Virus record (IMG/VR): IMGVR_UViG_3300029653_000083
Span: 74,236-138,235 of that record
Reading direction: 5' to 3' (one strand)
Length of the DNA: 64,000 nucleotides
Origin: a virus
Taxonomy: Duplodnaviria > Heunggongvirae > Uroviricota > Caudoviricetes
How positions within the stretch are numbered: the stretch's first letter is position 1; each line of letters opens with the position of its first letter. The notes under the pieces are model-generated. The model had not been told where the DNA came from. It saw only the letters and a list, made by a program, of their open reading frames with translations, and did no database searches. The position numbers and the translations under genes were made by a program. Below are positions 1 through 64,000 of the stretch, one piece after another.

Positions 1-579
1 GTGAACCATATCATCCATATCACGGTAGATTGTGGTGCTGGTACCATCCACCTTCACGGTCGGAGTCCACGCAATCCGCCTGATTTCATCCCAATACGCG
101 GTGAGATTCTGCACTCGCGTAGCGTCGGACTTGGAGCATGGCGCGTTGAAAGCGCCAACCATATCCCCGCCTTTCAAAGGCGGTAGTTCCTCGAATTTCC
201 ACACGTTCGCCTGCAAGGTGACGTCGGTGCCGACTGGAGTATCCTCCGGCACGCCAATAGCCGAGAGCGGCATGACCAAACCCTGACTGTATACGCCTCG
301 CAGTCTTGCGGTCTTCAACACATGTCCGGTGATTTCGCGTCCTTCGCCGGTAATCGTGTTGGACACTGGCACGGTACGCTGCCCACGTTTCTGCAATTCC
401 GCATACCGTGGGTCGTCGGCGGGCAGCATGGAGTCGATTTCGAAATATGCCACATGGTCGCCGGGCTTTAATCCCATGTCCTTGCCTACTACGACAATCC
501 ATCCGCCAATGCGAGCCTTCTCGATACGGTCTGCGTTCTCGATAGGGTACACTCCCTCAATCTTTTGAACGCTTACCAT
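1..579 (-). CDS. ATP-dependent RNA ligase family protein (DRB0094/Rnl-like), 3' end cut by window edge
   Basis: Manual minus-strand translation from ATG at ~577-579 is stop-free to position 1. It reads MVSVQKIEGVYPIENADRIEKARIGGWIVVVGKD..VAYFEIDSMLP..TVKVDGTS (KxDG nucleotidyltransferase motif I). Absent from ORF track because no stop lies inside the window. Confidence 0.6.
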   Translation of the reverse strand, partial: MVSVQKIEGVYPIENADRIEKARIGGWIVVVGKDMGLKPGDHVAYFEIDSMLPADDPRYAELQKRGQRTVPVSNTITGEGREITGHVLKTARLRGVYSQGLVMPLSAIGVPEDTPVGTDVTLQANVWKFEELPPLKGGDMVGAFNAPCSKSDATRVQNLTAYWDEIRRIAWTPTVKVDGTSTTIYRDMDDMVH

Positions 580-652
580 TTTTCTAACCATCAGGTTTTC
601 CTTTCTAACAGTAAGAGGGGAGAAGATGATATCGGCTCCTCCCCGAAAAATG

Positions 653-1540
653 TCAGTCCTTTTCGGACAGTGGAGTCAACCGCAACGGGAATCGTTCCTC
701 CAGTTCGAGGGCGATAAGAACCCTCTCGTCCACCGGAACATCATGTGAGGCCAGCTTGTCCAGCAAAGTTGACAGGCTGTAAGGGTCTCCCAGATGATAC
801 TGTTTGCCACGATACTGTTCCGGCAATGCCACGGGAGTGCGATGCTCCTTGCTCCACGGCTCGCTACGCAGAACATCCAACGTGAGGGGAGTGTTGGATT
901 CTTCCATCTTGCGACGCGCGTTCCAATACGTTTCGTCGCACTGGTATCGGCATTCCGGAACATCCACCTCATACTTTCCGTCCTTGTAACGGATGACCGT
1001 CACATAGCCGTGAATGTGGGAGTCCTCCTCCCATGGCGTGTAGATGAGCGTCTGATAATCCAATTCGTCGTACATTTGGTCGAGGCTGACGTTCAAGTAG
1101 ACGGATAGAAGCCTGACGGTGCCGAAGGAAGCGTGTTCGAGCGCATGCTGGTCGTGGCTCCAACGGTTGATATCCTCGATAATCTCGTCCACTGGCTTCA
1201 ACTGTTCCGGGTCGAGGTCGCGGATTTCGTCAACGGAATACGAATCGTATTCGTCGCATGCGATTTCCTCGGCAATCTCACGGACGGTCATGCCGCTGGT
1301 TGCGAGAATGGTTTCCAATCCGGACTGCGTGTCATGGCATAGCGGACAACCGCAGTATCGGATATTGCGCAGATTGCGCATCAACTCCGTATAATCCTTG
1401 CCTGTCGCATAATGGGTGCCGTCCGGCATGGCGTATCCGGGCTTCAAATGAGTGCGAAGCCCATCCTTGGTTTCCTGCGGGATGGTGTCGGAAACGTATT
1501 TGGCGTTCTCTCCGATAATCTGCTTTTCACTGGTGTCCAT
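653..1540 (-). CDS. hypothetical protein (295 aa)
   Basis: Long ORF, GC3-rich codon usage, GAAAGG RBS upstream of ATG. Confidence 0.55.
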   Translation of the reverse strand: MDTSEKQIIGENAKYVSDTIPQETKDGLRTHLKPGYAMPDGTHYATGKDYTELMRNLRNIRYCGCPLCHDTQSGLETILATSGMTVREIAEEIACDEYDSYSVDEIRDLDPEQLKPVDEIIEDINRWSHDQHALEHASFGTVRLLSVYLNVSLDQMYDELDYQTLIYTPWEEDSHIHGYVTVIRYKDGKYEVDVPECRYQCDETYWNARRKMEESNTPLTLDVLRSEPWSKEHRTPVALPEQYRGKQYHLGDPYSLSTLLDKLASHDVPVDERVLIALELEERFPLRLTPLSEKD

Positions 1541-1548
1541 AAAACGGT

Positions 1549-1821
1549 TCAGCCTTTCTTCTCGCTGGTTTTCTTGGTGGACGTTTTTCGGGTTTTCGGT
1601 GGTCTGTGGAATTCAAGAACGTTTTCCTCATTCAAGGATTTGCGTTGCAAGGTCATGACGGTTTTATGCGTGCGCATGCAATGCTGGCAGATGACCAATG
1701 TTCGAGCGTATGAGCATCGACCGTGACCGCCTGTTTGGACGACGGAGATGATGTACTTGTAGCCGGTGTCCAAGTCGGTGACTCTTCCGCACAACATGCA
1801 TGTGTATTTGGAACAAATCAC
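1549..1821 (-). CDS. hypothetical Cys-rich small protein (CxxC..CxxC)
   Basis: ORF track; GTG start overlaps stop of upstream gene (GTGA coupling). Confidence 0.4.
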   Translation of the reverse strand: MICSKYTCMLCGRVTDLDTGYKYIISVVQTGGHGRCSYARTLVICQHCMRTHKTVMTLQRKSLNEENVLEFHRPPKTRKTSTKKTSEKKG

Positions 1822-2045
1822 GATTCGTTCTCGCCATCTTTATCGAGTTCATTGCGAAGGATTTCCAAAGCCATGTCGATAGCCTCGTCCCAGCCTTTCC
1901 GCCATCCGATGACAAACGCTTCCGCCGGGGCGACTTTACCAAGCTTCGATTGGAGCAATGAGTGTACGGCCCTTTCTTTCAGTTCGTTTTCGTTCAAACT
2001 TTCTGCTCCTTTCCCTTGTCGGCCATCAGTGCGACGGCCAACCAT
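1818..2045 (-). CDS. hypothetical small protein
   Basis: ORF track; start uncertain, overlaps upstream gene by 20 nt. Confidence 0.3.
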   Translation of the reverse strand: MVGRRTDGRQGKGAESLNENELKERAVHSLLQSKLGKVAPAEAFVIGWRKGWDEAIDMALEILRNELDKDGENES

Positions 2046-2619
2046 GCCGGTAGTGGTGTATTCTGTAATTTCTGTGCTTCCTTCCGGGTTTCAGCCACGC
2101 GAAGGAACGGCTCCTTGTCTTCGGTGAGCATGTCGCCCGCCATTTTGACCGTTTTTTCGAAGTGGATAGAAGCTGTTCGGCCTTCTGGTCTCCGCCCCTC
2201 CACATGACTTGGAATCTAAGAGTTGCCCACAACCATGGATTGTCCCAAGAGTCCTTCGGAATATCGTTAGCCGCGAACAAGTGGAGCAAATGTCGGACAC
2301 GTCGGGTCAGGCTGGCTTTGCTTGCGGAATATTTGCCGCGTTTGGAACCAGAGAGGAACGCTTTCATTCCTGTGTCGAACGCGTCTGGATTGGTGTGTTG
2401 GAGCACGCTCCCGGACAGGATGGTGTCGTTCACGGTTTCGGCGCTGGTCAGATGCCATCCGTGGCAGACGGGGCAATGGTATGCGCGTTTCTCAGTGTGT
2501 TTCGGATTTCCTCGTCCTTTGATGACGGCCAAGGCGAGTTGGGCTTCCTTTTGGTTGGGGTAACGCACTTTGTTTCGGTTGAGAGTGCATTTACCTGCGG
2601 TCTTGTATAAGCTGTGCAT
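2026..2619 (-). CDS. hypothetical protein with N-terminal zinc-ribbon-like motif (HCPVCHGWH)
   Basis: ORF track; AAGAGGAG RBS; preceded by motif 2 and motif 1. Confidence 0.5.
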   Translation of the reverse strand: MHSLYKTAGKCTLNRNKVRYPNQKEAQLALAVIKGRGNPKHTEKRAYHCPVCHGWHLTSAETVNDTILSGSVLQHTNPDAFDTGMKAFLSGSKRGKYSASKASLTRRVRHLLHLFAANDIPKDSWDNPWLWATLRFQVMWRGGDQKAEQLLSTSKKRSKWRATCSPKTRSRSFAWLKPGRKHRNYRIHHYRHGWPSH

Positions 2620-2650
2620 GATGTCCGTCTCCTCTTACTGTTCAGCAAAA

Positions 2651-2685
2651 GGAAGTAGTAATACGGCAGTATTCCAATCCCAATC
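2651..2685 (-). promoter_or_regulatory. conserved element motif 2, copy a
   Basis: GATTGGGATTGGAATACTGCCGTATTACTACTTCC in gene orientation, ~35 nt upstream of CDS 2026..2619; 4 copies in window. Confidence 0.5.
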
Positions 2686-2749
2686 GTGCATGAGTTCGTA
2701 TGGGTCGATGTTTTTTCATGGTGTTCTCCTTTTTTGGAATGGTTTTTTA

Positions 2750-2770
2750 TGTGAACACCCCCAGTATAAC
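2750..2770 (-). promoter_or_regulatory. conserved promoter-proximal element motif 1
   Basis: tgtgaacacccccagtataac; family consensus TTGTGTGAACAATTCCAGTATA (gene orientation TATACTGGAATTGTTCACACAAA). Confidence 0.5.
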
Positions 2771-2778
2771 ATAAACCA

Positions 2779-2803
2779 TTAAAGAGGGCAACTACCCCCT
2801 CTT
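2779..2803 (-). terminator. putative hairpin terminator overlapping stop codon of 2792..3052
   Basis: AGAGGG-loop-CCCTCT stem followed by U-rich tract on minus strand. Confidence 0.3.
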
Positions 2804-3052
2804 CACAACCTTCGCACCATACTTATCAGCCCACTGACGAGCCAACGTCTTCGCCTGTTCCCTACAAGCACGACGACTGAAAGCCGCACTGAACGTATGA
2901 GAACGCTTCATATCCCAAACCTTCCCATTCTCACTATCATGCCGACGATACAATACAACCTTCAAAGCGATGACGGAACCATACTTGTCCCGCACCTTCT
3001 CAATGACCACGACCTTCTTGTTCTTGTGGCTTTTGTCGCTATGCTGGGACAT
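2792..3052 (-). CDS. hypothetical basic small protein
   Basis: ORF track; motif 1 variant upstream. Confidence 0.45.
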   Translation of the reverse strand: MSQHSDKSHKNKKVVVIEKVRDKYGSVIALKVVLYRRHDSENGKVWDMKRSHTFSAAFSRRACREQAKTLARQWADKYGAKVVKRG

Positions 3053-3091
3053 TCCGGCTCCTCCTAAAAAAGAAAAACAGCGAGCACAATA

Positions 3092-3116
3092 TTGTGCCCA
3101 CTGTTCCAGTGTAACA
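3092..3116 (-). promoter_or_regulatory. motif 1 (variant)
   Basis: ttgtgcccactgttccagtgtaaca upstream of CDS 2792..3052. Confidence 0.4.
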
Positions 3117-3291
3117 ATAGAGATTTGGAAAACGCTAAGAACTCAGTAATCCGACTCCAACCTCCGTGCGGCACCAAGCCCATGGTCGGTCAGCCTGATG
3201 TCCTCGTGTCCCAACAGAGTACGCCAATAGTCGGCATACCCGTTATCTATAAGGGACATAGCCGCGTCCTGATTATGTTCGTTAACCTCCG

Positions 3292-3861
3292 CTAAGCGTC
3301 CACGATGGTATGCGTCGCAGAGGAGCCTTTCGGCTTTTTTATCCAATGCATTCGCCTTTCGATATAATACGAGAACATGTACTTCCGACGCTCCCAGACC
3401 GGCGAATAAATCACATACTTGATGGTGTCCGTATCCCGCAGGATGACGCTGATTTCGCCAACACTGTCCCGTTGGATGAACTGCACGATACCTCGAACGG
3501 TTAGAGAACGCCGACTCAATAATATCCGGTCGCCAAGCTGAATTCGCTGCCCAACGAAACAATCATCTAATTCGGTCAGCAGTTCCGCACCGGTCTCGAT
3601 GGACGAGTGGAAACTGTTCAGCGGGTTACGGAGAAAACTTCCAACCTTACAGTTCCAGTCGCGCTGTGCGTCGTGCAAGGTTTGGAAGCCGACTCCGCCA
3701 GATGTTTGCAAACCATTATCCACTGGACAAAAGTGGGAGTATCCCCAACCTTTCGGCAGAAAATATTGCTCGTCGTCCCAAGTGCAGTGGAGTTCAGATT
3801 TAGCCCGATACTTAAATTCGGGAATGCTGTTACAGCATGGGCATGTAAGAAGGTTTCTCAC
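3292..3861 (-). CDS. hypothetical protein with N-terminal CPCC zinc-ribbon (Lar-like restriction-alleviation fold possible)
   Basis: ORF track; GTG start overlapping stop of upstream gene, GAAAGGA RBS; overlapping 3143..3562 ORF judged spurious. Confidence 0.45.
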   Translation of the reverse strand: MRNLLTCPCCNSIPEFKYRAKSELHCTWDDEQYFLPKGWGYSHFCPVDNGLQTSGGVGFQTLHDAQRDWNCKVGSFLRNPLNSFHSSIETGAELLTELDDCFVGQRIQLGDRILLSRRSLTVRGIVQFIQRDSVGEISVILRDTDTIKYVIYSPVWERRKYMFSYYIERRMHWIKKPKGSSATHTIVDA

Positions 3862-4115
3862 CCCAGTCCTTTCTGAGTCCTTAAGAGTTCGTCCAGTTTT
3901 TCCTCGATGCTTTCCAACCTCAAGCGCAACGCCTTCTGGCTTTCGTAGATGGCCGCAACCTCTCCTGAGACTTCGTAGAGGGTTTTGTTGCCATACATGT
4001 CATGCTTCTTGTCGGCCTGTTTCTCAAGCTTCGCTATCTCCCGCTCCCGTTGCGACGGCTTGCGTGATTTCAGATAGTCCCTGCATTCGGGACTGAACAT
4101 GTCCTCGTATCCCAT
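3858..4115 (-). CDS. hypothetical protein
   Basis: ORF track; start abuts stop of exonuclease gene. Confidence 0.5.
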   Translation of the reverse strand: MGYEDMFSPECRDYLKSRKPSQREREIAKLEKQADKKHDMYGNKTLYEVSGEVAAIYESQKALRLRLESIEEKLDELLRTQKGLG

Positions 4116-4700
4116 TTAGCGGCCAAATTCCTCTCTGCGCATGGCTTCATACAGCATGTTTTCCTGAGTCGCGTCGGACAAGGCGCGATGCTCTTCCACG
4201 TCACCGATACCATAGTCGCGGATAAGCACGGCAACCTTATGGCTTGGCTTTTCGGGATGGATTTTCCGGCTCATTTCCAACGTGTCCACGAACCGGTGTG
4301 GAAAGAAGAACATTCCACCGTTCACGGTTTTCATGGCCGCGTCCAAGAAACTTAAATCGAATGACGCGTTATGCGCCATGATGATGGTTCGCGGGCCAAG
4401 CCACTTGTCGAATCGGATGATGGCTTGGCTTACGTCGGGTTGTCCGATGACCATGCTGTCGTTGATTCCGGTGAGCGAGGTGATGTATTCGGGGATTGGC
4501 TGGTGTGGGTCAATCAGTTGCTCGTATCGGTCTACGAGTTTTCCGTCATGGATTTTCACGGCTCCGATTTCGATGAGTTTAGCCCCGTTTTCGGGTTTGA
4601 AGCCGGTGGTTTCGGTATCCAAGACCACGTAATCGTAGAGTGGTGTTTTCATTGGGTCGATTCTTCTGGGGTCTCGACTTTGGTATTTGTCCCAGCTCAT
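4116..4700 (-). CDS. DEDDh 3'-5' exonuclease (DnaQ / Pol III epsilon-like)
   Basis: Exo I VLDTETTG, Exo II HNASFDLSFL, Exo III HRALSDA motifs; AAGGAGAC RBS. Confidence 0.85.
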   Translation of the reverse strand: MSWDKYQSRDPRRIDPMKTPLYDYVVLDTETTGFKPENGAKLIEIGAVKIHDGKLVDRYEQLIDPHQPIPEYITSLTGINDSMVIGQPDVSQAIIRFDKWLGPRTIIMAHNASFDLSFLDAAMKTVNGGMFFFPHRFVDTLEMSRKIHPEKPSHKVAVLIRDYGIGDVEEHRALSDATQENMLYEAMRREEFGR

Positions 4701-4725
4701 GGTGTGGTCTCCTTGGATAAGTGAA

Positions 4726-4749
4726 TGTGTGGACGTTTCTAGTATAACG
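4726..4749 (-). promoter_or_regulatory. motif 1 (variant)
   Basis: tgtgtggacgtttctagtataacg, ~26 nt upstream of exonuclease start. Confidence 0.45.
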
Positions 4750-4750
4750 C

Positions 4751-5020
4751 CTATTTGGTGATGGCCTTGACACGCCCGTCCAGAACTGTTCTTACGACAT
4801 CCTCGAAGTCCGTGCCATCAGGCAATAAGTGGGAGTCTTGGAGGTTTCCGATAATCTCCACCAGTTCCGTATGCCCGTGCGGAGTGCGCTTATAGTCGCG
4901 GGTCGCACCCGCCTTGTATGCGCGACGCAACTGTAACGCCAACTGTTCCCGTGTGAGCGTGATGTAATCGCCTTCCTCGATGGGATACCGTTCTTCCAAT
5001 TCCTCGTTGAGAATGCTCAT
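4751..5020 (-). CDS. hypothetical protein
   Basis: ORF track. Confidence 0.45.
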   Translation of the reverse strand: MSILNEELEERYPIEEGDYITLTREQLALQLRRAYKAGATRDYKRTPHGHTELVEIIGNLQDSHLLPDGTDFEDVVRTVLDGRVKAITK

Positions 5021-5046
5021 TTTTTTTGTTTTTCCTTTCTGTTTTT

Positions 5047-5442
5047 TCAGACGTACATTCCCTCATGCCAGCCGTGTAGCAAACCCCATTCGGATAGTTT
5101 CCGGAACCATTTCTCGCATTCGTCAGCCACCTTGTTGGGATAATCCAACGTCGGGTTCACGTTGAGTAAATACTGGTAGTCGTAGGGTTGGCAGAAGTTC
5201 TCGTCCAACACGTCTATCTGCCAGTCGCTACCGTCCTTGGCAATCTCGACATTCAATGTCATGTCATGGTCGGGGGAGACTGAACAGCAGAGGTACCAAT
5301 ACCCCTCACGGTGGTCAGTGAACCCCAGTCGGCGCATGGTCGAATCTTCGGCGGGACTCATGCTAAGCGCCGCATTGTTCTGATGCTTCGTGTAGGTGAC
5401 GCCTATGGTCAAGAATCGGGGCGTGTTCTGAGTGTCGAACAT
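5047..5442 (-). CDS. hypothetical protein
   Basis: ORF track. Confidence 0.5.
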   Translation of the reverse strand: MFDTQNTPRFLTIGVTYTKHQNNAALSMSPAEDSTMRRLGFTDHREGYWYLCCSVSPDHDMTLNVEIAKDGSDWQIDVLDENFCQPYDYQYLLNVNPTLDYPNKVADECEKWFRKLSEWGLLHGWHEGMYV

Positions 5443-5450
5443 GTTCTCTC

Positions 5451-5822
5451 CTATTCTTCGCTTTCGCGCAGGTCGATTACCGGAATATGTGTATCGGTGG
5501 AATAGTGGACGGAATAAGGGTCGATTGTCCTATGCCGCCAGCTGACGCCACCTTCCACCGGCCAAGCCAGCCAGCCTATGCCGTCCAAATAGTTCAGAAT
5601 GCTGACGTGGACAATCCAACGGCACCATCTTGCAGGGCATATCACGTCGAACATGGGAGTATCCTCGGTTCCCGGTCGGCAGGAATGCCGTTGCCAAGAA
5701 CGCAGATACACGCGATAAAGCGCATAGGAATCATCTGTTGGCAGTTCCTCAGTGTCGAACACCGCGCGAGTTGGGTGGTCATCGAAGAGGATTCGTTTGC
5801 CGAATTTAGTTGCTTGATTCAA
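5451..5822 (-). CDS. hypothetical protein (TTG start)
   Basis: The first 17 codons of the 5451..5873 ORF are just the translation of motif 1 and its leader. AAGGAGG RBS precedes TTG at 5820-5822. Confidence 0.45.
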   Translation of the reverse strand: MNQATKFGKRILFDDHPTRAVFDTEELPTDDSYALYRVYLRSWQRHSCRPGTEDTPMFDVICPARWCRWIVHVSILNYLDGIGWLAWPVEGGVSWRHRTIDPYSVHYSTDTHIPVIDLRESEE

Positions 5823-5857
5823 TGCGTCCTCCTTTTTGGTTTTTGTCTTTGTTTTTG

Positions 5858-5880
5858 TTGTGAACAATCCCACTATAACA
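5858..5880 (-). promoter_or_regulatory. motif 1
   Basis: ttgtgaacaatcccactataaca. Confidence 0.5.
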
Positions 5881-5911
5881 CAAGGGGGGTAGAAAAACGC
5901 AACACGAAAAC

Positions 5912-6367
5912 CTAAGCCAGCGTTCGATTAAAAAAGAACTCTCTCTTCCCACCTCGATACAAACCCACACGCGAGCCAGACAAACGAAAACCAAAACGAC
6001 GGAAGAAACCCTCATACACCGGCAACAGTTCCTCCGGCACCGTCACCAGAGGAAACTGCTCGCACAGCAAACCCAACGCATATTCGACCAGAGCGGAACC
6101 GACTCCTCGATTCCGAAAGCCCTCGTAAACGCATAAAGTGCAAATCTTCCGTTCCGATGAAGTTCTCTTGAGAACGCAAAACCCCGCCAACCCATCATCC
6201 GTGCGGGCTAAAAGAATCGCACGGTCTTTCCCCAAGGAGGGGAGAACCGTGCGGTCGAACCACGTATCAAAGCCGGGATAATACGTTCGGATTATCTCCG
6301 GAATAGGAATAGAAGCCGCAGTTTCAGCATCCCGAACTACGTCAATCCTCAACGAAACTGAACACAT
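5912..6367 (-). CDS. GNAT family N-acetyltransferase
   Basis: Acetyl-CoA binding motif RNRGVGSALV; typical GNAT length. Confidence 0.7.
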   Translation of the reverse strand: MCSVSLRIDVVRDAETAASIPIPEIIRTYYPGFDTWFDRTVLPSLGKDRAILLARTDDGLAGFCVLKRTSSERKICTLCVYEGFRNRGVGSALVEYALGLLCEQFPLVTVPEELLPVYEGFFRRFGFRLSGSRVGLYRGGKREFFFNRTLA

Positions 6368-6587
6368 GAAAATCCGTCACACACTCGACATTGACATGAG
6401 TCGTATCATCCGGCCAAACATATAAAACCGGCATATAGCCGGACAGTTCTCGAACGGCGAGATTGCTAAAACCGTCCAAGTAGAGGGTTCCGGCCATGGG
6501 TTTGCCGTTCCAGTTGAAAATTGCGGGCTTGCCTTCGAGTTCCTTCCAGTTAATTCCGTCTTGGTAGGGGAGTTCTTTTAAGGTCAT
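6342..6587 (-). CDS. hypothetical protein
   Basis: ORF track; AAGGAAAA RBS; degenerate motif 1 at 6601-6627. Confidence 0.45.
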   Translation of the reverse strand: MTLKELPYQDGINWKELEGKPAIFNWNGKPMAGTLYLDGFSNLAVRELSGYMPVLYVWPDDTTHVNVECVTDFHVFSFVED

Positions 6588-6668
6588 TGGTTTTCCTTCT
6601 TTGGTGTGGACTATCTCACTCTAACACAACCGGAGTGGCGTGAAGAAGAAAAATCCCCCTCCCCACAT

Positions 6669-6884
6669 TCAGAATTCCGGCTCCTCGACATTCAGCAACA
6701 CCAGTTTCGGACGGCGGCGCAGAATCCTGCAATCCTCTGCCCACGCGTCCAAAATTTCGCAAGCCAATACGGGTGCTTCCGGAGCCAGAGTAGGCATGGT
6801 GTTCAGAATCGACTGGACGGAGTCTAAGTCTGCGAAGGGAAGTTCTGTCGCATTATTGGCTGCATCCAAAAAATAGTGGGGCAT
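6669..6884 (-). CDS. hypothetical protein
   Basis: Internal ATG at 6882-6884 preceded by GGAAGGAG RBS; longer track ORF has no RBS. Confidence 0.4.
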   Translation of the reverse strand: MPHYFLDAANNATELPFADLDSVQSILNTMPTLAPEAPVLACEILDAWAEDCRILRRRPKLVLLNVEEPEF

Positions 6885-7035
6885 TCGTGCTCCTTCCAAA
6901 AATTGAAAAGAAAAAGCCTGTGGGTAACGATTTTCCACAGGCATTCTTGGCTTATTATTCGATTTCGCGAGGCTTCAGAACTTTGTCTGAAACACCAGCG
7001 CAATCGCGCTCAATAATAGACTTTTTTACCGACTT

Positions 7036-7200
7036 TTATTCGTCGCACAAGTCGGTGTTGCGTCTGCCATATTTGTTTCGTTTCTTGGCTTGCGGATTCC
7101 AAGCGCTACCTGCATCCCATTCGATGTGAGTGGAACGGTTTTCCCTGTGAGTGTTGTTCTTGTTGGCATTGCCGGTGTTAATCCAGTCGTGGTTGCTCAT
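7036..7200 (-). CDS. possible small Asn/His/Lys-rich protein (54 aa)
   Basis: Manual: ATG at 7198-7200 to TAA; below the 60-aa threshold of the ORF track; weak RBS. Confidence 0.2.
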   Translation of the reverse strand: MSNHDWINTGNANKNNTHRENRSTHIEWDAGSAWNPQAKKRNKYGRRNTDLCDE

Positions 7201-7212
7201 TTTTTTCTACTT

Positions 7213-7587
7213 TCAGTAGCAGTCATCGCACCAACCGGTGTCCCCGCACGGATTCTCGTTTTCGTCGGTTAGCAGACAACCGCAACCGATGCAATACATG
7301 TTGTCCGGATTGTCGGACGAAGCGAAAAAACCTTCCCCGACAATGTTACCAGCCAAGTCGGTGATGGTGTAGATTGCCCGAGTATCGGCTTCCGGTGCGG
7401 GATAGCCGGACATGCCTAGAATCCTGTTGTACACGTTCGTCAGTAGAGTGCGAACGTTTCCCGCCTGACGAGTCCCATTCACAATGGGAGCCGTCAAATG
7501 GTCGAAGAATCCTACCGTCGTATCCCAAGAATGCTGACCTTCGTGGATTTCAATTTCCAGCTTTTCCCTACCGTCGGTGAATCGCAT
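7213..7587 (-). CDS. hypothetical Cys-rich C-terminus protein
   Basis: ORF track. Confidence 0.5.
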   Translation of the reverse strand: MRFTDGREKLEIEIHEGQHSWDTTVGFFDHLTAPIVNGTRQAGNVRTLLTNVYNRILGMSGYPAPEADTRAIYTITDLAGNIVGEGFFASSDNPDNMYCIGCGCLLTDENENPCGDTGWCDDCY

Positions 7588-7597
7588 TTTCGTTTTC

Positions 7598-7960
7598 CTA
7601 CAATTCCCTCATGGCCTTGTCTAAATCGGACACAATCGCGTCATACAGTCCGTCAACGTTCAACGATTCCAGCTTGTGCGACGGCAAATCCACGGGAGCG
7701 TATTCCCCGTCGTCGAAAGTCCAATGCTCGACCGAAACCGTGTATACTCCTCCACTCCAACGGTAGGAACGTCTGCCGTTATGTTGCGAGTCTGCCACAA
7801 GATAGTATTCGAACATCTTGCCCATGTATGGGCATTGGAATGCGACTTCGATTCCGTCTCCGAAGATGGCGTGGGTGGCGTGTGCGCCGGTCACGTATGG
7901 GATTTTGACGAGCTTGTCAATGAGTTTCCGGTAGGTGTCTTCGCTGATTTTCGAGTACAT
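7598..7960 (-). CDS. hypothetical protein
   Basis: Internal ATG (MYSKISED) with AAAGGA RBS; motif 1 at 7997-8020. Confidence 0.5.
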   Translation of the reverse strand: MYSKISEDTYRKLIDKLVKIPYVTGAHATHAIFGDGIEVAFQCPYMGKMFEYYLVADSQHNGRRSYRWSGGVYTVSVEHWTFDDGEYAPVDLPSHKLESLNVDGLYDAIVSDLDKAMREL

Positions 7961-7996
7961 TCTTTTTCCTTTTTCTGTATGGGTCAAACCCTTGTT

Positions 7997-8020
7997 TGTG
8001 TGGACGGTTCCAGTATATCA
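7997..8020 (-). promoter_or_regulatory. motif 1
   Basis: tgtgtggacggttccagtatatca. Confidence 0.5.
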
Positions 8021-8156
8021 TACAAATGACGACATCCCCAAAAAACAGCACACGCCCTACTTGACCTCAGCCTTCAATGTTTGTTGGAAGATACTTTGCG
8101 ACGGGGCCAGTCGAAGGACGGCTCCCCTTGACTGACCCGTGAGGTGCCGGATGGTT

Positions 8157-9011
8157 TCAGCCGTGCAACGCGGTGATGATTTCGTCAGCGGCCTTACGGA
8201 CATGCTCGGCGGTGGAACGTACAAGCTTGGGGTCGGCATCGCTCCACCCCGCCACGTAGCGGATGGAATACTCGCCGGTGTCCATTCCCATGTATTTGGC
8301 CACCACGTACGCGACGCTTTCCGCCTCGGTCTCATAGATGCCGCGATGCCGACCGTATTCACCTTCCGGCAACCCCTGATGGAGAAGCATGTGGGCCGTT
8401 TCATGCAGGATGGTCTTGGCGTCCTGCCTCGGGCTGTTCTGCTCGTTGAGCATGATTCGTCTGCTTCCATCCATCGTGGTGTAGCCTTTGACGTCCCTTC
8501 CCATCGACTCATGCCCCACTCGCCAATGTTTGGATTCGAGCCAAGCGGTCATGCGTCCGACGAGTCCGAGCGCGTCTGCGCCTTCAAGCTCGGACGGCTT
8601 CATCTGTTCGATGGGGTCGGTCTCCTTGTCGATGGGGTCGGTCTGGGATACGTCGAACACCGTCAAGATGGGATACCAGACTTTTTGGATAGGGTCGCCG
8701 TTCTCGTCTAACTGTGGGTTGCCGTCTTCGTCCTTGACGGTTCTGGTGCTGAAGCCGAAGATTTTCATGCCGTGTTCGCCTTTGCGCACGACGCGCCCGC
8801 GTGTCTGCCATTGGCGGAATCCGGCGACCAGCGATGAGTTGCCGTTCGATTGCATGAGCATTAGCAGGATGTTGTTCCAGCTATATTGGTGGAAACGTCC
8901 CATGAAATCGAGGTAGCGCTGCCAAGTGCCGGAGTTTCGCAGCTCCTTCACGCCGGTTTCGATGTCCTTGCGCAGTTCTTCGATTCGTTCCCCGTGTTGT
9001 TTGCTTGCCAT
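8157..9011 (-). CDS. ardC: ArdC-like anti-restriction protein (ArdC-N ssDNA-binding domain plus zincin HExxH peptidase domain)
   Basis: N-terminal WQRYLDFMGRFHQYSWNNILL..AGFRQWQTRGRVVRKGE typical of ArdC-N/DUF1738; C-terminal ILHETAHMLLH metallopeptidase motif. Confidence 0.8.
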   Translation of the reverse strand: MASKQHGERIEELRKDIETGVKELRNSGTWQRYLDFMGRFHQYSWNNILLMLMQSNGNSSLVAGFRQWQTRGRVVRKGEHGMKIFGFSTRTVKDEDGNPQLDENGDPIQKVWYPILTVFDVSQTDPIDKETDPIEQMKPSELEGADALGLVGRMTAWLESKHWRVGHESMGRDVKGYTTMDGSRRIMLNEQNSPRQDAKTILHETAHMLLHQGLPEGEYGRHRGIYETEAESVAYVVAKYMGMDTGEYSIRYVAGWSDADPKLVRSTAEHVRKAADEIITALHG

Positions 9012-9054
9012 TTCGTTGTTCCTTTTCGGTCACGTACGGGAGGTGTCAGCGCGG

Positions 9055-9315
9055 TCAGCAGCAGTATTCGTTGACTGCGTTGACGAGTTCAGCCATGCTC
9101 ATGCCGTACACGTCGCTGTGGCGGGGGTAGATGTCTTTTGCGAAGAGTCTGTTTTGCATGATAGTGCGGGCTTCGGGACTTTGAACGAGTTTCACGCTTT
9201 CGGGGAAGGTGCTTGAGAGGGCGTTGTCGTTGATTTGTTTGGCGTATTCGGCTGCTTGTTTTTTGGGCATTTTCTTGACGTTGATTGCGCCGCCGATGTA
9301 GTGGATTGCGTACAT
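9055..9315 (-). CDS. hypothetical protein
   Basis: Internal ATG with AAGGAG RBS; upstream 19 codons of track ORF are motif 1 read-through. Confidence 0.45.
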   Translation of the reverse strand: MYAIHYIGGAINVKKMPKKQAAEYAKQINDNALSSTFPESVKLVQSPEARTIMQNRLFAKDIYPRHSDVYGMSMAELVNAVNEYCC

Positions 9316-9346
9316 GTTATGTGCTCCTTTTTGCCTATCGCTCTTT

Positions 9347-9369
9347 ATGTAAACAATTCCACTATAGCA
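9347..9369 (-). promoter_or_regulatory. motif 1
   Basis: atgtaaacaattccactatagca. Confidence 0.5.
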
Positions 9370-9448
9370 CACTTGAGTGAAACCTCAAAACCCCAAAAAA
9401 ACAAAAGCGGGACACCAAAACAGCATCCCGCCTTCCCTCCGTCAAACC

Positions 9449-10415
9449 TTAATCAGACAAACCGGCACGGGCACGCATCTTGCGTTTAATCTCGCTACCC
9501 TTGGCGAACAGGCGCTCCATACGGGCCACGGTCTGCAACGCCTTCTTATACTCCTCCAATCGAGAAGAGATTTGCCAATTACGAGGTTCCGCCAACGACT
9601 CCTCAATCAGAGAATCGGGAACATCCCACATAAAGGACATAATCCAACGGCGGTTTTCCCCGCCCATGCGACGCCACAAGCGCACGGCACGCTTACCTTT
9701 GACCCATTCCGGATTATTAAACAAGACTTGGATGGCGGATTCGTCGGAGAGGGAGTCCAGCAATGGGTCTATGTCCGTTTCTTCCGCCAACGGTGCTGAT
9801 AGGATGCGGATGGTTTCATCATCGCTTTTCACCCAATGCTCGAAGCAGAGCCTATCGGCCAGCTTGTTTTCCACCATGTAGCGGATAACGTCGTAATCCG
9901 TTTCCTCCCAGTACAGGCTTGCAACGGTATGCTTTGCGGCGAGCTTGCGTAGTTCGGGGTCTTTGTCCTTAGCGAGGCTGGTCGCGGTCTTGTAGTTGAG
10001 TTTTCCCCTTGTATTCCAAATATTCGGCCACTTTGCGGCGAACGTCCCGACTCCGGTCTTTCAACACGGTTTCGCGTAATCCGTCGTATACGTTTCCGTC
10101 CTTGACTTCCATGTTGTATTCCAGTTTGCAGTTGACGTAGTAGTGGCGGAACGGTAGGGGGAGAGGGAATATTCTTCCACTCTGGTAGATGTTCTTAATG
10201 CTTTCCAGCAGGTCGATTCCCTTGTTGGTAAGCTTCCAACGGTCGCGTTCCTTGTTTAGTTCGATTAGGTTGGCTTCCTTGAATTTATCTAAGGGCTTCT
10301 GGTCGATGTATGCGCTCAGTCGTTGTGAATGGGTTTCATTGTCGAAGTCTTCGAAGCAGTAAACGAGGTTGGCAGTCCACTTTTTGGTAAGACTGTTGAT
10401 TGCGTCGTTGTCCAT
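9449..10415 (-). pseudogene. HEAT-repeat protein paralog of 11331..12254, split by a frameshift at a G4A4 homopolymer (~10000-10010)
   Basis: ORFs 9969..10415 and 9449..9877 together align colinearly with the 307-aa protein of 11331..12254. The N-terminal LPLPFRHYY.. and C-terminal DVPDSLIEE..LEEYKKAL segments are shared. A HEAT-like reading (KDKDPELRKLAAKH) continues in another frame across the 91-nt gap. Confidence 0.5.
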
Positions 10416-10437
10416 GGTTTCTCCTTCTCGGCATATC

Positions 10438-10461
10438 TTGTGTGAACAATTCCAGTATAGC
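10438..10461 (-). promoter_or_regulatory. motif 1
   Basis: ttgtgtgaacaattccagtatagc. Confidence 0.55.
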
Positions 10462-10576
10462 CTAAGTTGAGATAAAACACAACACGCAACCAAGCCAAAA
10501 CGAAGACGCAATCCCCGCCCATACGAAAAAAAAGGAATACGCCCACATGATTTTCCTGCGGGCGTATTCCCATGTT

Positions 10577-10885
10577 TTAGTTCAGAAGTCCGGAGCGATA
10601 CAGAATCCTGCGGATATTGATACTGTGGACGAAAGCGGTGTCAGGCTGTCCAACGAAGTCGGCAAGCTGCTCGTCGGAGCACGTCTCGTCAACGGCGGCA
10701 TCCAAAAACACCTCAGTCGGAGAGTCGAACATCCTACAGCCGACGCCAGCATGACCCTCGATGTGCTCAAACAAGGCGAAGTAGGTCATGTTCTCGTCCG
10801 CAACGCGCAACATGACATAGGAGGCATTGCCGTTGTGGAAGATGTTGTAGTCCTCTGCTCCGAATCGTGCGAAATACTCGTTCAT
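10577..10885 (-). CDS. hypothetical protein, paralog family A (with 16250..16591)
   Basis: MNEYFARFGAEDYNIF..FVHSINIRRILYRS matches MNKSTYFTQYGAEDYNIF..FVHNIHIRRLLHHS; GAGAGAAAGAG RBS. Confidence 0.55.
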   Translation of the reverse strand: MNEYFARFGAEDYNIFHNGNASYVMLRVADENMTYFALFEHIEGHAGVGCRMFDSPTEVFLDAAVDETCSDEQLADFVGQPDTAFVHSINIRRILYRSGLLN

Positions 10886-10904
10886 TGTGGCTCTTTCTCT
10901 CATA

Positions 10905-10930
10905 TTTGTGTGAACAATTCCAGTATATCA
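10905..10930 (-). promoter_or_regulatory. motif 1
   Basis: tttgtgtgaacaattccagtatatca. Confidence 0.55.
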
Positions 10931-11022
10931 TATTTAAGAGAAAGCGCAAAAGCGCAAAAAAACAAAAAGCCGTGCAAATACAAAAAGCATTCACACGACT
11001 CGGAAATTTTTACCACTATTAG

Positions 11023-11319
11023 TTAGTCAAAGTCCGACGGTTCACCATTGACGTAGTTCAAAAACTGGTCGAAGGCATATTGCGCGGTATCCTCATAACG
11101 GCATGGCTTCGGCTGTGCGTTCTTTTCCCGCTCTTTCTGCTCTATTAACTGGTCTATTTGGCTTTGCTCATTGCGGTGTTGCCACGCGAGAGGCTCGTTG
11201 CCTTGGGCTAGGTTCTCATACACCGTGTATTCGTGCCCACGATAGCTGTAGACAAGATAGACCATATGTGCGTCATATCCGTGCCCGTAGTATTTCCTAA
11301 TGAATGTCGCTTTTCGCAT
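11023..11319 (-). CDS. hypothetical protein
   Basis: Internal ATG (MRKATFIRKYYGHGY) with GAAAGGGG RBS, 11 nt after stop of upstream gene. Confidence 0.5.
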   Translation of the reverse strand: MRKATFIRKYYGHGYDAHMVYLVYSYRGHEYTVYENLAQGNEPLAWQHRNEQSQIDQLIEQKEREKNAQPKPCRYEDTAQYAFDQFLNYVNGEPSDFD

Positions 11320-11330
11320 TGCTGCCCCTT

Positions 11331-12254
11331 TCAGCCAATCTCGTGCTCGGCACGCTCCCAAATCTTCCGGCGAATCTCACTGTCCTCGGAAAACATGAAG
11401 CCAAGCTCCAACACTTGACGGACGGCTTCTCGGTATTCCTCCAAACGGTCATGCAAGGCCATGTACGCGTCGCTCTTGAACGCCTGATTGATGAACGAGT
11501 CCGGCATGTCGCGCATGACCTTGACCAGTCTGTAACGTCCCACCTCGTCCGCGTTCTCCCAAGCGTTCATGACACGCTCACAAGTGGCCCACTGCGGCTC
11601 GTCGGCCAGCACATGCGCCACATCCTGCGGGTTAAGACGGGCCAACACTTCATCCACCTTGCCGTCTTCGGTCAGGAGAGCCGCCTGAACGCGAATCTGA
11701 CTGTTGGGATTGTCCAGCCAATGTTCGACGCATTCCTTATCGAAGTTATGGTTATAGATAAGGGTTTTGACCACACGCTCGTCCGACTCCTCGAAGAAGA
11801 GGTGAGGGTCTGCGTTCTTTGCCGCCATGAGTCGAATCTGATAATCCTCGTCGTGGGCCAAACCGTTCGACGTTTCCTTGTCGAGCTTGCTGAACTTGTT
11901 GAGCATTGTGGCCGCTTTCTTGCGAATCTCGGCGCTCCTGTCATGTAGGGCCACTTTGGATAGTTCCTTGACGGGTAGTTTCTTTTCGTCGTATACGCGC
12001 CAGTCGAAGTAGTAGTTACGGACTTTCAGGGGTAGTTCGGAGAGTTTGCCGGAGTTGAAATGCTGTCTAATGTTGGCGAGTTCGTCTTCGCCTGTTTGGG
12101 TGAGAGTCCAGTCGCCCGTCTCGTTTTCCTGAATGAGTCCGGCTTTGGCGAGTTTGGTGATGTCGCGGTCGGGGAATACTCGGCGTTCGGGTTCGCGCTC
12201 GAATCGCATGAATTCGTAGATTGCGGTTTCGTTCCAGTTGATGTTGTCGCTCAT
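11331..12254 (-). CDS. HEAT-repeat protein
   Basis: Repeated D.s..IR..AA..L motifs (HDRSAEIRKKAATML, DEDYQIRLMAAKNA, NPNSQIRVQAALL); start MSDNINW with AAGGAG RBS; first 56 codons of track ORF are motif 1 read-through. Confidence 0.6.
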   Translation of the reverse strand: MSDNINWNETAIYEFMRFEREPERRVFPDRDITKLAKAGLIQENETGDWTLTQTGEDELANIRQHFNSGKLSELPLKVRNYYFDWRVYDEKKLPVKELSKVALHDRSAEIRKKAATMLNKFSKLDKETSNGLAHDEDYQIRLMAAKNADPHLFFEESDERVVKTLIYNHNFDKECVEHWLDNPNSQIRVQAALLTEDGKVDEVLARLNPQDVAHVLADEPQWATCERVMNAWENADEVGRYRLVKVMRDMPDSFINQAFKSDAYMALHDRLEEYREAVRQVLELGFMFSEDSEIRRKIWERAEHEIG

Positions 12255-12276
12255 TTCTGCTCCTTTTGGTTTCCTG

Positions 12277-12303
12277 TTTGTGTGAACAGTTCCAGTATAG
12301 TAC
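12277..12303 (-). promoter_or_regulatory. motif 1
   Basis: gtttgtgtgaacagttccagtatagta. Confidence 0.55.
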
Positions 12304-12330
12304 AGAATAGAGAAATGCTCAACCCCGAAC

Positions 12331-12696
12331 CTAATCAACCAAACGCCCGAAACCATCAAACGGAACCAACGAATACACCAACCAGCCAACAAGCGCCAGC
12401 AATGCAAGCGCCGCAATCGCATACACCAGCGTACCTACGAACAAGCCAGCCAAAAACACGTTCATCTGCCGTTTGCGTTGCTCCAGCAGCTCATACCATT
12501 CGCTTTCGCACCGGTCGAATGCGTCAGCATCCATGCCGGTGCCTCCATGGGCTTGAAGCCAATCGCGTACGGTCGGCATGGGAGGCAGCGGGTCGGATAT
12601 GCAAGCGTGCGGTACAAGCGCGGTTTTAAGCCCTTGCCAAACGCCGTTGAAAAAGAACGCGGGAAAACGTGCGGCCTTCACCGTGCTGGGTATCAT
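12331..12696 (-). CDS. hypothetical membrane protein (C-terminal TM)
   Basis: ATG at 12694-12696 overlaps stop of upstream gene (ATGA), AGGTG RBS. Confidence 0.45.
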   Translation of the reverse strand: MIPSTVKAARFPAFFFNGVWQGLKTALVPHACISDPLPPMPTVRDWLQAHGGTGMDADAFDRCESEWYELLEQRKRQMNVFLAGLFVGTLVYAIAALALLALVGWLVYSLVPFDGFGRLVD

Positions 12697-13412
12697 TTTT
12701 TCACCTGCTGCCTTCGTCCGACAATCTTCTTGCCGCCCACGCTCCGCAACCATGCCAAGCCATGACCATAGGAGACCATACCGGCTTCGACGGTTGGATT
12801 CTGCTGGAACATGTAATGCACTTCCGCGAGTCCATTGCCTCCGTTTGTTTGCAGAATACGAATCCCGTAATCCTTTTCGACTGCCTTGACCGCCATGTCC
12901 CGTTCGAGTTCGTCGAACCAGCCGTAGAGCGGGAGCATGGCGAATGCGGTCAATGCGCCTACGGCGATGAACCGCCAACATGTTTTCGCTCCTACCAACA
13001 ATGCGATTGCCGCCACGAGAATTCCAATGACGGCGATTCCCGTCAACAGTTGACGCCATTTGCCGTTGCAGTCGTATTCGACGGGCGCGTACGGGTTGGT
13101 GGGGGTTGGTGTTGGAGGTGCGGTTTTGTTGGTTTTGCGTGTGGCGGGCTTGTAGGCTTTCGGAGCGGTTTTGTTTACTGTTGAAGTAGTTTTCTCGCTC
13201 GTCTTGCTGGCGGTTTCGTCGGTGTTTTCGGTGGACTTGTCCGCTGTTTTCGGTTCGAATTTCAATGGTGGTGCCGGTGGGTTCAACATCTTTCGTTCCG
13301 TCTTCTTCACGATTTCTTGCAGTTCGATGGTGGTGGACGAGTCGGGTTCATCCATCGGTTCCTGACCTAACATCATGAGGTCGTTTTCCAGTGAGATGTT
13401 CCGTTCTTTCAT
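12693..13412 (-). CDS. hypothetical membrane protein with Thr/Pro/Lys-rich linker
   Basis: Start MKERNISL with AAAGGAAG RBS; two predicted TM helices near C-terminus; motif 2 upstream. Confidence 0.5.
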   Translation of the reverse strand: MKERNISLENDLMMLGQEPMDEPDSSTTIELQEIVKKTERKMLNPPAPPLKFEPKTADKSTENTDETASKTSEKTTSTVNKTAPKAYKPATRKTNKTAPPTPTPTNPYAPVEYDCNGKWRQLLTGIAVIGILVAAIALLVGAKTCWRFIAVGALTAFAMLPLYGWFDELERDMAVKAVEKDYGIRILQTNGGNGLAEVHYMFQQNPTVEAGMVSYGHGLAWLRSVGGKKIVGRRQQVKK

Positions 13413-13443
13413 GTAATTCTTCCTTTCTTTTTTGCCAAATATG

Positions 13444-13490
13444 AGAGAAGTAGAAGGAAGGAGTAATACGGCAGTCTTCCAATTCCAATC
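13444..13490 (-). promoter_or_regulatory. conserved element motif 2, copy b
   Basis: GATTGGAATTGGAAGACTGCCGTATTACTCCTTCCTTCTACTTCTC (gene orientation). Confidence 0.5.
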
Positions 13491-13500
13491 TTGGTGTGGG

Positions 13501-13809
13501 TCAGAGGATTCGGGTTCCCTTGCGGGTGACGAGCATGATTCTGTTTTCGTGACGGTTCTCGAAAACGTCCCAATTGCCACTCAGGACAGCCAAGCACACG
13601 TTGCCTTTGATGAGGTTCCAACGTTCGTCGCAGTTGGATACGACGTGCTTCCAGTTGATTGGATTGGGCTTGTGGTGGGAGGTTTCCACGATAGCTTCGT
13701 TCATGGGCTTGTCCGCGTAGGTGTGGTCGTAGGTGTTGTCTCCGGCGACTACGCTGATGGTGCCGTTGTCGTGGAAGATTGGCTGGTAGTAGGTTTTGGT
13801 GTCGTTCAT
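13501..13809 (-). CDS. hypothetical protein
   Basis: Internal ATG (MNDTKTYYQ) with AAGGAG RBS. Confidence 0.5.
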   Translation of the reverse strand: MNDTKTYYQPIFHDNGTISVVAGDNTYDHTYADKPMNEAIVETSHHKPNPINWKHVVSNCDERWNLIKGNVCLAVLSGNWDVFENRHENRIMLVTRKGTRIL

Positions 13810-13835
13810 TTGTTCTCCTTGGTTGGCTCCGCCTG

Positions 13836-13863
13836 TTTTATGTGGACATTTCCAGTATAGCAC
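13836..13863 (-). promoter_or_regulatory. motif 1
   Basis: gttttatgtggacatttccagtatagca. Confidence 0.5.
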
Positions 13864-13937
13864 GTTTGGATAAATATACAAAACAAGACACGTCCACACA
13901 AAAAGCCCCGCCAAAACGACGGGGCCACAAACCAAAA

Positions 13938-14138
13938 CTATCGATTCATGCTCAATCGAATCTTGACCGCGACGACCAGCAACGCGACTATGAGGGCGCA
14001 GACCGACACGACGCCGAACGTGCGGCCAAACGTGAACAGCCAAGTGCCGAACGAGTAGATGCCGAACGCGACTGCGGTGGTCACTCCACAGAACGCGATG
14101 GTGACGAGCGTCATGAGCAGAACATCCTTGATATGCAT
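13938..14138 (-). CDS. small membrane protein (2 TM)
   Basis: Internal ATG (MHIKDVLL) with AAGGAG RBS. Confidence 0.4.
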   Translation of the reverse strand: MHIKDVLLMTLVTIAFCGVTTAVAFGIYSFGTWLFTFGRTFGVVSVCALIVALLVVAVKIRLSMNR

Positions 14139-14174
14139 TTTTCTCCTTTTGGTGACGGGTTTTGCGAACCCTTG

Positions 14175-14200
14175 TTTGTGTGAACAATTCCAGTATACAT
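14175..14200 (-). promoter_or_regulatory. motif 1
   Basis: tttgtgtgaacaattccagtatacat. Confidence 0.55.
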
Positions 14201-14271
14201 CATGGTGGGATACGACACGCCAAACAAAAAGCGCCCCACCCATCCAAGGGAGAGGCGCTAAAACCCGACGG

Positions 14272-14649
14272 TCAGAACTCATACTCGCAATCGGAATCGA
14301 GATACCATTTGTCGCCGTAACCCCAAAGAACACGACGGATGGTCGCAGGGTCGTTCAGCTCCACGAACTTGGACGCCAATTCATCCACCGGCATGGCGGA
14401 AAAAGCCTTATCCACGGAACCGTAGAATCTATCCCATTCCGCCTGTTCGGCGTCGGAATCGACAAGCTCATGGAACCGTTCGGCAAGCTTTTTGTCCGGT
14501 AGGGTGACTTCCGCAAAATTCGTATCCTCTATGTCCAGCCAAGCGTTGAAACACTTGTCGGCCAAGGCTTCGACTGGGATGGTGAGGATGCTGGAATACG
14601 TGCCTTTCCACGCGTTCCTTTTGAAGAAGCTAACGTCTCTTGCCTTCAT
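14272..14649 (-). CDS. hypothetical protein
   Basis: Internal ATG (MKARDVSFF) with AGGAGGAA RBS. Confidence 0.5.
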   Translation of the reverse strand: MKARDVSFFKRNAWKGTYSSILTIPVEALADKCFNAWLDIEDTNFAEVTLPDKKLAERFHELVDSDAEQAEWDRFYGSVDKAFSAMPVDELASKFVELNDPATIRRVLWGYGDKWYLDSDCEYEF

Positions 14650-14662
14650 TTTCCCGTTCCTC

Positions 14663-15157
14663 CTATTCTTCCTCGCCGTCCGTCTGACGGAGCGGGACGA
14701 TACGGTTCCACTGTTCCTCATACTCGTCCTCCGCGTCCTTGGAACCATTGTCCAGCAGTTTGTTCAACGTGGCTCGTCCTACGTCGCTGAGACGGCTGAT
14801 GCTGCGGAGGATGCTCGCCACGTCGTCGGCTTCGTATAATTTGTTGCGATTGTCCAAAAGTTCCTGATACTTCGAGTCGGTGAGGTTCCAGAGATAGTCT
14901 TCCAGTAGTTTCCAGTCTTCTTTTTCGGCAGAGGGTACTGGAATCGGCTTGGTGAGCCGCCAATCTTCGAGAATGTCCGCCCAAGGGTCGGTCTTGACAT
15001 TGTATTCGCCAAGGTCTTCCTCGTGGGTGAGTTTTTCGATTCGCTGTTCTTCGCCATCCTCGTCCAAGTAGTCTATTGTGAGATATTCACTATCCACTGA
15101 CAAGGTGGAGAGTTCGCGTAGTTTGGTGATTTTGAGGTTGGTGATTGTCTTAATCAT
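14663..15157 (-). CDS. hypothetical acidic protein
   Basis: Internal ATG (MIKTITNL) with AAGGAGG RBS. Confidence 0.5.
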   Translation of the reverse strand: MIKTITNLKITKLRELSTLSVDSEYLTIDYLDEDGEEQRIEKLTHEEDLGEYNVKTDPWADILEDWRLTKPIPVPSAEKEDWKLLEDYLWNLTDSKYQELLDNRNKLYEADDVASILRSISRLSDVGRATLNKLLDNGSKDAEDEYEEQWNRIVPLRQTDGEEE

Positions 15158-15185
15158 TTTTGTTCCTCCTTGTTGGAATCTATCT

Positions 15186-15210
15186 TTTGTGTGAACAATC
15201 CCAGTATACC
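15186..15210 (-). promoter_or_regulatory. motif 1
   Basis: tttgtgtgaacaatcccagtatacc. Confidence 0.55.
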
Positions 15211-15269
15211 ATGTTTGGTAGAAAAACAAAAACAGCCCACCTCCCAAATCAGGAAGACGGGCTGAAAAG

Positions 15270-16094
15270 TCAGGCATTCAGCAAAGCATGGGACGAAACA
15301 CCCATTTCAGACAAGCCCAAACCCACATTGTTCGCGTCGCTCACACCACAAACGAACCCAGCCTTGCTACCACGGGCGGTGGCGACGCGAGCTGCTTCCA
15401 GTTCGAGATTGTCGAAATAGTCGTTGACACGCTGGCTCTTGCGGGCCACAAGCTCACGACCGGAGGGAATGTCCAAGCTCTGCTTGCGAAGCTCCTCGAA
15501 ACGTTCGCTTAAACGTTCGTTGAATCCACCGCGATAACCATAGTAGAACTTGGCGCGTGGATAATCACGACGCATGTACTGTTTGCATTCCGTCAGCGTC
15601 GGATAGGATTCATGTCCGTAATGCGTTTCGACGTATTCCTTGTTGTCCTCATAGTACGCTTTGGCGTGCTGGTCAATCATGTCCGCGTAGCTAGTGCGGG
15701 CGTGGACTGAGCAGTACAGGTCGATGCTTTGGAAGAGAATGACTGCGGCGTTCACATCGTCCTCCTCGCCTACGAACATGACGGCACGTTCCTCAATCCT
15801 TCCGCCACACCGGCTTTCGTGAAGGTAGGCGCGGCATTCGTTAGCTTGGGCGATGATGGTCGCAAGGTAGCCTTGCTGATGGTAGATGGTGGTTTTGCTT
15901 ACGTTCACGCCACGTTCGATGATTGGCTTGTTCGTGCGGGTGCGGTCGCGTTTCCAGTCTTCGATACGATATTCGTTGATGAGTTTCTGTGCCCGCTCGA
16001 ACGCCATTTGCGCCTCATTGTCACTGGAAGCTTCGTTTTCGGCTATTGCCATAAGGTTGTTGATACGTTCGATGATGGTGTTGATGTCGCTCAT
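15270..16094 (-). CDS. DUF2786-like domain protein
   Basis: N-terminal INNLMAIAENEASSDNEAQMAFERAQKLINEY resembles DUF2786 helical N-domain; AAGGAG RBS. Confidence 0.55.
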   Translation of the reverse strand: MSDINTIIERINNLMAIAENEASSDNEAQMAFERAQKLINEYRIEDWKRDRTRTNKPIIERGVNVSKTTIYHQQGYLATIIAQANECRAYLHESRCGGRIEERAVMFVGEEDDVNAAVILFQSIDLYCSVHARTSYADMIDQHAKAYYEDNKEYVETHYGHESYPTLTECKQYMRRDYPRAKFYYGYRGGFNERLSERFEELRKQSLDIPSGRELVARKSQRVNDYFDNLELEAARVATARGSKAGFVCGVSDANNVGLGLSEMGVSSHALLNA

Positions 16095-16122
16095 TTTTTA
16101 CTCCTTGTGTTTCAGACTTCTT

Positions 16123-16148
16123 TTTGTGTGAACAATTCCAGTATACCT
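16123..16148 (-). promoter_or_regulatory. motif 1
   Basis: tttgtgtgaacaattccagtatacct. Confidence 0.55.
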
Positions 16149-16249
16149 GAGTATGAACACAACACGCCCAAAAACACGCAAACAACCCTCAGAAAAACAA
16201 AAACGCTCCCCAGTCCAAAAGGCAAGAAGAACGCTATCCGACAAAAACC

Positions 16250-16591
16250 TCAGGCACCAAGCTTGGAATGGTGCAGAAGCCTACGGATATGGATATTGTG
16301 AACGAACCGACTATGACCATTAATCCTCTTGGCGAACTCCCCATCGGAATACTCACCATCCGGAATACCATTCAGAACGTTCTCCGGAATGTCTGGAAGG
16401 GACTCCGGAAGACGCTCAAACATGTAATAGTTGACACCCTCACATCCTTCGACATGCTCGAAAAGCATGAAGTAGGCACCCTCGGGGTCGTCCATGAAAC
16501 GGCTCAGAACATAGGACTTGGACTTGTTAGCGTTGGCGAAGATGTTGTAATCCTCGGCACCATATTGGGTGAAATATGTGGACTTGTTCAT
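16250..16591 (-). CDS. hypothetical protein, paralog family A
   Basis: Paralog of 10577..10885; AAGGAG RBS. Confidence 0.55.
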   Translation of the reverse strand: MNKSTYFTQYGAEDYNIFANANKSKSYVLSRFMDDPEGAYFMLFEHVEGCEGVNYYMFERLPESLPDIPENVLNGIPDGEYSDGEFAKRINGHSRFVHNIHIRRLLHHSKLGA

Positions 16592-16620
16592 TTTTTCTCC
16601 TTATGTCCTTCAACTTACTT

Positions 16621-16645
16621 TTGTGTGAACGATTCCAGTATACCT
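16621..16645 (-). promoter_or_regulatory. motif 1
   Basis: ttgtgtgaacgattccagtatacct. Confidence 0.55.
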
Positions 16646-16689
16646 CAAGAGAGGATAAAACACAAAAAGAGAGACGGGAACCAAAACGA

Positions 16690-16757
16690 AAACTGTTCCT
16701 CATTAACTTTTAAAGCATTATACTTATTATAATTATTATAAAATCAAGGAGACAGCA
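16690..16757 (+). promoter_or_regulatory. AT-rich sigma70-like promoter region for 16758..17915
   Basis: ~70% AT stretch with TATAAT/TATAAA hexamers and AAGGAG RBS in an otherwise 58% GC context. Confidence 0.45.
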
Positions 16758-17915
16758 ATGACCAACCCATTCAAACCAACCGCCGGACGCATACCCCCAA
16801 TTCTTGTTGGACGAGAAGAAATCATCGAAGACTTCGACTACGCCCTAAAAGACGGAGTAGGAAGCCCCGGACGACTGATGTTTCTCACCGGAGCCAGAGG
16901 AGTCGGCAAAACCGTAATGCTGGACACATTGGGAACACACGCTCAAAAACAAGGATGGCAAGTCTACAACGAAAGCGCTGACAGCGGTTTTACACAAAGA
17001 CTCGTGGACTCACTTACCGGCAAAGATACCACCCGCATATCTGCATACGACATGCCCAGTGTCGGACTGACGGGAAACACCGGAAACCTCGAACTGAGTC
17101 TGGGAAGAATCGAACTCGAACGCAAAGAGGAACGTTCCTTGACATTGCGCCAAGCAGTCGGCAAGCGTCTAGACAAAATGAACGAAAACAGGCAAGGAAT
17201 CCTCATCACCTTGGACGAAGTGCAATCCGGTTCCATGGATGAAATCAGAGCAATGTCTACCGCCGTGCAACATCTCATACGAGAGGGACGGAATATAGCT
17301 TTTATTTTCGCAGGACTACCCTCAGCCGTAAACGACGTGCTGTCAGACAACGCCATCACATTCCTCCAACGGGCAGAACGATACCATTTAGGTTCCGTGC
17401 CCACGGAGAAGGTTCTGAAAGCATTCGAGGAATCGTTCAGCGGGGAAAAGAAAGCCGGAATGGAAACCTTGATACGGTTGACCAATGCCACTCATGGTTA
17501 TCCGTTCATGATTCAGCTGGTGGGTTATTGGGCTTGGAGGGTTTCCGAAACCAACGGCCATGTGAATCAAGTGACCGAGGAGGACGCGGTCAAGGGTATC
17601 GAAAAAGCCCAAGCCAAACTAGGGGATATGGTTCACGCCCCAGCATTGCATGGCTTGCCATCCCATGCGGTGAACTATCTGCTTGCCATGTCGGTGGATG
17701 ATACGGTGTCGAATACAGGTGAAATCGCCCGTCGGTTGAACCGTTCGCCACAGTTCGCCAACGTGTATAGAACCAAGCTGATTGAGAACGATTTGATTGA
17801 GCCGGTCGGTTACGGTGAAGTCGCTTTCAAAATGCCGTATTTGCGGGATTACTTGCGTGAGCATGGGGCTTATTTGCAGATGCGGGAGAATATCAGCGAA
17901 CGCTCGGAGAACTAG
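16758..17915 (+). CDS. AAA ATPase with C-terminal winged-helix (ORC/Cdc6-like, ATPase_2 type)
   Basis: Walker A GARGVGKT, Walker B ILITLDEVQ; only plus-strand gene within the minus-strand island; 5' half lower GC. Confidence 0.7.
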   Translation: MTNPFKPTAGRIPPILVGREEIIEDFDYALKDGVGSPGRLMFLTGARGVGKTVMLDTLGTHAQKQGWQVYNESADSGFTQRLVDSLTGKDTTRISAYDMPSVGLTGNTGNLELSLGRIELERKEERSLTLRQAVGKRLDKMNENRQGILITLDEVQSGSMDEIRAMSTAVQHLIREGRNIAFIFAGLPSAVNDVLSDNAITFLQRAERYHLGSVPTEKVLKAFEESFSGEKKAGMETLIRLTNATHGYPFMIQLVGYWAWRVSETNGHVNQVTEEDAVKGIEKAQAKLGDMVHAPALHGLPSHAVNYLLAMSVDDTVSNTGEIARRLNRSPQFANVYRTKLIENDLIEPVGYGEVAFKMPYLRDYLREHGAYLQMRENISERSEN

Positions 17916-17988
17916 GTTTTGTTGTTCTGGGCGGTTTAGCATGGACAAGCTGGAAGAATTCAAGCTTGCCACCATTTGACATTTACCA

Positions 17989-18023
17989 GAAAGCCCCTCA
18001 ACTAAGGGGGCTTTCCTCTTTTG
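17989..18023 (+). terminator. rho-independent terminator
   Basis: GAAAGCCCCT-caactaa-GGGGGCTTTC followed by CTCTTTTG. Confidence 0.55.
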
Positions 18024-19031
18024 CTATCCCTTGTGCGTTTTCTCATACCATTCCACGAATCCCAGCATGGCTTGCTGGAATGATGGTTTGAATTCGCCGT
18101 TTACGGGAATGTTTCTGTTGAGTGGCGTGGTCTTATAGTTTTCCGGTAAGGGTGTGGCGCACCATTCGGGTGGTATCCGGTCGGTGAATGGTTCCTCGCA
18201 ATCGTCGCTGAACATGAGTCCTACGGGCTTGCCGTTGAGGAGGATTGTTGCGTGGGGGCTGATTTGTCCTTTCGCCAACCGGTATTCGCCTTTTGTCGTG
18301 TGTATTGGATAGTGGAAGGTTTCAGGTAGTCCTCCCCGCCGGTATTCGTCGCGTAATAGTCGAATCGGATTATAGTAGCGTTCCAATGCGGGGTATGCCC
18401 ATTCGCATCCGCTCCAACAGTCGCGTACCCTGTCCATTCCGTCCCAGTTTTCTTTCGGATTGGGTTGGATGCTGAGTTTGCGGTATCGGTCGGTTTGGCA
18501 CCAGCGGGTGGGATTGTTCAGGGCATAGTTTGGCGTGGTTTGTTCGGCTAACCGTATGAGAGTGCTGAGGGTGCATGAAGCATAATGTTGCTTGTCGTAT
18601 CGTGCGACAAGCCGATACGGGTCGGCATCATCCTTGTTAAACACAGGCTTCAACACGCGTAAATGTTCCTCCGTTACGGGAATATCAAGGTCGGCTGGTA
18701 AACCCAACACTTCCATCCAACCTCCAAGCCTGTTCGTATCCCACTTGTAATCCTTGCAGTATTGCGCTTGCAACAGCCAAACCATCCAACGGCGCACATT
18801 CCGCATCAGTACGGGATGGGACGCGAATTCGAGAGGACGCCCCAGCATGTCATGATTCACATTATCCGGCGTGGTAATACTGGTTCGATTACCGTACTCG
18901 TCCACTGCCGTCACGACGATATTGTGTCCGGCGTCCACAGCCTTGAACATGTCGCTGATGTTGTCTTCCACGAACGTGGGCGGAATGAGACGCGACTGGA
19001 CTTGACCATTAATCGGCACGGAGAGCATCAT
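18024..19031 (-). CDS. hypothetical protein (335 aa)
   Basis: ORF track. Confidence 0.55.
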   Translation of the reverse strand: MMLSVPINGQVQSRLIPPTFVEDNISDMFKAVDAGHNIVVTAVDEYGNRTSITTPDNVNHDMLGRPLEFASHPVLMRNVRRWMVWLLQAQYCKDYKWDTNRLGGWMEVLGLPADLDIPVTEEHLRVLKPVFNKDDADPYRLVARYDKQHYASCTLSTLIRLAEQTTPNYALNNPTRWCQTDRYRKLSIQPNPKENWDGMDRVRDCWSGCEWAYPALERYYNPIRLLRDEYRRGGLPETFHYPIHTTKGEYRLAKGQISPHATILLNGKPVGLMFSDDCEEPFTDRIPPEWCATPLPENYKTTPLNRNIPVNGEFKPSFQQAMLGFVEWYEKTHKG

Positions 19032-19639
19032 TCACCATCCTCACTATTAGAGGCGAGTCGGGTTCGGAGTTCCCTCAACCGGCCTAACCGTTCCTCCATA
19101 GCCTGAATACGAACGTCAACCGCAGTCAACGTGTCACCATCCGGCTCAGACAACTCATACTTGCCGGACGACAGTCGTTCCAGAAAACTGGTTGGAACAT
19201 CCCATACCAATAATCGGAGTTTGTCGGGACTGAGATTCAACCCCGTGTATAAGCCGGTTTTAGGCCACATGCCATCCACGAGAGCCACATTCGGCATCAT
19301 GCGCGGTGGACGGTCGGGCTGATATTTTTCGACTAGGATTCGACCAGCGAACCAGATAATGTCGCTATCCTGCTTGGAGTACGCGTACAAGTAGTCGTAG
19401 GGGTCGATGGTGACTGTGACACGCTTTTCAGCGTCCACGCCCTTATGCCACCAGAAGTATTTGTCTAAAGCTTCGAACACCAGCCTTTCCACACGCATAT
19501 CGAACGTCCAAGTCTTCAACTTGTCATCAAACGTTCCACCCAACGCGCGGGAGCGACGGGCGAACAACGGATTATATGGAGCCTTAACCTTCAAACGGCC
19601 ATCACTGCGAGTGACCGTAATATCATCAAAACCTGCCAT
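19028..19639 (-). CDS. hypothetical protein (203 aa)
   Basis: ORF track; ATGA overlap with downstream gene. Confidence 0.55.
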   Translation of the reverse strand: MAGFDDITVTRSDGRLKVKAPYNPLFARRSRALGGTFDDKLKTWTFDMRVERLVFEALDKYFWWHKGVDAEKRVTVTIDPYDYLYAYSKQDSDIIWFAGRILVEKYQPDRPPRMMPNVALVDGMWPKTGLYTGLNLSPDKLRLLVWDVPTSFLERLSSGKYELSEPDGDTLTAVDVRIQAMEERLGRLRELRTRLASNSEDGE

Positions 19640-19908
19640 GACAGTTTCCTTTCACTCAAACGGCATACTCTGACCAATGCGCTGATAACCTCTAAAGCCC
19701 CACATGGGCGAAGTCCCGAGGAAGGAAATGCAAGTAAACCCAGTGTAACACCAAGCTGGGAAGAAAAACTAGCCGACAAGCATGCCGAGTGAAATACGAT
19801 ACAATCCAAGCCTCACGAAATCTCATCCAAACGATTGAGGAAGCGGAAGATTCTGCGCCACCGCTTCCAGCAGATTACACCCCTCCACCAATCTGGAAAG
19901 TCCGGAAA

Positions 19909-21138
19909 TCACGGGTGAAAAGCCAGCTTCCGCATTTCACAATGCCTCCGATACCACGCTTTCTCCCGAGCGCACAGTCCACGACGGTGAGTTAGACCCG
20001 ACAGTGTGCTCTCATGGCTCGTCCAAGAATCCTGAACTGTCCGCAATCCCACATGCACGCCATCATATGAGCGGATAAGGTTACGCGCATGCCGTCGGCT
20101 TGCACGCAACGCCTTATGGTGCATGCGGATAAGAATACTGCCGTCATCCTGTACGCTGTATACGCGTTTCAGGAATGTGAGTTGACCGGTGCGACAGTCC
20201 ACTATGCGGGTCTTGCGCTTGTTCAACCGCAATCCCAATTGATTGACATGCCGCTCGTAACCGGCCAGCACACGTTCGGCCTGTTCACGATTCTTGCAGA
20301 AACAGTAGGCATCATCCATATACCGTCCGTAGAATCCTTGCGACATGCACCAGTGGTCAACCTTGTTCAAATACCAGATAGCCATGGTTTGGCTTGTCTG
20401 ATTGCCTAAACCCAAGTGAGGTTCGTCCAATACGAAGATTCTCAATACGGTTAGAATCCGTTCCACATCCTGCTTCTCCCGTCCGGTGCGGGCGATGCTC
20501 CGGTACAGGGTGGAAATCATATCGAACGCTCGTTGGGAGCTGATACTTCCGAAATAGTTGGAACAGTCGAAGATGACAGCATACGGATGCTCCCATTTGC
20601 CCAAAGCCCGCTTATAGTGTAGTTCGAACCGTTTTCGGGCGAACGATGTTCCACGTTTCGGTAGGCTTGCCGCATTATCGTATATCAGTTGGCTTTCCAC
20701 GATGGGGACGAGACTGTTGTCGCATAAGGCGCGTTGCACCACCCGGTCTCGGAAGGATACCGCGCTGATGTGGCGGAGTTTGCCTCGTTCGGAAATGTCG
20801 AATCGGATTGGCGCTCTCTTCTTGTATGTGCCGTCCTCTAATTCTTGGGCGAGTTTCCAACAGTTGACGGCACGCCTATTGTCGAAGTTCAACACTGTGT
20901 TTTTCCATGTGACGCCGCGTTTGCATTTTCTTGCGGCTTGGTAGAGCGCGTCGAATCCGAATGTTTGTTGGAAGTCGATGTAACGGTGGAGCTTCCTGTA
21001 CTTATCATCCGAGCGTTGTTGCAGTCTGCGTTGGCGTCTTCTACGTCTTTGACTCGCATTCACGATTTTAATGCTTCCTTCACTAGGGAAAGAGAAAAGA
21101 ATGGTTGAGGGCAGGTCGTCGGCAACAACCCAAGACAT
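19909..21138 (-). CDS. diversity-generating retroelement (DGR) reverse transcriptase
   Basis: RT motifs RHISAVSFRDRVVQRAL, FDCSNYFGSI, YMDDAY. Motif 4 reads LGNQTSQ (SQ signature of DGR RTs rather than the QGxxxSP of group II/retron RTs). TR lies 195 nt upstream. Alternative GTG start ~21060 possible. Confidence 0.85.
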   Translation of the reverse strand: MSWVVADDLPSTILFSFPSEGSIKIVNASQRRRRRQRRLQQRSDDKYRKLHRYIDFQQTFGFDALYQAARKCKRGVTWKNTVLNFDNRRAVNCWKLAQELEDGTYKKRAPIRFDISERGKLRHISAVSFRDRVVQRALCDNSLVPIVESQLIYDNAASLPKRGTSFARKRFELHYKRALGKWEHPYAVIFDCSNYFGSISSQRAFDMISTLYRSIARTGREKQDVERILTVLRIFVLDEPHLGLGNQTSQTMAIWYLNKVDHWCMSQGFYGRYMDDAYCFCKNREQAERVLAGYERHVNQLGLRLNKRKTRIVDCRTGQLTFLKRVYSVQDDGSILIRMHHKALRASRRHARNLIRSYDGVHVGLRTVQDSWTSHESTLSGLTHRRGLCAREKAWYRRHCEMRKLAFHP

Positions 21139-21332
21139 GCAATGATGTTGGACGCCCAGCTTAAGGGGCGAGTATCCGTCGTTCCCGACAGTCTTAATAT
21201 CTCCCTCAACCTATTTCACACGCAACCCATTTTTCGAGGGGCCGCGCATTCGACCATATCCCCTTCCCCTTCGGGAGGCTTTCACCCATTGGGCTACTGG
21301 CCTATCTGATGTTAGTTTTTGGTAAGAGGAAT

Positions 21333-21486
21333 CGGGGACAACGGAGTAGCGATTGTTGGCATTGTTGTTGTAGCTGGGGTCGCCGTTCGAGTTCACTTGG
21401 AGGAAATTGTTGTTGTTGTTCGGGTTGGGCGAACGCTCCCACCAATTGTTGTTGTTAGCACCAAGAGGAGTGGAACCGGAAACGGT
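21333..21486 (-). repeat. DGR template repeat (TR)
   Basis: 154 bp, intergenic; 128/154 identical to 22131..22284; 25/26 mismatches at TR adenines (coding strand). Confidence 0.85.
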
Positions 21487-21528
21487 GTCACCATAGTTTG
21501 GATATGGCCGATTTTGTTCAATTATATT

Positions 21529-22044
21529 TTAGGCTTGCGCCCGAGTATCCATTATAGTGTTCGTTTTCGACTCGGCGTTTTTAGCTTTCTTCAACTGGTC
21601 TCGCTCATACTTGACGGCTCCGGTGAACACGCCCATCGCCTTGTAGAGGGTTCCCGCATAGTTCACGAATTTCTTCTCCTTGACGACGGGATTGTATCTG
21701 GGGTCGCCTTCCGGATATTTCCTGTAGGCTTCCAAGTCTTTTTCCCGTGGAGGAAACTCCATCCAATCGTCCACAAGACCGGAGAGTGAGTTCAGCATGC
21801 CTTGGGCCTTGCACAACAGTTGCAGTTTCATCTCATGCTCTTCTACAGTGCTTGCATAAATGATGTCGGCACTGTAGGCGGAGGAGTACATTTCGTAGGC
21901 GATATGCATGACATGCACGGTTTCAATGCAGTTACGGCTTTTAGGCCATTTGCGGAACAGATTTCTGGTAGCCAAGAGCACGATTCTGGCCTGATTCGCA
22001 TATTCGCTTTTGGCTTTTGTACGTTTGCTTGCGGGAACCGTCAT
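21529..22044 (-). CDS. putative DGR accessory variability determinant (Avd-like, basic helical protein)
   Basis: Position between VR-containing target and TR/RT; basic, helical composition; AAGGAG RBS. Confidence 0.5.
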   Translation of the reverse strand: MTVPASKRTKAKSEYANQARIVLLATRNLFRKWPKSRNCIETVHVMHIAYEMYSSAYSADIIYASTVEEHEMKLQLLCKAQGMLNSLSGLVDDWMEFPPREKDLEAYRKYPEGDPRYNPVVKEKKFVNYAGTLYKAMGVFTGAVKYERDQLKKAKNAESKTNTIMDTRAQA

Positions 22045-22076
22045 AGGACTCCTTTTGTGTGAGATTTGAGTTTGGA

Positions 22077-22104
22077 GGGGTGGTGGGGATGAACCCCACC
22101 ACCC
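22077..22104 (-). other. GC-rich stem-loop downstream of VR (DGR-associated hairpin)
   Basis: GGGGTGGTGGGG-atgaa-CCCCACCACCC; 11-bp stem, 12 nt after target stop codon. Confidence 0.5.
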
Positions 22105-22116
22105 AAGGATTGGGGA

Positions 22117-23049
22117 TTAGAAGGAGAAAGCGGGGACAACGGAGCAGCGATAGCCGGCACTGAAGCCGTAGCCGGGGTCGCCGTACGACTTCACTAGGAG
22201 GAAATAGTAGTTGCCGTCCGGGTCGGGCGAACGCTCCCACCAACTGAGGCTGTCAGCACCAAGAGGAGTGGAACCGGAAACGGTCTTGTAGATGCCGGAG
22301 AGAATGCTATTACCCGACCAGTTATTTGTCACCTTACCGTGGAAATACTCGTATTGGCTTCCCTCCTGATTCAACGCTTGGAAACCACCAGAGGTCTTCC
22401 AACCATCGTATAAGGTTGGTACGAGTTCACGGTAGGAGACGAGCCATACTTTGTCTGCCGTGGCTGACGCGCTTGAACCGACTGTGCTTCCGTAGGCCAT
22501 GTTGTTGGTTTGTTTCAGCACGGTTGTGACGTTGTTTTGGAAGTCGGTTGGGAATTGGTTCCAGATTTCACCATTGTTCATCTGATTGCGGAGAAGACTG
22601 TCACGCCAGCCGCCATTATTGGTGTGACTATTGTTCATGGCATACGCTTTCGGTAACGCGTTCCAAGCCATGAACGTCAATCCTGCTTTTCGTCCACTTC
22701 CGTCGGCTTTGTCGTCGTGGAGGATGCCGATGAGTCGGAATGGGAGGTTCGAGCCGTCTGATAGGGTGAGCGTGCCTTTGACCCCGTCGGTCAGGTTCTT
22801 TTCCATTGCGGCATAGTATGTGCTTCCTTTGCCTTTCTCGCTTAAATCGTCGGCAATCTGTTTCAATCCCGCCGCGTTATAGCCCGCGTAGCAAACCTTG
22901 TCCACGCCAGTATTGCATTTGGCTGGTTCGGCGGCTATTGCACTACCGGTGAGGAAGCCGCCGCAGACCGCGCTCATGATGGCGAGGGTGGCGAGGAGCC
23001 GCCGAACCATGTGACGGCTCCCGTGTGATTGTGTGGCGTGTTCGCCCAT
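22117..23049 (-). CDS. DGR target: secreted variable protein with C-terminal CLec-like variable region
   Basis: Start MGEHATQ with AAAGGAA RBS 12 nt after adhesin stop; signal peptide MVRRLLATLAIMSAVCGGFLTGSAIAAEP; last 51 codons are the VR; ends GYGFSAGYRCSVVPAFSF. Confidence 0.75.
   Translation of the reverse strand: MGEHATQSHGSRHMVRRLLATLAIMSAVCGGFLTGSAIAAEPAKCNTGVDKVCYAGYNAAGLKQIADDLSEKGKGSTYYAAMEKNLTDGVKGTLTLSDGSNLPFRLIGILHDDKADGSGRKAGLTFMAWNALPKAYAMNNSHTNNGGWRDSLLRNQMNNGEIWNQFPTDFQNNVTTVLKQTNNMAYGSTVGSSASATADKVWLVSYRELVPTLYDGWKTSGGFQALNQEGSQYEYFHGKVTNNWSGNSILSGIYKTVSGSTPLGADSLSWWERSPDPDGNYYFLLVKSYGDPGYGFSAGYRCSVVPAFSF
22131..22284 (-). repeat. DGR variable repeat (VR)
   Basis: See TR; lies inside the 3' end of CDS 22117..23049. 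Confidence 0.85.
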
Positions 23050-23060
23050 TCTTGTTCCTT

Positions 23061-26000
23061 TCACTGTTCTTCCTTCTTTCGTAGGAGGATGATTGCCGCG
23101 ACGAGTCCGCTGATGCTGACGAGCATGAGGAGCGGCAACAGCAATCCCATGCCCGTGTGCGGCATGGTCGCCAACCATGTTTCAGGCAGGACACCCGCAT
23201 CCACATGCTCCTTGGTTGGAGCATCTTGGGTGAGGGTGATGGTCAGCTTGTTGGCTTCATCCGTGTAAGCATCCGAATCAGTGGAGCTTCCATCCGTCGC
23301 AGGAGTCTTGTCTCCCACATCCGGCGTGGTGAAGTCCCGGTGGTTCACTTTGGTGAATTGGATACGGTATTTGTTGCCGTTCGCGTCCAGACGTTCGAAA
23401 ATGTACTTGCCATCCTTGTCGGTCTTGGTGGTTGCCAACTGTTTGCCGTTCTCGTCAGTCAGAATGACCGTCTGACCGGCGAAATGCGTGTTCTCACCTT
23501 CATCTTGAATGCCGTTCTTGTTGGTATCCTCCCAATACAGGCCGCTGATGGAACCGAGTTTCTTCGCGGTGGTGGTTGGTGTGATGATGGTGCCGACTTG
23601 GTCGCAGGAGTCCTCATCGGACGTGCTGAACCAGTGTTGGCGTCCTTCCTCCGTATAGTCGGTGTCGGTGCGGCATGTCGGATTGCCGGTCACGTCATTC
23701 GTGTTCGTATCCAGTTTGGATGCGTTCGGAGGGTCCGGCTTGGTTTTGCCGCTTGCATGTGGCGTGCCTGAGTATGGCGTGTGTTCGGAGGTGAACCATG
23801 CTTGGTTGAGAATGGTCTTCGTATTCTTCTTGACCCACTCGTCTTTCTCAGTTGGAGACCACTTGGTAGTATCCGCAGTTTCACGGTCAACGGTGCCAGT
23901 GAAATGGTAGATGACATAGCCGCCCGACTCAATCGCATACGGCAGATTGTACGTGCGGGTCGTCAACCCCTTCTCCGTGGACTCGCTCAACGGTTCGACC
24001 GGTACGGCGGTCGGGTCGGACGATACGACCATTCCCTTCAAACCGGTGGAACGTGCGCCACCCGTCTTGCCGTCACCATACGGGTCGAAGCCCGCAATCA
24101 TGACCTGCTTGCCGACAATGAGCACGTCACGGTCGCCGCCCGCAACGTCGGATGCGGTAATGCCCGTATCGATTGGCGTGGAAACAATATCCGCGTTGCC
24201 GCTCGTACTGCCGTTGGTCCAATACCTGCCTGTACCGGTCTTACCGTTCGCTAATTGGCCGTCACCATTCCAGCCAGCCGCCCACAAGTGTTGGTTCTTG
24301 TCGATGGCGTAGAAAGTGTTGTATCCGCCACCGATACGGGTGATGTACCTCAGATTAGACACATTGGACTGGCCGATACCGCTATCACCTCCGCCGACGA
24401 GCACTATCACTGTACCCGCGTCAGTCAACCCGTAGGCGTTGCCGAATGAGGCGACAACTTGCGTGAAACCAATAGAGAAAAACTCGTCGCCGTCCACCAC
24501 ACAACCGCCGTAGGACGTCAACGCGACCCACCTGTACGTGCTGGCGCTGACCTGCGTGAACGTTTTACCCGACTGGATTTGCGTCCACGTTGAATACGAG
24601 GTGGAACTGACTTTTCCGACCACCCACAAGGTGCCGTCACTTGCTATCGCCACAGTGAACTGGTTGCCGCACGCCACGTCAACAAACGTCTTATCTTCTG
24701 CGACTAGAGTCCACTGGTCACGATTATCCGTATCACCCGTACCCAATTGGCCTTTACCGTTCCAACCAGTCGTGTACAAGTGGCCGTCCGTGCTGATGGC
24801 GGCGGAATGCTTGCCACCGGCGGCGACTTTCAGCCAACTACCGTTGACGATGGTCGGCTTGTTCACGTTCGTTGGGGTAGCGGTATTCGTCGTGTCAGGC
24901 TTGAAACCTAATTGACCATACTGGTTGTTACCCCACGCATACAACAAGCCCTCGTTCGTCAACACAAACTTATGGTCGCCACTCGTCGCAACCTGCTTCG
25001 CACCACCAGACTCGATAGAAACCGTACCGGCGGTAGCGGAAACATCATGCACGTTGGCGCTCATACGGTCAGAAACGACACTGGAAGTATCAAAACGACT
25101 AGTGCCAGAATTCTGTACTTTGACATCCCAGTTGATGACGCATTTCGTATCGGTGCAACTGGTGCCGGTGACGGTTTTGTCCACGGTGGCTTTCGGGTCT
25201 GGTTTCGCATACCCGTAGTCCACGTTCTTCTGGTCTGCGCCGATGCCTAGGTGGATGTCGTCGGACGTGTCTTTCGCGTTGGACTTGATTTTGTTCGACC
25301 AGCTTCGCGTGTTCGTCACGTTTTCGAGCTTGCCATAGTAGGTTTTGACCTGCGTCTGCACGCCATCACCCGTACTGGTGCCAGTGTTGCGTTTCACCGA
25401 AGTACGGTAGGTGCCGGAGTGGAGCAGGTTGAACTCGTAGTAGCCGTCCTTGTCGGTCTTCACCGTTTTGACGGCCTGCCAGCCGCCGCTTGAATCCTGC
25501 TTGCCGAGGGTGACTTCCACTCCTTCGATACGTTCTTCACTGTCACCGATGAGCGTGTTCTCATCCTTATCCCACCAGACGGTGCCGCTGATGCTACCGG
25601 CCACTACCTTCGCCACGTCAGGCCACGGCTGGTTGCCCGCCGGTTTGTCGGAAGCGTCGGAATAATAGTTACGGCCAAGCCACAGCGTGTACTTGTCGTC
25701 TTTCACATTGTCGGATGGGGTGAGCGTGATGGCGCCGTTCACCGCCGAATAGGACAGTTTATCGTCGGACGCGACGACTGTGCTGGTCAGTCGGATGGCG
25801 ATGATGTTCTTCTTCTCGATGGAGGACAATTCATCCCATGTCTTCCACTCGTAGTCAGCCGGATTATCCGACTTCTTTCCGGTGGTGGTTGAATAGTAGA
25901 CGGTCGTACTGGTCGAATTGTCCATATTGACCGTGACGGGCTGGGTCAGTTCGTAGGAGCCATGATAGTTGCTGTATCCACGCTCATATTCGACCAGCTT

Positions 26001-28439
26001 GTCCTGCACGTACTTCTCATCACCATTCGCAGGAAGCAGTAGCATGCTATCCATGGTGCCGGTATGTCCGCCGCCCTTGCCGTACACGTTGAACTCCCAA
26101 GTAAGCGGGTCACTGATTTCAGCCTTCGTGGTCTTCACACGCATGATGCCATTGTTGGTTTCCGCATTGGAGACAGGGAATGGGACGCTGGGCGTATTGC
26201 TTTTGATGGTTTGGGCTTGCAATGCGCCGTTCTCGTCAACGTCCACGCTCATATTCGCACTGGCGGTCACAGTCCCGGTGGCGAGATTGGATACGATGCC
26301 ACTGAAATGCAGGTCAGGCAAAGTGGCCGACCCCATACGGTCTACTTCCGGCGTGACTTTGCCGGAACGTGGCGTGAACACGAGATTATTCCCGTCCACT
26401 TTCATCTGCCAGAACGAATCATCACAGGTCGGATTGTACAAGCCTTTCGGTTTCGGCACCGTGATGGTCGGCGTCATGCTCGTATTGGACAGGAGAATGG
26501 TGCGCAATTGTTCCGTGACCGTATAATCCACTCGCATGCCGGGAGTCAAATCGACTGCGCTTCCGGACGGGTGATTGGAACTGTTGTTCGCATACACTTG
26601 ATTGCCTTCACCATCGTAGGCTTTTAGACTGATGTCGATACTGGTGGTCGGGTCTACCGGCTTGGCAATCCACACCCAATTGGTGACGCTCGCCTTATCG
26701 TCTTCGGTAAGCCATGCGGTCAGCGTATCCAAAGCTTCCACATTGCCTTTGGACACGTCGGCTATGGCGAGCGTGTTGAACGTGACCTGAACGTTCGGCG
26801 CACCCTTTCCCAAAGTCAAAGTGTCGGGGTTGAACGTCACCCGAATCTTCTTGACGTTCGGAGCGTCTGTGTCGGATGGTTCCCCGTCATGCCAATTGTC
26901 TTTGCTATCATCCCATTGAACTTTGTAGTCGGAAACCGGAGCGCCGTTCTGGGTGACTTCCAAGCTTCCATCCCACCGCATGCGCGTATTATCCCACTCG
27001 TCCTGCATGGTCGGCGTAGTGTTTTTAAGCTTGTCCGCCGTAACGTTCGCCGCATACATTTCCAAAATGGTTTTGACTTGCGTTCCACGGGACACGGTGT
27101 CGCCGGAACCGTCGGAATAGTAATGGTAGATGTCGGCTTTGCCTTCGGCGGCGTCGAACGTCAGATTCTCCTTGTCGAACATGGTCTTGGACGCAGTGTT
27201 AGGACGTTGCAGTCCTTTGCCGAACAGTGGAATCTTGCCAGCTGGAGTCGGCTTGAGCCGTTGGATGATGGCTCGTGACCAGTCATTATTCGCGTACGGG
27301 TAGCCGACGCGGGCACCCGTATCCTTGTTGTAGGTGCTCTTGTCCCGTCCAATGTTCCAGCCGGGTTCTCCACCTTTGCCCATGTTCAACAGTGCGTCGC
27401 CGTTATCGTCTTTGACGCTGAACACGGTTTCGTCGGGAACAAGGTGGACATCGTAATATTTGACGTCTCCTTCTTTCATGTTTTTGAGCGCGTCGGTTCC
27501 GGCGGGAATCCTGTAGCTGATTGTCGCCGCCGCACCGTTCTTGCCACTGGATACGGTCAGATACTGTTCTTTATCACTGTTACGGGTAATCCGCTGACCG
27601 CCTACAGTCCACACGGTGTTCTGCGGGAAGTCGGAAATATCCACTTTGGTAGTCCAATCGATGCTGGTGGACGCGCCCTTCGTGGACGAATAACCCGGAT
27701 AGGTCAACGCGTCGGCACGAATAGTGAAATCGCCGGTCGCGTCGGTGTTCTGACTCCAATAAGTACGATGCTCATACGAGTATTGGCCTTTCACCGGATT
27801 GCCGCCATTGTCAATGACCAAGTCAGCCGCCGGAGCGGATACTACAGTCAGCTCATCCGTACGATACGTGGTTGACGTTCCACCTTCGCGGGCGACGACG
27901 ATTTTCGGAATCTGACCCGGCTTGACCAAGCCTCCCGTGTCTTTTGCTTTCAGATAGAAGGTTTGGGTCATGGTTTCCACGCCACCGGCTGGAACCGTGT
28001 AGGAGCAGGAGCCGTCACTGTTTTTCTTCGCGGTGACGAGTTGTCCCGGCTGGCAGAAGCCACCACCGTCAGCAGTCTGCAAATACGGCGCGTCGTCCAA
28101 GTCGAACTTCACGTTGATGGTACGCTTGCCCGCCGCGTTGAAGTTCAACGTCAATGAATATTCGACCGTATCACCGGATGCGACCACGCCATCGGTAGGG
28201 GAATCATCGCCCGTGGCGAACCCGTTCTTCGAATTCACGAACGTTTGCGAACTCGTGCCATGCCCCGTACCGTCGGCTTTCTTAACGATTTTCGCAGTAG
28301 CATACGCAGGTTTCAACTCGTCCGCATGCGCTTTTGGAGAGGCTACCGGATTGGTCATGCATGTCAGGCCGGATGCCAGTGTGGCGATTGCGGCCAATAA
28401 TGCTACCGGATGTGCCACATGCTTTTTGAGAATACCCAT
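23061..28439 (-). CDS. giant cell-wall-anchored adhesin (RCC1 beta-propeller repeats, CnaB/SdrD-B-like domains, MPHTG sorting signal)
   Basis: Signal peptide; RCC1 repeats (YAWGNNQYGQLG, TTGWNGKGQLGTG); GxxWxDxNxNGxxD CnaB-like motifs twice; C-terminal TMPHTG + hydrophobic + RKKEEQ. Confidence 0.8.
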   Translation of the reverse strand: MGILKKHVAHPVALLAAIATLASGLTCMTNPVASPKAHADELKPAYATAKIVKKADGTGHGTSSQTFVNSKNGFATGDDSPTDGVVASGDTVEYSLTLNFNAAGKRTINVKFDLDDAPYLQTADGGGFCQPGQLVTAKKNSDGSCSYTVPAGGVETMTQTFYLKAKDTGGLVKPGQIPKIVVAREGGTSTTYRTDELTVVSAPAADLVIDNGGNPVKGQYSYEHRTYWSQNTDATGDFTIRADALTYPGYSSTKGASTSIDWTTKVDISDFPQNTVWTVGGQRITRNSDKEQYLTVSSGKNGAAATISYRIPAGTDALKNMKEGDVKYYDVHLVPDETVFSVKDDNGDALLNMGKGGEPGWNIGRDKSTYNKDTGARVGYPYANNDWSRAIIQRLKPTPAGKIPLFGKGLQRPNTASKTMFDKENLTFDAAEGKADIYHYYSDGSGDTVSRGTQVKTILEMYAANVTADKLKNTTPTMQDEWDNTRMRWDGSLEVTQNGAPVSDYKVQWDDSKDNWHDGEPSDTDAPNVKKIRVTFNPDTLTLGKGAPNVQVTFNTLAIADVSKGNVEALDTLTAWLTEDDKASVTNWVWIAKPVDPTTSIDISLKAYDGEGNQVYANNSSNHPSGSAVDLTPGMRVDYTVTEQLRTILLSNTSMTPTITVPKPKGLYNPTCDDSFWQMKVDGNNLVFTPRSGKVTPEVDRMGSATLPDLHFSGIVSNLATGTVTASANMSVDVDENGALQAQTIKSNTPSVPFPVSNAETNNGIMRVKTTKAEISDPLTWEFNVYGKGGGHTGTMDSMLLLPANGDEKYVQDKLVEYERGYSNYHGSYELTQPVTVNMDNSTSTTVYYSTTTGKKSDNPADYEWKTWDELSSIEKKNIIAIRLTSTVVASDDKLSYSAVNGAITLTPSDNVKDDKYTLWLGRNYYSDASDKPAGNQPWPDVAKVVAGSISGTVWWDKDENTLIGDSEERIEGVEVTLGKQDSSGGWQAVKTVKTDKDGYYEFNLLHSGTYRTSVKRNTGTSTGDGVQTQVKTYYGKLENVTNTRSWSNKIKSNAKDTSDDIHLGIGADQKNVDYGYAKPDPKATVDKTVTGTSCTDTKCVINWDVKVQNSGTSRFDTSSVVSDRMSANVHDVSATAGTVSIESGGAKQVATSGDHKFVLTNEGLLYAWGNNQYGQLGFKPDTTNTATPTNVNKPTIVNGSWLKVAAGGKHSAAISTDGHLYTTGWNGKGQLGTGDTDNRDQWTLVAEDKTFVDVACGNQFTVAIASDGTLWVVGKVSSTSYSTWTQIQSGKTFTQVSASTYRWVALTSYGGCVVDGDEFFSIGFTQVVASFGNAYGLTDAGTVIVLVGGGDSGIGQSNVSNLRYITRIGGGYNTFYAIDKNQHLWAAGWNGDGQLANGKTGTGRYWTNGSTSGNADIVSTPIDTGITASDVAGGDRDVLIVGKQVMIAGFDPYGDGKTGGARSTGLKGMVVSSDPTAVPVEPLSESTEKGLTTRTYNLPYAIESGGYVIYHFTGTVDRETADTTKWSPTEKDEWVKKNTKTILNQAWFTSEHTPYSGTPHASGKTKPDPPNASKLDTNTNDVTGNPTCRTDTDYTEEGRQHWFSTSDEDSCDQVGTIITPTTTAKKLGSISGLYWEDTNKNGIQDEGENTHFAGQTVILTDENGKQLATTKTDKDGKYIFERLDANGNKYRIQFTKVNHRDFTTPDVGDKTPATDGSSTDSDAYTDEANKLTITLTQDAPTKEHVDAGVLPETWLATMPHTGMGLLLPLLMLVSISGLVAAIILLRKKEEQ

Positions 28440-29344
28440 TAGTGTTCCTTCTTTGCGTGGTTTTTTCTACGGATGATGAGAATGGTGATGATGATTACCG
28501 CAAGCCAGAAGCCGCCGACGTACAGCATGAGCCATTGGTTCGTGTGGTCTTTCGGCGCGTTTTCGGGTTTGGGCGCGGGGTGTGGCATGCTGGCGCGCGT
28601 GCCGGTCACCAAGAGTCGCTTGTTGTTGATGCCGTATGGCGTGCAGGTCAATAGTGTGGAGAGGTCTTTTCCGGCGACGATTTTCAGTTTAGAAAAGTCG
28701 GATGGGTCTACCACACTAATATCCGTGACCTTGTAAGCGAGCATATGTCCGGCGGTTATCAAATAGAAGACGTCTCCCTTTTTGGCTTCACTGCCGAAGC
28801 CTCGCAGCTTGTCGAACATGAGCTGGTCGGCCAAACCCGTGTGAGCGGATATGACAGTATGCGTGTTCTTGCCACCGACGGGGAGACTGGAACCGTATAA
28901 GTGTCCAGCTCCAGCGGCCAACACATTTTGCGACGTGCCATGCCGGATGGGCAGGTTGATGCCCAAGCGTGGATATTTGATGGTAGCCATGACCCCATCC
29001 TTGGGGGTGGATAGTTGCTTCCGATACGTGTTGTCCGTTTCGGACTTGTTGACGCCCGTCCAAGGGTCTTCCGCCTCACCAAGAATGGGCTGGCCTTCCT
29101 CGTATAGGCGTTGATTGTAGGCTTGCGCGTCCGCATACTCTTGGGCGATTCGTTTCACGTCAGTGTTTTCCACGGCTTGCGCGTGGGAGTCGGTCAACCG
29201 GTTGGATTGGCTGCTGTTCGAAATCATGAGAATGAATGGGATGGTTCCGGACAGGGCGGATAGGATTAGGCAGAGAAGTCCCGCTATGGCTCGATTTCCC
29301 AAGCCTTTCGGTTTCGCCGTATGTTTTCCCAAAACCCCTCCCAT
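28439..29344 (-). CDS. class C (pilus-associated) sortase
   Basis: DPW lid motif, His motif ISAHTG, catalytic TLLTCTPYG, C-terminal TM anchor. Confidence 0.85.
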   Translation of the reverse strand: MGGVLGKHTAKPKGLGNRAIAGLLCLILSALSGTIPFILMISNSSQSNRLTDSHAQAVENTDVKRIAQEYADAQAYNQRLYEEGQPILGEAEDPWTGVNKSETDNTYRKQLSTPKDGVMATIKYPRLGINLPIRHGTSQNVLAAGAGHLYGSSLPVGGKNTHTVISAHTGLADQLMFDKLRGFGSEAKKGDVFYLITAGHMLAYKVTDISVVDPSDFSKLKIVAGKDLSTLLTCTPYGINNKRLLVTGTRASMPHPAPKPENAPKDHTNQWLMLYVGGFWLAVIIITILIIRRKNHAKKEH

Positions 29345-29451
29345 GCGGTTATAAAGAATCTAAAAAGTGGCGTGTCGATATTTGGGTTCCCGACACGCCA
29401 AGCGGAACATTTCATGCTTTTCCAACCGTCAAACGGTCAGAAAAGTTTTCT

Positions 29452-29479
29452 CATACGGCAGTATTCCAATCTCCAATCT
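29452..29479 (-). promoter_or_regulatory. conserved element motif 2, copy c
   Basis: GATTGGAGATTGGAATACTGCCGTATGA (gene orientation), ~115 nt upstream of sortase start, overlapping pilin 3' end. Confidence 0.45.
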
Positions 29480-31209
29480 CACGCCTTGCGACGAAGCAGC
29501 AGGGCGGAAGCGCCAGCCAACAGGACGGTCATCACGCCGAAGATGGACAGCCAGACCGCACCGGTCTTCGGCATGTCAGCGATGTTGCGGGCGTTGATGA
29601 CGGTCACTCCATCGTCACTGGTCTTGGAGGCCAGATGGTTGGCATCATCCTTGAACTTGGTGAGGGACGAAGTGCTGGTGTTATGGTCTTTGGACTGGGC
29701 CACGCCAACGGTCAGAGTGAACTCCGGCAGAATGCTGCCGCCGAACGGACTCTTGGTTTCAGTCACCGTGTAGGCACCGTACAAGCCCTTCAAGGTGATG
29801 ACGCCATTGTTCTTATCGGTGGTGGTGATGTCGGCGCTTGCGGTAGCGGCCTCAGTCGAGTCGGCAACACGATACTCGTTATCACCCACCTTGACGAACT
29901 TGACGATATTGCTCTTGGCATCCTTGATGTTGAACACGGCACCCGCGAGCGGAGCATTGTTCGTATCGGTCTTGGTCAGAGTGAACTTGCCGACGTACAC
30001 GTAGTTGGTGTCGCCCGGAGTCTTCTCATGGTCGGTGACGGTGTTCGGATTATGGGAGTATTCGACCTCGCTCGTGTTGGTGTCAACACCGTCCACGTGG
30101 GCGTTCTTGTTCACGGTCATGTCATAAGTGACAAGCACTTCCGCATCGACCGGGAACGTGGTCTTGGCGGCGATGATGTCGGAAGAACCATCAGCGGTCG
30201 GGGCGAACAGGATATGGAACTTGCCCGCCTCGGTCGTCACCTTGTAATCCTTGCCAGCAGTCAAAGCCTTACCACCGACAGTGACATTCACACTATCCGG
30301 GTTGAAAGTCAGACCATCCGAATACGTATCGTTGAGCGCATAATAATAATGGTCGTAGCCAGTCCAAACAGGCACCGCGCCGCCCATCGTGAAAGAGACC
30401 TTCTTGCCGATGGAGGTCTTGGCTACCGCATAATATTTCTTCCCTGCTTGGCGAGCCCCCTCATCCTCATGGTCCTCACCGATTTTCTCATCCACATCAC
30501 CATTCTCAACAGAGGTGATAGCCTTCCTGACTGCGGCGTCATGCACCTTATAGTCCACGGTGCCCAGCGTGTAGGTCTTGTCGCCGTTCTTCAACGTGGT
30601 CTTGCCGTCGATGCCGGTGCCGTTGAACATGACGATGGACGCCTGACCGGCCGTGGTGGTGTCCACGACCGCATACACGCCCGGACGGACTGATGCGGTC
30701 ATATGCTTGGCGTCGGCGCCCTTGGCGAACGCGGTGCCCTTGTCGCCGGTGACGGCGGCCTCGTTCTTCAACTGGTCGATGAAGTCACGAAGCTTGCCAG
30801 CCCACGGGCTGTTCTCGGAATCAAGGAGATTCTGCACGACCCACACCATCGGATTGGACGCATTATAGTCGTATCCGGCAGTCTGGTCTTTCTTGGACTG
30901 GGTGTCAATATGGGCTTTAGTCAGTGCGTCAGCAATGGCAGAAGCCTTGCCCGCGTCAATCAGGTCAAAGCCGGTAATATTAGTACCATCAGTCTGCGCA
31001 TACGAATAGTAGGCGAGCGGCACAGCCTTCAACGTGCGATTGCTAATATCACCATTAGCAGCGACGGTCAACGTCTGACGAGCAGCCTCACCAAGCTTGG
31101 ATGCGTCAACACGAGTATCAGCCGCCATGGCGGAGCCAACTCCAGCCAAACCCATGGCACCGGCCACAAGCGTGGCGACCGTTGCCTTCAACAGGTTTTT
31201 GGTTTTCAC
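29479..31209 (-). CDS. sortase-dependent pilin / fimbrial subunit (MPKTG sorting signal, E-box)
   Basis: Signal peptide; E-box-like YTVTETKSPFGG; C-terminal ADMPKTG + hydrophobic + RRKA; adjacent class C sortase. Confidence 0.7.
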   Translation of the reverse strand: MKTKNLLKATVATLVAGAMGLAGVGSAMAADTRVDASKLGEAARQTLTVAANGDISNRTLKAVPLAYYSYAQTDGTNITGFDLIDAGKASAIADALTKAHIDTQSKKDQTAGYDYNASNPMVWVVQNLLDSENSPWAGKLRDFIDQLKNEAAVTGDKGTAFAKGADAKHMTASVRPGVYAVVDTTTAGQASIVMFNGTGIDGKTTLKNGDKTYTLGTVDYKVHDAAVRKAITSVENGDVDEKIGEDHEDEGARQAGKKYYAVAKTSIGKKVSFTMGGAVPVWTGYDHYYYALNDTYSDGLTFNPDSVNVTVGGKALTAGKDYKVTTEAGKFHILFAPTADGSSDIIAAKTTFPVDAEVLVTYDMTVNKNAHVDGVDTNTSEVEYSHNPNTVTDHEKTPGDTNYVYVGKFTLTKTDTNNAPLAGAVFNIKDAKSNIVKFVKVGDNEYRVADSTEAATASADITTTDKNNGVITLKGLYGAYTVTETKSPFGGSILPEFTLTVGVAQSKDHNTSTSSLTKFKDDANHLASKTSDDGVTVINARNIADMPKTGAVWLSIFGVMTVLLAGASALLLRRKA

Positions 31210-31388
31210 CTTTGTTTTCCTTTCCTTACTAGACCCGGCGCGCGTTCATTCCTCGAACGGGGTCAATATCGGATTACATTCCTAATATACCGCACGCACC
31301 CTCATTAAAAACCTTGAAAGAATGCTTTCAGCCCTTAAAAATAAGGAGGGCATGGCTTCCCATACCCTCCAACATATCCCTGAACGGG

Positions 31389-32786
31389 TTAGTTTCCGGA
31401 CTGTTCGGAACCTTTCCCACCTAGTGCGGAACCGGCGGCATGACCGGCCACCATACTGTTCAGCAAGGCTTTCAAATCGATGCCCAAGGATTGAGACAAT
31501 CCCTCACTCAACTGGCTCACACTGTTCACCGTGTCGCCCACGAGCTTCGTGCTGTTTCCGTCGCCATACATGGTGATGTGGTCAACCTTGGTGAGCGGTT
31601 CGGCGGCGGCTCGAACCATGTCGGGGAGAATCTGAATGTACTGTTGGGCGAGGATGTACGTGTTGTTCATCGAGTTGTACGCCTCGCCCTGAGCGCGGAT
31701 TGCCTCCGCCTCGCCCACGCCCTTGGCCTGTGCGGCGGAACCTTCAGCCTTGCCTTTGACCTCGGTCGCGTGCGCGTCCGCGTCGGCGGTGGATTGGGTG
31801 GCCTGAGCCTCCTGCTGGCGTAGATACAGTTCCGCATCCGCATGCTTGCGGGTCGTGTACACTTGCGCGTCGGCCTGCTGTTCGGCGGCGTATCTGTCGG
31901 CGTCGGCCTTCTTGCGGATGGTCGCGTTCAGTTTTTGCTCTTCGATTTCGGCGTTCTTCTGTTCGAGGACTGCCTTCTTTTCGGCGGCGGCGATTTCCGC
32001 CTCCTGCTCCTTGACCTTGAGGGTCTTGGACTGTTCGGCGGCGGTGATGCCCTTCACCGCGTCAGCCTCGGCCTGCGCCTTGTCGGAGATGGATTGGAGT
32101 TCGGCTCGTTTCAGGTCGAGCTGGTTCTGACGGACGGCCACATCCTGTTCCGCGTTGATGGACGCGAGCTTCGCATTCCGGCTGATTTCGGCGGCCATTT
32201 CAGCGCCCATGTTGGCGATGACGTTCTGACGGTCGGTGAAGTCTTGAATGTTGAACGTGGTCAATTGAAGGCCAAGCCGTTCCATGTCCACGCGGGCGGA
32301 TTCGGCCACGGTCGCAGCGAACGTGTCCCTGTTCTCCATGAGCTCCTTCAACTCGGTCTTGCCGATGACCTCGCGCAGCTTGCCCAAAAGCACCTGCGTC
32401 ACGTCCTTCTCCATGCGCTCCTTGGACTGGTTCAGATAGTTCTTGGCGGCGTTCTCCAACGCCTTCACCTGTTTACCGTTCTCGTCCACGGTCATGGTCT
32501 CGGATGCTATCTGGAAGTTCGCGACGGCGTTCACGTCGATGAGGATTGCGTCCTTCGTCGGAATCGGCGTGTCGGTTCTCAGGAGCGACTGCACCGCTCC
32601 GAGGGAGAGCTAGTCCACGCGCATGATGAAGGGTATGATGAACGCGCTTCCGCCGGAAACGAAGCGTCGTCCACCCGGCCCGGTGATGACCATGACTCGG
32701 TCGGCGGGGCAGACCTTGTAGCTTGCGGTTGCGAGCAGGATGATGAGTATCGCCACTGCCGCGACGATTATCAATGTTGTTGGCAT
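31389..32786 (-). pseudogene. flotillin / SPFH (band 7) family protein interrupted by in-frame TAG at ~32610-32612
   Basis: N-terminal TM + SPFH start (MPTTLIIVAAVAIL..GGSAFIIPFIMRVD) is in the same frame as ORF 31389..32594 (LSLGAVQSLLRTDTPIPTKDAILIDV..); separated only by one amber codon. Confidence 0.6.
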
Positions 32787-32837
32787 TGACTTTTTCCTTT
32801 CTTTTTTGTGGGAGTACCCACTATGACAGAACTTGTT

Positions 32838-34178
32838 TCAGAACTCGTTTTCGAAACCTGCGGCCATGTCCGCGAATTTGGAGCATTCGCCCATGAACGC
32901 AAGGTTGAACGTTTCGGTAGGCCCGTTGCGATGTTTGGCGAGAATCACGTCGGCTTCGCCCGGACGTTCCTCACGGTCGTAGTATTCGGGACGATGCACG
33001 AGAAACACCATGTCGGCGTCCTGTTCGATGGAACCGGACTCTCGCAGGTCGGACAGTTCCGGCTTCTTGTCGGCACGCTGTTCCGCATTACGGTTCAACT
33101 GGGACAGCACGACCACGGGACATTGCAGTTCCTTGGCGAGCATTTTGCATTGGCGGGAGAAGTTCGACACTTCCTGCTGACGGTTCTCGACGGTTTTACC
33201 GGAGGACATGAGTTGCAGGTAGTCGATGACGATAAGCTTCAACCCGTTGACCTTGCGGCTGAGAGCACGGCATTTCGCACGGATGGTGCTCATGTTGATG
33301 ATGGCGGAATCATCAACCCACAATGGTGCCTTCTCGACCTGATGGCAGAGCGCGTTGAGTTTGTTCCAATCATTCGAGTTCAGATTCTCGGGATGTTGGA
33401 ACGATGCGAGACGGATGCCTGTTTCGGCTGCGAACATGCGTTGCATGAGTTCGTGACCGCCCATTTCCAGACTGAAAATCACAGTCGGCAGACCCTTGTG
33501 CAGTGCGGCGTTACGCGCGAAATCCATGCCGAGAGTACTCTTGCCCATGCCCGGACGTCCCGCGACTATGACCATTTGTCCGGCTTGCAATCCGTGTGTC
33601 AACGCGTCGATGTCACGGAAGCCGGTGGGTGTTCCGAACTCGTTCGGATTCTGTGACATTTCATCCAACTGTTGGAGCATTTCGTCGGACAGACGGTATG
33701 CGGTCTTCAACTCGTCGTCTTCGGAACGACTCGAATCCTCCAACGAGAACGCGGCCTCCAACGACTTGCTGAGCACATCTTCGGCTGACGCGTCGGACAC
33801 GTTGCTCATCTGCTGCAACTGTTGTCCGACCACGTTGATGTGGCGGAGGATGGCCGCGTCACGAATCTGCTTGATGAAATAGTCACTGTTGTTCGACGTG
33901 GGCGCGGAGCCGACAAGCTGGGCGATATAGTCGATACCGCCGACCTGTTCCAACTGTCCGTTGTCCATCATGTGCGAGGACAGCATTTGCGCGTCCACAC
34001 GGTTATTGTCTGCGGCCAGTTCCTTTATATTATGAAAGATGGTCTGGTTGGTCGGCTGGTAGAAGTCCTCTTCGGAAAGTTGGCTGATGACCTTGTCCAA
34101 CGTTTCCGAGTCTTGAAGCATGGCCCCCAACAATACTTGTTCGGCCATATCCTTGTGGATTGGTGTGGGGACGCTCAC
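32838..34178 (-). CDS. dnaB: replicative DNA helicase DnaB
   Basis: Walker A GRPGMGKST, Walker B LIVIDYLQLM, RecA-like C-domain and DnaB N-domain. Confidence 0.9.
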   Translation of the reverse strand: MSVPTPIHKDMAEQVLLGAMLQDSETLDKVISQLSEEDFYQPTNQTIFHNIKELAADNNRVDAQMLSSHMMDNGQLEQVGGIDYIAQLVGSAPTSNNSDYFIKQIRDAAILRHINVVGQQLQQMSNVSDASAEDVLSKSLEAAFSLEDSSRSEDDELKTAYRLSDEMLQQLDEMSQNPNEFGTPTGFRDIDALTHGLQAGQMVIVAGRPGMGKSTLGMDFARNAALHKGLPTVIFSLEMGGHELMQRMFAAETGIRLASFQHPENLNSNDWNKLNALCHQVEKAPLWVDDSAIINMSTIRAKCRALSRKVNGLKLIVIDYLQLMSSGKTVENRQQEVSNFSRQCKMLAKELQCPVVVLSQLNRNAEQRADKKPELSDLRESGSIEQDADMVFLVHRPEYYDREERPGEADVILAKHRNGPTETFNLAFMGECSKFADMAAGFENEF

Positions 34179-34552
34179 TTGTCGCCGTTCTCCTTCTTGC
34201 CGGTGTTGGTCTGATTCTTGTTCAACGTCTCATACAGGCGGTGTTCCGCTTGCCAACGTTTGACACGGGATTTGCTGGGATGGTTGACCCACCGGTATAC
34301 GCAACGTTCTATGCGCTTGTATCCGAGGACTTCCGGCCCGAGATTGTGACTGCGGAATATCTCCGAGGGACGTTCCCCTTGCAGATATCGGAGGGTCACT
34401 TCGTCTTGGAATTGGGTGGTGAAGATTACCCACCATCCGTGCTTGTTTTTCAAGACGTTGACGACTTCCGGTCGTCTTCCCAAGGCCAAAGCCTCGTCTG
34501 CGGTCAGAAGCTTCGCCGGGGATGTGTTCGGTTTTTTCGGTTTTTCGACCAT
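34175..34552 (-). CDS. hypothetical protein (possible HTH)
   Basis: ORF track; 4-nt overlap with dnaB. Confidence 0.5.
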   Translation of the reverse strand: MVEKPKKPNTSPAKLLTADEALALGRRPEVVNVLKNKHGWWVIFTTQFQDEVTLRYLQGERPSEIFRSHNLGPEVLGYKRIERCVYRWVNHPSKSRVKRWQAEHRLYETLNKNQTNTGKKENGDK

Positions 34553-34574
34553 GCTTTGTTTGTCCTTTCCAAGG

Positions 34575-36338
34575 TCAGATTGCGTCCGGGAACTGTTCGT
34601 TCGGAGAGAATTTGAGGAGTTTCACAGTCGCTCCCTCACGCCATTTGTTCCACGCTTTGATGGTGATTCCGACGATGCGTCGGCGGGTTGGACGGTCGCT
34701 GTGCGCTCCACGCTTGTTGATGTCGAACAGCGTGTTGCGGAGTACGAGAATGGGGCTTCCCTCGTCAAGGTTGGCGCCGGTGGCGAGCATGTCGAAGAAC
34801 CGTTCGCACGCCTCACCGTCGATTTCGTTGAACGTCCAGTAGAGGAGCGCGGCCATGCTGATGGACATGAGATGGTTGCTTTTCGTGTAGAACGTGCTGG
34901 CCTGTCGTAGCGTATCCTCCAATTGCGGAGTGCTTTCGATGAATGCCAACAGTTCATTTCGGGTCGGTGACATGTTGTTGACGCATGCGGCTTCCACACC
35001 CAACTGTTCGCTCAGATAGATGGAACGGGCCACGGTGGAAAGCTGTTTGGCGTTGTTACGGCCTTTCAGTTCGAGCACGTTAGCCATGGTGCGGCTCTTG
35101 CCCGCATCCATGGTCTCCTGCGTGTCTTCGGGCAGTCCGCGAATGACCAGAGTGCGGAACGGAACACCGGATTCGACGCATGCGAGGAGCCTGTGCTGGC
35201 CGTCCAACAAGCGTCCCGTGTTGCTGAATTTGATGGCTTCGCCGTTCATTTTCCAAGCCTTCTGCGCCATGGTTCGGGCGAACAGTTCGACCTGTGTGCG
35301 GCTCACGTTGCGGTTGTTGGTGTTCACGCCGAGCATTTCCTTGGCAACGTCCGGAGTGATGGTTTCGACCCGTCCGGTGATGCTATCCCAATCGTATTCG
35401 TCGGTTTCACCGGCATAGGATGGCGTGGCCTTGGGTGCTGGCTCTTCCGGTTTCAAATGGATGAGCAACGTGGTTTTCGGAGCGCCGGAATGACGTCTGA
35501 TTTCGGTTTTCGGTGGTTTCACTTCGACCGTCTCGTACTGTTCGGATTCCTCGACCTGATTCATGGCGAACGCGAACGCTGTCATGGTGAAAGCGAGCAT
35601 GAACCTGTCCACGCTACGTTTCGGAGGGAACTGTCTCATCCCGTCGATGATGCGGGTGGCGTCCGAATGGGTGATGTATGGGCAGTGGTTCACAACCGTG
35701 TCCAGTCCGTCCTCGTATTCCTTATGGGTGAGGAAGACGAATGGTGCGAGGGGAGTACGCGCCTGTGCCATTCCCCTGAAGCATTGGCCGACCTCATTGT
35801 AGATTTCACCAACCTGACGGTAACGTGAAACAGTGTCGATGCCGTACTCGTCCACGGGATTCGTGTACTCGTATTCGTTGCTTTTGAAGATGCGTTCGTT
35901 GTATCGACTGGCTTCGCGTAGTCCGGGGCAACGTCCGAAACCGAGTGTGGTTCCGCTGCTTTTCGTACCGTCAGTCCGTTTCAGATTGTTCTTGCTCAGC
36001 CAGTAGGCTTCCATGTCCGCGATGAATGTTTTCGCCGCGACTTTCTTGTCGAGGTTTCGTCCGGTCATACGGGCGAAGTATTCGCCTTCGACGCCGGTGA
36101 GTACCGGCAGTCCGGTTCCGACGAACAGATTATCAGGCAGTAGGCCGTACCATTCGGGGTTGATTTCATGGTCGCTCATGTAGGAGAGAATCCGTCCTAC
36201 GCTGTCACGGTCGATGAACACGGTTCGCGCGTTGGCGAACGGGTCAACGTCGAGATTCAACGCCTTGCATGTCGGGAGGAGGTCTTTCTGAATCATGGTC
36301 ATGAACCGTGGTTCGGTTTTAATGTCTTTATTAGGCAT
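34575..36338 (-). CDS. ParB/sulfiredoxin-domain protein (587 aa)
   Basis: C-terminal half carries ParB-N-like motif FSNTGRLLDGQHRLLA; N-terminal half unassigned. Confidence 0.55.
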   Translation of the reverse strand: MPNKDIKTEPRFMTMIQKDLLPTCKALNLDVDPFANARTVFIDRDSVGRILSYMSDHEINPEWYGLLPDNLFVGTGLPVLTGVEGEYFARMTGRNLDKKVAAKTFIADMEAYWLSKNNLKRTDGTKSSGTTLGFGRCPGLREASRYNERIFKSNEYEYTNPVDEYGIDTVSRYRQVGEIYNEVGQCFRGMAQARTPLAPFVFLTHKEYEDGLDTVVNHCPYITHSDATRIIDGMRQFPPKRSVDRFMLAFTMTAFAFAMNQVEESEQYETVEVKPPKTEIRRHSGAPKTTLLIHLKPEEPAPKATPSYAGETDEYDWDSITGRVETITPDVAKEMLGVNTNNRNVSRTQVELFARTMAQKAWKMNGEAIKFSNTGRLLDGQHRLLACVESGVPFRTLVIRGLPEDTQETMDAGKSRTMANVLELKGRNNAKQLSTVARSIYLSEQLGVEAACVNNMSPTRNELLAFIESTPQLEDTLRQASTFYTKSNHLMSISMAALLYWTFNEIDGEACERFFDMLATGANLDEGSPILVLRNTLFDINKRGAHSDRPTRRRIVGITIKAWNKWREGATVKLLKFSPNEQFPDAI

Positions 36339-36882
36339 GGTTTCCTTCCTTCAATCGTTTCAGCATCCGGTAGGTTTTGGGAGCGCAACCGGATGGATTG
36401 TGTTCCTCTTTCCGATACTGTTTTTCGAGTTCGCTCCAATGGTCGATGATGGTTTTCCAATCGTCCGACACGTCGCGCATGAGACTCAGATAGGCACGTG
36501 CGACTGGCACCATGTCGAACATTCCGAGTATCCGACGTAGGTCTCCGGGGTCTTTCGGAGTGTCCTCGCAACCATGTTCGCGCGTGCCGTTCACGGTCAT
36601 TGTGATTCCGGTGAGCCGTTGGACGATGGCGAGCGAGCTGAGGCCCACGTCACCGTTGGCGAGCCATGCGGCGAACAGTTCCAACGGAAGTCTGGGACTG
36701 TCCGTCATGCCGTCGGAGGCTGGGTTGAGGTTGGCAACGAGCCTGTTCTTCGGAACGTCCGCGATGATGTCCGGCTGGGTTTCGGAGTCGGGCATCCGAC
36801 CGTAGACGAGATGGTTATTGACGAGTATGGACGGTTGTCGGCCACCATATACGCCGATGGTGCAAACGGTGTCTTCGACCAT
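36331..36882 (-). CDS. hypothetical protein
   Basis: ORF track; 8-nt overlap with downstream gene. Confidence 0.5.
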   Translation of the reverse strand: MVEDTVCTIGVYGGRQPSILVNNHLVYGRMPDSETQPDIIADVPKNRLVANLNPASDGMTDSPRLPLELFAAWLANGDVGLSSLAIVQRLTGITMTVNGTREHGCEDTPKDPGDLRRILGMFDMVPVARAYLSLMRDVSDDWKTIIDHWSELEKQYRKEEHNPSGCAPKTYRMLKRLKEGNHA

Positions 36883-36885
36883 GGT

Positions 36886-37110
36886 TCACGCTTCCATCCA
36901 GTGGATGCTTTCGTTGAGGAAGTCTCTGATTTTGCGGAGGGTTTCTATGTCGTTGACGACGACGCTGGTCGCGGTGTCGCTGTCGGTGATGGTGAACATG
37001 AGTTCCTTGCCGAAGCTGGGGGATTGGAGGATGGTGAGCTTGTTTGTTCCCTCGTTGTCGATGACTTGGAGTGTGGATGTGTTGCCGTTGTCGTATTTGG
37101 TTGCGCTCAT
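36886..37110 (-). CDS. hypothetical protein
   Basis: ORF track. Confidence 0.45.
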   Translation of the reverse strand: MSATKYDNGNTSTLQVIDNEGTNKLTILQSPSFGKELMFTITDSDTATSVVVNDIETLRKIRDFLNESIHWMEA

Positions 37111-37237
37111 TGTTTCTGTGGTCTTTCCCGTTCTTGTGGAATGTTTTGTGTGGGCGAGGTCAGCTTAACACATTAGGTGGGGGTGTGCAACCGTTCGGGG
37201 ATTCGCGGTCGGATGATTTGCGTTCGACCATACCCTT

Positions 37238-37264
37238 TGTTATACTGGAATCGTCCACAAAAAA
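37238..37264 (+). promoter_or_regulatory. motif 1 (plus orientation)
   Basis: tgttatactggaatcgtccacaaaaaa in divergent intergenic region. Confidence 0.5.
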
Positions 37265-37310
37265 AGGGAGCCACACACTCCCAACCACGCCAGAAAAAAA
37301 AGAAGAAACC

Positions 37311-37487
37311 ATGAGCAAACAGACGGAAAACAACATCAACCTGACATTGACACTCATCACAATCGTCAGCGCACTCCTCATGTGGAGACAGGATTACGGC
37401 CACGTGGTAATGGCAATCACCAGCATCACATTTCTACTCAGCTCCACCGCACTGTTCGCTCACTTCATCAAGAAACTCGACGCCTAA
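37311..37487 (+). CDS. small membrane protein (2 TM, 58 aa)
   Basis: Internal ATG (MSKQTENNINLTLTLITIV..) downstream of motif 1. Confidence 0.4.
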   Translation: MSKQTENNINLTLTLITIVSALLMWRQDYGHVVMAITSITFLLSSTALFAHFIKKLDA

Positions 37488-37557
37488 AAAACAAAAAGGA
37501 ATGCCCCAGCCCGAACGGACTGGGGCATAGGCATGTTCGCAAGAACGAAGGAAACCA

Positions 37558-37938
37558 ATGGACGATAAAAACAACACCGAACGAGAGCCGAGAACCGAAG
37601 TGGAACGACTCCTGTTCAAAAACGAACGCATGCAGGACGCGTTACTCAGCCTCAAGGACACCATGAGCAGAATGATTGGCGAAGGCCGACTGCCAAACGA
37701 CGACGAGGTACACCAATGGTTTGAGGGAATCGACCGCAAACTCGAACACGAGGCCGCTGACCGTGAGGTGTTGCTGTTCAACCATGGGGCCATGACCACA
37801 GTGCTCCCGAAGTCCACTGAACGATACCAACCCGACCTTCAAGTCCGATATCAGGAAATTCTCACCACATGCAACAAAGCGTATGCGGACGCCGACTACA
37901 AATATTGGATTGGCCGTTTCCAACAGGCCGGACTCTGA
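37558..37938 (+). CDS. hypothetical protein
   Basis: ORF track. Confidence 0.5.
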   Translation: MDDKNNTEREPRTEVERLLFKNERMQDALLSLKDTMSRMIGEGRLPNDDEVHQWFEGIDRKLEHEAADREVLLFNHGAMTTVLPKSTERYQPDLQVRYQEILTTCNKAYADADYKYWIGRFQQAGL

Positions 37939-37997
37939 CCTGAAAAACGCAATCCGAGCACAGTGGACAACACTGAAAGGAGTATTCGGACAGGACA

Positions 37998-38339
37998 ATG
38001 CCGGAAACCATACAGACATACCATCCAACGTTCGAGAAGGCCAAGAAGCTCTTCAACCTGCGTAAAAGATTGTGGGAGATAGCCGACGGTAAAAGCGACG
38101 GAACAATCTCATATGAGGAGGCGAACCATCTCGCCGTGGACGCGGTGGCGACCGCCAACGGAGGAATGCCACGCGCCACGAGCGGCCCCATGGTACGACT
38201 CTGCAAGCTTTGCACCAACGGTTGGATTCGTGAAGCGGCAAACGAGATGGGCTTGGTTTACCCGGACTTGGACTGCCCGGAACGGTGGGGCAAACATCGA
38301 GACCATAGCCGTAAAAAGGAAAGGAAGGCAACGGTTTGA
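37998..38339 (+). CDS. hypothetical protein, tandem paralog B1
   Basis: Shares C-terminal CTNGWIREAANEMGLVYPDLDCPERW with the next gene (CENGWIREAVRKIPELYPYLDHPDLW). Confidence 0.5.
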   Translation: MPETIQTYHPTFEKAKKLFNLRKRLWEIADGKSDGTISYEEANHLAVDAVATANGGMPRATSGPMVRLCKLCTNGWIREAANEMGLVYPDLDCPERWGKHRDHSRKKERKATV

Positions 38340-38677
38340 GCGGCAACGGATTCGGCAAGGAAGACATAAGCAGAACAGCCATTCCGGCACGCCCATACGC
38401 CAAGGATATGGCTACCATCAACCGTCTGATAGCAAGGTTGCAAACCATTTCGGACGATAAGGCCAAAGGGAAAATCACATTCCAACAGGCGAACAAGAAG
38501 GCTGTGGAAGCAATCCACAAGGCACGGAACACCAAGTCGAAGTCCCTGCAACGCAAGCCATTAGATTATTTAGAACGTATCTGCGAGAACGGTTGGATTC
38601 GGGAAGCTGTGCGAAAGATTCCCGAACTGTACCCGTATCTCGACCATCCAGATTTGTGGCTTCGTAAAGGCGTCTGA
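38336..38677 (+). CDS. hypothetical protein, tandem paralog B2
   Basis: See B1; ATGA overlap. Confidence 0.5.
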   Translation: MSGNGFGKEDISRTAIPARPYAKDMATINRLIARLQTISDDKAKGKITFQQANKKAVEAIHKARNTKSKSLQRKPLDYLERICENGWIREAVRKIPELYPYLDHPDLWLRKGV

Positions 38678-38907
38678 TGTATTCCAAAGAGCAGATATGT
38701 TGCATGGTTTCTCTCATAATATTGTCGGCGTTGAGCTTGGCCGCGCTGGTGCATTACGCTCGACTGTCGATAGGGAGAATGAGTCGGATGCCTGACGAGA
38801 AATCCCGTTCAGACCTGTTCAACTATCGGCTGATGACCGTCGTGTCACTGCTGGTGTTGTCGGTTTCGGTGGGTTCCATCATCGTCTACGGTTCCTCTCT
38901 CAAATAG
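38677..38907 (+). CDS. small membrane protein
   Basis: ORF track; two hydrophobic segments. Confidence 0.4.
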   Translation: MYSKEQICCMVSLIILSALSLAALVHYARLSIGRMSRMPDEKSRSDLFNYRLMTVVSLLVLSVSVGSIIVYGSSLK

Positions 38908-38947
38908 ATTGGAAGACTGCCATATTACTAATTCCTTCTACTTCTCA
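38908..38947 (+). promoter_or_regulatory. conserved element motif 2, copy d
   Basis: GATTGGAAGACTGCCATATTACTAATTCCTTCTACTTCTC ~55 nt upstream of AAA ATPase start. Confidence 0.5.
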
Positions 38948-39003
38948 AACATTGACCATAACGTTTATTGACAAAAATCATTTTCAGAAAGCAGGAAGGT
39001 CAG

Positions 39004-39960
39004 TTGTTAAACAGCACGGAAATGCTTCGACTGGTCAGAGCCGCATGCAACGGAGACCATTTGAAACTGTCCCAGCAAATCGACTTGCTGGCCGACTCGG
39101 TGGAGAAAGCCAAGCCGACCGCCTACACTACGAATCTGCGTCGGCTGGCAGAGTCGGAACGAGAGAAGGGACTGTCCGTCAACACGAATCTGGCACCGGT
39201 TGACGGGTTGACCGAACCGTTGCTCCCACCGGACGGTACTCATAAGCCTGTGTGGGATAAGACCATGCGGGGATTGTTGGACGGACTGGTTGCCGAATAT
39301 GGGAAACTGGATGTCCTGACCGCGCATAATCTCGCTCCCCGTAATCGAATCATGCTCACGGGAGCGCCCGGCACAGGCAAGACCACCTTCGCTTCCATCC
39401 TGTCGGAGAGGCTTGGACTGGACGGGGTCATCCTTCGTGCAGACCGTGTTATCAGCAGTCAGCTCGGTAAGACGTTAACCAATATCGCCTTGGTGTTCGA
39501 CCGGCTCCACATGGAACGCAAGCTCCTGTTCATAGACGAATGCGACATGCTTCTGGCACGACGCGACAACTCCCATGACGTTGCCGAAATGCGTCGGGCA
39601 ACCAATCTCATGTTACAGAAAATAGACCTGCTTCCGGAGGATTGCATTCTCATCTGCGCGACCAACATGGACGGTCTCATCGACCGTGCCGCATGGCGTC
39701 GGTTCGACGTTCGAGTTCGCATGACACTTCCCGACAAGACTACGACAAGGCTTATTATCATGCACCGGCTTAAGGAGTTGAATATCCAAGCCGACGTTCG
39801 ACCATGCGACATCAATGTAGAGAACATAAGTCCAGCCCTTATCGTCCAAACAGTGGACAATCTTGCCCGTAAGACTTTGATTTCCGGTTCGGAAACCATT
39901 CCGGCCGACCTGTTCGTCAATGCTTTCAACTCTCTGAAGATGGAGGTTTCCAACCAGTGA
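39004..39960 (+). CDS. AAA+ ATPase
   Basis: Walker A LTGAPGTGKT, Walker B LLFIDECD, sensor-1 ICATN; TTG start with AGGAAGG RBS. Confidence 0.75.
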   Translation: MLNSTEMLRLVRAACNGDHLKLSQQIDLLADSVEKAKPTAYTTNLRRLAESEREKGLSVNTNLAPVDGLTEPLLPPDGTHKPVWDKTMRGLLDGLVAEYGKLDVLTAHNLAPRNRIMLTGAPGTGKTTFASILSERLGLDGVILRADRVISSQLGKTLTNIALVFDRLHMERKLLFIDECDMLLARRDNSHDVAEMRRATNLMLQKIDLLPEDCILICATNMDGLIDRAAWRRFDVRVRMTLPDKTTTRLIIMHRLKELNIQADVRPCDINVENISPALIVQTVDNLARKTLISGSETIPADLFVNAFNSLKMEVSNQ

Positions 39961-40223
39961 ACCGTGACGGATACAAGTTCGATATCAATGTCCGCAGAAA
40001 CGGTTTCATGTCATATCTGTGGAGTGCTGAAGTGGAAGATGAAGGATTCTTCACTCCCATTGCGAACGGTACTGCCCACACTCTCAACGGCGGCAAGAAA
40101 GCCGCTATGAAACAAGCGAGAAAGTGGGCGCAACACCAGCTCGCCCACCCCAGTGAAAAGGAAAGGTGGGCGGAATGTACGACGATGAGCAACACCAAAA
40201 CCAGACACCGGCGAAGTCACTGA
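39957..40223 (+). CDS. hypothetical protein
   Basis: ORF track; GTGA overlap. Confidence 0.4.
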   Translation: MNRDGYKFDINVRRNGFMSYLWSAEVEDEGFFTPIANGTAHTLNGGKKAAMKQARKWAQHQLAHPSEKERWAECTTMSNTKTRHRRSH

Positions 40224-40474
40224 AACGTTCCGGAAGGCAACCGAAACTATCCGACGTCGTCATGCTCGACCGGGGTTGTCAACTGTGGATTCGTGAAGCC
40301 CGTAAAGGGAACATCACTGACACGTCGAAGACCTTGGAGAAGATTCGGTATCAGCTTCGATTGGAACGTCGTGTGGCCGGACAATCCGGTTCTGGACTTC
40401 GTAGACCTGTGGGTAGGGATAAAAAACCCGATACGGATGGGAACGGTTCAAAGCCGGATAGGAAAGACTTGTAA
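40166..40474 (+). CDS. hypothetical basic protein
   Basis: ORF track; start uncertain. Confidence 0.35.
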   Translation: MGGMYDDEQHQNQTPAKSLKRSGRQPKLSDVVMLDRGCQLWIREARKGNITDTSKTLEKIRYQLRLERRVAGQSGSGLRRPVGRDKKPDTDGNGSKPDRKDL

Positions 40475-40482
40475 CCCATTAG

Positions 40483-40520
40483 GGTGCCGGTGGACGGTGC
40501 TGTCAACCGGCACCTTTTGG
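40483..40520 (+). terminator. rho-independent terminator
   Basis: GGTGCCGGT-13 nt loop-ACCGGCACC followed by TTTTGG. Confidence 0.6.
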
Positions 40521-40598
40521 TATCCGACCTCACAATACTGGGGGTATCATTGTGTTATCGACGGAACCACACGCCCGTCATTTTTATAAGGAGACACA

Positions 40599-41363
40599 AT
40601 GAACGAAGGAACCTATGGGCTGGAGACCCTGAAAGCCGACTATCATACGATACTCGGCTACGATATCGGCTATCTCACCGCGGAATCCTATCCACTGTTC
40701 GCACCCTATCGTGCGAAAACCAAGAACAGTTTCTCCGGTAGAGTACCGAGACTGTTAAGCATAATCATCACCACTCTCATTAACACGCCAAGCCGCGAAT
40801 GGGATGCGGAAACCCGCACGCTCACCATCGGCGACGACTTCTTCTTCCTCGCCAACAAATGCGGTTTGAACAGTGGAGGAGACGGACGCACTACCGTCCG
40901 GAACCAGCTTCTCATGCTCTCGTCAATCCAGTTCACCGGAGCGGACGGAGTCAAAGTCACGCCGGTCGAACACACCGAAATCACCGCCGACAGTCTCACT
41001 ATCGAGCATCGGAAAATCACGTTCACGGAACCGTTCGTAAAAATGATGACAAGGAACGTCCGGCAGATGCCGTTGAAGTGTCTGTACCCCAACGCGGGTA
41101 GCGCCATAGCGATAGACCTGCTCGCATTGGCGGCATTGTATTGTCCGAACGACCATAGGCTCATCATCGAACGGGCAGACCTTCCATCACTGCTTCCAGC
41201 AAGCAGGCAAAGCCTCTCCAAGCAGAATCTTCTAAATAGATTCAAGGAGTTAAACGACAGTCAGAACGAGTGGACGTATCGTATAACGAAATACAGTGTG
41301 ACCATCAGCCCGTTCGGAGTGTACTCATCCGAAGACGCTTTGAGATTACGTCGCAGACAATAG
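40599..41363 (+). CDS. hypothetical protein (254 aa)
   Basis: ORF track; AAGGAG RBS; degenerate motif 1 upstream. Confidence 0.5.
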   Translation: MNEGTYGLETLKADYHTILGYDIGYLTAESYPLFAPYRAKTKNSFSGRVPRLLSIIITTLINTPSREWDAETRTLTIGDDFFFLANKCGLNSGGDGRTTVRNQLLMLSSIQFTGADGVKVTPVEHTEITADSLTIEHRKITFTEPFVKMMTRNVRQMPLKCLYPNAGSAIAIDLLALAALYCPNDHRLIIERADLPSLLPASRQSLSKQNLLNRFKELNDSQNEWTYRITKYSVTISPFGVYSSEDALRLRRRQ

Positions 41364-41373
41364 TCCAAGCATG

Positions 41374-41410
41374 AAAAGAGGGGAGCCGACCGTAAGGCCG
41401 ACTCCCCTCA
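41374..41410 (-). terminator. rho-independent terminator for 41430..42152
   Basis: Minus-strand RNA forms 14-bp stem (2 GU) with UUAC loop followed by UUUUC. Confidence 0.6.
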
Positions 41411-41429
41411 ATGATGTCGGGTTGGAAAC

Positions 41430-42152
41430 TCAGATTTTCAGCTCATCGATAACGGAAAGGTCAACACCGTCACCCCAATTATCGACAATCTTGCTCAGGT
41501 TCTTACGCATTCCGGCAGGAGACTGGTCGTCAACCGGACGTCCGAAATTCTTCTCCGGCGCGACCGCGTTCAGCACGGAGAACAGCAGGTTGGTCATATC
41601 CTTGCCCTGCGCGAACACCAACGTCACCTCTGCGGCAATCATGCCCGGCTCGGCTGTAGCCAACCCTTCCAACGCGGACGCGAACTCAGAGATTCGACGT
41701 TGGTTCTTCGGCTCAGTCAATGCGTCCAGCACTGCTTCCGGAGTGCTCTTCTTCGTATCAGTCAACGCCTTGGCGAGAGAAACCACACGCTCGTCATCCA
41801 ACGATTTGACAAGAGGAATCAGCTTCTTGCCGAACTGTTCCTCGATGTGCGGCATGGTCTTCTCACGCGGTTTGCGATTGGAACGGCCCTTACCCTTCCC
41901 CCTCGGCTTGTCTTCGGTTTCAGTGGACTCAGCGTCCACGTTCACATCCTCACCATCAGCCGGTGCGGACACGTCAGAGACAGGCTCCGAACTCTCCTGA
42001 TTAAGAGAATCGGATTCCGTCTGCGACTCCTCGACAGAAGACTGCTCCGGTTCAGCATAATTGTCGGAACCGTAACCATTGTCCTGCTCCGACTGCTGGT
42101 TGTTGTTGAATCCCCAATTGGTGAAGTCTGGCATCATACCTTCTTTCGTCAT
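41430..42152 (-). CDS. hypothetical acidic protein with disordered N-terminus
   Basis: ORF track. Confidence 0.5.
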   Translation of the reverse strand: MTKEGMMPDFTNWGFNNNQQSEQDNGYGSDNYAEPEQSSVEESQTESDSLNQESSEPVSDVSAPADGEDVNVDAESTETEDKPRGKGKGRSNRKPREKTMPHIEEQFGKKLIPLVKSLDDERVVSLAKALTDTKKSTPEAVLDALTEPKNQRRISEFASALEGLATAEPGMIAAEVTLVFAQGKDMTNLLFSVLNAVAPEKNFGRPVDDQSPAGMRKNLSKIVDNWGDGVDLSVIDELKI

Positions 42153-42199
42153 ATCCAGCGAACACTCCGGTCGTACAGGCTGTTAACAGTCGGAACGAG

Positions 42200-43040
42200 G
42201 TGTTCTGTATTTTCAATTCACGAGTGTAACGCCCGACAGCATCCCTAAACGGGGAAAACGGGAAAAACAATTCCCCGCGCCGCCCGCGCCGGTAGTTCCA
42301 ACAGAAAAGCGGAACCAAAAAGAGTCCCCAACAAATATGAAAAAAGGAACAACACCCGACCATTATCAGAAAAAACATGAAAACCATCCAGTCCACGCCG
42401 GTAGGTCAACATGAATAGCAGACTCAAAAAAAAGAGAAAAACCAAAAATCAAAAAGACTAAAAGAAAGGAAGCACTACCCACCAAAAAATCAGAAAAAGA
42501 AACCAAACACCATCACATCAAAAAAGAATAACCAAGAAAATCAGAAAGAAAAGAAAAACCAAAAGGAAGAAAAGGAGAATATAAGAGCAGCAATCTTAAT
42601 CAAATAGAAGCAACAGAAGAACAGGACAATAAAAGAAGAAACACCTACCCCTAAATCGGGAATACAACGTATGAAAACAACAGAAGCAACGCAACCATCC
42701 ACAAAGGAACAGCACATCAACCCATATGGCATACAAAACAGAAGAACAACAGCACCAAACACCCCAAGAAACAAAAAAAGCCAAGCAACAGCACCACAAG
42801 GCAACAGGTCAAGCACCAGCACCAGCACAAACAACAACCAACAGCCACTACAACAACAAAAACAACAAAAAGGTCAATAGTCTCACTAACAAGGTCAACG
42901 ACAATCAAAACAAGGTAACATCAATACAGGAACAGCCAATGCAATGAAAAAAAGCAACAGCAAAACCAACAAAAAACTAAATATCAAAAAACTATAAATG
43001 CCAGAACTCGGACAAAACCGTAAACGTTCCGATGAAAACA
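42200..43040. other. strand-asymmetric A/C-rich low-complexity non-coding region (candidate oriT / leading-region control region)
   Basis: Plus strand almost devoid of T over ~0.85 kb, poly-A tracts and (A)nC repeats; divergent intergenic position next to T4SS genes. Confidence 0.4.
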
Positions 43041-43047
43041 ACGGAAC

Positions 43048-44262
43048 ATGACCCATCAGGAGGCGGTCTTATTGGAAAAACGAACGATTTCCCTGATAAT
43101 CGGCTCCGGAGGGCTTCTCACAACCATCAAAAAGGCCCTTACGAGAGCTGGAAACATGCGTTGGCAGGTGCCCGCCGCAGACAATATTCAAGCACAGGCC
43201 GACTATCTGGTAAGACATCCGGTGCCCTCCGGGTTCAAGGGAATCATCTTCACTGACAGGGCTGGAAACTGGCTTCCGATAGCCAACGCCGGATACATGG
43301 TCTACTGGTGCAACACCGGTCAGATACCGGTCGGAGCCATAGGCATGAGCGAACAGATGTTACGCATGAGCGTGGCTGATTTCGCACGGACTTATTGGGG
43401 AATCCAGCTTGCGGACAAGCGTCTCGTAGTCGATATCCTCCAAAACAAAGTGAAGGAAACTGCGGTTCTCCTACCCATCACATCCAACACCGGAGGAGTG
43501 GGGAAGACCACGTCCAGCCGACAGTTGGCAGACCGTGCGTCGCAAGCCGGATTGCGTGTTCTGCTCATCGACGGCAACATCAGACAGTCCAGTCAACGTA
43601 GTTTTTTCGACCCGAGACAGGACAAGCCATTGCATACGATAGCCGACTGGCGACCGGGCATGCAGGTGCAGGTCGGAGCCAATCGAGGACGTGACCTTGG
43701 GGTTCCATACGACATCTGTTTCGCACCTCCAGCAGGCGTCGGAGTGGACTGGCAGATATACCGTCAGTACATCCAAGCGGCACGCCGACTGTGGGATTTC
43801 GTCGTGCTCGACCTTGACCGAATCAGCGCGGACGATTTGGATGATAGGGAGAATATCGCCAACGGTTTACTGCTTCCATACATTCAATCGGGAGACCCTT
43901 GTCTGGTTATCATCAAGGCTGGAAGGCAGACGCAGATAGACGCGTTGAATCTGCTGACGGCCTTGGCTGAGCATCATCTTCCGAAGGAACTCATCGGAAT
44001 CAAGGACACCGTTCCGGTCGGACTGCAAGGTTACAGACGACTCGACTATACGAGATACGGAACGTTTCTCGGAACCGAATATCAGACGGTCGAGGCAAGC
44101 AACCATATCGCCAACGGTGATGTCAGATGGGATGACCCCGGTCTTGCTTTTGCTAGGGAGAACATTCTTAACTGGGCTTTGCCCGACCGTGGTTTCAATC
44201 CGGAAAGATTCAATCCGAACGCTAAGAACAGTGAAGGAAAGAAAGGTCGTGGGCGTAAGTGA
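43048..44262 (+). CDS. MinD/ParA/CpaE-superfamily P-loop ATPase with ~140-aa N-terminal domain
   Basis: Deviant Walker A ITSNTGGVGKTT; LLIDGN; architecture like CpaE/TadZ. Confidence 0.55.
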   Translation: MTHQEAVLLEKRTISLIIGSGGLLTTIKKALTRAGNMRWQVPAADNIQAQADYLVRHPVPSGFKGIIFTDRAGNWLPIANAGYMVYWCNTGQIPVGAIGMSEQMLRMSVADFARTYWGIQLADKRLVVDILQNKVKETAVLLPITSNTGGVGKTTSSRQLADRASQAGLRVLLIDGNIRQSSQRSFFDPRQDKPLHTIADWRPGMQVQVGANRGRDLGVPYDICFAPPAGVGVDWQIYRQYIQAARRLWDFVVLDLDRISADDLDDRENIANGLLLPYIQSGDPCLVIIKAGRQTQIDALNLLTALAEHHLPKELIGIKDTVPVGLQGYRRLDYTRYGTFLGTEYQTVEASNHIANGDVRWDDPGLAFARENILNWALPDRGFNPERFNPNAKNSEGKKGRGRK

Positions 44263-45455
44263 CATTCGATGACCGTTTTCTTTTCGACCCGAACGACGAG
44301 AATCTTTGGAAGACCGGAAGCATTGCCGACTGGTATAAAGGCAACGACATGTTCGAGATGGAGCATCCCGGATTGTTCGCGCAGACCCACCCGTGGTTCG
44401 TTGCGAACAAACTGTTCGCGGAGACAATGGTGAAAGCGAACAGCGAACTCGTTTCGAGTATCCTCGGCGCATTGTTCACTTGGAAGACATGCACGGTTGA
44501 CCAACTACGTGCGGGACTTTCCATCAAAGGCGCTCCCGCTTTCGAACGTGACGAACCGAACCTGTATGGTGCGATGAACCGTTTGGGAATCATCAACGTC
44601 GGTTTCAGTCAGGCGGAACGATTGTACGGTCAGACCGTGAATCATGTTTGGCTTTCACCGTCGAACAGTCCACGTCTTATCAACCGTGCGATGAAATTGT
44701 ACGGGATGGAAAAGTGGATGCGTGAGACGATGGCGGTTTCCTATTACGCGGGGAATCGTTTCCATGTTCGGCATAACACTTATGCGGCGCACGCGGGATT
44801 GATGTTGGCACGCGATTCACGCGTGAAATTCTCATCCGGTGATGGTTGGGGAAAATTCCGTAGCGTTGACCCACAGGCTGTTGCCGAGTCGAAGGTCGGC
44901 AAGGCTTGCGCGACCGACGTGGTGACGTTGTGCCGGAACAATGTGTTGGCGGGTATCGAAATCCAAACGTCCAACAGCGAATTGGATAAGAAGATGCAGA
45001 ACTGGGCTAAGATGCTCGCCTATTCTCCGATGAAGCGTCGCGGACTCATCTGCGTATGGTTGCAGATACCGAAGGCAAACGAAGGTTACGAATCGTTCAA
45101 CGCGGTGGTACAACGCACGCAAGGCATGACGGAAATGGTCGTGGGCAATCCTACCGTGTCGCAACGAATGGGAATCGCGGTCTGGGACGAATGGTTCGAG
45201 CATGGGATGCCGACCGACAGGTTCGGTGACTATACGGATATGAGTGGAACACGACGCAACATTTTCTCCGACGAGTGGGCGCAATATACTCCGCAGGTTC
45301 GTGACGTTCGCAAAGTCAGCGAATGGGGTTGGGACGTGACGCGAGACATCATAAAGAAGGATTGGGGTTGGGATGTTTCCGGTTGGACAATGCCGGAAGC
45401 GTACCGTGGCGGTTTCTACGGTTTCATTGGAAAGGATTGCGATGGTCTCCACTGA
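44259..45455 (+). CDS. hypothetical protein (398 aa), T4SS-associated
   Basis: ORF track; GTG start overlapping upstream stop. Confidence 0.5.
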   Translation: MTFDDRFLFDPNDENLWKTGSIADWYKGNDMFEMEHPGLFAQTHPWFVANKLFAETMVKANSELVSSILGALFTWKTCTVDQLRAGLSIKGAPAFERDEPNLYGAMNRLGIINVGFSQAERLYGQTVNHVWLSPSNSPRLINRAMKLYGMEKWMRETMAVSYYAGNRFHVRHNTYAAHAGLMLARDSRVKFSSGDGWGKFRSVDPQAVAESKVGKACATDVVTLCRNNVLAGIEIQTSNSELDKKMQNWAKMLAYSPMKRRGLICVWLQIPKANEGYESFNAVVQRTQGMTEMVVGNPTVSQRMGIAVWDEWFEHGMPTDRFGDYTDMSGTRRNIFSDEWAQYTPQVRDVRKVSEWGWDVTRDIIKKDWGWDVSGWTMPEAYRGGFYGFIGKDCDGLH

Positions 45456-45882
45456 GGAATCATTCCAACAGACGCAGGACGCGTTGGATGTAGCAAGATT
45501 GGAACGTGCGCGGGCTTTGCAACAGGTTCAGACATTATGTGAGACGGGACGTAGACATTTGGTCATTCCGTTTCTGATGGCGAACATGCAACGTGTTCCC
45601 GCATTACGGAAGATACGACTCTGGCAATTGGATTCGATAATGTTCAACACTTCCCGGCGGATTGCGAACAAAACAATCCGCGTCATGCGTGAAACCATCA
45701 ACGATGATTCGAGCGTGAACGACGGTTACGTGACATTGGGTTGGGCTTTGGAGTCGAAGGAGAAAACCGTCCGTATGACTACATGGCTTCTCCAATTGTC
45801 GTTACGTGAGAAGCTTTCCACTTTCCAGAAGCCGGAAGGTTTCCCATACGCGCAGTTGTATCAGCAGAGCACGAATGATTAA
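45442..45882 (+). CDS. hypothetical protein
   Basis: ATG overlapping stop of upstream gene. Confidence 0.4.
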   Translation: MVSTEESFQQTQDALDVARLERARALQQVQTLCETGRRHLVIPFLMANMQRVPALRKIRLWQLDSIMFNTSRRIANKTIRVMRETINDDSSVNDGYVTLGWALESKEKTVRMTTWLLQLSLREKLSTFQKPEGFPYAQLYQQSTND

Positions 45883-45907
45883 ACAAAAAAGGAAAGGAAG
45901 GTAAAAC

Positions 45908-48568
45908 ATGGGTAATCCGAACTGGTATCAGATAACCAGAACGTTGCAACAGTTAGACCCGGACGAGCAACGTTCTAAAGTGGAGAGCATTCCAGCCGAA
46001 CTGGATGGTTGCACCCTTCTCCTCATCAAGAAGGGCGAGGAGCCGGTCAAGGAATATATTTACGGTGACGGCGAGGGAATCGTCAACGCCGGACAGTTGG
46101 CTGGTTTTGACGCGAGACTGGTCGAAGACGACGACGGGCCGGTGTTGCCGGATGGCGTGAACAGTGCGGCGCATCCTCTTGTACCATTTCGCGCCCGGTT
46201 GAACTCGAAAAGCAACATGGAGAAGATGCGGACGAACTATTCCGGCGTTCGTACAAGCATCGAGAAGGTCATGCCGCCGGACAGTTATGTGAGCGTCACG
46301 CTTCGCAATCAGGGATACTTCGAGCAGATTCGCATTCGTAATTGGATTAGCGACGAATACAATGCGGTGGAGGATTCAAGCGAACTCGCTTCGACCAACA
46401 CGATGTGCGCCCGTGTGAGTTTCGGTTGCCGTCAGGCTTCGCGTAACCGACAGCTTGCGCAGAAGATTGGTCAAATCATCTGTCCGCTCATATCCAACAT
46501 GTCCAGTCATGCGAGCCGTCCGAAATTCGGTTTGCTGTTCGTCAGCATGCTGTTGGAAGTGTTGTCCGTGATTTGGAGTGTGTGCGGTCTTGCAAGAGGA
46601 TACGTGATGGATGGCGTGTTCCCATTGTTCCATTCCGCTTGGGGTTTCGGAATCGCGCTTCCACTGCTTGCGGTGACGTTGGTCGTGTTCCTGTTCCTCA
46701 TGCTGTTGTCGTGCATTCCGTTCGTTTACATTCCGCGACCTCAGATTGCCGGTGGCGCGGTGGCTCTCATGCTTTACCTGCTGTTGGGGTTGCTTCCGCT
46801 CCCGACATTCATTCCGATTCTTTTCGTTCCTCTTCTTGTATTCGCGTTCATCCGTTGGAAGAATTGGACGTTGTGGGATGACATTTTCCAAACGCCACGC
46901 AGATATTATGCGATTGCGAACGACCGTGGCGCGAACGAGTCCGATAATCAGACCCGTCTTGGCGTGCGAACTCATAAGGAGCGTGTGTCGGCTTATGGTG
47001 CGCAACGTACCACGTTGATTCTTTCCCCGATTATCGTGAGTTCCGTGTTCACTCCGGTCACTCAGGGAGTGGCGATGAAGCAGGAGTTGCATCCGGTTCC
47101 GGAAGTATTGTCTCATGATGGCATCTTCCTCGGGAAAGACGATACGGGACGTAACTGTTATCTCGACCCGTCGCAATTGTTCGGCGGTATCGCCATCAAC
47201 GGTGAAGCCGGTTCCGGTAAGACAGTTCTCACTCATGGCATCAGCCAGTGGGCAATCAGCGCACGAGAAACCACCAGTCCGAAAATCTGGGGGCGCGACT
47301 CCCGTATCATCCATTTTTGGATGAAGGATGATACCGGCGTCAACGTGTTGGAACGTTATCGCAAACGTCACGGTTTCACCAGTCCGCAGCGAGTCGTCTA
47401 CTTGGCAGACCCGAACAGTGTATGTTTGGACATGCTTGGCATGAAGGACGGGAACAATGCGATGGAGACTGCGGCGAGCGTGGCGAAAACCATGCGCTAC
47501 TCGTTCGATGACGGTGATATTCTGAACGACTCGCAGAACATCATCACCCAAGCGTTGACCATCGGCGTGGCGGTTGACCGTTACGTGCAGGAGGAGCGCA
47601 AGCATAATCCCGAATCCGCGAACAAGGATTGGGAAAGCGAGATTGTGAAACGTTGCCACCAGCTCGAACAATCGTATCCGGGTGCGGAACAGTTGCGAAT
47701 GCAGTTGAGTCCAATCGGATGGGCCGTCGTCGCATTATGCGGTTCCGACGGTCAGGCCGGTTCCGCGAAAGCGTTGGGCCATGTGTGCCGCGCGTTGAGC
47801 ATGGAGTTGAAGAGTGGCTACATGTTCGAGGAGATGACGTATGCGGCTCGTGCGGCCGAACAATTGTATGGCCGTCCGGATGCGGCTGGTCATACGGTTC
47901 GTTCCGACCGTGACATTCTTACGAAGACGAACGCTTCGTTGAACAAGGTGAACCAGTTCCTTCCCATCGAACACATGTTCACCGCACGCCGCGGCAAGGT
48001 GACTTGGACGAACATTCTCGACCATGCTGGCGATTATCACATTGTGCTCGCACCACATAATGGTTATTCGTTGCCGGAACGTATGGATAAGATTCTCGGC
48101 GGCTGGCTCATGTACCGTTTCTGGAATACGGTGTTCGCGCATTGCAAGGATTGGGACAAGGCGGGCAAGTGGACGATGCTCGTGTGCGACGAGTTGAGCC
48201 TGTTGGCTAACGGCAATGATGGCATCATGCCCGCATTGCGCGAGCAGGGCCGTTCGTTCGGTCTTCTTCTCGTGTTCGCCACCCAGTATCCGACCCAGTT
48301 GTCCGACGCGATGTTGGATTCGTTCATCGGCTATTCGACGTTCATCACATACAATACGACGATTCCGCGTATCGCCGATATGACGGCGAAGCGTCTGACG
48401 AACAATGACGGGGAGGATGGTTGGCGTTCAGGTGCGGTCATGAATCTTCCGCGTTATGCGGCGGCTGTTCGCACTCGAACCCAAGAACAGTTGCAGCCGA
48501 CATTCCTTGTCCATGTGAACGATTTCGATAACGGTTATCGCAATGGTGACATGGACGATGATGACTAG
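45908..48568 (+). CDS. type IV coupling protein (VirD4/TraG/TraD family)
   Basis: TM helices; Walker A NGEAGSGKT; Walker B MLVCDELSLL; VFATQYPTQL; AAAGGAAGG RBS. Confidence 0.8.
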   Translation: MGNPNWYQITRTLQQLDPDEQRSKVESIPAELDGCTLLLIKKGEEPVKEYIYGDGEGIVNAGQLAGFDARLVEDDDGPVLPDGVNSAAHPLVPFRARLNSKSNMEKMRTNYSGVRTSIEKVMPPDSYVSVTLRNQGYFEQIRIRNWISDEYNAVEDSSELASTNTMCARVSFGCRQASRNRQLAQKIGQIICPLISNMSSHASRPKFGLLFVSMLLEVLSVIWSVCGLARGYVMDGVFPLFHSAWGFGIALPLLAVTLVVFLFLMLLSCIPFVYIPRPQIAGGAVALMLYLLLGLLPLPTFIPILFVPLLVFAFIRWKNWTLWDDIFQTPRRYYAIANDRGANESDNQTRLGVRTHKERVSAYGAQRTTLILSPIIVSSVFTPVTQGVAMKQELHPVPEVLSHDGIFLGKDDTGRNCYLDPSQLFGGIAINGEAGSGKTVLTHGISQWAISARETTSPKIWGRDSRIIHFWMKDDTGVNVLERYRKRHGFTSPQRVVYLADPNSVCLDMLGMKDGNNAMETAASVAKTMRYSFDDGDILNDSQNIITQALTIGVAVDRYVQEERKHNPESANKDWESEIVKRCHQLEQSYPGAEQLRMQLSPIGWAVVALCGSDGQAGSAKALGHVCRALSMELKSGYMFEEMTYAARAAEQLYGRPDAAGHTVRSDRDILTKTNASLNKVNQFLPIEHMFTARRGKVTWTNILDHAGDYHIVLAPHNGYSLPERMDKILGGWLMYRFWNTVFAHCKDWDKAGKWTMLVCDELSLLANGNDGIMPALREQGRSFGLLLVFATQYPTQLSDAMLDSFIGYSTFITYNTTIPRIADMTAKRLTNNDGEDGWRSGAVMNLPRYAAAVRTRTQEQLQPTFLVHVNDFDNGYRNGDMDDDD

Positions 48569-48597
48569 CTTTTAGCGTTCATCATATTGCTTTTCAA

Positions 48598-48636
48598 AAT
48601 CCGTTCGGAACTTTCAACTTCCGGACGGATTTTTTA
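48598..48636 (+). terminator. rho-independent terminator
   Basis: TCCGTTCGGAA-loop-TTCCGGACGGA followed by TTTTTT. Confidence 0.6.
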
Positions 48637-48734
48637 TACCTAAAAACCTCGCTATGACTGTAAACAACCGCGTAGGTTGATAGGATGAAAAATGCAGGAG
48701 AGTTCCGTTTGGAAAACGAAAGGGAACTCAAAAA

Positions 48735-49079
48735 ATGGGTGGAACCATTACCTTGGCTGGAAGCAGCCTTGAGAGCACCTATCATAAGATGTTCGACACC
48801 ATTTTGAGCAGTAGCGCGGGAACCGTGTTGACCAACATCGGTCTTGCCGCCGCAGTGCTTCTCGCACTCGGCCTTATCGTCGGTGGCATTTGCAAGGCGT
48901 TGGGACGCCAAAACAAGCTCGTGCAGATGTTCTGCCCGAACATCGGACGTATTCTCGTCGTCCTCGCAGTCGGATTCATTCTCGCTGGCCCGACCTTCAC
49001 CATTCCGGCAATTCTTAAGTTGATTGACTGGTTCGTTGACGCGGTTGGCGGCAGTGGAAAGACCTATCTGGGAATCTGA
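48735..49079 (+). CDS. small membrane protein (possible VirB2/TrbC-like)
   Basis: ORF track; two TM segments. Confidence 0.45.
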   Translation: MGGTITLAGSSLESTYHKMFDTILSSSAGTVLTNIGLAAAVLLALGLIVGGICKALGRQNKLVQMFCPNIGRILVVLAVGFILAGPTFTIPAILKLIDWFVDAVGGSGKTYLGI

Positions 49080-49184
49080 CATCCGCAGAAGGAAAACCGG
49101 AGTGGATATGCGAAGAGGACCTTTCCGGTTCTGTTCCCACTCCGGTTTTCTTTTAAGAACCTTACGTACGAAAAGAGTTGAATC

Positions 49185-49607
49185 ATGAGCGATGAGGAAG
49201 ACGAAGGATACAAAGGCCCCTTGCATCCGAGGTTGACAATGGACGACATCACGGAAGTGTCCGGCCCGGAGGAAATCGAACGGAAGAACACGTTCCAGAT
49301 AACCAAGAACACTGAGGCCCGTTCCAAAACCGTGTTCTCCGTTATCGTCGGCGCATTGGCGGGCTTGGCTCTTTGCCTCATATTCGCCCCGTTGCTCGGA
49401 TACATGTTCAGCTCGTTCTTCGTACTGTTGGGCGGAATACTGGCTCCGTTCTTCGCAGTCGGCACCATTAGAGACCGCACCCAACAGACACGGTGGAAGA
49501 GAACCTTGCAGGATATGAAGAGCCGCAAGATTGAAGGGCAGGTCTTCTACCCGAATTCCACTCAGCCGGAAAACATTATCGACCTTCAAGAAATGGAAAT
49601 CCGTTGA
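49185..49607 (+). CDS. membrane protein (2 TM)
   Basis: ORF track. Confidence 0.45.
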   Translation: MSDEEDEGYKGPLHPRLTMDDITEVSGPEEIERKNTFQITKNTEARSKTVFSVIVGALAGLALCLIFAPLLGYMFSSFFVLLGGILAPFFAVGTIRDRTQQTRWKRTLQDMKSRKIEGQVFYPNSTQPENIIDLQEMEIR

Positions 49608-52600
49608 ATACAAAATATCGAGACCCAGTGAAACGGGCGGGTAGAAGGAACCTGCTCGTCATTCTGATGTTGTGCGTGGTCATGACATTGTTCGTCTTGC
49701 CGTCCAGCGTGTTCGCCGCACAGGTCAACGATTCGACCACGACGATAACATGCGCCAACGGCGGGACTGACAGTGCTACATCAGACATCTCTAGTTGTCT
49801 TCCTTCCGGACGTTGGGGAAACTACGTTGGGGAAATCACTTCGCGTACGGAACCGTACAGTGGCAGCGATGTCGCCGGTTGGTTCTCGAACGTCAAGCAG
49901 ACCATCAGCTCGCAGACCCATATCGTCCTTCCCAACATTCTGATGCAGTTGACTCAGGTCTGCTGGTCTTCCGCATTGTCCATCAGCCAGTTCGCCGCTT
50001 CGTTCGAACCGATGAAACAGGCTGGTGCGAACATCGACTCCGCAGTGTCCACCATGGTGACGAGTCTGATGGACGGCGGTATCCCCGCCACCATCGCAGT
50101 GCTCGGCATCGTGGCTTGGGTTGGCGCGGCTGGATTCCAAATCGGCACCGTCAAAGAGGCGAGCAAACGAATCGTCATCATGGTTCTCTGCTTCGCTTCA
50201 ATCACGATGCTTGGAGCTGGAGCGGCCAAAACCGGAAAGAACGCCACAGAACCGGCGACCGGAAGCCCATGGTGGGTCGTGCAGACAATCAACAACACCA
50301 TCAACAAGCTTTCGGTCAACCTCGACCTTGACGGCATGGCAGACAGTGATAAAAACATGATGTCCTACCATCATGCGGCGAACGGTGCGAAAACCAATTG
50401 TCAGGATTACCTGTACTTCATGCATCAGGCGTATGACGAACAGGCGAAGTCCAACGGCAATCAGGATACAAGCAACATCACCAAGGCCATCAACCGTATT
50501 TGGGAGGAGACCTCCCTTCGCTCGTTCGTGACCATGCAGTACGGAAACCCGCAGACCACCGGAACATCCTCGTTCCGTATCGCGGAAAACGCCCGGCAAG
50601 GTTACTGCCACGTGTTGGAGATGAAAGCCAACACGAACACGACCATCCAGAAGGATTTGACCAACAAGGCCATGGCGTTGCACATCAGCGACCAGCGAGC
50701 CAAATGGTTGTTCTCCGTGGACGGTTGGGTAGACCCGCGTAATCCTTACTTCACCGACAAACCGTTGGAAAGGGAGAACGCGACATATCTCAGCCGTGCG
50801 GGCGTGTTCTGGGAAACCTGTGGCACGAAACGCAATCAGGAAATCTACGCGCGAGCCGGATGGGCGACACTCATCAACAACCTCGGTGACACAGGAACCA
50901 AGAACATCAAGAACGGCAGTACGAAAGTACGTGTCAAGATTGACGACTTGGACAATGTGAAACCGACCAACGGTGGCAAAGGCGTGATGGACGCGAAACA
51001 GAACGGCAGTGAAGACGAAACCATCCAACAGACCACTTCGGTCTGCCAGACGATTCTCAAACAGGGTTCCGTAATCTTCTCCCGTTCCACCGATATCAAC
51101 AAGGAGGATGACGGAACATATAAAGACCAGCAGAACGACACCAACTGGGGCGACTCCGCTACGGTCGGATGGCGTTTCGACGTGCCGAACGTTTCCGGAA
51201 CTTGGAGTGAGGCGAATCTTCGTGACGCTCAGGATGATTCCACTGTCACGGGCGGTGCGAAGAAAACCATCGACTACATGTATGGCAACAACAACGTCGA
51301 TACGTTGGGTGCTTGCGGAACACTTATCGGAGGCATCGTCAATCTCGTGGTCTGGGGATTGTTGAGCCTTGTTCTAATACTGACGAAGCTCATGCTGATA
51401 ATGATGGCGTTGTTCCTCGTGGTCACGTTCCTTGTCCAAGCGTTCCCGATTGGCGAGAAGCCGAAGAACGCGTTGAAGAACTGGGCGACGTACACCTGCC
51501 AGTTGAGTATGGTAGGAGCGTTGTACGGTGCGCTCGGTACTCTCGCAACATTCATTTGTGGCCTGACGTTGAAGTTCACCTCTGCCAGCAGTGGTTCGTT
51601 CACCTACCAGTTGATTGCGGGATTGAGTCCGGTGTTGGCTATCGCCGCAATCGGCATGTTCTGTTCGAAAGTGTTGAAGTGGGGTAATCCGTTCAGCATC
51701 AACGCTCTCATGGGAATGGCGGGTGGAACCGCAATGGCTTCCGGTCTTCGCAAGGGAATGCACATGATTGGACAGCACCGTATGATTCGCGCCATGCGTG
51801 GCGGATTCCGTCGTGGCGGCAATGGTGTCGGACGTTTGTCCACGAACGGTACCGGCGCTGGCATGGCCCATAACGGAGCACGTCAAAGCGAGACCGTCCT
51901 AAGCAAGATGAGCCGCGCACAACAGGATTCGTTGAGTCAGGGCGATAGGAATCTGATGAATCGTAACGCCAAGGAGTTCGAGGCGATTCAGACGCGTGGA
52001 CGCGGAAGCAAGAACTGGGCACGAATGGACAAGAGCACAGTGAGAGGAAGTCTTGCCGGTGCGAAACTCCATTTTGAGGATTCCACGGGCAAGTTCAAGG
52101 GACGGTTGAACAAAGCCGTTTCCAAGTTCCATGGCGAGGACAATACGGAGGCGTTCGCCCATAGTATCGCCCAACGTCACCCGGGCATGTCCCTCAACGA
52201 TGTGCAACGCAAAGCACAAAGGATGAACCATCTGAACAATGCCGGACGCAAACTCCAAGGTGCGGCAAGAGTCGCCGGAGCCGGAGCCGCAATGGCCGGT
52301 GCCGGTCTCGCTTTCGCCGCACGAGCCGCGAAGAGCGCACCGTTGCGTAACGTCGTAGCACGTGGCGCGAAGGTCGCCGCGAAAGCCGCTGTCACCGGAG
52401 CTTTGTTCTCCAATCCGATTACCGCACCGTTGGGATTGATTGCCGCTGGAAAGCTGGCCGCCGACCGTAACCTGCATCATGGTATAGCGGTGGGTGCGGG
52501 AGCCGCGATGGATAAAATCCGCGACATCAGGAACGCCGCTCCCGGCAGTATGAGAGAACGCGACCAGTGGCGTCGCGACGTGTTGGGCATGGCTAATGGT

Positions 52601-53611
52601 GACGCTCCGTTGTCGTCTCCGTTCTCCGGCGCCGGTGACGGTGGTTCCGACAATGGTGACAGTCCTATGCCTTCTCCGTCGGCTCCGAATCCGGATGTCC
52701 CAACCCAAACCGGTGGTGTCGGTGGCGCGTCGCCGATTCCGACGGACGCGCAGACTGAGACGATTCCGATTGGCGCTCCGACTGGTCCGATTCCAGCGGA
52801 CGCCCAAGGACAGCATGCTCCGGTGTTGACTGAACAGTCCGCGTTCAATCAGGTTCGTGAGGGAATGATGGCCGACTTCGTGGATAACCAGCACATGTCC
52901 CAAGAGGATGCGGAACAGGCTTTCCAAGAGGCCGTCTCCTCCGGCGAGGTCGATAATTCCGTCCAAGCGTATATGAGCCAGAACAATCAATCTCCTAATG
53001 AGAATGCGACAGCTCAACCCGAAACGAACGCCAACCAGCCGGTGTACAACACTGAGACAGGTGAGATTGTTGGTGAGACCCTACCCTCCGGAACGATGGA
53101 CGCCGCCGTGTCCTCCGCCTCCACTTGGCAGAAGGCAACCGACAATGCGACTCCGATGCCTGAATCGGTGAACAATTCACTGCAACAGGCGTACATGCGC
53201 GAGAATCCGGTGCAACAGTCTCCGGAGGAGCATTTGCGGATGGCTCAGGAGGAATGGACTGCGACGACCGGACTGCCGGGGTCTACGATGCCGTCGGGTG
53301 CCGAACGGGCTATGAACCCGAATGGAATTCAGCCGAGTAGAAAATTCACGGTGGATTCCGGGCAGACGCAACAGCAGGGTTCGGTACAGGCGCAAGCTCC
53401 GCGACAGCAGTCTCAACCGCAGCCACAAGCTCAGGTAAGACAACAGCCGTCGGTTCGAATGCAACCGCCAACCACACCTTCCCCGACCGTCAAACAGCCG
53501 GTGGACGCCAACCCGTCAAACCTGACAGGTTTCCCCTCCGTAGGCAATCTTCGTATGAAGAAACCGCCGACCGGAGGACAGCCGACACCCAAACCGCCGT
53601 TCATGAAGTGA
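49604..53611 (+). CDS. VirB6/TrbL-like polytopic membrane protein with long Ala/Gly- then Pro/Gln-rich C-terminal tail
   Basis: Signal peptide, multiple TM helices mid-protein, ~600-aa low-complexity tail; TTG start overlapping upstream stop. Confidence 0.55.
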   Translation: MNTKYRDPVKRAGRRNLLVILMLCVVMTLFVLPSSVFAAQVNDSTTTITCANGGTDSATSDISSCLPSGRWGNYVGEITSRTEPYSGSDVAGWFSNVKQTISSQTHIVLPNILMQLTQVCWSSALSISQFAASFEPMKQAGANIDSAVSTMVTSLMDGGIPATIAVLGIVAWVGAAGFQIGTVKEASKRIVIMVLCFASITMLGAGAAKTGKNATEPATGSPWWVVQTINNTINKLSVNLDLDGMADSDKNMMSYHHAANGAKTNCQDYLYFMHQAYDEQAKSNGNQDTSNITKAINRIWEETSLRSFVTMQYGNPQTTGTSSFRIAENARQGYCHVLEMKANTNTTIQKDLTNKAMALHISDQRAKWLFSVDGWVDPRNPYFTDKPLERENATYLSRAGVFWETCGTKRNQEIYARAGWATLINNLGDTGTKNIKNGSTKVRVKIDDLDNVKPTNGGKGVMDAKQNGSEDETIQQTTSVCQTILKQGSVIFSRSTDINKEDDGTYKDQQNDTNWGDSATVGWRFDVPNVSGTWSEANLRDAQDDSTVTGGAKKTIDYMYGNNNVDTLGACGTLIGGIVNLVVWGLLSLVLILTKLMLIMMALFLVVTFLVQAFPIGEKPKNALKNWATYTCQLSMVGALYGALGTLATFICGLTLKFTSASSGSFTYQLIAGLSPVLAIAAIGMFCSKVLKWGNPFSINALMGMAGGTAMASGLRKGMHMIGQHRMIRAMRGGFRRGGNGVGRLSTNGTGAGMAHNGARQSETVLSKMSRAQQDSLSQGDRNLMNRNAKEFEAIQTRGRGSKNWARMDKSTVRGSLAGAKLHFEDSTGKFKGRLNKAVSKFHGEDNTEAFAHSIAQRHPGMSLNDVQRKAQRMNHLNNAGRKLQGAARVAGAGAAMAGAGLAFAARAAKSAPLRNVVARGAKVAAKAAVTGALFSNPITAPLGLIAAGKLAADRNLHHGIAVGAGAAMDKIRDIRNAAPGSMRERDQWRRDVLGMANGDAPLSSPFSGAGDGGSDNGDSPMPSPSAPNPDVPTQTGGVGGASPIPTDAQTETIPIGAPTGPIPADAQGQHAPVLTEQSAFNQVREGMMADFVDNQHMSQEDAEQAFQEAVSSGEVDNSVQAYMSQNNQSPNENATAQPETNANQPVYNTETGEIVGETLPSGTMDAAVSSASTWQKATDNATPMPESVNNSLQQAYMRENPVQQSPEEHLRMAQEEWTATTGLPGSTMPSGAERAMNPNGIQPSRKFTVDSGQTQQQGSVQAQAPRQQSQPQPQAQVRQQPSVRMQPPTTPSPTVKQPVDANPSNLTGFPSVGNLRMKKPPTGGQPTPKPPFMK

Positions 53612-53714
53612 CGTCGGTTTGACCATCCGGCGTCGAATGTTTTGAGCATCTTCCACAGCATTCGACGCCGGTTTCCCTTTCGAAAAACCTTCCAACGTCA
53701 AGGAGATTAGAAAA

Positions 53715-54068
53715 ATGGAAGAGGTAGGAAACCAAGCCGCTGACACTGCGGGACGAACGTTGGGTGACGTGCTCACTGTGTTCTTCTCTTGGGTGTTCAC
53801 GCCGACGGGCGCAATCCTCACTTTGTTGATGATTATTATTTGCGCCGGTAGTGTCGTGTTCGCCATCTTGCAGAAAAGCACCCGCGCGTTGATGACCGCG
53901 TTGACCATCTGCGCGTTCCTGTTGTTCGTGTGGATTATCACCGGTGTCTTGGAGGTCATGGGTTTGCCCGTGCGTGAATGGATGAAGGATATCGCGGCCC
54001 AGATGCCTGATATCGGTTCACTGTTCATGGAGTTCCTTCGCAAACTGGTGTTCACTGCTACCGAGTAA
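53715..54068 (+). CDS. small membrane protein
   Basis: ORF track; AAGGAG RBS. Confidence 0.45.
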   Translation: MEEVGNQAADTAGRTLGDVLTVFFSWVFTPTGAILTLLMIIICAGSVVFAILQKSTRALMTALTICAFLLFVWIITGVLEVMGLPVREWMKDIAAQMPDIGSLFMEFLRKLVFTATE

Positions 54069-54076
54069 AAACGAAA

Positions 54077-54119
54077 GAAAGCCGTATCCGTTTCATCGCG
54101 GACGCGGCTTTCTGTTTTT
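54077..54119 (+). terminator. rho-independent terminator
   Basis: GAAAGCCG-loop-CGGCTTTC then TGTTTTT. Confidence 0.6.
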
Positions 54120-54287
54120 CTGTTCCGCCTGTAAACCTGTACGCCGTTCCATTGTTTTACTGGAATGTTTCTCCGAACGGTTTTCCAGTTCGGCGTGCCG
54201 ACTTTTCGCCGTTGTTATCATCGAAACAAAAAACATACCCCCACCATGATTCCGTCCACACCGGAAGCAGAAAAAGGAAACCAGAAC

Positions 54288-54950
54288 ATGAGAGTCAAAA
54301 ACCATACGGTCATCATCACCGTCGCAATCATCAAAGGCGGTTCAGGAAAAACAACCACATCAATGGCATTGGCCGAACTATTGCACAAACGCGGGGAACA
54401 AGTCACAGTCTTGGACTCCGACAACACGGGCGGCGCGACCATGTGGGAAATGTACGTCGAACAGGAAAACCGCAGACGCAGACAGGACAATCCGGACGCG
54501 AAACCATACACGCTCGGCTTCCCCGTCGTGCAAACCAACGAAGCCGTATTGAACAATCCGGAACTCATCCGCGAAAAATATTCAGGCTGGGTCATCATCG
54601 ACACCCCACCGTCCGACGCGGGAGTGGTACAGGCGGCGATAAACGCGGGCGACGTGGTGATAATCCCATGCCAGCCATCCGTATCCGATTTGACCCACGC
54701 GGGACGCACATACGCGGCGGCACGCAACGGCATCGTCCTGTTGACACGCGTGAAGCCGAGAACGAAACTCGCCCGGAACAGCATCAGCGAACTGGATGAG
54801 GAAGGCATCGCACGGTTCGAAACCGTCATCACGGAACGTGAAGCCGTCAAGAACATGTACGGCACAACCGAAATCGACAACAAGGAATATTCCAGCGTCG
54901 TGCAGGAACTCATCGACTATCTGTCTGAAATCAATCTGGTGGAAGAATAA
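54288..54950 (+). CDS. parA: ParA family partition ATPase
   Basis: Deviant Walker A AIIKGGSGKTTT; internal ATG with AAAGGAAA RBS. Confidence 0.8.
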   Translation: MRVKNHTVIITVAIIKGGSGKTTTSMALAELLHKRGEQVTVLDSDNTGGATMWEMYVEQENRRRRQDNPDAKPYTLGFPVVQTNEAVLNNPELIREKYSGWVIIDTPPSDAGVVQAAINAGDVVIIPCQPSVSDLTHAGRTYAAARNGIVLLTRVKPRTKLARNSISELDEEGIARFETVITEREAVKNMYGTTEIDNKEYSSVVQELIDYLSEINLVEE

Positions 54951-54980
54951 AAACAGGAGCAGGGGAGTAAGTAGGCAATC

Positions 54981-55436
54981 ATGGTCAAGAACATCAAACG
55001 CAACGCTTTCGCAACAGGAATGCAGGACAAGCGTGACATGCGCCCATTGGAATCACCGGAAAACATTAGCGAACCGAACACGGAGCAGGAACCGACACAG
55101 GCCGTTCCTGAAACGCGGGAACCGTCAGACCAGTCAGTCCAAACGTCCGCCGACATGCACGCCCAAACGCTCACGGAGGAAGAAGCCGACCGTCGGGCAC
55201 GGCTCATCACCGACATAACCCATCCTGAAACACCGGCACCATCCGAAACGCATCAGCCGCCGAAAGAGAAAAGAATCGGCAGCAACGTCACCGTCGAGAA
55301 CTGGCGGGCATGGAAATTGAAAAGCATCGAATACGGGACGAAACAGGCTGTATTGTTGAATGCCGCGATGGACTACTGCTTCCAGCAGGGACACTTCGAC
55401 CAGACGCTCATCGACAAGTACGAGCAGAAGGAATAG
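54981..55436 (+). CDS. putative partition adaptor / centromere-binding protein
   Basis: Immediately downstream of parA; disordered acidic N-half, conserved C-terminal domain. Confidence 0.35.
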   Translation: MVKNIKRNAFATGMQDKRDMRPLESPENISEPNTEQEPTQAVPETREPSDQSVQTSADMHAQTLTEEEADRRARLITDITHPETPAPSETHQPPKEKRIGSNVTVENWRAWKLKSIEYGTKQAVLLNAAMDYCFQQGHFDQTLIDKYEQKE

Positions 55437-55544
55437 GTTCCGGTATACTAATATTCGGATGAACAAAAAGACTTCACCGAAGTCTTCCAGATGGGGCGAC
55501 ACTCACAACAGAGCGGACGCCCCATTGGTTTCTCTAAAACACAG

Positions 55545-56414
55545 TTAGGATACGAACGGGTTCATCGGCTCTTCATCGTCTGCCACGCCCGCGTCCGTGT
55601 CGGCATCATCGTTAGCCGACTGGATGGAAGGGAGACTGGGACGGACTATGACACCGGTTTCCGTGACTTCGACTTTCAATTCCGGCCATGCGAGCTGAAT
55701 CTTCTCCAACGCTCTCTTGAACTTGCGTCTGAATTCACGCATCGGATACCCGTCATACTTGAACTGCATCAACAGGGCTTCCCATGTCACGCGCGTCTCA
55801 TGGCGCATGGCATGGGCACGGAACGCGAGCCACTGGTATACGTCCAACGCGAGGGCATCGTTGCGAAGCTGGCGAACGATGGATGGGTTGAGAGGAACGC
55901 AGTTCTCCGTCAGCAGTGCCCACATCTCGGGGGAGAACTTTATGTAAGACTTCTTCGCCCCGTCATCGTCGTAGTTGAGTGACACTATGTTGGCAACGAA
56001 GAAAGAGTGGGCTGTGAATCCGCCAGTGGACCAGTTTTCAAGGACGATGGAGGTTGTCGCTAGATTCCTGACCATGTTCATTACCGTCTCCTTGCTGGAC
56101 CCTGAATAGTGGATTCCAGTGCTCTTGCAGAATGAACGATAGGTGTCGTCCAAGTAGACGGTATGATTCTCTGCATCCACACAGTCGCTACTGTTCTTGA
56201 TGAGAGAACGGATGTGGATGAGGAACATTCTGGGGGCTGCTCCGTATGCCCATTCTCCGGTGGAGGCCGAGACTGTGATTGACGAGTTTCCGTTAATTTT
56301 TCTCATGGACTGAGATTCCGGTTTCGACTGCGGCAGGAAACTCAGCTTAGACATAACCGACGGCGTGTAGTTGTATGTATTCGACTTGTAGAGGTCTTTG
56401 CTATGATTGGTCAT
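55545..56414 (-). CDS. plasmid replication initiator (Rep, iteron-type)
   Basis: wHTH-like ALDVYQWLAFRAHAMR..W..L..QF; iterons directly upstream. Confidence 0.65.
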   Translation of the reverse strand: MTNHSKDLYKSNTYNYTPSVMSKLSFLPQSKPESQSMRKINGNSSITVSASTGEWAYGAAPRMFLIHIRSLIKNSSDCVDAENHTVYLDDTYRSFCKSTGIHYSGSSKETVMNMVRNLATTSIVLENWSTGGFTAHSFFVANIVSLNYDDDGAKKSYIKFSPEMWALLTENCVPLNPSIVRQLRNDALALDVYQWLAFRAHAMRHETRVTWEALLMQFKYDGYPMREFRRKFKRALEKIQLAWPELKVEVTETGVIVRPSLPSIQSANDDADTDAGVADDEEPMNPFVS

Positions 56415-56656
56415 GTGACCACGACTCCTTCAGTGTTAGGTGGTTGCCATTCCCCGGCTGGTTCCAACAGTGCGGGGATTTTCTTTTCTCAGAACAGTAT
56501 ACGTCACTACCTACCCCTTATAGATTCTTTTCTACCCTCCGTCTTTTTGTAGCTTCGAACTGCTTGCGAAAAAGGTCGAACGGGGCATGAGGAAGTGCCA
56601 CAGAACGTGAGAAAGCGGAACCAAAAGTTGGAACTTCTGACACACATAGACAAAAA

Positions 56657-56741
56657 AGTGGGCACTTTCGACACGGAAAGTGGGCACTTTCGACACGGAA
56701 AGTGGGCACTTTCGACACGGAAAGTGGGCACTTTCGACACG
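56657..56741. repeat. iterons: 3.8 tandem copies of 22-bp AGTGGGCACTTTCGACACGGAA
   Basis: Perfect direct repeats read directly; ~240 bp upstream of rep start. Confidence 0.85.
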
Positions 56742-56779
56742 CTTTCAACCCGAAACGCCTACTCCCATAAGGGATTTCG

Positions 56780-56930
56780 ACACCTGCAAAAGGTATACAA
56801 AAGATTACAAAAGATATTAATATCCCTTGTATTCCCTTCTTTTTCAAAAAACAAGTTTTTCAAAAAGAAGCAAAAAATCAAAAAATTAGAATAAAACCAT
56901 TTTTTGATTCTACGTTCAGACAGGGTGAAC
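56780..56930. other. AT-rich region (candidate DNA unwinding element of oriV)
   Basis: ~75% AT, adjacent to iterons. Confidence 0.45.
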
Positions 56931-57167
56931 CCTGAGCAACGATTATCCTCAATGCTGTTTTTCGTTTCAACAACGTTGACGTTTAGACAGGTCTGAATGT
57001 TTTCGAGGGAAGAGAGAAAAAGAAAAGTTCCGGAAAAAGAAAAACAGAGAAGCCGACACCGCCGGTGGATGCATGTAGAAAACCCCGAAGCCGATATAGG
57101 AAACCTCGGACGGAAGGTAGACTTGAAGACAGTGCATGACAAGCGGAAATGAATTCGGAGCGGAACT

Positions 57168-58448
57168 GTGTTCGGAAGCAAGAAAGACAAGAACGGCAAA
57201 CAGCCGATGGGCCAGCAGAAGGCGAAGCAGAACCCGAACAATGAGACCGACCTGTTCGCTGATGAAAAAGAACGCAAGGACGAGATAGAACTCACCGCGT
57301 GGAAGAAGGCGTTGAAGAACACACAGAAGTGGAAGGTTCTCATCATCCTGTTCATCTGCACCGGTCTGGTCGCCCCGATGATTTCCGTCCGCGCAATCAA
57401 CACGTTGAACGAAATGGGTTCCTACCTGACGGAGAAGTACAAGGAAATCAGCGGCGACAAGCCCGGCAAGCAGGTCGCATTGCAAGCCGTGTACAGTTGG
57501 CTGGATGATGACAAGGGCGCTTTCCAATATGGGTATGCGAATTTGTGGTGGAATGGTGCCACTGAAGTCAGCACTTCCACGTCGGATGATTCCGATGGTG
57601 CCACGACTCAGTATTGGAGCCATCAGATGTCCCTCACCGATAAGTCGGATGGAAGCACGAGGGATATCACCCAGCTTGTCGCCGTCACCGATGGTGTGGC
57701 TACTGCGGTGGGAACGCCGACCGTGCTTCCCAAGACCGTCACTTCGAACAGCAATACGGACACGTACCGTCCCGACGGTTACATTCAGCTTGACCAGAAC
57801 ACAAGCCTGACGAACGTGGTCAGCGCTTGGTCTAAAGCGTACATCGGCAAAGACGCCAACGCTTTGACGGTACTTGTCGGAGACCCGAACAGCGACCACA
57901 TGTACCAGCCAGCAAGCTTGGGTTCGTATCTGAACTCGTCCCTCGACTGGCTTGTGCAATGCACCAAGGACGGCAAGACCGTTGACAAGCAGAACAAGTC
58001 CGACAATCCCGAATGGGCGGCGGCGAGCGTCAGCATCTCGTTCAAACCCTACGAGAAGAAGGTTGACGCAAGCACCGCCAACGACCCGAACGCGGACACT
58101 GGTTCAACGAGCAACGTGGAGACGAGCGTCACCGTCCTCATCCATAATCCGACCCGTGGTAGCGCGAAAATCGTTGACTGGGGTGCCGAAGGCAGTCTGA
58201 CCACGTTGAAGGCGTTCAGCAATGCCATCGACCGTTCGCTGATTGGCTCTTCCAGCAGTGATGACGATGATGATTCTTCCGATTCCAGTTCATCGGATTC
58301 CGATAGCGGTTCCGGTGATGACGGTTCCGACAATGACGATTCCGACTCCTCCGATTCGGATTCGTCCGACAACAACGGCAGTAGTTCATCCCAGAATTCC
58401 GATGACGGTTCCGTAACCGGCGACCCCAATGAGGGGCCGAACGACTAA
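57168..58448 (+). CDS. bitopic membrane protein with Ser/Asp-repeat C-terminal tail (possible TcpC/VirB8-like)
   Basis: Single N-terminal TM; ~300-aa extracellular domain; C-terminal SSDDDDDSSDSSSSDSDSGSGDD repeats. Confidence 0.45.
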   Translation: MFGSKKDKNGKQPMGQQKAKQNPNNETDLFADEKERKDEIELTAWKKALKNTQKWKVLIILFICTGLVAPMISVRAINTLNEMGSYLTEKYKEISGDKPGKQVALQAVYSWLDDDKGAFQYGYANLWWNGATEVSTSTSDDSDGATTQYWSHQMSLTDKSDGSTRDITQLVAVTDGVATAVGTPTVLPKTVTSNSNTDTYRPDGYIQLDQNTSLTNVVSAWSKAYIGKDANALTVLVGDPNSDHMYQPASLGSYLNSSLDWLVQCTKDGKTVDKQNKSDNPEWAAASVSISFKPYEKKVDASTANDPNADTGSTSNVETSVTVLIHNPTRGSAKIVDWGAEGSLTTLKAFSNAIDRSLIGSSSSDDDDDSSDSSSSDSDSGSGDDGSDNDDSDSSDSDSSDNNGSSSSQNSDDGSVTGDPNEGPND

Positions 58449-58623
58449 TCCGAAAGGAAAACTAAATTGACAGGACATAACAAGCCCAGTGAGGGTGACA
58501 AGTTCGCTGAGTTCATCAACAGCAATGGCCCGTTGACCGGTGCGATTATCGCCATCGCGTTCATCGTGTGTCTCGTCATCAGCATCATCTTGAACCTGTG
58601 ATGAGATTTTTTGGAGGTTTCCT

Positions 58624-59649
58624 GTGGCTAAGAAGAAAGGCGGAATGTCCGCCGGTTCCCTGCTTGGCGGCATTCTGGTCGTGTTGACGGCCATGGTGCT
58701 CATCGTGAATCTTGGATTGTGGACTCCCATGTCGAAGATTTTCGGATTGCCGGAAATCAACAGTCTATCCCAGTTGATGCCGGGTGAGGATTCCAAGGTG
58801 AAGCCGGATGTGAAATTAGGGTTGAAGGAGCCTTCCTTGAAGTCGTCCGGCTCCAATTCGCAAACCAATACTCCAGAAGCCGCAGAAACGCCCTCAGAAA
58901 CGACGCAGACACAAAATGGGGACAATTCCTCAAGTCAAGCACAAAAAGCCTCCACAAGCGTTCCTGAAGGTGCTTTAAGCCCTATCAGCACGAAACAGGC
59001 GCTTGACAAACTCGCTGACATCGAAACCGCAACCCCGCACACCAAAGGATACAATCGCAAAACCGACTTCGGCACATGGCAGAACAGCAACCAGCTCTGC
59101 GGATACGGCACCACCCGCGACTACATCCTCAAACGCGACATGACCGACGTGACCATGGACAAGAACTGCAAGGTGCTCACCGGCACCCTCCAAGACCCAT
59201 ATACAGGCAATGCCATCAAATTCCAGCGCGACACCTACGAGACCGTCAACGGCAAACAGAAGAAAACAGGCGGAGACAGCATGGCCGTCCAAATCGACCA
59301 TGTGGTGGCTGTCAACGACGCTTGGGCCAGCGGACTGTGGAAGGACTCGCGCAAGGGCGACCGCATCACCTATGCGAACGACCCGGAAGTGCTCGTCGCG
59401 TCCGAAGGAGAAGCGAACAACATCAAACAGCAGGGCGTGAACCTTGTTAAGGACGAGGCGTTGAACGGTTCCTCGACCAGGTGGAAGGACGCAACGCCCA
59501 GCATTTGGCTCCCGTCCAACAAGACGTACCAATGCTCGTATATGGCTAAACGCGTGTACATCAAAGACAAGTACAAACTGTCCATGAGCAGTTGGGAAAA
59601 AGCCGAAACGAAGTCGTTCCTCACGCAATGCGTGGCCGACGGGAACTGA
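58624..59649 (+). CDS. membrane-anchored secreted nuclease (DUF1524 / HNH-like)
   Basis: N-terminal TM; Ser/Thr linker; QIDHVVAVNDAWASGLW....NDPEVLVASEGEANNIKQ matches DUF1524. Confidence 0.55.
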   Translation: MAKKKGGMSAGSLLGGILVVLTAMVLIVNLGLWTPMSKIFGLPEINSLSQLMPGEDSKVKPDVKLGLKEPSLKSSGSNSQTNTPEAAETPSETTQTQNGDNSSSQAQKASTSVPEGALSPISTKQALDKLADIETATPHTKGYNRKTDFGTWQNSNQLCGYGTTRDYILKRDMTDVTMDKNCKVLTGTLQDPYTGNAIKFQRDTYETVNGKQKKTGGDSMAVQIDHVVAVNDAWASGLWKDSRKGDRITYANDPEVLVASEGEANNIKQQGVNLVKDEALNGSSTRWKDATPSIWLPSNKTYQCSYMAKRVYIKDKYKLSMSSWEKAETKSFLTQCVADGN

Positions 59650-59667
59650 TAGCCGGTTTCTCCATGA

Positions 59668-59729
59668 GACCCGTCGCCTGTAATCTATGGTTATAGAGAT
59701 TCCATATGAGGGCGGCGGGTCGTCTTTTT
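59668..59729 (+). terminator. putative terminator (long loop)
   Basis: GACCCGTCGCC..32 nt..GGCGGCGGGTC then TCTTTTTG. Confidence 0.35.
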
Positions 59730-59937
59730 GCGCGAGAGATAAGGGTTCATCTAGAAGAGAAAAACACCCGTTAAACCCCTTGTTGGGAAAATTTTTCCTG
59801 TTTTTCCGGTTTTTCACCAGATGAATGTTCGAGGTCGTTTACTGTAACAGTTGAGACCGGGTTTTCGTGGTATATCTTCCACCATCTGGTTTCTTTCCCG
59901 GTCTCTGTGGAACGCTCCTCACGGGGAGTGTGTTTCG

Positions 59938-59982
59938 GGTTCCGCCACCCGTGTGTGGATTCTTTTTTTGGGTGGCGGAACC
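59938..59982. other. 13-bp perfect inverted repeat with 19-nt loop
   Basis: GGTTCCGCCACCC / GGGTGGCGGAACC then ATTTTCTTTTC. Confidence 0.5.
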
Positions 59983-60027
59983 ATTTTCTTTTCTAATCGA
60001 CATTGTGGCGATTTGAGAAGAGAATGA

Positions 60028-60053
60028 TGTTATACTAGAAGCGTTCACACAAT
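60028..60053 (+). promoter_or_regulatory. motif 1
   Basis: tgttatactagaagcgttcacacaat. Confidence 0.5.
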
Positions 60054-60082
60054 AACAGAAAAAGCCAGCCAAGGAGAAAAAC

Positions 60083-60454
60083 ATGAGCAACTACTTCAAC
60101 AGCATCGAACATCAAATCAACCTCATGCTCGACAGGGAACAAGACCTCCAAGACGAACAGGAACAGCGCCTACGGGATATTCACGACGGCATCGGAGACT
60201 ACGTGCTGTTGCCCGAAGGCGACCCGTGGAACATCGATGACTACGAGCAAGACCCACAGCCCACCAACGTCAACAACACTTGCAGTCACGGACTCTATGT
60301 TGACGAAGGTGTGAAATCTGGAACCATGTATCATCTCAACCCTGACCTCGGACTGTGGGCGGCTTGTGACGACTACGAGGACATAGAAAAAATGGTCAGG
60401 GAAGGCAAAACGCTCACCCAGCCCATCGACGATTACGATTCGAAGCTCGCCTGA
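60083..60454 (+). CDS. hypothetical acidic protein
   Basis: ORF track; AAGGAG RBS. Confidence 0.5.
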   Translation: MSNYFNSIEHQINLMLDREQDLQDEQEQRLRDIHDGIGDYVLLPEGDPWNIDDYEQDPQPTNVNNTCSHGLYVDEGVKSGTMYHLNPDLGLWAACDDYEDIEKMVREGKTLTQPIDDYDSKLA

Positions 60455-60497
60455 GAAAGAATTTTTCCTGCAACCTTCCTTGTTTGCGAAAAACTAC

Positions 60498-60523
60498 GTT
60501 ATAGTGGAACCAGTCACAAACAA
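60498..60523 (+). promoter_or_regulatory. motif 1
   Basis: cgttatagtggaaccagtcacaaaca. Confidence 0.5.
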
Positions 60524-60536
60524 GAAAGGTTCCTTT

Positions 60537-60869
60537 TTGAACACCGAAACGGACATCACGGACAGTCAAACCCAAGAACGTTCCCGTCCGCGCAAAGACC
60601 TTGACACCGTAGGAGGGTTCCTTGACTCCTGCAAGGACGAGACGCCAATCCTGCTTTACTTCAACACAAACGACGGAATACAAAGAATCCCCCACATCCT
60701 AGGAGACCCGCCCACCGTCGGACAACTCCGACTCAACAAATATCTGCGGCCACTGAAAATCCAACGAAGAGTCCGCTACCAGATTGCCGGAACCAGCGAC
60801 ACCGGCTGGGTCATCCGGGTCGATGAACGATTCAAGAAAAAGAAATACGTCAAAGCGTCGAAAGCCTGA
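60537..60869 (+). CDS. hypothetical basic protein (TTG start)
   Basis: Track ORF start lies upstream of motif 1; TTG after AAAGG RBS chosen. Confidence 0.4.
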   Translation: MNTETDITDSQTQERSRPRKDLDTVGGFLDSCKDETPILLYFNTNDGIQRIPHILGDPPTVGQLRLNKYLRPLKIQRRVRYQIAGTSDTGWVIRVDERFKKKKYVKASKA

Positions 60870-60873
60870 ATAC

Positions 60874-61623
60874 TTGGAATATCAGAACAACACCGTGAAC
60901 AAAAACTGCCTATACTCCAACGGAGACCGGGAAGCAGTCTTGCAGACCATCTTCCGTAGGGGAGTCCTCCCACAGGTCGTGGTGTACGCGCTCGGACTAC
61001 TGGTGGCGGTATGGCTTCTCGCATATTCGAACTCCCTGACGGGAGGATGGAAAATCATCTTCCTGTTCCTGTCCATCCTGAACTTCGTGTCCGGAATCCG
61101 AGGACTCGTCAAGGTAAGCGCCAGCTGGACAACGCTCCGTGACTGCGCGTATCCGAACATCGACGCGAACGCGGCTGAAACATGGGATTTGGCAGTATGG
61201 CTCGCCAACAGTCCGCAATTCGGAGGAACCCCAATCCGGGATATGCGACAGCAGGAACTACGTGAGGCATTGGATGAGTACGGGCCACTGTTCCAAGCGA
61301 ACAATCCCGAAGACGTGACCATCCAACTGAACCGGTTGGAACGGCTCATGCACGAAGTGGATTGGACAGGCCAATACGTTCATGCTCTCCTTCTATTCCG
61401 ACAGTTGAAAGACTCGCATCTCAAATATTGGAGCCAACTGGACGGAGCCTACCGTCAAACGTTAATAAAACTGACGTCAGGCATGCGTTTGGAAAACCTA
61501 CGCGAAGACGTGCAACTCTCCCCACACCGCATGGTCATCTTGGACGGATTGCAGATTAACTGCGGACTGCACGGTACCGCAGGAAAGTACACCGTCGGCT
61601 ATGAGGACGGCGGTGTACTGTGA
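60874..61623 (+). CDS. hypothetical membrane protein
   Basis: Start uncertain (TTG 60874 or GTG 60895). Confidence 0.4.
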   Translation: MEYQNNTVNKNCLYSNGDREAVLQTIFRRGVLPQVVVYALGLLVAVWLLAYSNSLTGGWKIIFLFLSILNFVSGIRGLVKVSASWTTLRDCAYPNIDANAAETWDLAVWLANSPQFGGTPIRDMRQQELREALDEYGPLFQANNPEDVTIQLNRLERLMHEVDWTGQYVHALLLFRQLKDSHLKYWSQLDGAYRQTLIKLTSGMRLENLREDVQLSPHRMVILDGLQINCGLHGTAGKYTVGYEDGGVL

Positions 61624-61937
61624 ACTATCAGATGCTACGGGACGCTCGTAGTGGACGAATCCACATGTTCTCCGACAATTGCTGGATGCTCCGGGACTGG
61701 GTGGCGAAAAACATCGGGCTGGAAGAGAACGGCGTAGCACTCATACGCAGACTCGACCTGTTGGAAATGGAAAAATACTCCACCAAAATGATGGACAATC
61801 CCGAATCGTCCAGCGAGGAATACTGGCAAGCGAAAACCATGCATGACGGCGTGGTCAGAACCTTCAAAGAACTATCGCCGGTGGCGCTACTCGAATACTG
61901 GGACTGTCTGAACGACACTCCCGTCAACATCCTCTGA
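61620..61937 (+). CDS. hypothetical protein
   Basis: GTGA overlap with upstream. Confidence 0.45.
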   Translation: MNYQMLRDARSGRIHMFSDNCWMLRDWVAKNIGLEENGVALIRRLDLLEMEKYSTKMMDNPESSSEEYWQAKTMHDGVVRTFKELSPVALLEYWDCLNDTPVNIL

Positions 61938-61974
61938 GCTTAGAAAAACCCCAAAACCTCTGAAAGGAGCAGCA

Positions 61975-62418
61975 TTGGACGAAGAATCCTCCACCCAACG
62001 TTTCCGTGTCCTCATGGCCGGTATCAGCGAAGGTGAGACCAGAATCCTCTACAACATCGAAAATGGAAGGTTGACCGCCGACATTCTCAAAAGCAACATC
62101 GGCAGACGACTGCTGGATGCCGGACTCATCCGACGTAACGGGCAATCAGCCCCGTCCCTCACCAAGGATGGCATGCGCCTCGTATCCACGCTCGCCCAAG
62201 GCGAGGCAGACCGTCCAATCCGACTATACGAGCGCAACAGCGAAACGCTGCTCCGCCAAGCCGGACAGGGAACGGCCAACGCATACAAGACCGGTTTCGA
62301 AAACGCCGCCGTCGAACTGTTGACCGACCGGCTTGTCCGACTTGACATCGCCTCCGGAACCCTCACCCTGCTTCCTGCGGGAACGGAACTCCTGTCCAAG
62401 CTCGACAAGGCGGCTTGA
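61975..62418 (+). CDS. hypothetical protein
   Basis: AAAGGAG RBS. Confidence 0.5.
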   Translation: MDEESSTQRFRVLMAGISEGETRILYNIENGRLTADILKSNIGRRLLDAGLIRRNGQSAPSLTKDGMRLVSTLAQGEADRPIRLYERNSETLLRQAGQGTANAYKTGFENAAVELLTDRLVRLDIASGTLTLLPAGTELLSKLDKAA

Positions 62419-62419
62419 C

Positions 62420-62623
62420 ATGCTGGGCTGGCTGACTCAACAGAACGTGCTTGTGGCGATTGCTATTGGAGCCATCATCCTACTGCTCATGTTCCTCATC
62501 CCCGCCGTCGAGGAACTGGTCGGCACGTATACTCCGTTGGGAGAATTCTGCGAAAGGCCGAACATGAGATGGGCTGTGGTCATCCTGACCATCGTAGCGG
62601 TTCTCACGGTAGTGGTCATCTGA
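62420..62623 (+). CDS. small membrane protein (68 aa, 2 TM)
   Basis: ATG directly after stop of upstream gene. Confidence 0.4.
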   Translation: MLGWLTQQNVLVAIAIGAIILLLMFLIPAVEELVGTYTPLGEFCERPNMRWAVVILTIVAVLTVVVI

Positions 62624-62638
62624 CTTTTTCCCTTGACG

Positions 62639-62666
62639 GGGACGGCTTGATGCCGTCCCTTTTTTG
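62639..62666 (+). terminator. rho-independent terminator
   Basis: GGGACGGC-ttgat-GCCGTCCC followed by TTTTTTG. Confidence 0.75.
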
Positions 62667-62738
62667 TTTCCCGCATCAAGTATGGGACAGTGTTCCAGCC
62701 GACTAATCTAGGAAAGGAAAGACTCGAAAGGTGGAAAC

Positions 62739-63023
62739 GTGAAAGGCTTCCTAAAGAACCTATTGGCTTTGACCGGGCTGGCGTCCATCATCACCATGCT
62801 CGGCTCCCTCGCATATGTGGATAAGAAACTACATGATGTGGGCAACGAATACAAGTACGGCCCCGCACGGCATCTGGAGTATTTGAGCGCGCTGTTGCAC
62901 TCCTTCAACCGTTCTATAGATGTTATTGCCGCCGACACGCATCGGAAGGTGTGCGATGAGGAGAATCGGAAGTATGACCGTTTGGAGGATGAGCGGGAGA
63001 GGGCTTGGAGCGCGGCCCGCTGA
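62739..63023 (+). CDS. hypothetical secreted/membrane protein
   Basis: GTG start, signal-like N-terminus. Confidence 0.4.
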   Translation: MKGFLKNLLALTGLASIITMLGSLAYVDKKLHDVGNEYKYGPARHLEYLSALLHSFNRSIDVIAADTHRKVCDEENRKYDRLEDERERAWSAAR

Positions 63024-63050
63024 GTATTTGGTTTTCTTTGCGTCTGTCTA

Positions 63051-63077
63051 TGTTATAGTGGAACTGTTCACATAAAA
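63051..63077 (+). promoter_or_regulatory. motif 1
   Basis: tgttatagtggaactgttcacataaaa. Confidence 0.5.
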
Positions 63078-63095
63078 CAGATTCGAAGGAAGACT

Positions 63096-63353
63096 ATGAA
63101 CCAAAAAGTCCTCATCACTCTCAACAACGGAGCGAAACGTATCGTATACCGTGACGACCTCTGCCACGAGCTGGCCGACCTGCTCCGGCTCTACCTGCAC
63201 GCCGACGCGTTGCCGGGAACAGGGGAACGTTGGGAACTGTTGAGGACGCTTGCATCCACTCTCATTGGTCGCGCTATCGAAAAAGGGCTTTTTGAGGACT
63301 GCGCCCGCGTGAACGTGTATCCGGTTTCTTTCCAAATGGTTCGGCCTGATTGA
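63096..63353 (+). CDS. hypothetical protein
   Basis: GAAGGAAG RBS. Confidence 0.5.
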   Translation: MNQKVLITLNNGAKRIVYRDDLCHELADLLRLYLHADALPGTGERWELLRTLASTLIGRAIEKGLFEDCARVNVYPVSFQMVRPD

Positions 63354-63368
63354 CATATTCAACAAACT

Positions 63369-63396
63369 GAGTTACAGTGGAACTGTTCACACATAT
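63369..63396 (+). promoter_or_regulatory. motif 1
   Basis: gagttacagtggaactgttcacacatat. Confidence 0.5.
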
Positions 63397-63417
63397 AGAC
63401 CCAAAGGAGAAAACCAA

Positions 63418-63681
63418 ATGACCGTCAACGAACTCATCGAACAATTAAAGAACCTACCCAAGGAAGTACGCGAACGCCCCATCATGGACGGCAATCCGAA
63501 CAATGAATACTGGTTGGCCGACCTCCGCGCGATTTCAGTCGCCAAGGTCGTTGTATCCGGCGATGGCGCTTGTAACATGTACGACCCGGTACTTTCCGAC
63601 GAGGAAAACATCGAAGAACTGGAAGACAGATACGACATGTCAATGCATGTCGAACATCGGGCATTGGCATTCTTCAATTGA
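63418..63681 (+). CDS. hypothetical acidic protein
   Basis: AAAGGAG RBS. Confidence 0.5.
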   Translation: MTVNELIEQLKNLPKEVRERPIMDGNPNNEYWLADLRAISVAKVVVSGDGACNMYDPVLSDEENIEELEDRYDMSMHVEHRALAFFN

Positions 63682-63697
63682 GATAGGGGTCGTACAA

Positions 63698-64000
63698 ATG
63701 GACGCGAACACTCCCATTAACATTCCCATCCGTCTTGAACAGTGGATACATGACAACTACATGGAAGTCGAAACCATTATCATCGATGCCCGGACAATCC
63801 TAGACGCAACCGATTTCGATAATCTTCCCGAATGGGAGGATTGGGATACGGACTTCATCGCGGAGGACGCTCAAAGAATTGGGCTGCTGAAAATGTGGTC
63901 TGGGCCATTCACCGTCGAACTATTCAACTGTGACGAGTATCCCGACTATCTCGAATGGCGCAAAACTCATAAGACCGTCGAAGGTGCCGCAGAACACATT
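63698..64000 (+). CDS. hypothetical protein, 3' end cut by window edge
   Basis: ATG at 63698, stop-free to window end. Confidence 0.4.
   Translation, partial: MDANTPINIPIRLEQWIHDNYMEVETIIIDARTILDATDFDNLPEWEDWDTDFIAEDAQRIGLLKMWSGPFTVELFNCDEYPDYLEWRKTHKTVEGAAEHI

Follow-up and report, generated by a model that had tools for sequence, protein, structure and literature searches.

An apparently active diversity-generating retroelement in the pilus operon of a putative Bifidobacterium megaplasmid

We analyzed a 64-kb stretch of DNA (hereafter, the window) in which a diversity-generating retroelement (DGR) adjoins a pilus operon. Its genes and features are as follows.

19909..21138, minus strand: DGR reverse transcriptase (RT), 409 aa, with motif 4 LGNQTSQ at residue 244 and motif 5 YMDD at residue 273
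21139..21332, minus strand: spacer (Sp) between the template repeat and the RT gene, presumed 3' part of the DGR RNA
21333..21486, minus strand: template repeat (TR), 154 nt, non-coding, with 43 adenines, most of which fall in AAC/AAT codons when read in the VR frame
21503..21511, minus strand: UCGGCCAUA, a segment lying 17 nt upstream of TR and proposed to correspond to the "cPRT stop" duplex (avd:Sp) of BPP-1
21529..22044, minus strand: accessory gene in the Avd position, 171 aa, pI 9.4, four long helices predicted
22078-22104, minus strand: GC hairpin with an 11-bp stem and a 5-nt loop (TTCAT), 12 nt past the target stop codon, presumed DGR target-site hairpin/cruciform
22117-22130, minus strand: AFSF tail and stop codon after VR, unvarying
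22131..22284, minus strand: variable repeat (VR), the final ~51 codons of the target gene, up to ..SVVP
22117..23049, minus strand: target gene, fourth of the pilus operon, for a 310-aa DUF6273 protein, predicted to be secreted and to have a C-type-lectin-like fold
23061-28439, minus strand: adhesin, 1792 aa, with RCC1 and SdrD_B domains (pilus context, outside the DGR proper)
28439-29344, minus strand: sortase (pilus context, outside the DGR proper)
29479-31209, minus strand: backbone pilin (pilus context, outside the DGR proper)

The target ATG lies 11 nt from the stop codon of the adhesin gene, which ends at 23061; an initial sequence-only reading was right to place the cassette downstream of a pilus/adhesin operon and had given this gap as 12 nt. 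We set the target start at the Met at 23049, which is conserved in homologues, and the listed open reading frame begins further upstream. The same order of the three pilus genes and the target is found at loci L015, L021, L027, and L028. As that reading had proposed, VR forms the C-terminal end of the target, and structure prediction yields a well-predicted C-type-lectin-like fold with VR at its C-terminus. In phages, DUF6273 has already been recognized as a domain targeted by DGRs (PMC10743442). The target is presumably secreted and may be physically linked to the pilus; no sortase sorting motif was found in the protein. A lipoprotein anchor was also considered and was rejected, given that the Cys of AVCGG is not conserved among homologues.

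A repeat search matched positions 21319-21486 to 22117-22284 over 168 nt, with 83% identity and an offset of 798. Within this match, TR and VR (21333-21486 versus 22131-22284) are identical at 130 of 154 positions, and the 24 mismatches, read from TR to VR on the plus strand, consist of 14 T>C, 8 T>A, 1 T>G, and 1 G>C. On the coding strand of the window, formal alignment placed mismatches at 23 of the 43 TR adenines and at 1 of the 111 other positions (Fisher p=1.4e-14). The repeat, the example strings first quoted for it, and the G/C difference named as the lone exception are all found in the sequence; the original counts of 128/154 identical positions and 25 of 26 mismatches at adenines become 130/154 and 23 of 24, which leaves the point unaffected. 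Read in the VR frame, TR is AAC-rich as described, with 13 AAC and 4 AAT codons and a translation that includes ..GANNNNWWERSPNPNNNNNFLQVNSNGDPSYNNNANNRY.. Weak TR/VR homology runs 3' of TR to about 21319, and two fixed differences lie in this part (A>C at 21332/22130 and C>T at 21329/22127). The IMH-like 3' end of VR (..CCCCGCTTTCTCC) and the corresponding TR sequence (..CCCCGATTCCTC) have two fixed differing sites in all lineages. No additional VR copy was found within the 64-kb window.

The accessory gene encodes a protein that is probably a divergent Avd. Its position, charge, predicted four-helix bundle, and weak remote homology speak for the Avd-like label first given to it, and the Pfam results do not: neither the window protein nor 18 other family members matched Pfam bAvd (PF22296) when scanned at E<=1, with BPP-1 Avd and Acaryochloris Avd serving as controls (7e-36 and 4e-21, respectively). 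The window protein matched only phrog_30516, a family of unknown function (E=1e-4), and two members of its own family matched phrog_3206 weakly (5e-4 and 0.017). The Avd of Roseburia phage Shimadzu was the only one with a detectable profile match, which was weak and in-register; hhalign was negative against BPP-1 Avd, Acaryochloris Avd, and a three-sequence Avd alignment of poor quality. PDB sequence searches with the single protein and with a profile returned only noise (e.g., antibody chains), tblastn against phages gave no match, and Foldseek of a low-confidence model against BFVD gave nothing significant. The missing Pfam bAvd match, the negative hhalign results against two canonical Avds, and the uninformative BFVD search would suit an unrelated small basic protein, such as a regulator, with the RT working alone or with some other partner. 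We consider this unlikely, as the gene occupies the same position as BPP-1 avd, is kept together with the RT gene in lineages whose RTs are 80% and 67% identical, and still has its start directly after the hairpin in decayed loci. The pI of the protein also resembles that of known Avds, and its family has weak in-register matches to the Shimadzu Avd and phrog_3206. Pipelines that depend on the bAvd model would leave the accessory gene of this DGR clade unannotated.

An 11-bp GC hairpin had been reported 3' of VR, and the structure at 22078-22104 folds as DNA at -14.7 kcal/mol (z=-5.85), with 0 of 200 shuffles folding as well. A counterpart has been described (PMC3240598). The loop is unchanged in L013, L015, and the decayed L027 and L028, and the stems of L013 and L015 carry a compensatory T:A to G:C change; L021 has TTCATT in place of the TTCATC of the others, a change at the loop-closing stem position. 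Because no T-run follows the stem, the hairpin is not a typical intrinsic terminator, and a scan for promoters and terminators gave chance-level results.

Within the spacer, AAGGGGAAGGGGA (21271..21259) complements the 3' end of TR, and next to it UAUGGUCGA (21258..21250) complements UCGGCCAUA, which lies upstream of TR. In the BPP-1 RNA, TR:Sp and avd:Sp duplexes have been described (bioRxiv 10.1101/2023.10.23.563531), and by analogy the segments found here may act in the same way, including as a priming site. They are conserved in the lineages with RTs 80% and 67% identical. In L015, a change from CCATATCC to CCATGTCC upstream of TR is matched by a change from GGATATGG to GGACATGG in the spacer, and in L079 one pair of the proposed duplex is broken. 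Altogether, the proposed duplexes comprise 22 pairs with 96% of cells paired and a single compensatory change, from A-U to G-C; the shuffle control was weak (69/500), as were the covariation statistics, the segments being almost invariant. The fold of the whole spacer reached only z=-1.87, and no credible Rfam family was found for the spacer RNA at the gathering threshold in the whole window or by E-value in 21000-22300. The fixed TR/VR differences are located immediately 3' of the presumed priming duplex, which fits a region that always stays uncopied.

Diversity among samples was drawn from their assembled consensus sequences. Ten near-identical ~220-kb metagenome contigs encoding an identical RT protein were polymorphic almost only in VR over a 3.8-kb stretch: at locus positions 3501-7300, 45 polymorphic columns fell in VR and 4 elsewhere, and 9 distinct VRs occurred among the 10 sequences. 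In 16 pairs of a VR with its own TR, differences occurred at 307 of 670 adenine sites versus 8 of 1714 other sites (p~7e-183). Lineages with RT identities of 80% and 67% have adenine-specific TR/VR pairs of their own, and lineage-specific non-adenine TR changes relative to the window TR were carried by the lineage's own VR at 34 of 35 positions. Information flows one way, from TR to VR. Across loci, TR was invariant or nearly so and the VRs of those loci all differed; at the level of assembled sequences VR is thus hypervariable and TR stable, and the invariant VR that the initial reading had named as a refutation was not seen. Target-protein variants form clusters of up to 1,229 member sequences each, and among the 64 cluster representatives examined the C-termini were all different, with the variation at TR Asn codons. 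VR is diversified at the population level. No TR/VR pair was found in L016 and L023-L025 (RT identity 45-51%), which are loci at contig ends.

The same comparisons bear on whether diversification continues. Several copies are dead or damaged, L006 being without the accessory gene and a separate TR, L021, L027, and L028 missing the RT, and L044 having a 1-nt deletion in TR, so activity is not universal in the family. Decayed copies such as the first four, the identity of the window VR with the L008 VR, and the use of assembled consensus sequences instead of reads would be compatible with a relic, in which mutagenesis is past, nothing is diversified now, and the samples differ through old alleles that recombination or plasmid transfer has distributed. 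This appears very unlikely for the window, where every part is intact. Moreover, unrelated VRs sit on backbones with almost no other polymorphism and follow their own TR at non-adenine sites, 64 of 64 representatives are distinct, and hundreds of assemblies encode one identical RT protein.

The RT open reading frame (19909-21138) contains LGNQTSQ and YMDD as first reported, and sequence comparisons group the protein with DGR RTs. Its best solved-structure match in a PDB sequence search was the BPP-1 RT (8ub7_A, E=3e-13), with the motifs aligned and with an Arg and a Leu aligned to R74 and I181, respectively, of that enzyme (bRT); no group II intron RT was found at E<=0.001 in the same search. 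The RT also matched Pfam RVT_1 (E=3e-13) and PHROG 1423 (E=1e-56). By tblastn, the best annotated relatives were DGR RTs adjoining Avd genes, including those of Roseburia phage Shimadzu (34% identity, 168 bits) and an Acaryochloris plasmid (104 bits), versus only 57-61 bits for group II ltrA genes. DGR RTs have the signature [I/V/L]GxxxSQ (PMC7826257), which LGNQTSQ fits, and not QGxxxSP. Among NCBIfam models, the best match was the group II intron RT/maturase TIGR04416 (87.5 bits versus a cut-off of 300), followed more weakly by the Drt models and a retron model (25.9 bits versus 235), and no DGR RT model was among the matches. An RT from another retroelement or defence system (group II intron, retron, or DRT/Abi-type) beside an unrelated duplication of the lectin-gene 3' end can practically be discounted, given that these NCBIfam scores fall far under the curated cut-offs, that the closest structure and the motif are those of DGR RTs, that DGR RTs score 2-3 times above ltrA genes by tblastn, that Rfam returned no group II intron or retron RNA (gathering threshold in the whole window, E-value in 21000-22300), and that a plain duplication would not confine mismatches to adenines.

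Backbone proteins of the replicon are syntenic with those of the pMP7017 megaplasmid family and lie in the same neighborhood (DnaB, 53% identity; an 886-aa ATPase, 59%; a 1335-aa protein, 44-48%). This synteny backs the earlier suggestion of a conjugative plasmid and supports a distant relative of the bifidobacterial megaplasmid pMP7017, probably a ~220-kb, conjugative-type replicon of human-gut Bifidobacterium. Close relatives of the target occur on ~185-kb contigs of B. pseudocatenulatum isolates, and chromosomal copies of the pilus operon bear decayed DGR remnants. A prophage origin was rejected, there being no phage structural genes nearby and the chromosomal relatives adjoining housekeeping genes. 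The identical RT protein was recorded in 810 blocks of a public assembly collection. Megablast of 19000-24000 found no match in PLSDB plasmids or INPHARED phages. No GTDB representative genome encoded the RT protein, so the element is absent from these species-representative genomes; a search for the spacer motif in them gave one match, in a Bacillus genome, which we took as chance.

Taken together, these results make it highly probable that the window holds a complete, currently active DGR that diversifies a predicted secreted, C-type-lectin-like protein of a pilus operon on a putative Bifidobacterium megaplasmid. The RT and the divergent Avd-like protein would bind an RNA that runs from the end of the accessory gene through TR and the spacer. 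The spacer would fold back onto the 3' end of TR and onto the segment upstream of TR, setting the start and stop of the cDNA as in BPP-1, and the RT would copy TR faithfully except at adenines. The conserved 3' end of VR and the GC hairpin beside it would guide the cDNA as it replaces VR, and ~40 adenine positions in AAY codons would be randomized in the predicted ligand-binding C-terminus of the DUF6273 protein.

Bifidobacteria play a key part in the early colonisation of the human gut. For a Gram-positive commensal, the element is a concrete, testable example of a surface-interaction protein whose evolution is accelerated, and the repeated decay of chromosomal copies provides a natural series for DGR gain and loss. 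It is conceivable, if rather doubtful, that the DUF6273 lectin is a functional partner of the co-transcribed sortase pilus, which would amount to a self-reprogramming adhesin on a transferable megaplasmid, operating via an unclassified Avd lineage. Such an adhesin might set host-glycan or mucosal-ligand binding, or recipient-cell choice in conjugation, and, as a retroelement-driven system of a Gram-positive bacterium, would parallel the Bacteroides type V pilus DGRs and the R64 shufflon.

Compared with the BPP-1 DGR (mtd-avd-TR-brt), the order and orientation of the target with its C-terminal VR, the accessory gene, TR, the spacer, and the RT gene are the same. Both elements have adenine-specific TR/VR differences and a C-type-lectin-fold target (predicted here). 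In both, a GC hairpin follows VR closely on its 3' side, TR/VR differences at the 3' end are fixed, and parts of the spacer complement the 3' end of TR and a stretch upstream of TR; the two RTs can be aligned, and their motifs are conserved. In contrast to BPP-1, the present element is non-phage and its target is no tail fibre; TR measures 154 nt versus 134 nt and the spacer 194 nt versus ~144 nt. The BPP-1 hairpin is shorter with a GAAA loop, whereas here an 11-bp stem with a TTCAT loop starts 12 nt past the stop codon. Furthermore, the accessory protein (171 aa) is missed by Pfam bAvd, and the RT has a ~50-aa Arg-rich N-terminal extension.

Gut phages nd4 and nd12 carry "tentaclins" with a DUF6273 C-type-lectin-like variable domain (PMC10743442). 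DUF6273 DGRs of this kind, also found in Faecalibacterium and Roseburia phages, share the variable domain and include the nearest annotated RT relatives, but their targets are receptor-binding proteins of Bacillota phages, their RTs are only 27-34% identical, and no phage structural genes surround the present element. Plasmids of the pMP7017 family (Bifidobacterium breve and B. longum) share syntenic backbone proteins; they differ in having no DNA-level similarity over the 5-kb DGR region tested and in being 169-198 kb long without the RT and the DUF6273 target, compared with 217-232 kb for the contigs of the present element. The Bifidobacterium DGRs known or suspected in the searched literature all involve prophage tail genes (PMC8705816). 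The element described here is, unlike these, non-phage, apparently highly active, common in public gut data, and linked to a pilus operon that is conserved and lies on a large, probably conjugative-type plasmid.

Bacteroides DGRs on ICEs diversify type V pilus adhesins (Macadangdang et al., bioRxiv 10.1101/2024.11.15.621889), and the same work mentions, without description, an Actinomycetota DGR clade enriched in infants. Like the element of the window, the Bacteroides DGRs are cellular, borne on mobile elements of human gut commensals, linked to a pilus locus, and diverse in VR between hosts. They belong to another phylum and are carried by ICEs instead of a putative megaplasmid, and they act on a type V pilus, whereas the pilus here is sortase-dependent and Gram-positive and the target is a separate, predicted secreted lectin encoded after the adhesin and no demonstrated pilus subunit. 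The present element is a known DGR mechanism with canonical organization in a setting not described before.

A single long direct repeat was detected by repeat search in the region, pairing positions 21319-21486 with 22117-22284 over 168 nt at 83% identity with an offset of 798, and no further copy was found in the 64-kb window. The repeat belongs to a diversity-generating retroelement (DGR) that directly follows a pilus operon, with the template repeat (TR), the variable repeat (VR), the reverse transcriptase (RT) and the neighboring genes arranged as follows.

31209..29479, minus strand: backbone pilin
29344..28439, minus strand: sortase
28439..23061, minus strand: 1792-aa adhesin with RCC1 and SdrD_B domains
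23049..22117, minus strand: target protein, 310 aa, beginning eleven nucleotides past the adhesin
22284..22131, minus strand: VR, inside the target gene
22104..22078, minus strand: GC hairpin, 3′ of VR
22044..21529, minus strand: accessory ORF, 171 aa
21486..21333, minus strand: TR
Between TR and RT, minus strand: spacer, 194 nt
21138..19909, minus strand: RT, 409 aa

Ungapped comparison of TR (21333-21486) with VR (22131-22284) gave 130 identities over 154 positions. The 24 mismatches read 14 T>C, 8 T>A, 1 T>G, and 1 G>C on the plus strand, and because all genes here lie on the minus strand, 23 of them fall at TR adenines. Accordingly, 23 of the 43 adenines in the first 154 nt of TR differ from VR, versus only 1 of 111 other positions (Fisher p=1.4e-14). 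A sequence-only reading had put the identity at 128/154, with 25 of 26 mismatches at adenines; formal alignment upheld the repeat and its adenine specificity while slightly correcting these counts. Read in the VR frame, TR contains 13 AAC and 4 AAT codons.

An identical RT protein is recorded in 810 blocks of a public assembly collection, and the longest contigs carrying it consistently measure 217-232 kb. In a comparison of ten of these loci with the window, TR proved identical in eight, carries one change in locus L011 and is recombinant in locus L006. Across locus positions 3501-7300 of ten co-linear sequences, 45 polymorphic columns fall in VR and 4 elsewhere, and variation was seen at 40 of 43 TR-adenine columns versus 4 of 111 others (p=1e-28). 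Additional loci, including sublineages with altered TRs, were recovered by a metagenome scan using a spacer motif. When 16 VRs were each compared with their own TR, differences occurred at 307 of 670 adenine sites versus 8 of 1714 other sites. Furthermore, the TRs of individual lineages depart from the window TR by a non-adenine base at 35 positions, and the cognate VR carries the same base at 34 of them, providing direct evidence of copying from TR to VR. The C-termini of target cluster representatives were all different (64 of 64 examined), with variation located at TR Asn codons and the WWERSP, FL.V, GDP, and SVVPAFSF segments unchanged. More distant relatives (L012-L014, 80% RT identity; L015, 67%) possess their own adenine-specific TR/VR pairs. 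From these assembled sequences, drawn from different loci and lineages, we conclude that the element diversifies in nature. The population check proposed in the sequence-only reading thus came out in its favor, polymorphism being concentrated at VR positions matching TR adenines across assembled loci.

Two individual loci depart from this organization. In L006 (ERZ27237375 k119_261026, a contig of ~229 kb), a 798-bp deletion fuses VR to TR (locus 4888-5928, corresponding to window 21486-22284), yielding a hybrid repeat whose first ~60 nt are VR-like and the remainder TR-like. The accessory gene is gone, and the target becomes a 346-aa protein running into the spacer. The fusion either arose by homologous recombination of one repeat with the other, an event that would inactivate the DGR, or is an artefact of assembly. 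In L044 (human gut contig OQCR01000004.1), one nucleotide is missing from the first AAC run of TR when compared with the VR of that locus, so that retrohoming from this TR would frameshift the target; a sequencing error and an inactivating mutation are both possible causes.

The RT matches Pfam RVT_1. Its NCBIfam matches are all below threshold, the best being a group II RT/maturase model (87.5 bits versus a cut-off of 300), and a group II origin is very unlikely: ltrA genes reached only 57-61 bits by tblastn, and Rfam detected no group II or retron RNA. Among solved structures, the top match is the RT (bRT) of Bordetella phage BPP-1 (8ub7_A, E=3e-13), the sole other being a Cas6-RT-Cas1 fusion (2e-4). 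An arginine of the window RT aligns onto bRT R74, a residue promoting adenine mutagenesis. In the 8ub7_A alignment, LGNQTSQ is placed onto IGSLTSQ of bRT, and [I/V/L]GxxxSQ is the signature of DGR RTs (PMC7826257). By tblastn, the best annotated relatives are DGR RTs, namely those of Roseburia phage Shimadzu (34% identity, 168 bits), with an annotated Avd upstream, and of an Acaryochloris plasmid (104 bits), with an adjacent avd. The assignment to the DGR type, first made from the SQ motif, is therefore shared by the best structural and tblastn relatives. The RT also bears an N-terminal extension of ~50 residues (residues 1-50) containing SQRRRRRQRRLQQR, which BPP-1 RT does not have; its true start codon is uncertain because the start called for a relative (P0003) lies another 31 codons upstream.

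Within the "complete DGR" label, the Avd assignment is the least secure element. Neither the accessory protein nor 18 relatives gave any Pfam or NCBIfam match, while the BPP-1 and Acaryochloris Avds, used as controls, match Pfam bAvd strongly, and hhalign of the accessory protein against these two Avds was negative. The family is very small: a search of 1.84 billion proteins yielded 30 representatives at E<=1e-3. Nonetheless, the gene occupies the avd position and is retained alongside the RT in diverged lineages, the protein has a pI of 9.4 (9.6-10.2 for known Avds), and a single-sequence model shows four long helices (pLDDT 63). The family profile aligns with the Shimadzu Avd over 118 columns (75% probability, E=2.4e-5), both sharing a P-K/R-x-x-R segment, and two family members match phrog_3206, which contains the Shimadzu protein and the BPP-1 and Acaryochloris Avds, weakly and in register. 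The original "Avd-like" label is thus favored by position, charge, helices, and weak profile links, and opposed by Pfam bAvd and hhalign; the product is probably a divergent Avd-like protein, as opposed to a demonstrated bAvd member.

The target matches Pfam DUF6273, a domain previously described from gut phages as a DGR target of C-lectin-like type (PMC10743442). Its AlphaFold model (29-sequence alignment; pLDDT 83.5, pTM 0.82) predicts a C-type-lectin-like fold, akin to dozens of C-type lectin domains. Residues 1-38, disordered in the model, include a basic-then-hydrophobic stretch ending in AIAAEP, consistent with a putative signal peptide. No LPXTG-type motif was found in the target, and the single Cys in its signal region is unconserved.

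The order pilin, sortase, RCC1/SdrD_B adhesin, and DUF6273 recurs in L015, on the Bifidobacterium moukalabense chromosome (L027), and in Bifidobacteriaceae MCC02031 (L028), where the operon adjoins plsC, gpsA, and ddl; in all three, the target start overlaps the adhesin stop by 14 nt. Decayed DGRs lie beside the same operon in L027, L028, and B. pseudocatenulatum isolates (L021/L022), none of which has a TR or an intact RT. All of them, the chromosomal L027 and L028 included, retain the VR 3′ end, hairpin, and accessory-gene start, and in MCC02031 an RT fragment of 71 residues (139-209, 65% identity) survives as well. These chromosomal remnants therefore indicate that the association between DGR and pilus operon is old, widespread in the genus, and often lost; a pilus-lectin-DGR association thus exists, or existed, on chromosomes too. 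The adhesin (window 23061-28439, minus strand) itself has at least two alleles, of 1792 and 2016 aa, among otherwise near-identical plasmids, including L005, L006, and L010, as well as a 669-aa version in L007, and its 3′ part (locus columns 3001-3500) is polymorphic independently of the DGR.

The GC hairpin predicted 3′ of VR was borne out as a strong fold. Its TTCAT loop is unchanged in L013, L015, and the decayed L027/L028, while in L013 and L015 a T:A pair of the stem has become G:C. The sole departure in L021 is TTCATT in place of TTCATC, at the stem position that closes the loop. This pattern of conserved pairing and loop sequence agrees with the BPP-1 hairpin, for which both the structure of the stem and the sequence of the loop are known to be important (PMC3240598). 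The repeats also differ consistently at their 3′ ends: in all lineages TR has CCCCGATTCCTC where VR has CCCCGCTTTCTC, fixed differences that behave like IMH*/IMH. Two neighboring conserved segments of the spacer have complements elsewhere in the presumed RNA: AAGGGGAAGGGGA in the TR 3′ end, UCCCC-GA-UUCCUCUU, and UAUGGUCGA in UCGGCCAUA, 17 nt upstream of TR. Were the cDNA primed from the 3′ end of the former duplex, it would start near ..GTTG of TR, which would account for the persistence of the two TR/VR differences lying downstream. Of the cells covering the 22 proposed pairs, 96% are paired; L015 shows a single compensatory change and L079 a single broken pair, and a shuffle control was not significant. 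We infer a duplex-primed cDNA start with modest support.

The window, with a GC content of ~52%, also encodes DnaB, ParA-like, ArdC-like, and GmrSD-like proteins. DnaB (53%), an 886-aa ATPase (59%), and a 1335-aa protein (44-48%) have their best matches in neighboring positions on B. breve pMP7017 and related B. longum megaplasmids, which differ in having neither RT nor target; for the ATPase, remoter matches bear annotations as DNA-transfer proteins of type IV secretion. Close homologues of the target are assigned to B. pseudocatenulatum, where contigs of ~185 kb preserve the adhesin, target, hairpin, and first 52 accessory codons, with no TR or RT. Several metagenome contigs have the human gut as stated origin. 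Downstream of the RT (window 16758-19639) lie unknown ORFs of 203 aa (matching phrog_18108) and 335 aa, the latter split or truncated in several related contigs, and a divergently oriented 385-aa AAA_16/STAND-like ATPase; together with the more distant GmrSD-type nuclease gene (58624-59649), these are possible plasmid defence genes. IS605/OrfB genes (TnpB-like, Cas12f1-like_TNB) occur within a few kb of the DGR at varying positions in several related contigs (L004, L012/L021 flanks).

Taken together, the element is mechanistically a textbook DGR, with the same order of parts as BPP-1 (mtd/VR, avd, TR, brt). The literature searched yielded no non-phage DGR in Bifidobacterium, no DGR joined to a megaplasmid-borne operon for a sortase-dependent pilus, and no accessory-protein lineage that Pfam bAvd fails to recognise. 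In Bacteroides, DGRs linked to type V pili have been described, and the study in question mentions in passing an infant-enriched DGR clade of Actinomycetota (bioRxiv 10.1101/2024.11.15.621889).

Follow-up and report, generated by a model that had tools for sequence, protein, structure and literature searches.

What does a DGR vary when its target gene closes a row of sortase-pilus genes, and does the variable protein work with the pilus or simply lie next to it? The human gut is where DGRs abound most, and what they target in cells rather than in phages is understood chiefly from the type V pili of Bacteroides. The question is raised here by a 64-kb stretch of DNA (hereafter the window) from a common ~220-kb Bifidobacterium megaplasmid, which is probably related to pMP7017, apparently undescribed, and hosted by B. 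adolescentis / B. pseudocatenulatum, both of which lend their names to its proteins. The window carries plasmid hallmarks and genes for RepA_C, ParA and ArdC, and no phage structural genes were found in it. Its DnaB is 53% identical to that of pMP7017, a conjugative megaplasmid of similar size class (190–220 kb), and a four-gene block (ParA/CobQ-like, ~400-aa, AAA-ATPase and ~1250-aa products) is syntenic between the two. No similarity at the DNA level was found between the window and pMP7017, and pMP7017-type plasmids yielded no pilin homologue. The published description of pMP7017 mentions neither a sortase nor a reverse transcriptase or DGR, and the sole pilin that it names is the chromosomal Bbr_0114 (PMC10832533, PMC8313286).

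The row lies on the minus strand, as do all features described below, and starts with a gene for the major pilin (29479–31209, 576 aa), assigned from Pfam/NCBIfam profiles and its translated tail. This protein has a signal peptide and a SpaA domain, matches PF16569 (GramPos_pilinBB, 1.5e-18) and TIGR04226 (4.9e-15), and reaches 6e-22 with NF033902 (SpaH/EbpB), a score under the cutoff of that model. Its E-box, YTVTETKSPFGG, contains E484, and a pilin-motif-like LGTVDYK, in which the Pro of canonical YPK is missing, supplies K221; K221 (within LGxVxYK) and E484 are invariant in 28 of 28 members of the pilin clade. The chain ends in ADMPKTG, a hydrophobic (TM) stretch and RRKA. The next gene encodes a class C sortase (28439–29344, 301 aa) that scores 223.7 bits with NF033745 (cutoff 160) and 5e-21 with PF04203, and whose translation contains an EDPW lid, the catalytic Cys of TLLTC and a C-terminal TM anchor; within the assembly collection, 539 indexed blocks list exactly this sequence, which was observed on 392 contigs. 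The third product (23061–28439), identified by domain profiles and translation, is a tip or ancillary adhesin of 1792 aa. No known domain matched its N-terminal 960 aa, which are followed by an SdrD_B domain, an RCC1 beta-propeller (~1140–1400), a second SdrD_B domain (1632–1750) and a sorting signal (WD40_RLD/RCC1, 2.5e-46; two SdrD_B, 1.7e-26), the tail being ATMPHTG, a hydrophobic (TM) stretch and RKKEEQ. No ORF of the whole window other than those of pilin and adhesin has a sorting signal. The initial annotation had described 23061–31209 as a class C sortase pilus operon, and every gene and motif that it named was found in place; from the sortase, the pilin and the sorting signals, polymerisation into a fibre is predicted.

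Upstream, the pilus transcription unit is likely bounded by a terminator-like hairpin (31345–31370; 11 pairs, then a T run) that lies 3' of the preceding SPFH/flotillin gene. Folding prediction placed two further hairpins in the pilin–sortase intergenic region (29345–29478; MFE −45.7 kcal/mol, z −1.96), the second of which has an 11-bp stem and a U-rich tail and could act as a partial terminator or attenuator after the major pilin gene. Downstream, the sortase stop overlaps the start of the adhesin gene, and the DGR target gene (22117–23049) begins, as originally reported, directly past the adhesin stop: its ATG lies 11 nt past the TGA, the spacer includes AAGGA (SD sequence), and no terminator was found between the two genes. 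Pilus and lectin genes are presumably co-transcribed, with the hairpin behind the pilin gene as a point against.

Met occupies position 1 of the sorting pentapeptide in both substrates, in the window and in all module homologues, which departs from canonical LPXTG; the signals are conserved in loci L006, L008, L009, L010 and L013. This motif had been proposed to mark a dedicated sortase–substrate pair. It does accompany both substrates in every copy of the module, but among the best 150 pilin representatives (50%-identity clusters) MPKTG is found in 40 and LPxTG in 79, and three close relatives within the MPKTG pilin clade, which takes in a B. pseudolongum pilin, carry LPKTG instead. Moreover, the class C sortases of pneumococcal pili are already known to accept I/Y/V at position 1 (PMC5640630). 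Considering the breadth of the clade, the LPKTG relatives and the pneumococcal precedent, MPxTG is, on sequence grounds, a lineage or family trait of Bifidobacterium-type pilins and a conservative (mild) variant, and it gives no evidence for a special pairing beyond that of any pilus sortase.

The last gene of the row encodes a 310-aa protein of secreted type that matches DUF6273 (PF19789, 5e-14) and has a C-type-lectin (CLec) fold, with the variable region (VR) forming its C-terminal binding face. Its N-terminus is signal-peptide-like with an AxA site, Cys45 and Cys53 are conserved, and the chain ends in VVPAFSF; in agreement with the first reading, no sorting signal was found in it, nor any lipobox or recognisable wall-binding domain. 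Fold and leader bear out its earlier description as a lectin-like protein that is probably secreted. The VR (22117–22284, codons ~266–302) takes up the extreme 3' end of the gene, and repeat comparison identified the corresponding template repeat (TR; 21319–21486), which is rich in AAC/AAT codons. TR and VR form a 168-nt repeat of 83% identity in which, in the window, every internal mismatch falls at a TR adenine, a pattern that, like the HMM E-values, is far beyond chance. Only one VR copy is present in the 64 kb, and the C-terminal VR of the lectin is the only target of the DGR. A few bases downstream of the VR and stop codon lies a GC-rich hairpin (22078–22104; 11-bp stem, 5-nt loop, no U tract) with a DNA fold of −16.2 kcal/mol (z −3.83; 0 of 200 shuffled sequences folded as well). 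It sits where a DGR target-recognition hairpin is expected, and by analogy with BPP-1 we take this to be its role. The DGR reverse transcriptase (RT; 19909–21138, 409 aa) was recognised from an RVT_1 match (3e-13) and from the motifs LGNQTSQ, which we take to fit the DGR signature [I/L]GxxxSQ, and YMDD in its translation; the nearest NCBIfam models describe group II intron RT and defence RTs, and it stays below the cutoff of each. An accessory ORF (21529–22044, 171 aa) occupies the Avd position, and homologues of it lie next to the RT of three further DGR loci (L019, L023 and L024). No confident Avd match for this ORF emerged from comparison with Pfam, NCBIfam, PDB or Foldseek; its single-sequence AF2 model is all-helical with low confidence (pLDDT 63), and Foldseek returned generic helical bundles and a weak S23-family match (E 1.3).

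The TR is identical at 168/168 positions across loci L001–L005, where the VRs differ at 19–23 nt and where 19–24 of the 22–27 TR/VR mismatches fall at TR adenines, a pattern also present in L006. The sister contigs encode one and the same pilin and sortase (100% identity), and their adhesins are set apart by 2–3 aa substitutions. Since TR, pilin and sortase are constant and VRs differ in near-identical contigs, the DGR is, as judged from these comparisons, demonstrably active in nature, with ongoing diversification in human gut populations. Among 62 target homologues, entropy of 2.8–3.1 bits is reached only at residues encoded by TR adenines, with a peak confined to the VR. Dozens of target clusters of 85–94% identity exist. 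Variation of another kind concerns the adhesin, whose allelic differences concentrate in the RCC1 region. Locus L006 matches the window at 100% identity as far as adhesin residue ~1030, past which a divergent block spans the RCC1 region, the lectin and the DGR; this block exchange would favour a working link between adhesin and lectin, but could also be a simple contiguous recombination tract.

Whether the diversified lectin works with the adjacent pilus, as the initial annotation supposed, is best judged from its neighbourhood in other loci. The order pilin–sortase–RCC1 adhesin–DUF6273 is kept at 44–61% identity per gene in the B. moukalabense chromosome (L008), in the same island in L021/L022, in L009/L010 and in a Senegalimassilia contig (L013), with the four module genes diverging in parallel between loci. 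No RT or TR was detected in any of these loci, and in the DGR-less four-gene loci the DUF6273 gene overlaps the adhesin end by 14 nt. Moreover, in a lineage of 40–42% GC (L020/L023), a 2269-aa RCC1 adhesin with 28.6% identity over its full length is followed directly by DUF6273 and a DGR. Based on this conserved order, the lectin–pilus link is not a chance adjacency. The supposed partnership thus gains from an order and a tight spacing or overlap that persist even in DGR-less loci, and is weakened by two loci that lack the RCC1 adhesin: L024 carries lectin and DGR with no adhesin upstream, and L025 has unrelated large proteins upstream of lectin and DGR, so that the lectin is not strictly dependent on the RCC1 adhesin.

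These observations are most readily accommodated by a mobile adhesion module on the megaplasmid, composed of a sortase pilus, its adhesin and a docked, DGR-varied lectin, a reading that we favour with some reservation. In such a module, the class C sortase would polymerise the MPKTG major pilin via the conserved Lys and would cap or decorate the fibre with the MPHTG adhesin. The anchorless lectin, exported via the Sec pathway as partner of the adhesin, would most likely be docked non-covalently on it, with the RCC1 propeller as the best candidate site, and would supply the ligand-binding surface. In turn, the DGR (accessory protein, TR, RT and VR-proximal hairpin) would copy the TR with adenine-specific errors into ~20 codons of the C-terminal binding face of the lectin, generating a large repertoire of adhesion specificities in the bacterial or plasmid population, whereas shaft, sortase and stalk would stay constant. 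Hypermutation of the lectin thus probably varies what the pilus adhesin sticks to; the physical docking on adhesin or pilus and the nature of the ligand are suggested by gene pairing and fold. A stronger claim would be a new Gram-positive pilus architecture, in which a separately secreted lectin tip, not linked by sortase, docks on the RCC1 propeller and is reprogrammed in situ by the DGR to give an antibody-like range of specificities for adhesion or recipient recognition; this we put forward tentatively, as rather less probable than not.

The alternative that survives best is an independent lectin that is released and binds host glycans, IgA, other microbes or the wall of its producer, having only regulation and neighbourhood in common with the pilus. 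It would account for the missing anchoring signal, for the arrangements in L024 and L025, for the intact DUF6273 gene of L011/L012, where sortase and adhesin are fragmentary, and for the other DUF6273 architectures that occur in Coriobacteriia. Nevertheless, we consider it unlikely, as the gene has been kept directly after or overlapping the adhesin gene in loci of 44–61% identity and, in the 40%-GC lineage, beside an adhesin of 29% identity, and a hypervariable, anchorless, soluble lectin would bring little private benefit to the producing cell or plasmid.

A somewhat less probable alternative assigns the pilus and the variable lectin to mating, where they would bind recipient cells and so promote aggregation or stabilise mating pairs, and where the DGR would broaden or redirect the range of recipients as a bacterial analogue of phage tropism switching. 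The occurrence of the module on mobile elements would fit this role, i.e., on a megaplasmid related to conjugative pMP7017 (PMC10832533), in an ICE-like locus that encodes a TrwC relaxase (L011/L012) and in the MGE-like L009/L010, as would the naming of the element's proteins from two species. However, the same module is fixed, without a DGR, in a chromosomal island amid housekeeping genes (L008, L021/L022), no conjugation genes adjoin it in the window, and bifidobacterial pili are otherwise tied to host or mucus adhesion. Finally, the insertion of a phage-derived DGR cassette and receptor-binding protein beside an unrelated pilus operon, suggested by the viral listing of the element's contigs in IMG/VR and by DUF6273 being a known DGR target in gut phages (PMC10743442; bioRxiv 10.1101/2024.10.15.618418), is very improbable and largely refuted by conserved synteny, since the lectin gene accompanies the pilus genes in several loci without a DGR and in deeply divergent lineages, the four module genes diverge in parallel, and the hallmarks of the window are those of a plasmid, phage structural genes being absent.

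If the favoured mobile adhesion module is real, DGR-driven adhesin variation would extend to Gram-positive sortase pili of the major health-associated commensals B. adolescentis and B. pseudocatenulatum; no published description of a DGR coupled to a sortase pilus was found in a literature search. The locus would be a natural system with constant shaft, sortase and stalk, and because only ~20 lectin codons vary, it is suited to asking which ligands (host glycans, mucus, IgA or other bacteria) gut commensals must track. Additionally, it suggests a route for an anchorless subunit to join a sortase pilus, and the MPKTG pilin clade defined here is useful for studies of sortase specificity.

Among known systems, SpaH/EbpB-type pili (Corynebacterium SpaA-type, Actinomyces FimA and Bifidobacterium pil loci) share the class C sortase with lid and TLxTC, the pilin with CnaB-type domain, E-box Glu, pilin Lys and sorting signal, and the large ancillary adhesin with its own signal; the present locus differs in MPKTG/MPHTG instead of LPxTG, YK instead of YPK, an RCC1 propeller in the adhesin and an anchorless, DGR-controlled lectin gene at the end of the operon. 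In Streptococcus pneumoniae PI-1, the subunits carry YPRTG (RrgA), IPQTG (RrgB) and VPDTG (RrgC) (PMC5640630). The PI-1 pilus and its SrtC enzymes thus share dedicated class C sortases that recognise a non-Leu first position, a feature read here from sequence, whereas our locus has Met in both substrates, a single sortase and an actinobacterial lineage.

On the DGR side, Mtd of Bordetella phage BPP-1, TvpA of Treponema denticola and LdtA of Legionella share the CLec fold, a VR placed at the very C-terminus, mutagenesis of adenines templated by an AAC-codon TR, the order target–accessory–TR–RT and a hairpin after the VR. However, Mtd forms the tip of a phage tail fibre, and both TvpA and LdtA are lipoproteins, whereas the leader of the bifidobacterial target resembles a type I signal peptide and its gene belongs to a pilus operon. 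Phage DUF6273 targets (tentaclins, Mtd-like) likewise use PF19789 as a DGR-diversified C-lectin-like module, and cases in which the DGR is lost but the target kept have been reported for them too (PMC10743442, bioRxiv 10.1101/2024.10.15.618418); these are virion receptor-binding proteins, whereas here the protein is encoded by plasmid or chromosome and linked to a sortase-pilus adhesin. The IgA peptidase of Thomasclavelia ramosa has an N-terminal DUF6273 domain (PDB 9QA6; PMC12402451) that is fused to an M64 protease and not DGR-diversified, whereas the present one is a stand-alone protein. Lastly, Bacteroides type V pili have DGR-diversified adhesive subunits (bioRxiv 10.1101/2024.11.15.621889 / Science 2025). 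These pili belong to Gram-negative Bacteroidota and assemble by strand exchange, and their variable protein is itself a (FimA/Mfa-like) pilin, whereas the bifidobacterial pilus is Gram-positive and sortase-built and its variable partner is a separate, stand-alone, anchorless DUF6273 protein, so that the module is not of type V and the resemblance is functional only.

The module is best interpreted as a pilus assembled by its sortase, with a large adhesin that acts together with a secreted lectin diversified by a diversity-generating retroelement (DGR). Its genes form a tight row on the minus strand, at 19.9-31.2 kb of the window. The pilin gene (29479-31209) encodes a 576-aa protein with a GramPos_pilinBB domain (1.5e-18), a SpaA prealbumin-like domain and the isopeptide-forming fimbrial domain TIGR04226, while its likeness to the SpaH/EbpB major pilins (NF033902, 6e-22) stays under the cutoff of that model. 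The adjacent gene (28439-29344, minus strand, 301 aa) had been described as a class C sortase with a lid and a TLLTC active site, and this is confirmed by an NCBIfam score of 223.7 bits against a threshold of 160 and by a translation in which an EDPW lid and TLLTC are present and the C-terminus forms a membrane anchor. The adhesin gene (23061-28439, minus strand) begins in overlap with the stop of the sortase gene; its 1792-aa product has the propeller and the MPHTG end proposed for it: an RCC1-like propeller (WD40_RLD, 2.5e-46) is flanked by two SdrD_B domains, and residues 1-960 gave no match to Pfam with the threshold relaxed to E<=1. In both the pilin (MPKTG) and the adhesin, a hydrophobic helix and then a basic tail come after the sorting signal, and these two are the only ORFs with such signals in the 64-kb window.

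The adhesin TGA is separated from the ATG of the 310-aa DGR target ORF (22117-23049) by an 11-nt spacer containing AAGGA, in agreement with the close spacing noted in the initial annotation. No terminator-like site was found at this junction, and the row would be co-transcribed as far as the target gene. A terminator-like hairpin (31345-31370) lies upstream of the pilin gene, and two hairpins 3' of it, the second with a U-rich tail, are a possible candidate attenuator; tRNA and Rfam scans gave no matches. Directly upstream of the operon, a SPFH/flotillin-like gene (31389-32594, minus strand) is called with varying lengths among sister contigs (401, 459, 465 or 501 aa, or as two pieces of 58 + 401), which suggests frameshift or start-site variation.

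The target, a DUF6273 protein (5e-14), has a lectin fold. Its structural matches include the DUF6273 N-terminal domain of the Thomasclavelia ramosa IgA peptidase (9QA6; score 13.6), the C-terminal domain of Legionella Lcl (5.8), a Bacteroides fimbrial protein (5.7), the DGR target TvpA (5.1) and dozens of C-type lectins (~4-4.7). The protein would bind a ligand. The upstream ATG is the true start, because homologues have Thr at the internal Met. The n-region of the leader is basic, its core is hydrophobic and its AxA site is conserved, and the protein is presumably secreted. Lipoprotein anchoring was considered and appears unlikely, since the leader Cys is neither conserved nor fits a lipobox. 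The C-terminus is an invariant VVPAFSF and, as previously noted, carries no sorting signal. Four loops outside the variable region (VR) also vary among lineages (residues 140-145, 185-190, 211-221 and 237-248; entropy 1-2.8 bits); they are not templated by any template repeat (TR), and two match segments of lower pLDDT.

The DGR is real and active in nature. A 168-nt direct repeat connects the TR (21319-21486) with the VR (22117-22284), which forms the 3' end of the DUF6273 gene; the TR is composed of AAC/AAT codons, and all internal differences between the two copies fall at TR adenines. No second VR was found anywhere in the window. Directly downstream of the VR, an 11-bp GC hairpin (22078-22104; z -3.83) occupies the location of DGR target-recognition hairpins, as in BPP-1. 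A 409-aa reverse transcriptase (RT; RVT_1, with LGNQTSQ and YMDD) is encoded 3' of the TR, and a 171-aa ORF lies between target and TR. The latter is named only the Avd-position accessory ORF, since its identity as an accessory variability determinant (Avd) was not confirmed by Pfam, NCBIfam, PDB sequence search or AF2 with Foldseek; homologues stand beside the RT in three more DGR loci (L019, L023 and L024). Directly 3' of the RT, two overlapping ORFs of 203 and 335 aa (18024-19639, minus strand) match no family and remain with the DGR in L001-L006 and L019.

Mutagenesis is apparent from five metagenomic contigs carrying the exact sortase of the window (L001-L005). Their TRs are identical to that of the window (168/168), pilin and sortase show no differences (100% identity) and the adhesins are 2-3 residues apart, while their VRs differ from the window VR at 19-23 nt; TR and VR mismatch at 22-27 positions, of which 19-24 are TR adenines. 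Among 62 close homologues of the target, an entropy of 2.8-3.1 bits is confined to residues from adenine-containing TR codons (266-302), and the family comprises dozens of clusters at 85-94% identity.

Variation also extends beyond the VR. In L006, identity to the window is 100% throughout the first 14 kb, up to about adhesin residue 1030, after which a divergent block spans the RCC1 region (down to 66% nucleotide identity), lectin, accessory ORF, TR and RT (window 23061-25500, adhesin residues ~1030-1792, through 19000, compared with L006 14000-20500). This block appears to be a recombination cassette with a breakpoint within the adhesin gene. In L019, a more distant plasmid relative, pilin (74%), lectin (81%) and adhesin (92%) have diverged fastest, whereas sortase (97%), accessory ORF (95%) and RT (98.5%) are conserved; the adhesin differences cluster in residues 1200-1600, the RCC1 region. 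Such faster change of surface parts is the pattern that would be expected for diversifying selection on exposed proteins.

Distant target homologues were followed back to their contigs. Pilin, sortase, a ~1830-aa RCC1 adhesin and DUF6273 occur in identical order on a 745-kb chromosomal contig of B. moukalabense (L008), in the same chromosomal island in L021/L022, in the MGE-like L009/L010 and in Senegalimassilia (L013), with the DUF6273 start overlapping the adhesin end by 14 nt. Downstream of the module, L008, L009/L010 and L021/L022 lack a called RT gene, and a search of L008, L009 and L013 revealed no TR-like repeat; the L013 contig stops ~1.8 kb past the DUF6273 gene, which makes this locus less telling. 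The four module proteins of the DGR-less loci are each 44-61% identical to those of the window. In a scan of genome contigs no Bifidobacterium species representative came up; the module was seen once, in Senegalimassilia, and DUF6273 proteins with different architectures were seen in Coriobacteriia. The persistence in L009 of a 66-aa remnant similar to the N-terminus of the accessory ORF suggests that a DGR was once present there and has since decayed. The same locus holds extra partial DUF6273 copies downstream (10502-10801 and 13304-13603; 300 nt, 97% identity) and a 57-nt fragment (11667-11723), which could be remnants or silent cassettes.

Other loci retain parts of this arrangement. In a deeper lineage, L020/L023 (GC 40-42%; one on a 223.7-kb contig), a homologous 2269-aa RCC1 adhesin ending in FPLTG directly precedes the DUF6273 gene; the DGR is inverted, no pilin or sortase was recognised within 10 kb upstream, and identity to the window is 44% for DUF6273 and 28.6% over the full length of the adhesin. 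The ICE-like L011/L012 (TrwC relaxase, SSB; GC 66%) keep an MPKTG pilin and an intact DUF6273 gene (7445-11029); only 135 aa of the sortase N-terminus and 104 aa of the adhesin C-terminus remain, consistent with internal deletion. RCC1 adhesin plus lectin is therefore the conserved core, which pilin and sortase join in the high-GC lineage, with the DGR kept or lost. The lectin may dock on the adhesin, with the RCC1 propeller as the candidate site. Alternatively, a lectin without a sorting signal could be secreted and act independently of the pilus; L024 has lectin and DGR alone, and L025 has large unrelated proteins upstream of the lectin. Set beside the conserved pairing, this reading is unlikely, though it is the strongest of the alternatives.

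The non-canonical sorting motif had been taken as the sign of a dedicated sortase-substrate pair. Its presence on both substrates stands, with MPKTG in the pilin and MP[H/M/T]TG in the adhesin of every module copy, but exclusivity does not. An ordinary pilin search gave near-identical copies only; HMMER was then run with the pilin against 1.84 billion 50%-identity representatives. Among the best 150 matches, 40 have MPKTG, typically as MPKTG[AS]xW[LM], and nearly all of these 40 belong to the closest relatives; 79 have LPxTG, mostly distant relatives with LPxTGG, and in a few the first position is F, I or V. Named pilins include those of B. pseudolongum (MPKTG) and B. saguini (LPKTG). MPxTG is thus a stable trait of the clade, and this speaks for selection by cognate sortases; it is not peculiar to the element, and Leu is tolerated or re-evolved inside the clade. 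A first position other than Leu is established for pneumococcal pilins (PMC5640630). No literature on MPXTG as a sortase motif was found, MPKTG appearing only in unrelated immunology papers.

The element is probably a megaplasmid that was wrongly catalogued as a huge phage. A phage identity was rejected: the window has no structural PHROG matches and no capsid, portal or terminase, and it encodes RepA_C, ParA and ArdC-like proteins. Its DnaB is 53% identical to that of pMP7017, a conjugative megaplasmid of B. breve/B. longum, and a block of ParA/CobQ-like, ~400-aa, AAA-ATPase and ~1250-aa proteins is syntenic with it. Named sources are B. adolescentis for identical proteins and B. pseudocatenulatum for an 85%-identical target. 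The longest contigs cluster around 215-250 kb. In the assembly collection, 539 blocks index the exact sortase; the exact RT is on 569 contigs, and 16 IMG/VR contigs with the locus (L026-L041, 44-217 kb) are filed as viral genomes. Phage and plasmid collections searched by megablast with 19000-32000 gave no match. A protein with a GmrSD_C-type restriction endonuclease domain (58624-59649, plus strand) and a 587-aa protein of PHROG 5931 (34575-36338, minus strand; function unknown, 4e-70) are plasmid cargo or maintenance genes.

An adhesin for mating pairs, in the service of the plasmid, would suit the kinship with a conjugative element; the module also occupies a chromosomal contig, and this reading is somewhat less probable again than an independent lectin. 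DUF6273 is a C-lectin-like DGR target in gut phages (PMC10743442; bioRxiv 10.1101/2024.10.15.618418), and a phage cassette inserted by chance is very improbable, as the conserved synteny speaks strongly against it.

For the preferred pilus-lectin interpretation, each component is already known, and the searchable literature yielded no report of the combination. The pMP7017 papers (PMC10832533, PMC8313286) do not mention a plasmid-borne sortase, pilin or DGR, nothing relevant was found on a B. adolescentis/pseudocatenulatum megaplasmid, and a search for DGR-sortase coupling found only an unrelated Bacillota megaplasmid preprint. The study of DGRs and type V pili in Bacteroides (bioRxiv 10.1101/2024.11.15.621889; Science 2025), in which sortases and Bifidobacterium are unmentioned, notes only an Actinomycetota DGR group enriched in infants. 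The combination is that of a DGR joined to a Gram-positive sortase pilus via the anchorless product of a fourth gene on a widespread and apparently undescribed Bifidobacterium megaplasmid.

Follow-up and report, generated by a model that had tools for sequence, protein, structure and literature searches.

Leaders that act by Rho loading (at rut sites) or by attenuation precede the E. coli genes rho, mgtA, corA and rpoS. In conjugation, relaxases of the MOBC class (for example, pAD1 TraX and CloDF13 MobC) have a restriction-endonuclease fold. ParA-like and partition-type ATPases also act at transfer sites: VirC1 acts at the T-DNA border, where it works with the adjacent overdrive enhancer, a 24-bp conserved and strand-asymmetric element (GT-rich on one strand, AC-rich on the other), and StbB of R388 is a partition-type ATPase that acts at oriT. 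Two papers bear on this subject (PMC4949242, PMC12421886).

The megaplasmid pMP7017 is described as conjugative, and about one in ten sampled human gut microbiomes contains a plasmid of its type (PMC10832533). Its vegetative origin (oriV) has been mapped experimentally at repB (PMC8313286). No description of an origin of transfer for this plasmid type was found in the literature searched. The pMP7017 papers and supplement do not describe the tract region considered below, an oriT or a relaxase, and standard typing with MOB-suite finds no relaxase and classes all these plasmids as non-mobilizable.

The DNA analysed here (the window, 64 kb) is part of a pMP7017-type Bifidobacterium megaplasmid. 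In it, an A-rich, T-poor tract lies between a minus-strand gene and an operon that probably processes DNA for conjugation. The sequence of the tract changes fast while its odd composition is kept, and it therefore probably acts through composition. The features of the locus are:

41430-42152, minus strand: divergent gene encoding a 240-aa protein with an N-terminal MPDFxNWGFN motif
42153-42272: left flank of ordinary composition, conserved (97-100% identity among close plasmids)
42251-42256 and 42271-42276: inverted repeat in the left flank, GGGGAA and TTCCCC
42273-42292, plus strand: GC box, CCCCGCGCCGCCCGCGCCGG, built from G and C alone as a doubled 9-bp unit
42295-42315, plus strand: GTTCC-N11-GGAAC palindrome at the tract's left edge
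42296-42870, plus strand: hypervariable core of the A-rich/T-poor tract, random-like under its skewed composition
42870-42921, plus strand: start of the right block, three direct repeats with 21-bp spacing (AAGGTCAA at 42870 and 42891, AAGGTAAC at 42912)
42916-42921, plus strand: -10-like hexamer TAACAT overlapping the third repeat, a putative promoter element
42922-43025, plus strand: conserved A-rich DNA separating the -10-like hexamer from the right palindrome
43026-43047, plus strand: palindrome or hairpin GTTCCG-N10-CGGAAC just before the ParA-like gene
43048-44262, plus strand: ParA/MinD-type P-loop ATPase with a family-specific 140-aa N-terminal domain
44259-45455, plus strand: 398-aa winged-helix and PD-(D/E)xK (restriction-endonuclease fold) nuclease
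45908-48568, plus strand: 886-aa HerA/FtsK-superfamily ATPase
49604-53611, plus strand: presumed membrane protein of 1335 aa, faintly matching the CD3337/EF1877 family of mobilome membrane proteins (VirB6-like)

The maximal A-rich/T-poor segment of the plus strand runs from 42300 to 42991 (A 54%, C 24%, G 14%, T 8%); base counts for 42300-43000 are A 54.2%, C 23.4%, G 13.7% and T 8.7%. The whole window has A 23%, C 26%, G 26.5% and T 24%. Its GC content is 52.8%, and not the 58% given in the original prediction. The strand asymmetry on which that prediction was built is real: computed over 700-bp windows, the tract is the 64-kb maximum for A (0.543, the next value outside the region being 0.37) and the minimum for T (0.083, with a runner-up of 0.129). 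A maximal-segment scan scores 165 for 42300-42991 and at most 29 elsewhere on either strand; T depletion is greatest in the segment 42228-42977. The plus strand had been called almost T-free, which is right as to strong depletion and too strong as to degree, since T makes up 8-9%. Likewise, the interval first proposed, 42200-43040 (A 50%, T 10%), does contain the tract, and its first part (42200-42295) is conserved flank of ordinary composition. Within the core, A+G is enriched in the left part and A+C in the right. There is one tract per plasmid: a single copy is present in the window and a single copy in the 190-kb pMP7017, where the equivalent of the core lies at about 52,870-53,290 of KM406416.

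The tract is non-coding. As originally noted, the only ORFs across it are of low complexity, and on the plus strand these reach just 69-73 aa. The longest stop-free stretch (90 aa) equals the expectation from shuffled sequence (94 +/- 26), most indels are of 1 nt and only 14% are multiples of three; a translated low-complexity protein is thereby ruled out. Several other options raised at the outset find no support in the tract itself. A non-coding RNA of known family was not found, covariance models from Rfam giving no match at E<=1 in 41000-44000. Relaxase-binding inverted repeats are absent from the core according to a repeat search, the palindromes and GC box being confined to the flanks. 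A protein-binding array is not expected there, as the core lacks repeats or iterons: repeat and tandem-repeat searches returned only weak two-copy matches and short, low-scoring tandem hits, and no iterons, DnaA-box-like or centromere-like repeats were found in the tract. Repeated k-mers are slightly over shuffle expectation in every lineage, with z mostly below 2, so that the sequence is largely random-like; the B. longum tract, however, carries a clear recent duplication (k=11, z=17). A-tracts show no periodicity at 10-11 bp in seven lineages and A-run lengths are those of shuffled sequence.

The folding of the tract is also unusual. Predicted single-strand folding energies of the plus strand are -2.5 to -13 kcal/mol per 150 nt, compared with a window mean of -41.5 +/- 9.4, that is, more than 3 SD weaker; the minus strand is also weak. 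The plus strand is less stable than composition-matched shuffles in eight of nine lineages, and the minus strand is not. An essentially unfoldable strand has none of the structure of ssi or Frpo elements, which speaks against the suggested single-strand initiation site. The tract DNA had no match among PLSDB plasmids in near or distant search modes, and a first scan of genome contigs with a single protein returned nothing for the tract.

Most lineages have, upstream of the same ParA-like gene, a tract of like composition on the same strand. Wherever a tract is present, its A-rich strand is also the sense strand of the ParA-like operon, over a range of 43-100% protein identity. A stays at 0.50-0.57 and T at 0.02-0.09 while host GC varies from 51 to 63%. 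Tract length is 90-735 nt, except in two syntenic lineages that retain just 36-54 nt. The core is hypervariable: its length and sequence differ even where the flanks of two plasmids are 99% identical, and it evolves mainly through 1-nt indels, dominated by single A or C, and block replacement. Variability in syntenic plasmids, which the original prediction named as evidence against itself, was thus found for the core and not for the flanks, which are conserved. Such a core, nearly lost in two syntenic lineages, is not a sequence-specific essential site (for example, a nic region), and functions of this kind must reside in the GC box (42273-42292) and the right block (42870-43047). Four-fold degenerate sites of the flanking genes have no bias like that of the tract, which therefore does not reflect a regional or transcription-coupled mutation bias. 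A different gene lies upstream in B. callitrichidarum, where GC box and tract remain with the operon.

The flanks contain a number of recurrent elements. The GC box is unique in the window. In most lineages its core, CGCCCGCGCC, lies to the left of the tract at a distance of 20-77 nt, in one to three or more tandem copies. The right half of the left palindrome, AAAGCGGAACC(n)AAAAAG, is kept across several lineages; the palindrome itself is broken in some lineages. In the right palindrome the stems are conserved and the loops vary: pMP7017 and B. longum have the stems TTCCG/CGGAA, and a single high-GC lineage has TTATTGGA/TCCAATAA. Other lineages have TAATAT, TATCAT or TAATCT as equivalents of the -10-like TAACAT, mostly after a GG. 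If this proximal promoter is real, 42922-43025 is probably the 5' UTR.

The left flank (42153-42272) presumably houses the promoter of the minus-strand gene, and TATTTT at 42209-42214 is possibly a distal plus-strand promoter. In L003 and pMP7017, TATA-like hexamers immediately adjoin the GC box on its left. Consensus promoter scans of five lineages gave a single hit, in L054, a 9-of-12 sigma-70-like promoter (TAGCCA-17-TATACT) aimed into the GC box and tract. The distal hexamers are not kept in every lineage; L084, for example, is without the TATTTT of the window. A 34-bp promoter motif of this plasmid family has been described from transcriptome analysis of pMP7017, in a paper that does not mention a long leader or non-coding RNA at the tract (PMC10832533). 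The motif occurs ten times in the window, with no occurrence at the tract locus, and the 5' UTRs downstream of it are likewise A-rich and T-poor.

The operon on the right encodes, in order, the ParA-like ATPase, the winged-helix nuclease, a small protein, the ATPase resembling a coupling protein and the VirB6-like membrane protein. Its first gene had been described as the first gene of a type IV secretion system, starting at 43048. It does head a transfer-related operon; the product, however, is a ParA/MinD-type P-loop protein and its true start is probably TTG 43072, with an AGGAGG at 43058-43063. This family is confined to these plasmids and a profile search found no more distant relatives. 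An Arthrobacter-type 'AAA ATPase' hit in the first tblastn search (H8, L083) belongs to an unrelated locus. The 398-aa protein is a candidate DNA-processing enzyme: it has an N-terminal HTH and a PD-(D/E)xK catalytic domain, as do MOBC-type relaxases, and no sequence hits in Pfam, NCBIfam or PDB. No protein of the operon matches a curated relaxase family. The 886-aa ATPase is homologous to a protein annotated by PGAP as a type IV coupling protein in pACHL01 (26% identity over 517 aa, E 2e-35). The divergent 240-aa protein combines an acidic disordered region, a conserved basic patch (KGKxKGRxNRKPREK) and a helical C-terminal domain; a fold search with it was uninformative.

The reading that we tentatively prefer is that the tract is a 5' leader or spacer at the head of the transfer operon, selected for composition, unconstrained in sequence, free of structure and untranslatable. 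In this reading the transcript of the operon would most likely begin with it, as a long 5' leader that need only be single-stranded and untranslated. An RNA nearly free of U would contain hardly any AUG, GUG or UUG start codons and, without U-runs, no intrinsic terminators. It would form no A-U or G-U pairs and, where G or C is locally scarce, few G-C pairs. Rho, or some other protein that binds single-stranded RNA, would find in such an unstructured leader a natural place to load. Loading of Rho would lead to premature termination and polarity, and would hold the transfer operon low by default unless termination were overridden. Sequence-specific control would then lie in the flanks (the GC box, left palindrome, three 21-bp repeats, -10-like element and RBS-proximal palindrome). 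Transcription of the core, its use by Rho or another factor and the lowered expression of the operon are all predictions made from the sequence.

We favour a leader because the tract has a constant position on the sense strand and keeps its composition despite a hypervariable core. It also stays with the operon in B. callitrichidarum, is neither coding nor a product of mutation bias, folds very weakly as a plus strand and matches in composition the 5' UTRs that follow the family promoter motif; the L054 promoter and the TATA-like hexamers of L003 and pMP7017 are further hints. Several observations count against it. Distal promoter-like hexamers are not shared by all lineages, and the pMP7017 transcriptome paper names no long leader here. 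The -10-like hexamer lies downstream of the core which, if this is the sole promoter, would not be transcribed. Nor would U be eliminated if Rho loading were all that is selected for. The excess of C over G that is the hallmark of rut sites is seen in long-tract lineages (median C/G ratio 1.5-2.6, against a window median of 1.0) and fails in the short-tract lineages L054, L065 and L003 (1.06 or less). The tract is almost absent from two syntenic lineages, and a common explanation as an unstructured leader does not cover the A-poor tracts of Micrococcales plasmids described below.

A role on single-stranded DNA, as the flank of an origin of transfer, is nearly as likely as the leader. Here the intergenic region would be oriT and the T-poor tract the adjoining zone that is unwound first, either a loading strip for a helicase or the coupling protein, or else the end with which the transferred strand leads. 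The GC box with its palindrome, the right repeats with theirs, or both, would be the recognition and nick region for the nuclease and a ParA-like accessory protein. The tract would be easily melted, free of hairpins when single-stranded and poor in -10-like hexamers; from the base skew, few palindromic restriction sites containing A or T would be expected. An oriT had been among the functions first suggested for this DNA, and the nuclease and coupling-protein-like ATPase encoded directly downstream make it plausible for the intergenic region, though not for the hypervariable core as the nic region. The tract is unique in both the window and pMP7017 and flanked by direct repeats and palindromes. 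MOB-suite calls these plasmids non-mobilizable, yet pMP7017 is described as conjugative (PMC10832533). There are 11 TANNNT hexamers in the tract where 42 +/- 7 are expected of strand-symmetric sequence of equal GC. The tract is the least stable 300-bp duplex of the window, but only the fourth least stable in pMP7017. No recognizable nic consensus was seen, the core has neither inverted repeats nor a match to the overdrive consensus (TAARTYNCTGTRTNTGTTTGTTTG, at up to three mismatches), and the nuclease has no relaxase hit in Pfam or NCBIfam. With its core so variable and almost gone in two syntenic lineages, the tract could be at most an accessory part of oriT. In addition, FtsK/SpoIIIE-type proteins and RepA are encoded about 45 kb away in pMP7017, and oriT could be there instead.

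Support for a transfer function also comes from outside Bifidobacterium, in a comparison covering six loci. Related megaplasmids of Micrococcales share the pairing of nuclease and coupling protein, preceded by unannotated gaps of 1.6-1.9 kb with one-base-depleted tracts; Rfam gave no match on the three Micrococcales loci. On the sense strand, the base that is scarce in the largest asymmetric tract of this group is A rather than T. Deamination of an exposed strand was set aside as a cause, as the Micrococcales tracts deplete A but not C. A bolder version of the oriT proposal is that the GC box, tract and repeat/palindrome block constitute the oriT of a new actinobacterial conjugation system, in which a winged-helix nickase of restriction-endonuclease fold serves as 'relaxase' beside the coupling protein. 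The one-base-depleted strand would be an unstructured single-strand leader defined by composition only, with few promoter-like hexamers and presumably few restriction sites containing A or T, and fed first into the transfer machinery, a design recurring in Micrococcales as A- or T-depleted tracts. We regard this as unlikely.

It is doubtful, though less so than that bolder proposal, that the tract is neutral low-complexity DNA, a short A-rich seed from a promoter-upstream or 5'-UTR segment, expanded by replication slippage and small duplications, functionless and with an inherited composition. Lengths from 36 to 735 nt that differ even between 99%-identical flanks, the predominance of single A or C among indels, the small k-mer excess and B. 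longum duplication, and the absence from the core of any conserved motif, phasing or structure would all follow. SNP polarity within the tract (T as minor allele in 14 cases, as major allele in 9) gives no clear sign that T is purged, and the ordinary short 5' UTRs of the plasmid share the composition. A seed of this kind does not readily account for a narrow composition persisting down to 43% protein identity and across hosts of 51-63% GC, for unbiased four-fold sites next door or for a sequence that is mostly random-like. Nor can a single A-rich seed explain Micrococcales tracts of other base composition at the analogous place.

A role as double-stranded DNA is very unlikely. As AT-rich DNA without promoters the tract would act as an insulator, or else offer a nucleoid-associated or AT-hook-like protein a place to nucleate, and binding would silence the transfer operon or insulate it from the divergent gene; candidate binders are the 240-aa protein, through its KGKxKGR patch, or an Lsr2-type silencer. 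It lies between divergent genes, has 63% A+T in a plasmid of 53% GC and has fewer -10-like hexamers on either strand than symmetric AT-rich DNA would, and the divergent protein does have the conserved Gly/Lys/Arg patch. Binding to duplex, however, neither needs nor explains strand asymmetry. The A-tracts are unphased with run lengths as in shuffles, equally AT-rich intergenic regions exist elsewhere, and the 240-aa gene, whose place beside the tract is taken by another gene in B. callitrichidarum, was not clarified by its fold search.

Finally, a K/N/Q/T-rich protein, a vegetative replication origin or a partition centromere is highly improbable: rare plus-strand stop codons do leave short ORFs, and the tract is AT-rich and near ParA-like and DnaB genes, but its open frames and indels are not those of a gene, the repeats of an origin or centromere are missing, oriV is about 67 kb away in pMP7017 (PMC8313286) and a canonical ParA is encoded elsewhere (54165-54950).

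The locus provides a concrete candidate both for an oriT (GC box, tract and repeat/palindrome block) and for its enzyme (the nuclease of restriction-endonuclease fold). The tract would exemplify a cis element conserved only in composition and strand polarity and thus invisible to alignment-based annotation. If it is a Rho-type leader, it would offer a handle on the silencing of bifidobacterial transfer genes, a matter of importance when plasmids of this type serve as genetic tools. Neutral slippage DNA would still be of use as a hypervariable strain marker, and the tract is a known assembly breakpoint.

How closely does the tract resemble the systems already described? Like simple DNA generated by slippage, it is rich in indels, polymorphic in length and constant in composition but not in sequence. 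Unlike such DNA, it is random-like rather than repeat-like and occupies one syntenic site across deep divergence, with a parallel in another actinobacterial order. With VirC1 and overdrive it shares a ParA-type ATPase as the first gene beside a cis-acting transfer region, and an asymmetry between strands; the tract is, however, 30 times longer than overdrive, not conserved in sequence and without a match to the overdrive consensus. In the literature searched on oriT regions, extreme depletion of one base on one strand was not found described. The tract also differs from an oriT in having no known nic sequence and a bulk that is hypervariable and dispensable in some lineages, and from MOBC systems in that the nuclease has no sequence similarity to any curated relaxase family. 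It resembles a MOBC-type oriT as a unique, AT-rich and easily melted intergenic region, with direct repeats and palindromes in its flanks, at the head of an operon for an HTH and PD-(D/E)xK nuclease and a coupling-protein homologue. Compared with rut leaders, the tract is unlike in being more than 50% A and depleted of U, which rut sites do not require, in lacking the C excess in three lineages, in that transcription of its core is only inferred, and in its unusual length (0.3-0.7 kb) and hypervariability between near-identical plasmids. It is nevertheless like them in being long, untranslated and unstructured, with more C than G in the long-tract lineages, and its function, like theirs, would hinge on composition and tolerate variation in length.

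On the plus strand, positions 42300 to 43000 contain 54.2% A, 23.4% C, 13.7% G and 8.7% T, compared with about 25% of each base in the whole window, whose G+C content is 52.8% (the 58% first given for the replicon is wrong). In a 700-bp sliding comparison over the 64 kb, this region has the highest A and the lowest T content by a wide margin. A maximal-segment scan scores 42300-42991 at 165, against 29 or less elsewhere on both strands, and this tract is the most T-depleted segment of the entire window. Base counts and scan bear out the strand-asymmetric composition claimed in the original prediction for 42200-43040, but the first 100 bp of that interval are ordinary, conserved sequence, and 'almost T-free' overstates a strong depletion that still leaves 8.7% T.

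The ParA-like protein encoded downstream is 56% identical to 'CobQ' of pMP7017 (Bifidobacterium breve) and of Bifidobacterium longum plasmids, and identical or 99% identical copies occur on human-gut metagenome contigs of 200-220 kb. The window therefore represents a separate lineage of this plasmid family. Our comparison set included 90-odd loci, and the tract was scored where upstream DNA sufficed. In these loci an A-rich/T-poor segment lies 5' of the ParA-like gene, on its sense strand.

Tract length by lineage
Window lineage: 598-735 nt
51% lineage: 488 nt
pMP7017, B. longum, 77% lineage, 62%-GC lineage and Pseudoscardovia suis: 270-350 nt
Three lineages: 90-165 nt
Two lineages: 36-54 nt

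Tracts of at least 90 nt have A fractions of 0.49-0.57 and T fractions of 0.01-0.09, the sole exception being a partial contig (L027, A 0.43). The 190-kb pMP7017 carries a single copy. In B. callitrichidarum a different gene lies upstream, yet the tract and the GC box preceding it remain with the operon. The tract is a non-coding element, present once per plasmid, with fixed position and strand. For the pMP7017 tract, RefSeq annotates the T-rich strand with a hypothetical protein of 91 aa (WP_172685975.1; L001 5351-5626; record 53034-53309); this is probably a spurious gene call because of its composition and lack of conservation.

Plasmids of the window lineage share 94-100% identity in the flanks (42153-42295 and 42871-43047). 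Between plasmids with 97-99% identical flanks, only 83% identity is left in the core (42296-42870), and its alignment has 167 gap columns; its indels are mainly of a single A or C. Against a 93% relative it is unalignable (53%). About 15 of the 74 metagenome contigs with the ParA-like gene stop no more than 800 bp upstream of it (loci L012, L018, L022, L027, L032, L050-L053, L058, L059, L062 and L075-L077); breaks in assembly thus tend to fall in the tract, which fits its low complexity and heterogeneity among strains. The B. longum plasmid contains a recent duplication within the tract (L002 5530-5800; caacaaagcaacgaacc units in repetition, z = 17 for 11-mer repeats), which shows that duplication is one way in which tracts grow. 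The tract seems to be constrained in composition and unconstrained in sequence or length.

The prediction that the tract is non-coding stands: its stop-free stretch of 90 aa is at shuffle level (94 +/- 26), and the 271 indels between close relatives are mostly of 1 nt, only 14% being multiples of three. Rfam gave no match for the tract, and neither iterons, tandem arrays nor internal inverted repeats were found in it; these results lend no support to the non-coding RNA and binding array also suggested at the outset. A-run phasing at the helical repeat is absent from the tract, run lengths are not above those of shuffles, and repeated k-mers barely exceed expectation. Regional bias was rejected as a cause: four-fold degenerate sites in the flanking genes are neither A-rich nor T-poor on the plus strand. 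Coding, oriV and centromere functions are essentially excluded.

As a single strand, the plus strand has hardly any structure (-2.5 to -13 kcal/mol per 150 nt versus -41.5 +/- 9.4 for the window). It folds slightly more weakly than composition-matched shuffles in eight of nine lineages, while the minus strand does not. The tract is also the least stable 300-bp duplex of the window, but other AT-rich intergenic regions are close behind and the pMP7017 tract ranks fourth for duplex instability; what sets the tract apart is thus the asymmetry of its strands rather than a high A+T content. For example, 56752-57050 and 16540-16840 (34-38% GC, intergenic) melt almost as easily but are strand-symmetric. 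Because of the asymmetry, the tract has about a quarter as many -10-like TANNNT hexamers as symmetric sequence of equal G+C (11 versus 42 +/- 7).

Conserved sequence-specific elements flank the tract on both sides, and the tract itself leads the apparent transfer or DNA-processing operon:

42273-42292, GC box (pure G+C run), left of the tract
42295-42315, left palindrome GTTCC-N11-GGAAC, after the GC box
42870, 42891 and 42912, three AAGGTCAA/AAGGTAAC repeats spaced by exactly 21 bp, right of the core
43026-43047, right palindrome GTTCCG-N10-CGGAAC

The GC-box core, CGCCCGCGCC, is a 9-bp unit in one to three or more tandem copies. In most lineages it lies 20-77 nt 5' of the tract. It occurs nowhere else in the window, and is followed by a conserved AAAGCGGAACC(n)AAAAAG together with the left palindrome. 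Positions 42284-42321 and 42393-42430 form an imperfect direct repeat (38 nt, 74% identity) bearing CGCCGGTAG(G/T)TC, so that two copies of the motif associated with the GC box lie at the tract's left end; a 96% relative (L023) has the same duplication. On the right, the third repeat overlaps TAACAT (42916-42921). Its counterparts in other lineages are TAATAT, TATCAT and TAATCT, usually with GG just before, and the whole is plausibly an extended -10 element. The right palindrome has conserved stems and variable loops; in one lineage the site differs in sequence but is still palindromic. Three more GTTCC-N(9-13)-GGAAC palindromes (19177-19198, 29386-29408 and 55104-55122) bring the window total to five, two of which bracket the tract, versus an expected 1.5 +/- 1.1. 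The ORF start ATG (43048) abuts the right palindrome and has no ribosome-binding site. TTG 43072, 3' of AGGAGG (43058-43063), matches the N-termini of the ParA-like family and is probably the true start.

A promoter motif of this plasmid family, TATACTGGAAyTGTyCACAc, has been described for pMP7017 (PMC10832533). The window contains ten copies, none of them at the tract:

4727-4746, 7998-8017, 10440-10459 and 10908-10927, minus strand
12280-12299, 13840-13859, 14178-14197 and 16126-16145, minus strand
37241-37260 and 63054-63073, plus strand

Each is followed by an A-rich/T-poor 5' UTR of 22-50 nt and then a strong Shine-Dalgarno sequence.

A constraint confined to one strand suggests that the element acts as a single-stranded nucleic acid, as RNA or as DNA in transfer; otherwise, motifs requiring both A and T may be what is avoided. 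We tentatively rank an RNA role first. The core would be a long, unstructured, untranslatable 5' leader of the operon onto which Rho, or a factor of that kind, would load and so keep operon expression low. The A-rich strand is the sense strand, its composition is identical to that of the plasmid's genuine short 5' UTRs, C exceeds G in long tracts and, in some lineages, promoter-like elements are directed into the GC box. However, the better-conserved -10-like element sits 3' of the core, the excess of C over G is not universal, and the distal tracts of Micrococcales plasmids are A-poor rather than U-poor.

The operon itself bears on a role in DNA transfer. Its 886-aa ATPase shares 26% identity (E 2e-35) with a type IV coupling protein (PGAP annotation) of pACHL01 (Pseudarthrobacter), and in Micrococcales megaplasmids a nuclease homologue lies immediately 3' of the coupling-protein gene. 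MOB-suite types all the bifidobacterial and Micrococcales plasmids as 'non-mobilizable', although pMP7017 is described as conjugative (PMC10832533). On this evidence the operon resembles a module for DNA processing whose nuclease is non-canonical. The ParA-like proteins form a closed family: its 45 members are all at least 45% identical, and a profile search for remoter relatives found none. The family of the 398-aa nuclease has a predicted winged-helix plus PD-(D/E)xK fold with invariant H172, D220, E234 and K245, and gave no match in Pfam, NCBIfam or PADLOC, even among 40 remote members. Its genes always adjoin a coupling-protein-like ATPase gene, on actinobacterial megaplasmids typed as non-mobilizable, and the family could represent relaxases or nickases of a non-canonical kind. 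These and other genes are:

44259-45455, plus strand, nuclease gene of the window
L001 (pMP7017) 7161-8360, L088 (pACHL01) 4938-6335, L089 (Curtobacterium pS16) 5022-6350, nuclease homologues
L090 4881-6347, L091 (Arthrobacter zg-Y1110) 5905-7506, further nuclease homologues
8157-9011, minus strand, ArdC-N/IrrE-type anti-restriction gene
19909-21138, minus strand, reverse transcriptase gene
32838-34178, minus strand, plasmid DnaB helicase
54165-54950, plus strand, canonical ParA partition ATPase

Six non-bifidobacterial loci were inspected. The coupling-protein gene of pACHL01, Curtobacterium pS16 and Arthrobacter zg-Y1110 is preceded by a gap of 1.6-1.9 kb that carries no annotation, and each gap includes a 0.7-0.9-kb stretch whose sense strand has an A content of just 4-9%:

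L088 1049-1744, A-poor tract of pACHL01
L089 1078-1913, A-poor tract of Curtobacterium pS16
L091 1821-2696, A-poor tract of Arthrobacter zg-Y1110

Gene-proximal to these is a T-poor stretch of 150-400 nt, C/A-rich or G/A-rich. GGGGC-NNNN-GCCCC hairpins recur at these loci (read in L088 and L091). Rfam matched nothing in the three gaps, and the Glaciihabitans and Euzebya relatives have no such gaps. With only six loci, the parallel to the bifidobacterial tract is graded as a lead; it nevertheless speaks against a purely accidental origin of that tract.

A role of the tract on single-stranded DNA as an oriT flank is, again tentatively, ranked a close second. It would fit an operon with a nuclease and a coupling protein, a single tract per plasmid, repeats and palindromes on both sides and the Micrococcales parallel, but two lineages dispense with the core, and any nic site and relaxase would be putative. 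Neutral slippage DNA, ranked third, is unlikely. A duplex-level silencer or insulator would leave the strand asymmetry unexplained and is improbable.

The pMP7017 publications examined mention neither the tract, an oriT nor a relaxase, and literature searches on comparable strand-asymmetric elements at transfer regions gave nothing relevant. We regard the tract as a putative cis region, either a leader or an oriT flank, whose sole defining feature is its composition. The main value of these observations is that the way in which these gut megaplasmids transfer becomes testable. The MOBC relaxases TraX of pAD1 and MobC of CloDF13 have the same fold as the 398-aa nuclease, and a MOBC relationship of this protein is, by analogy, a lead.
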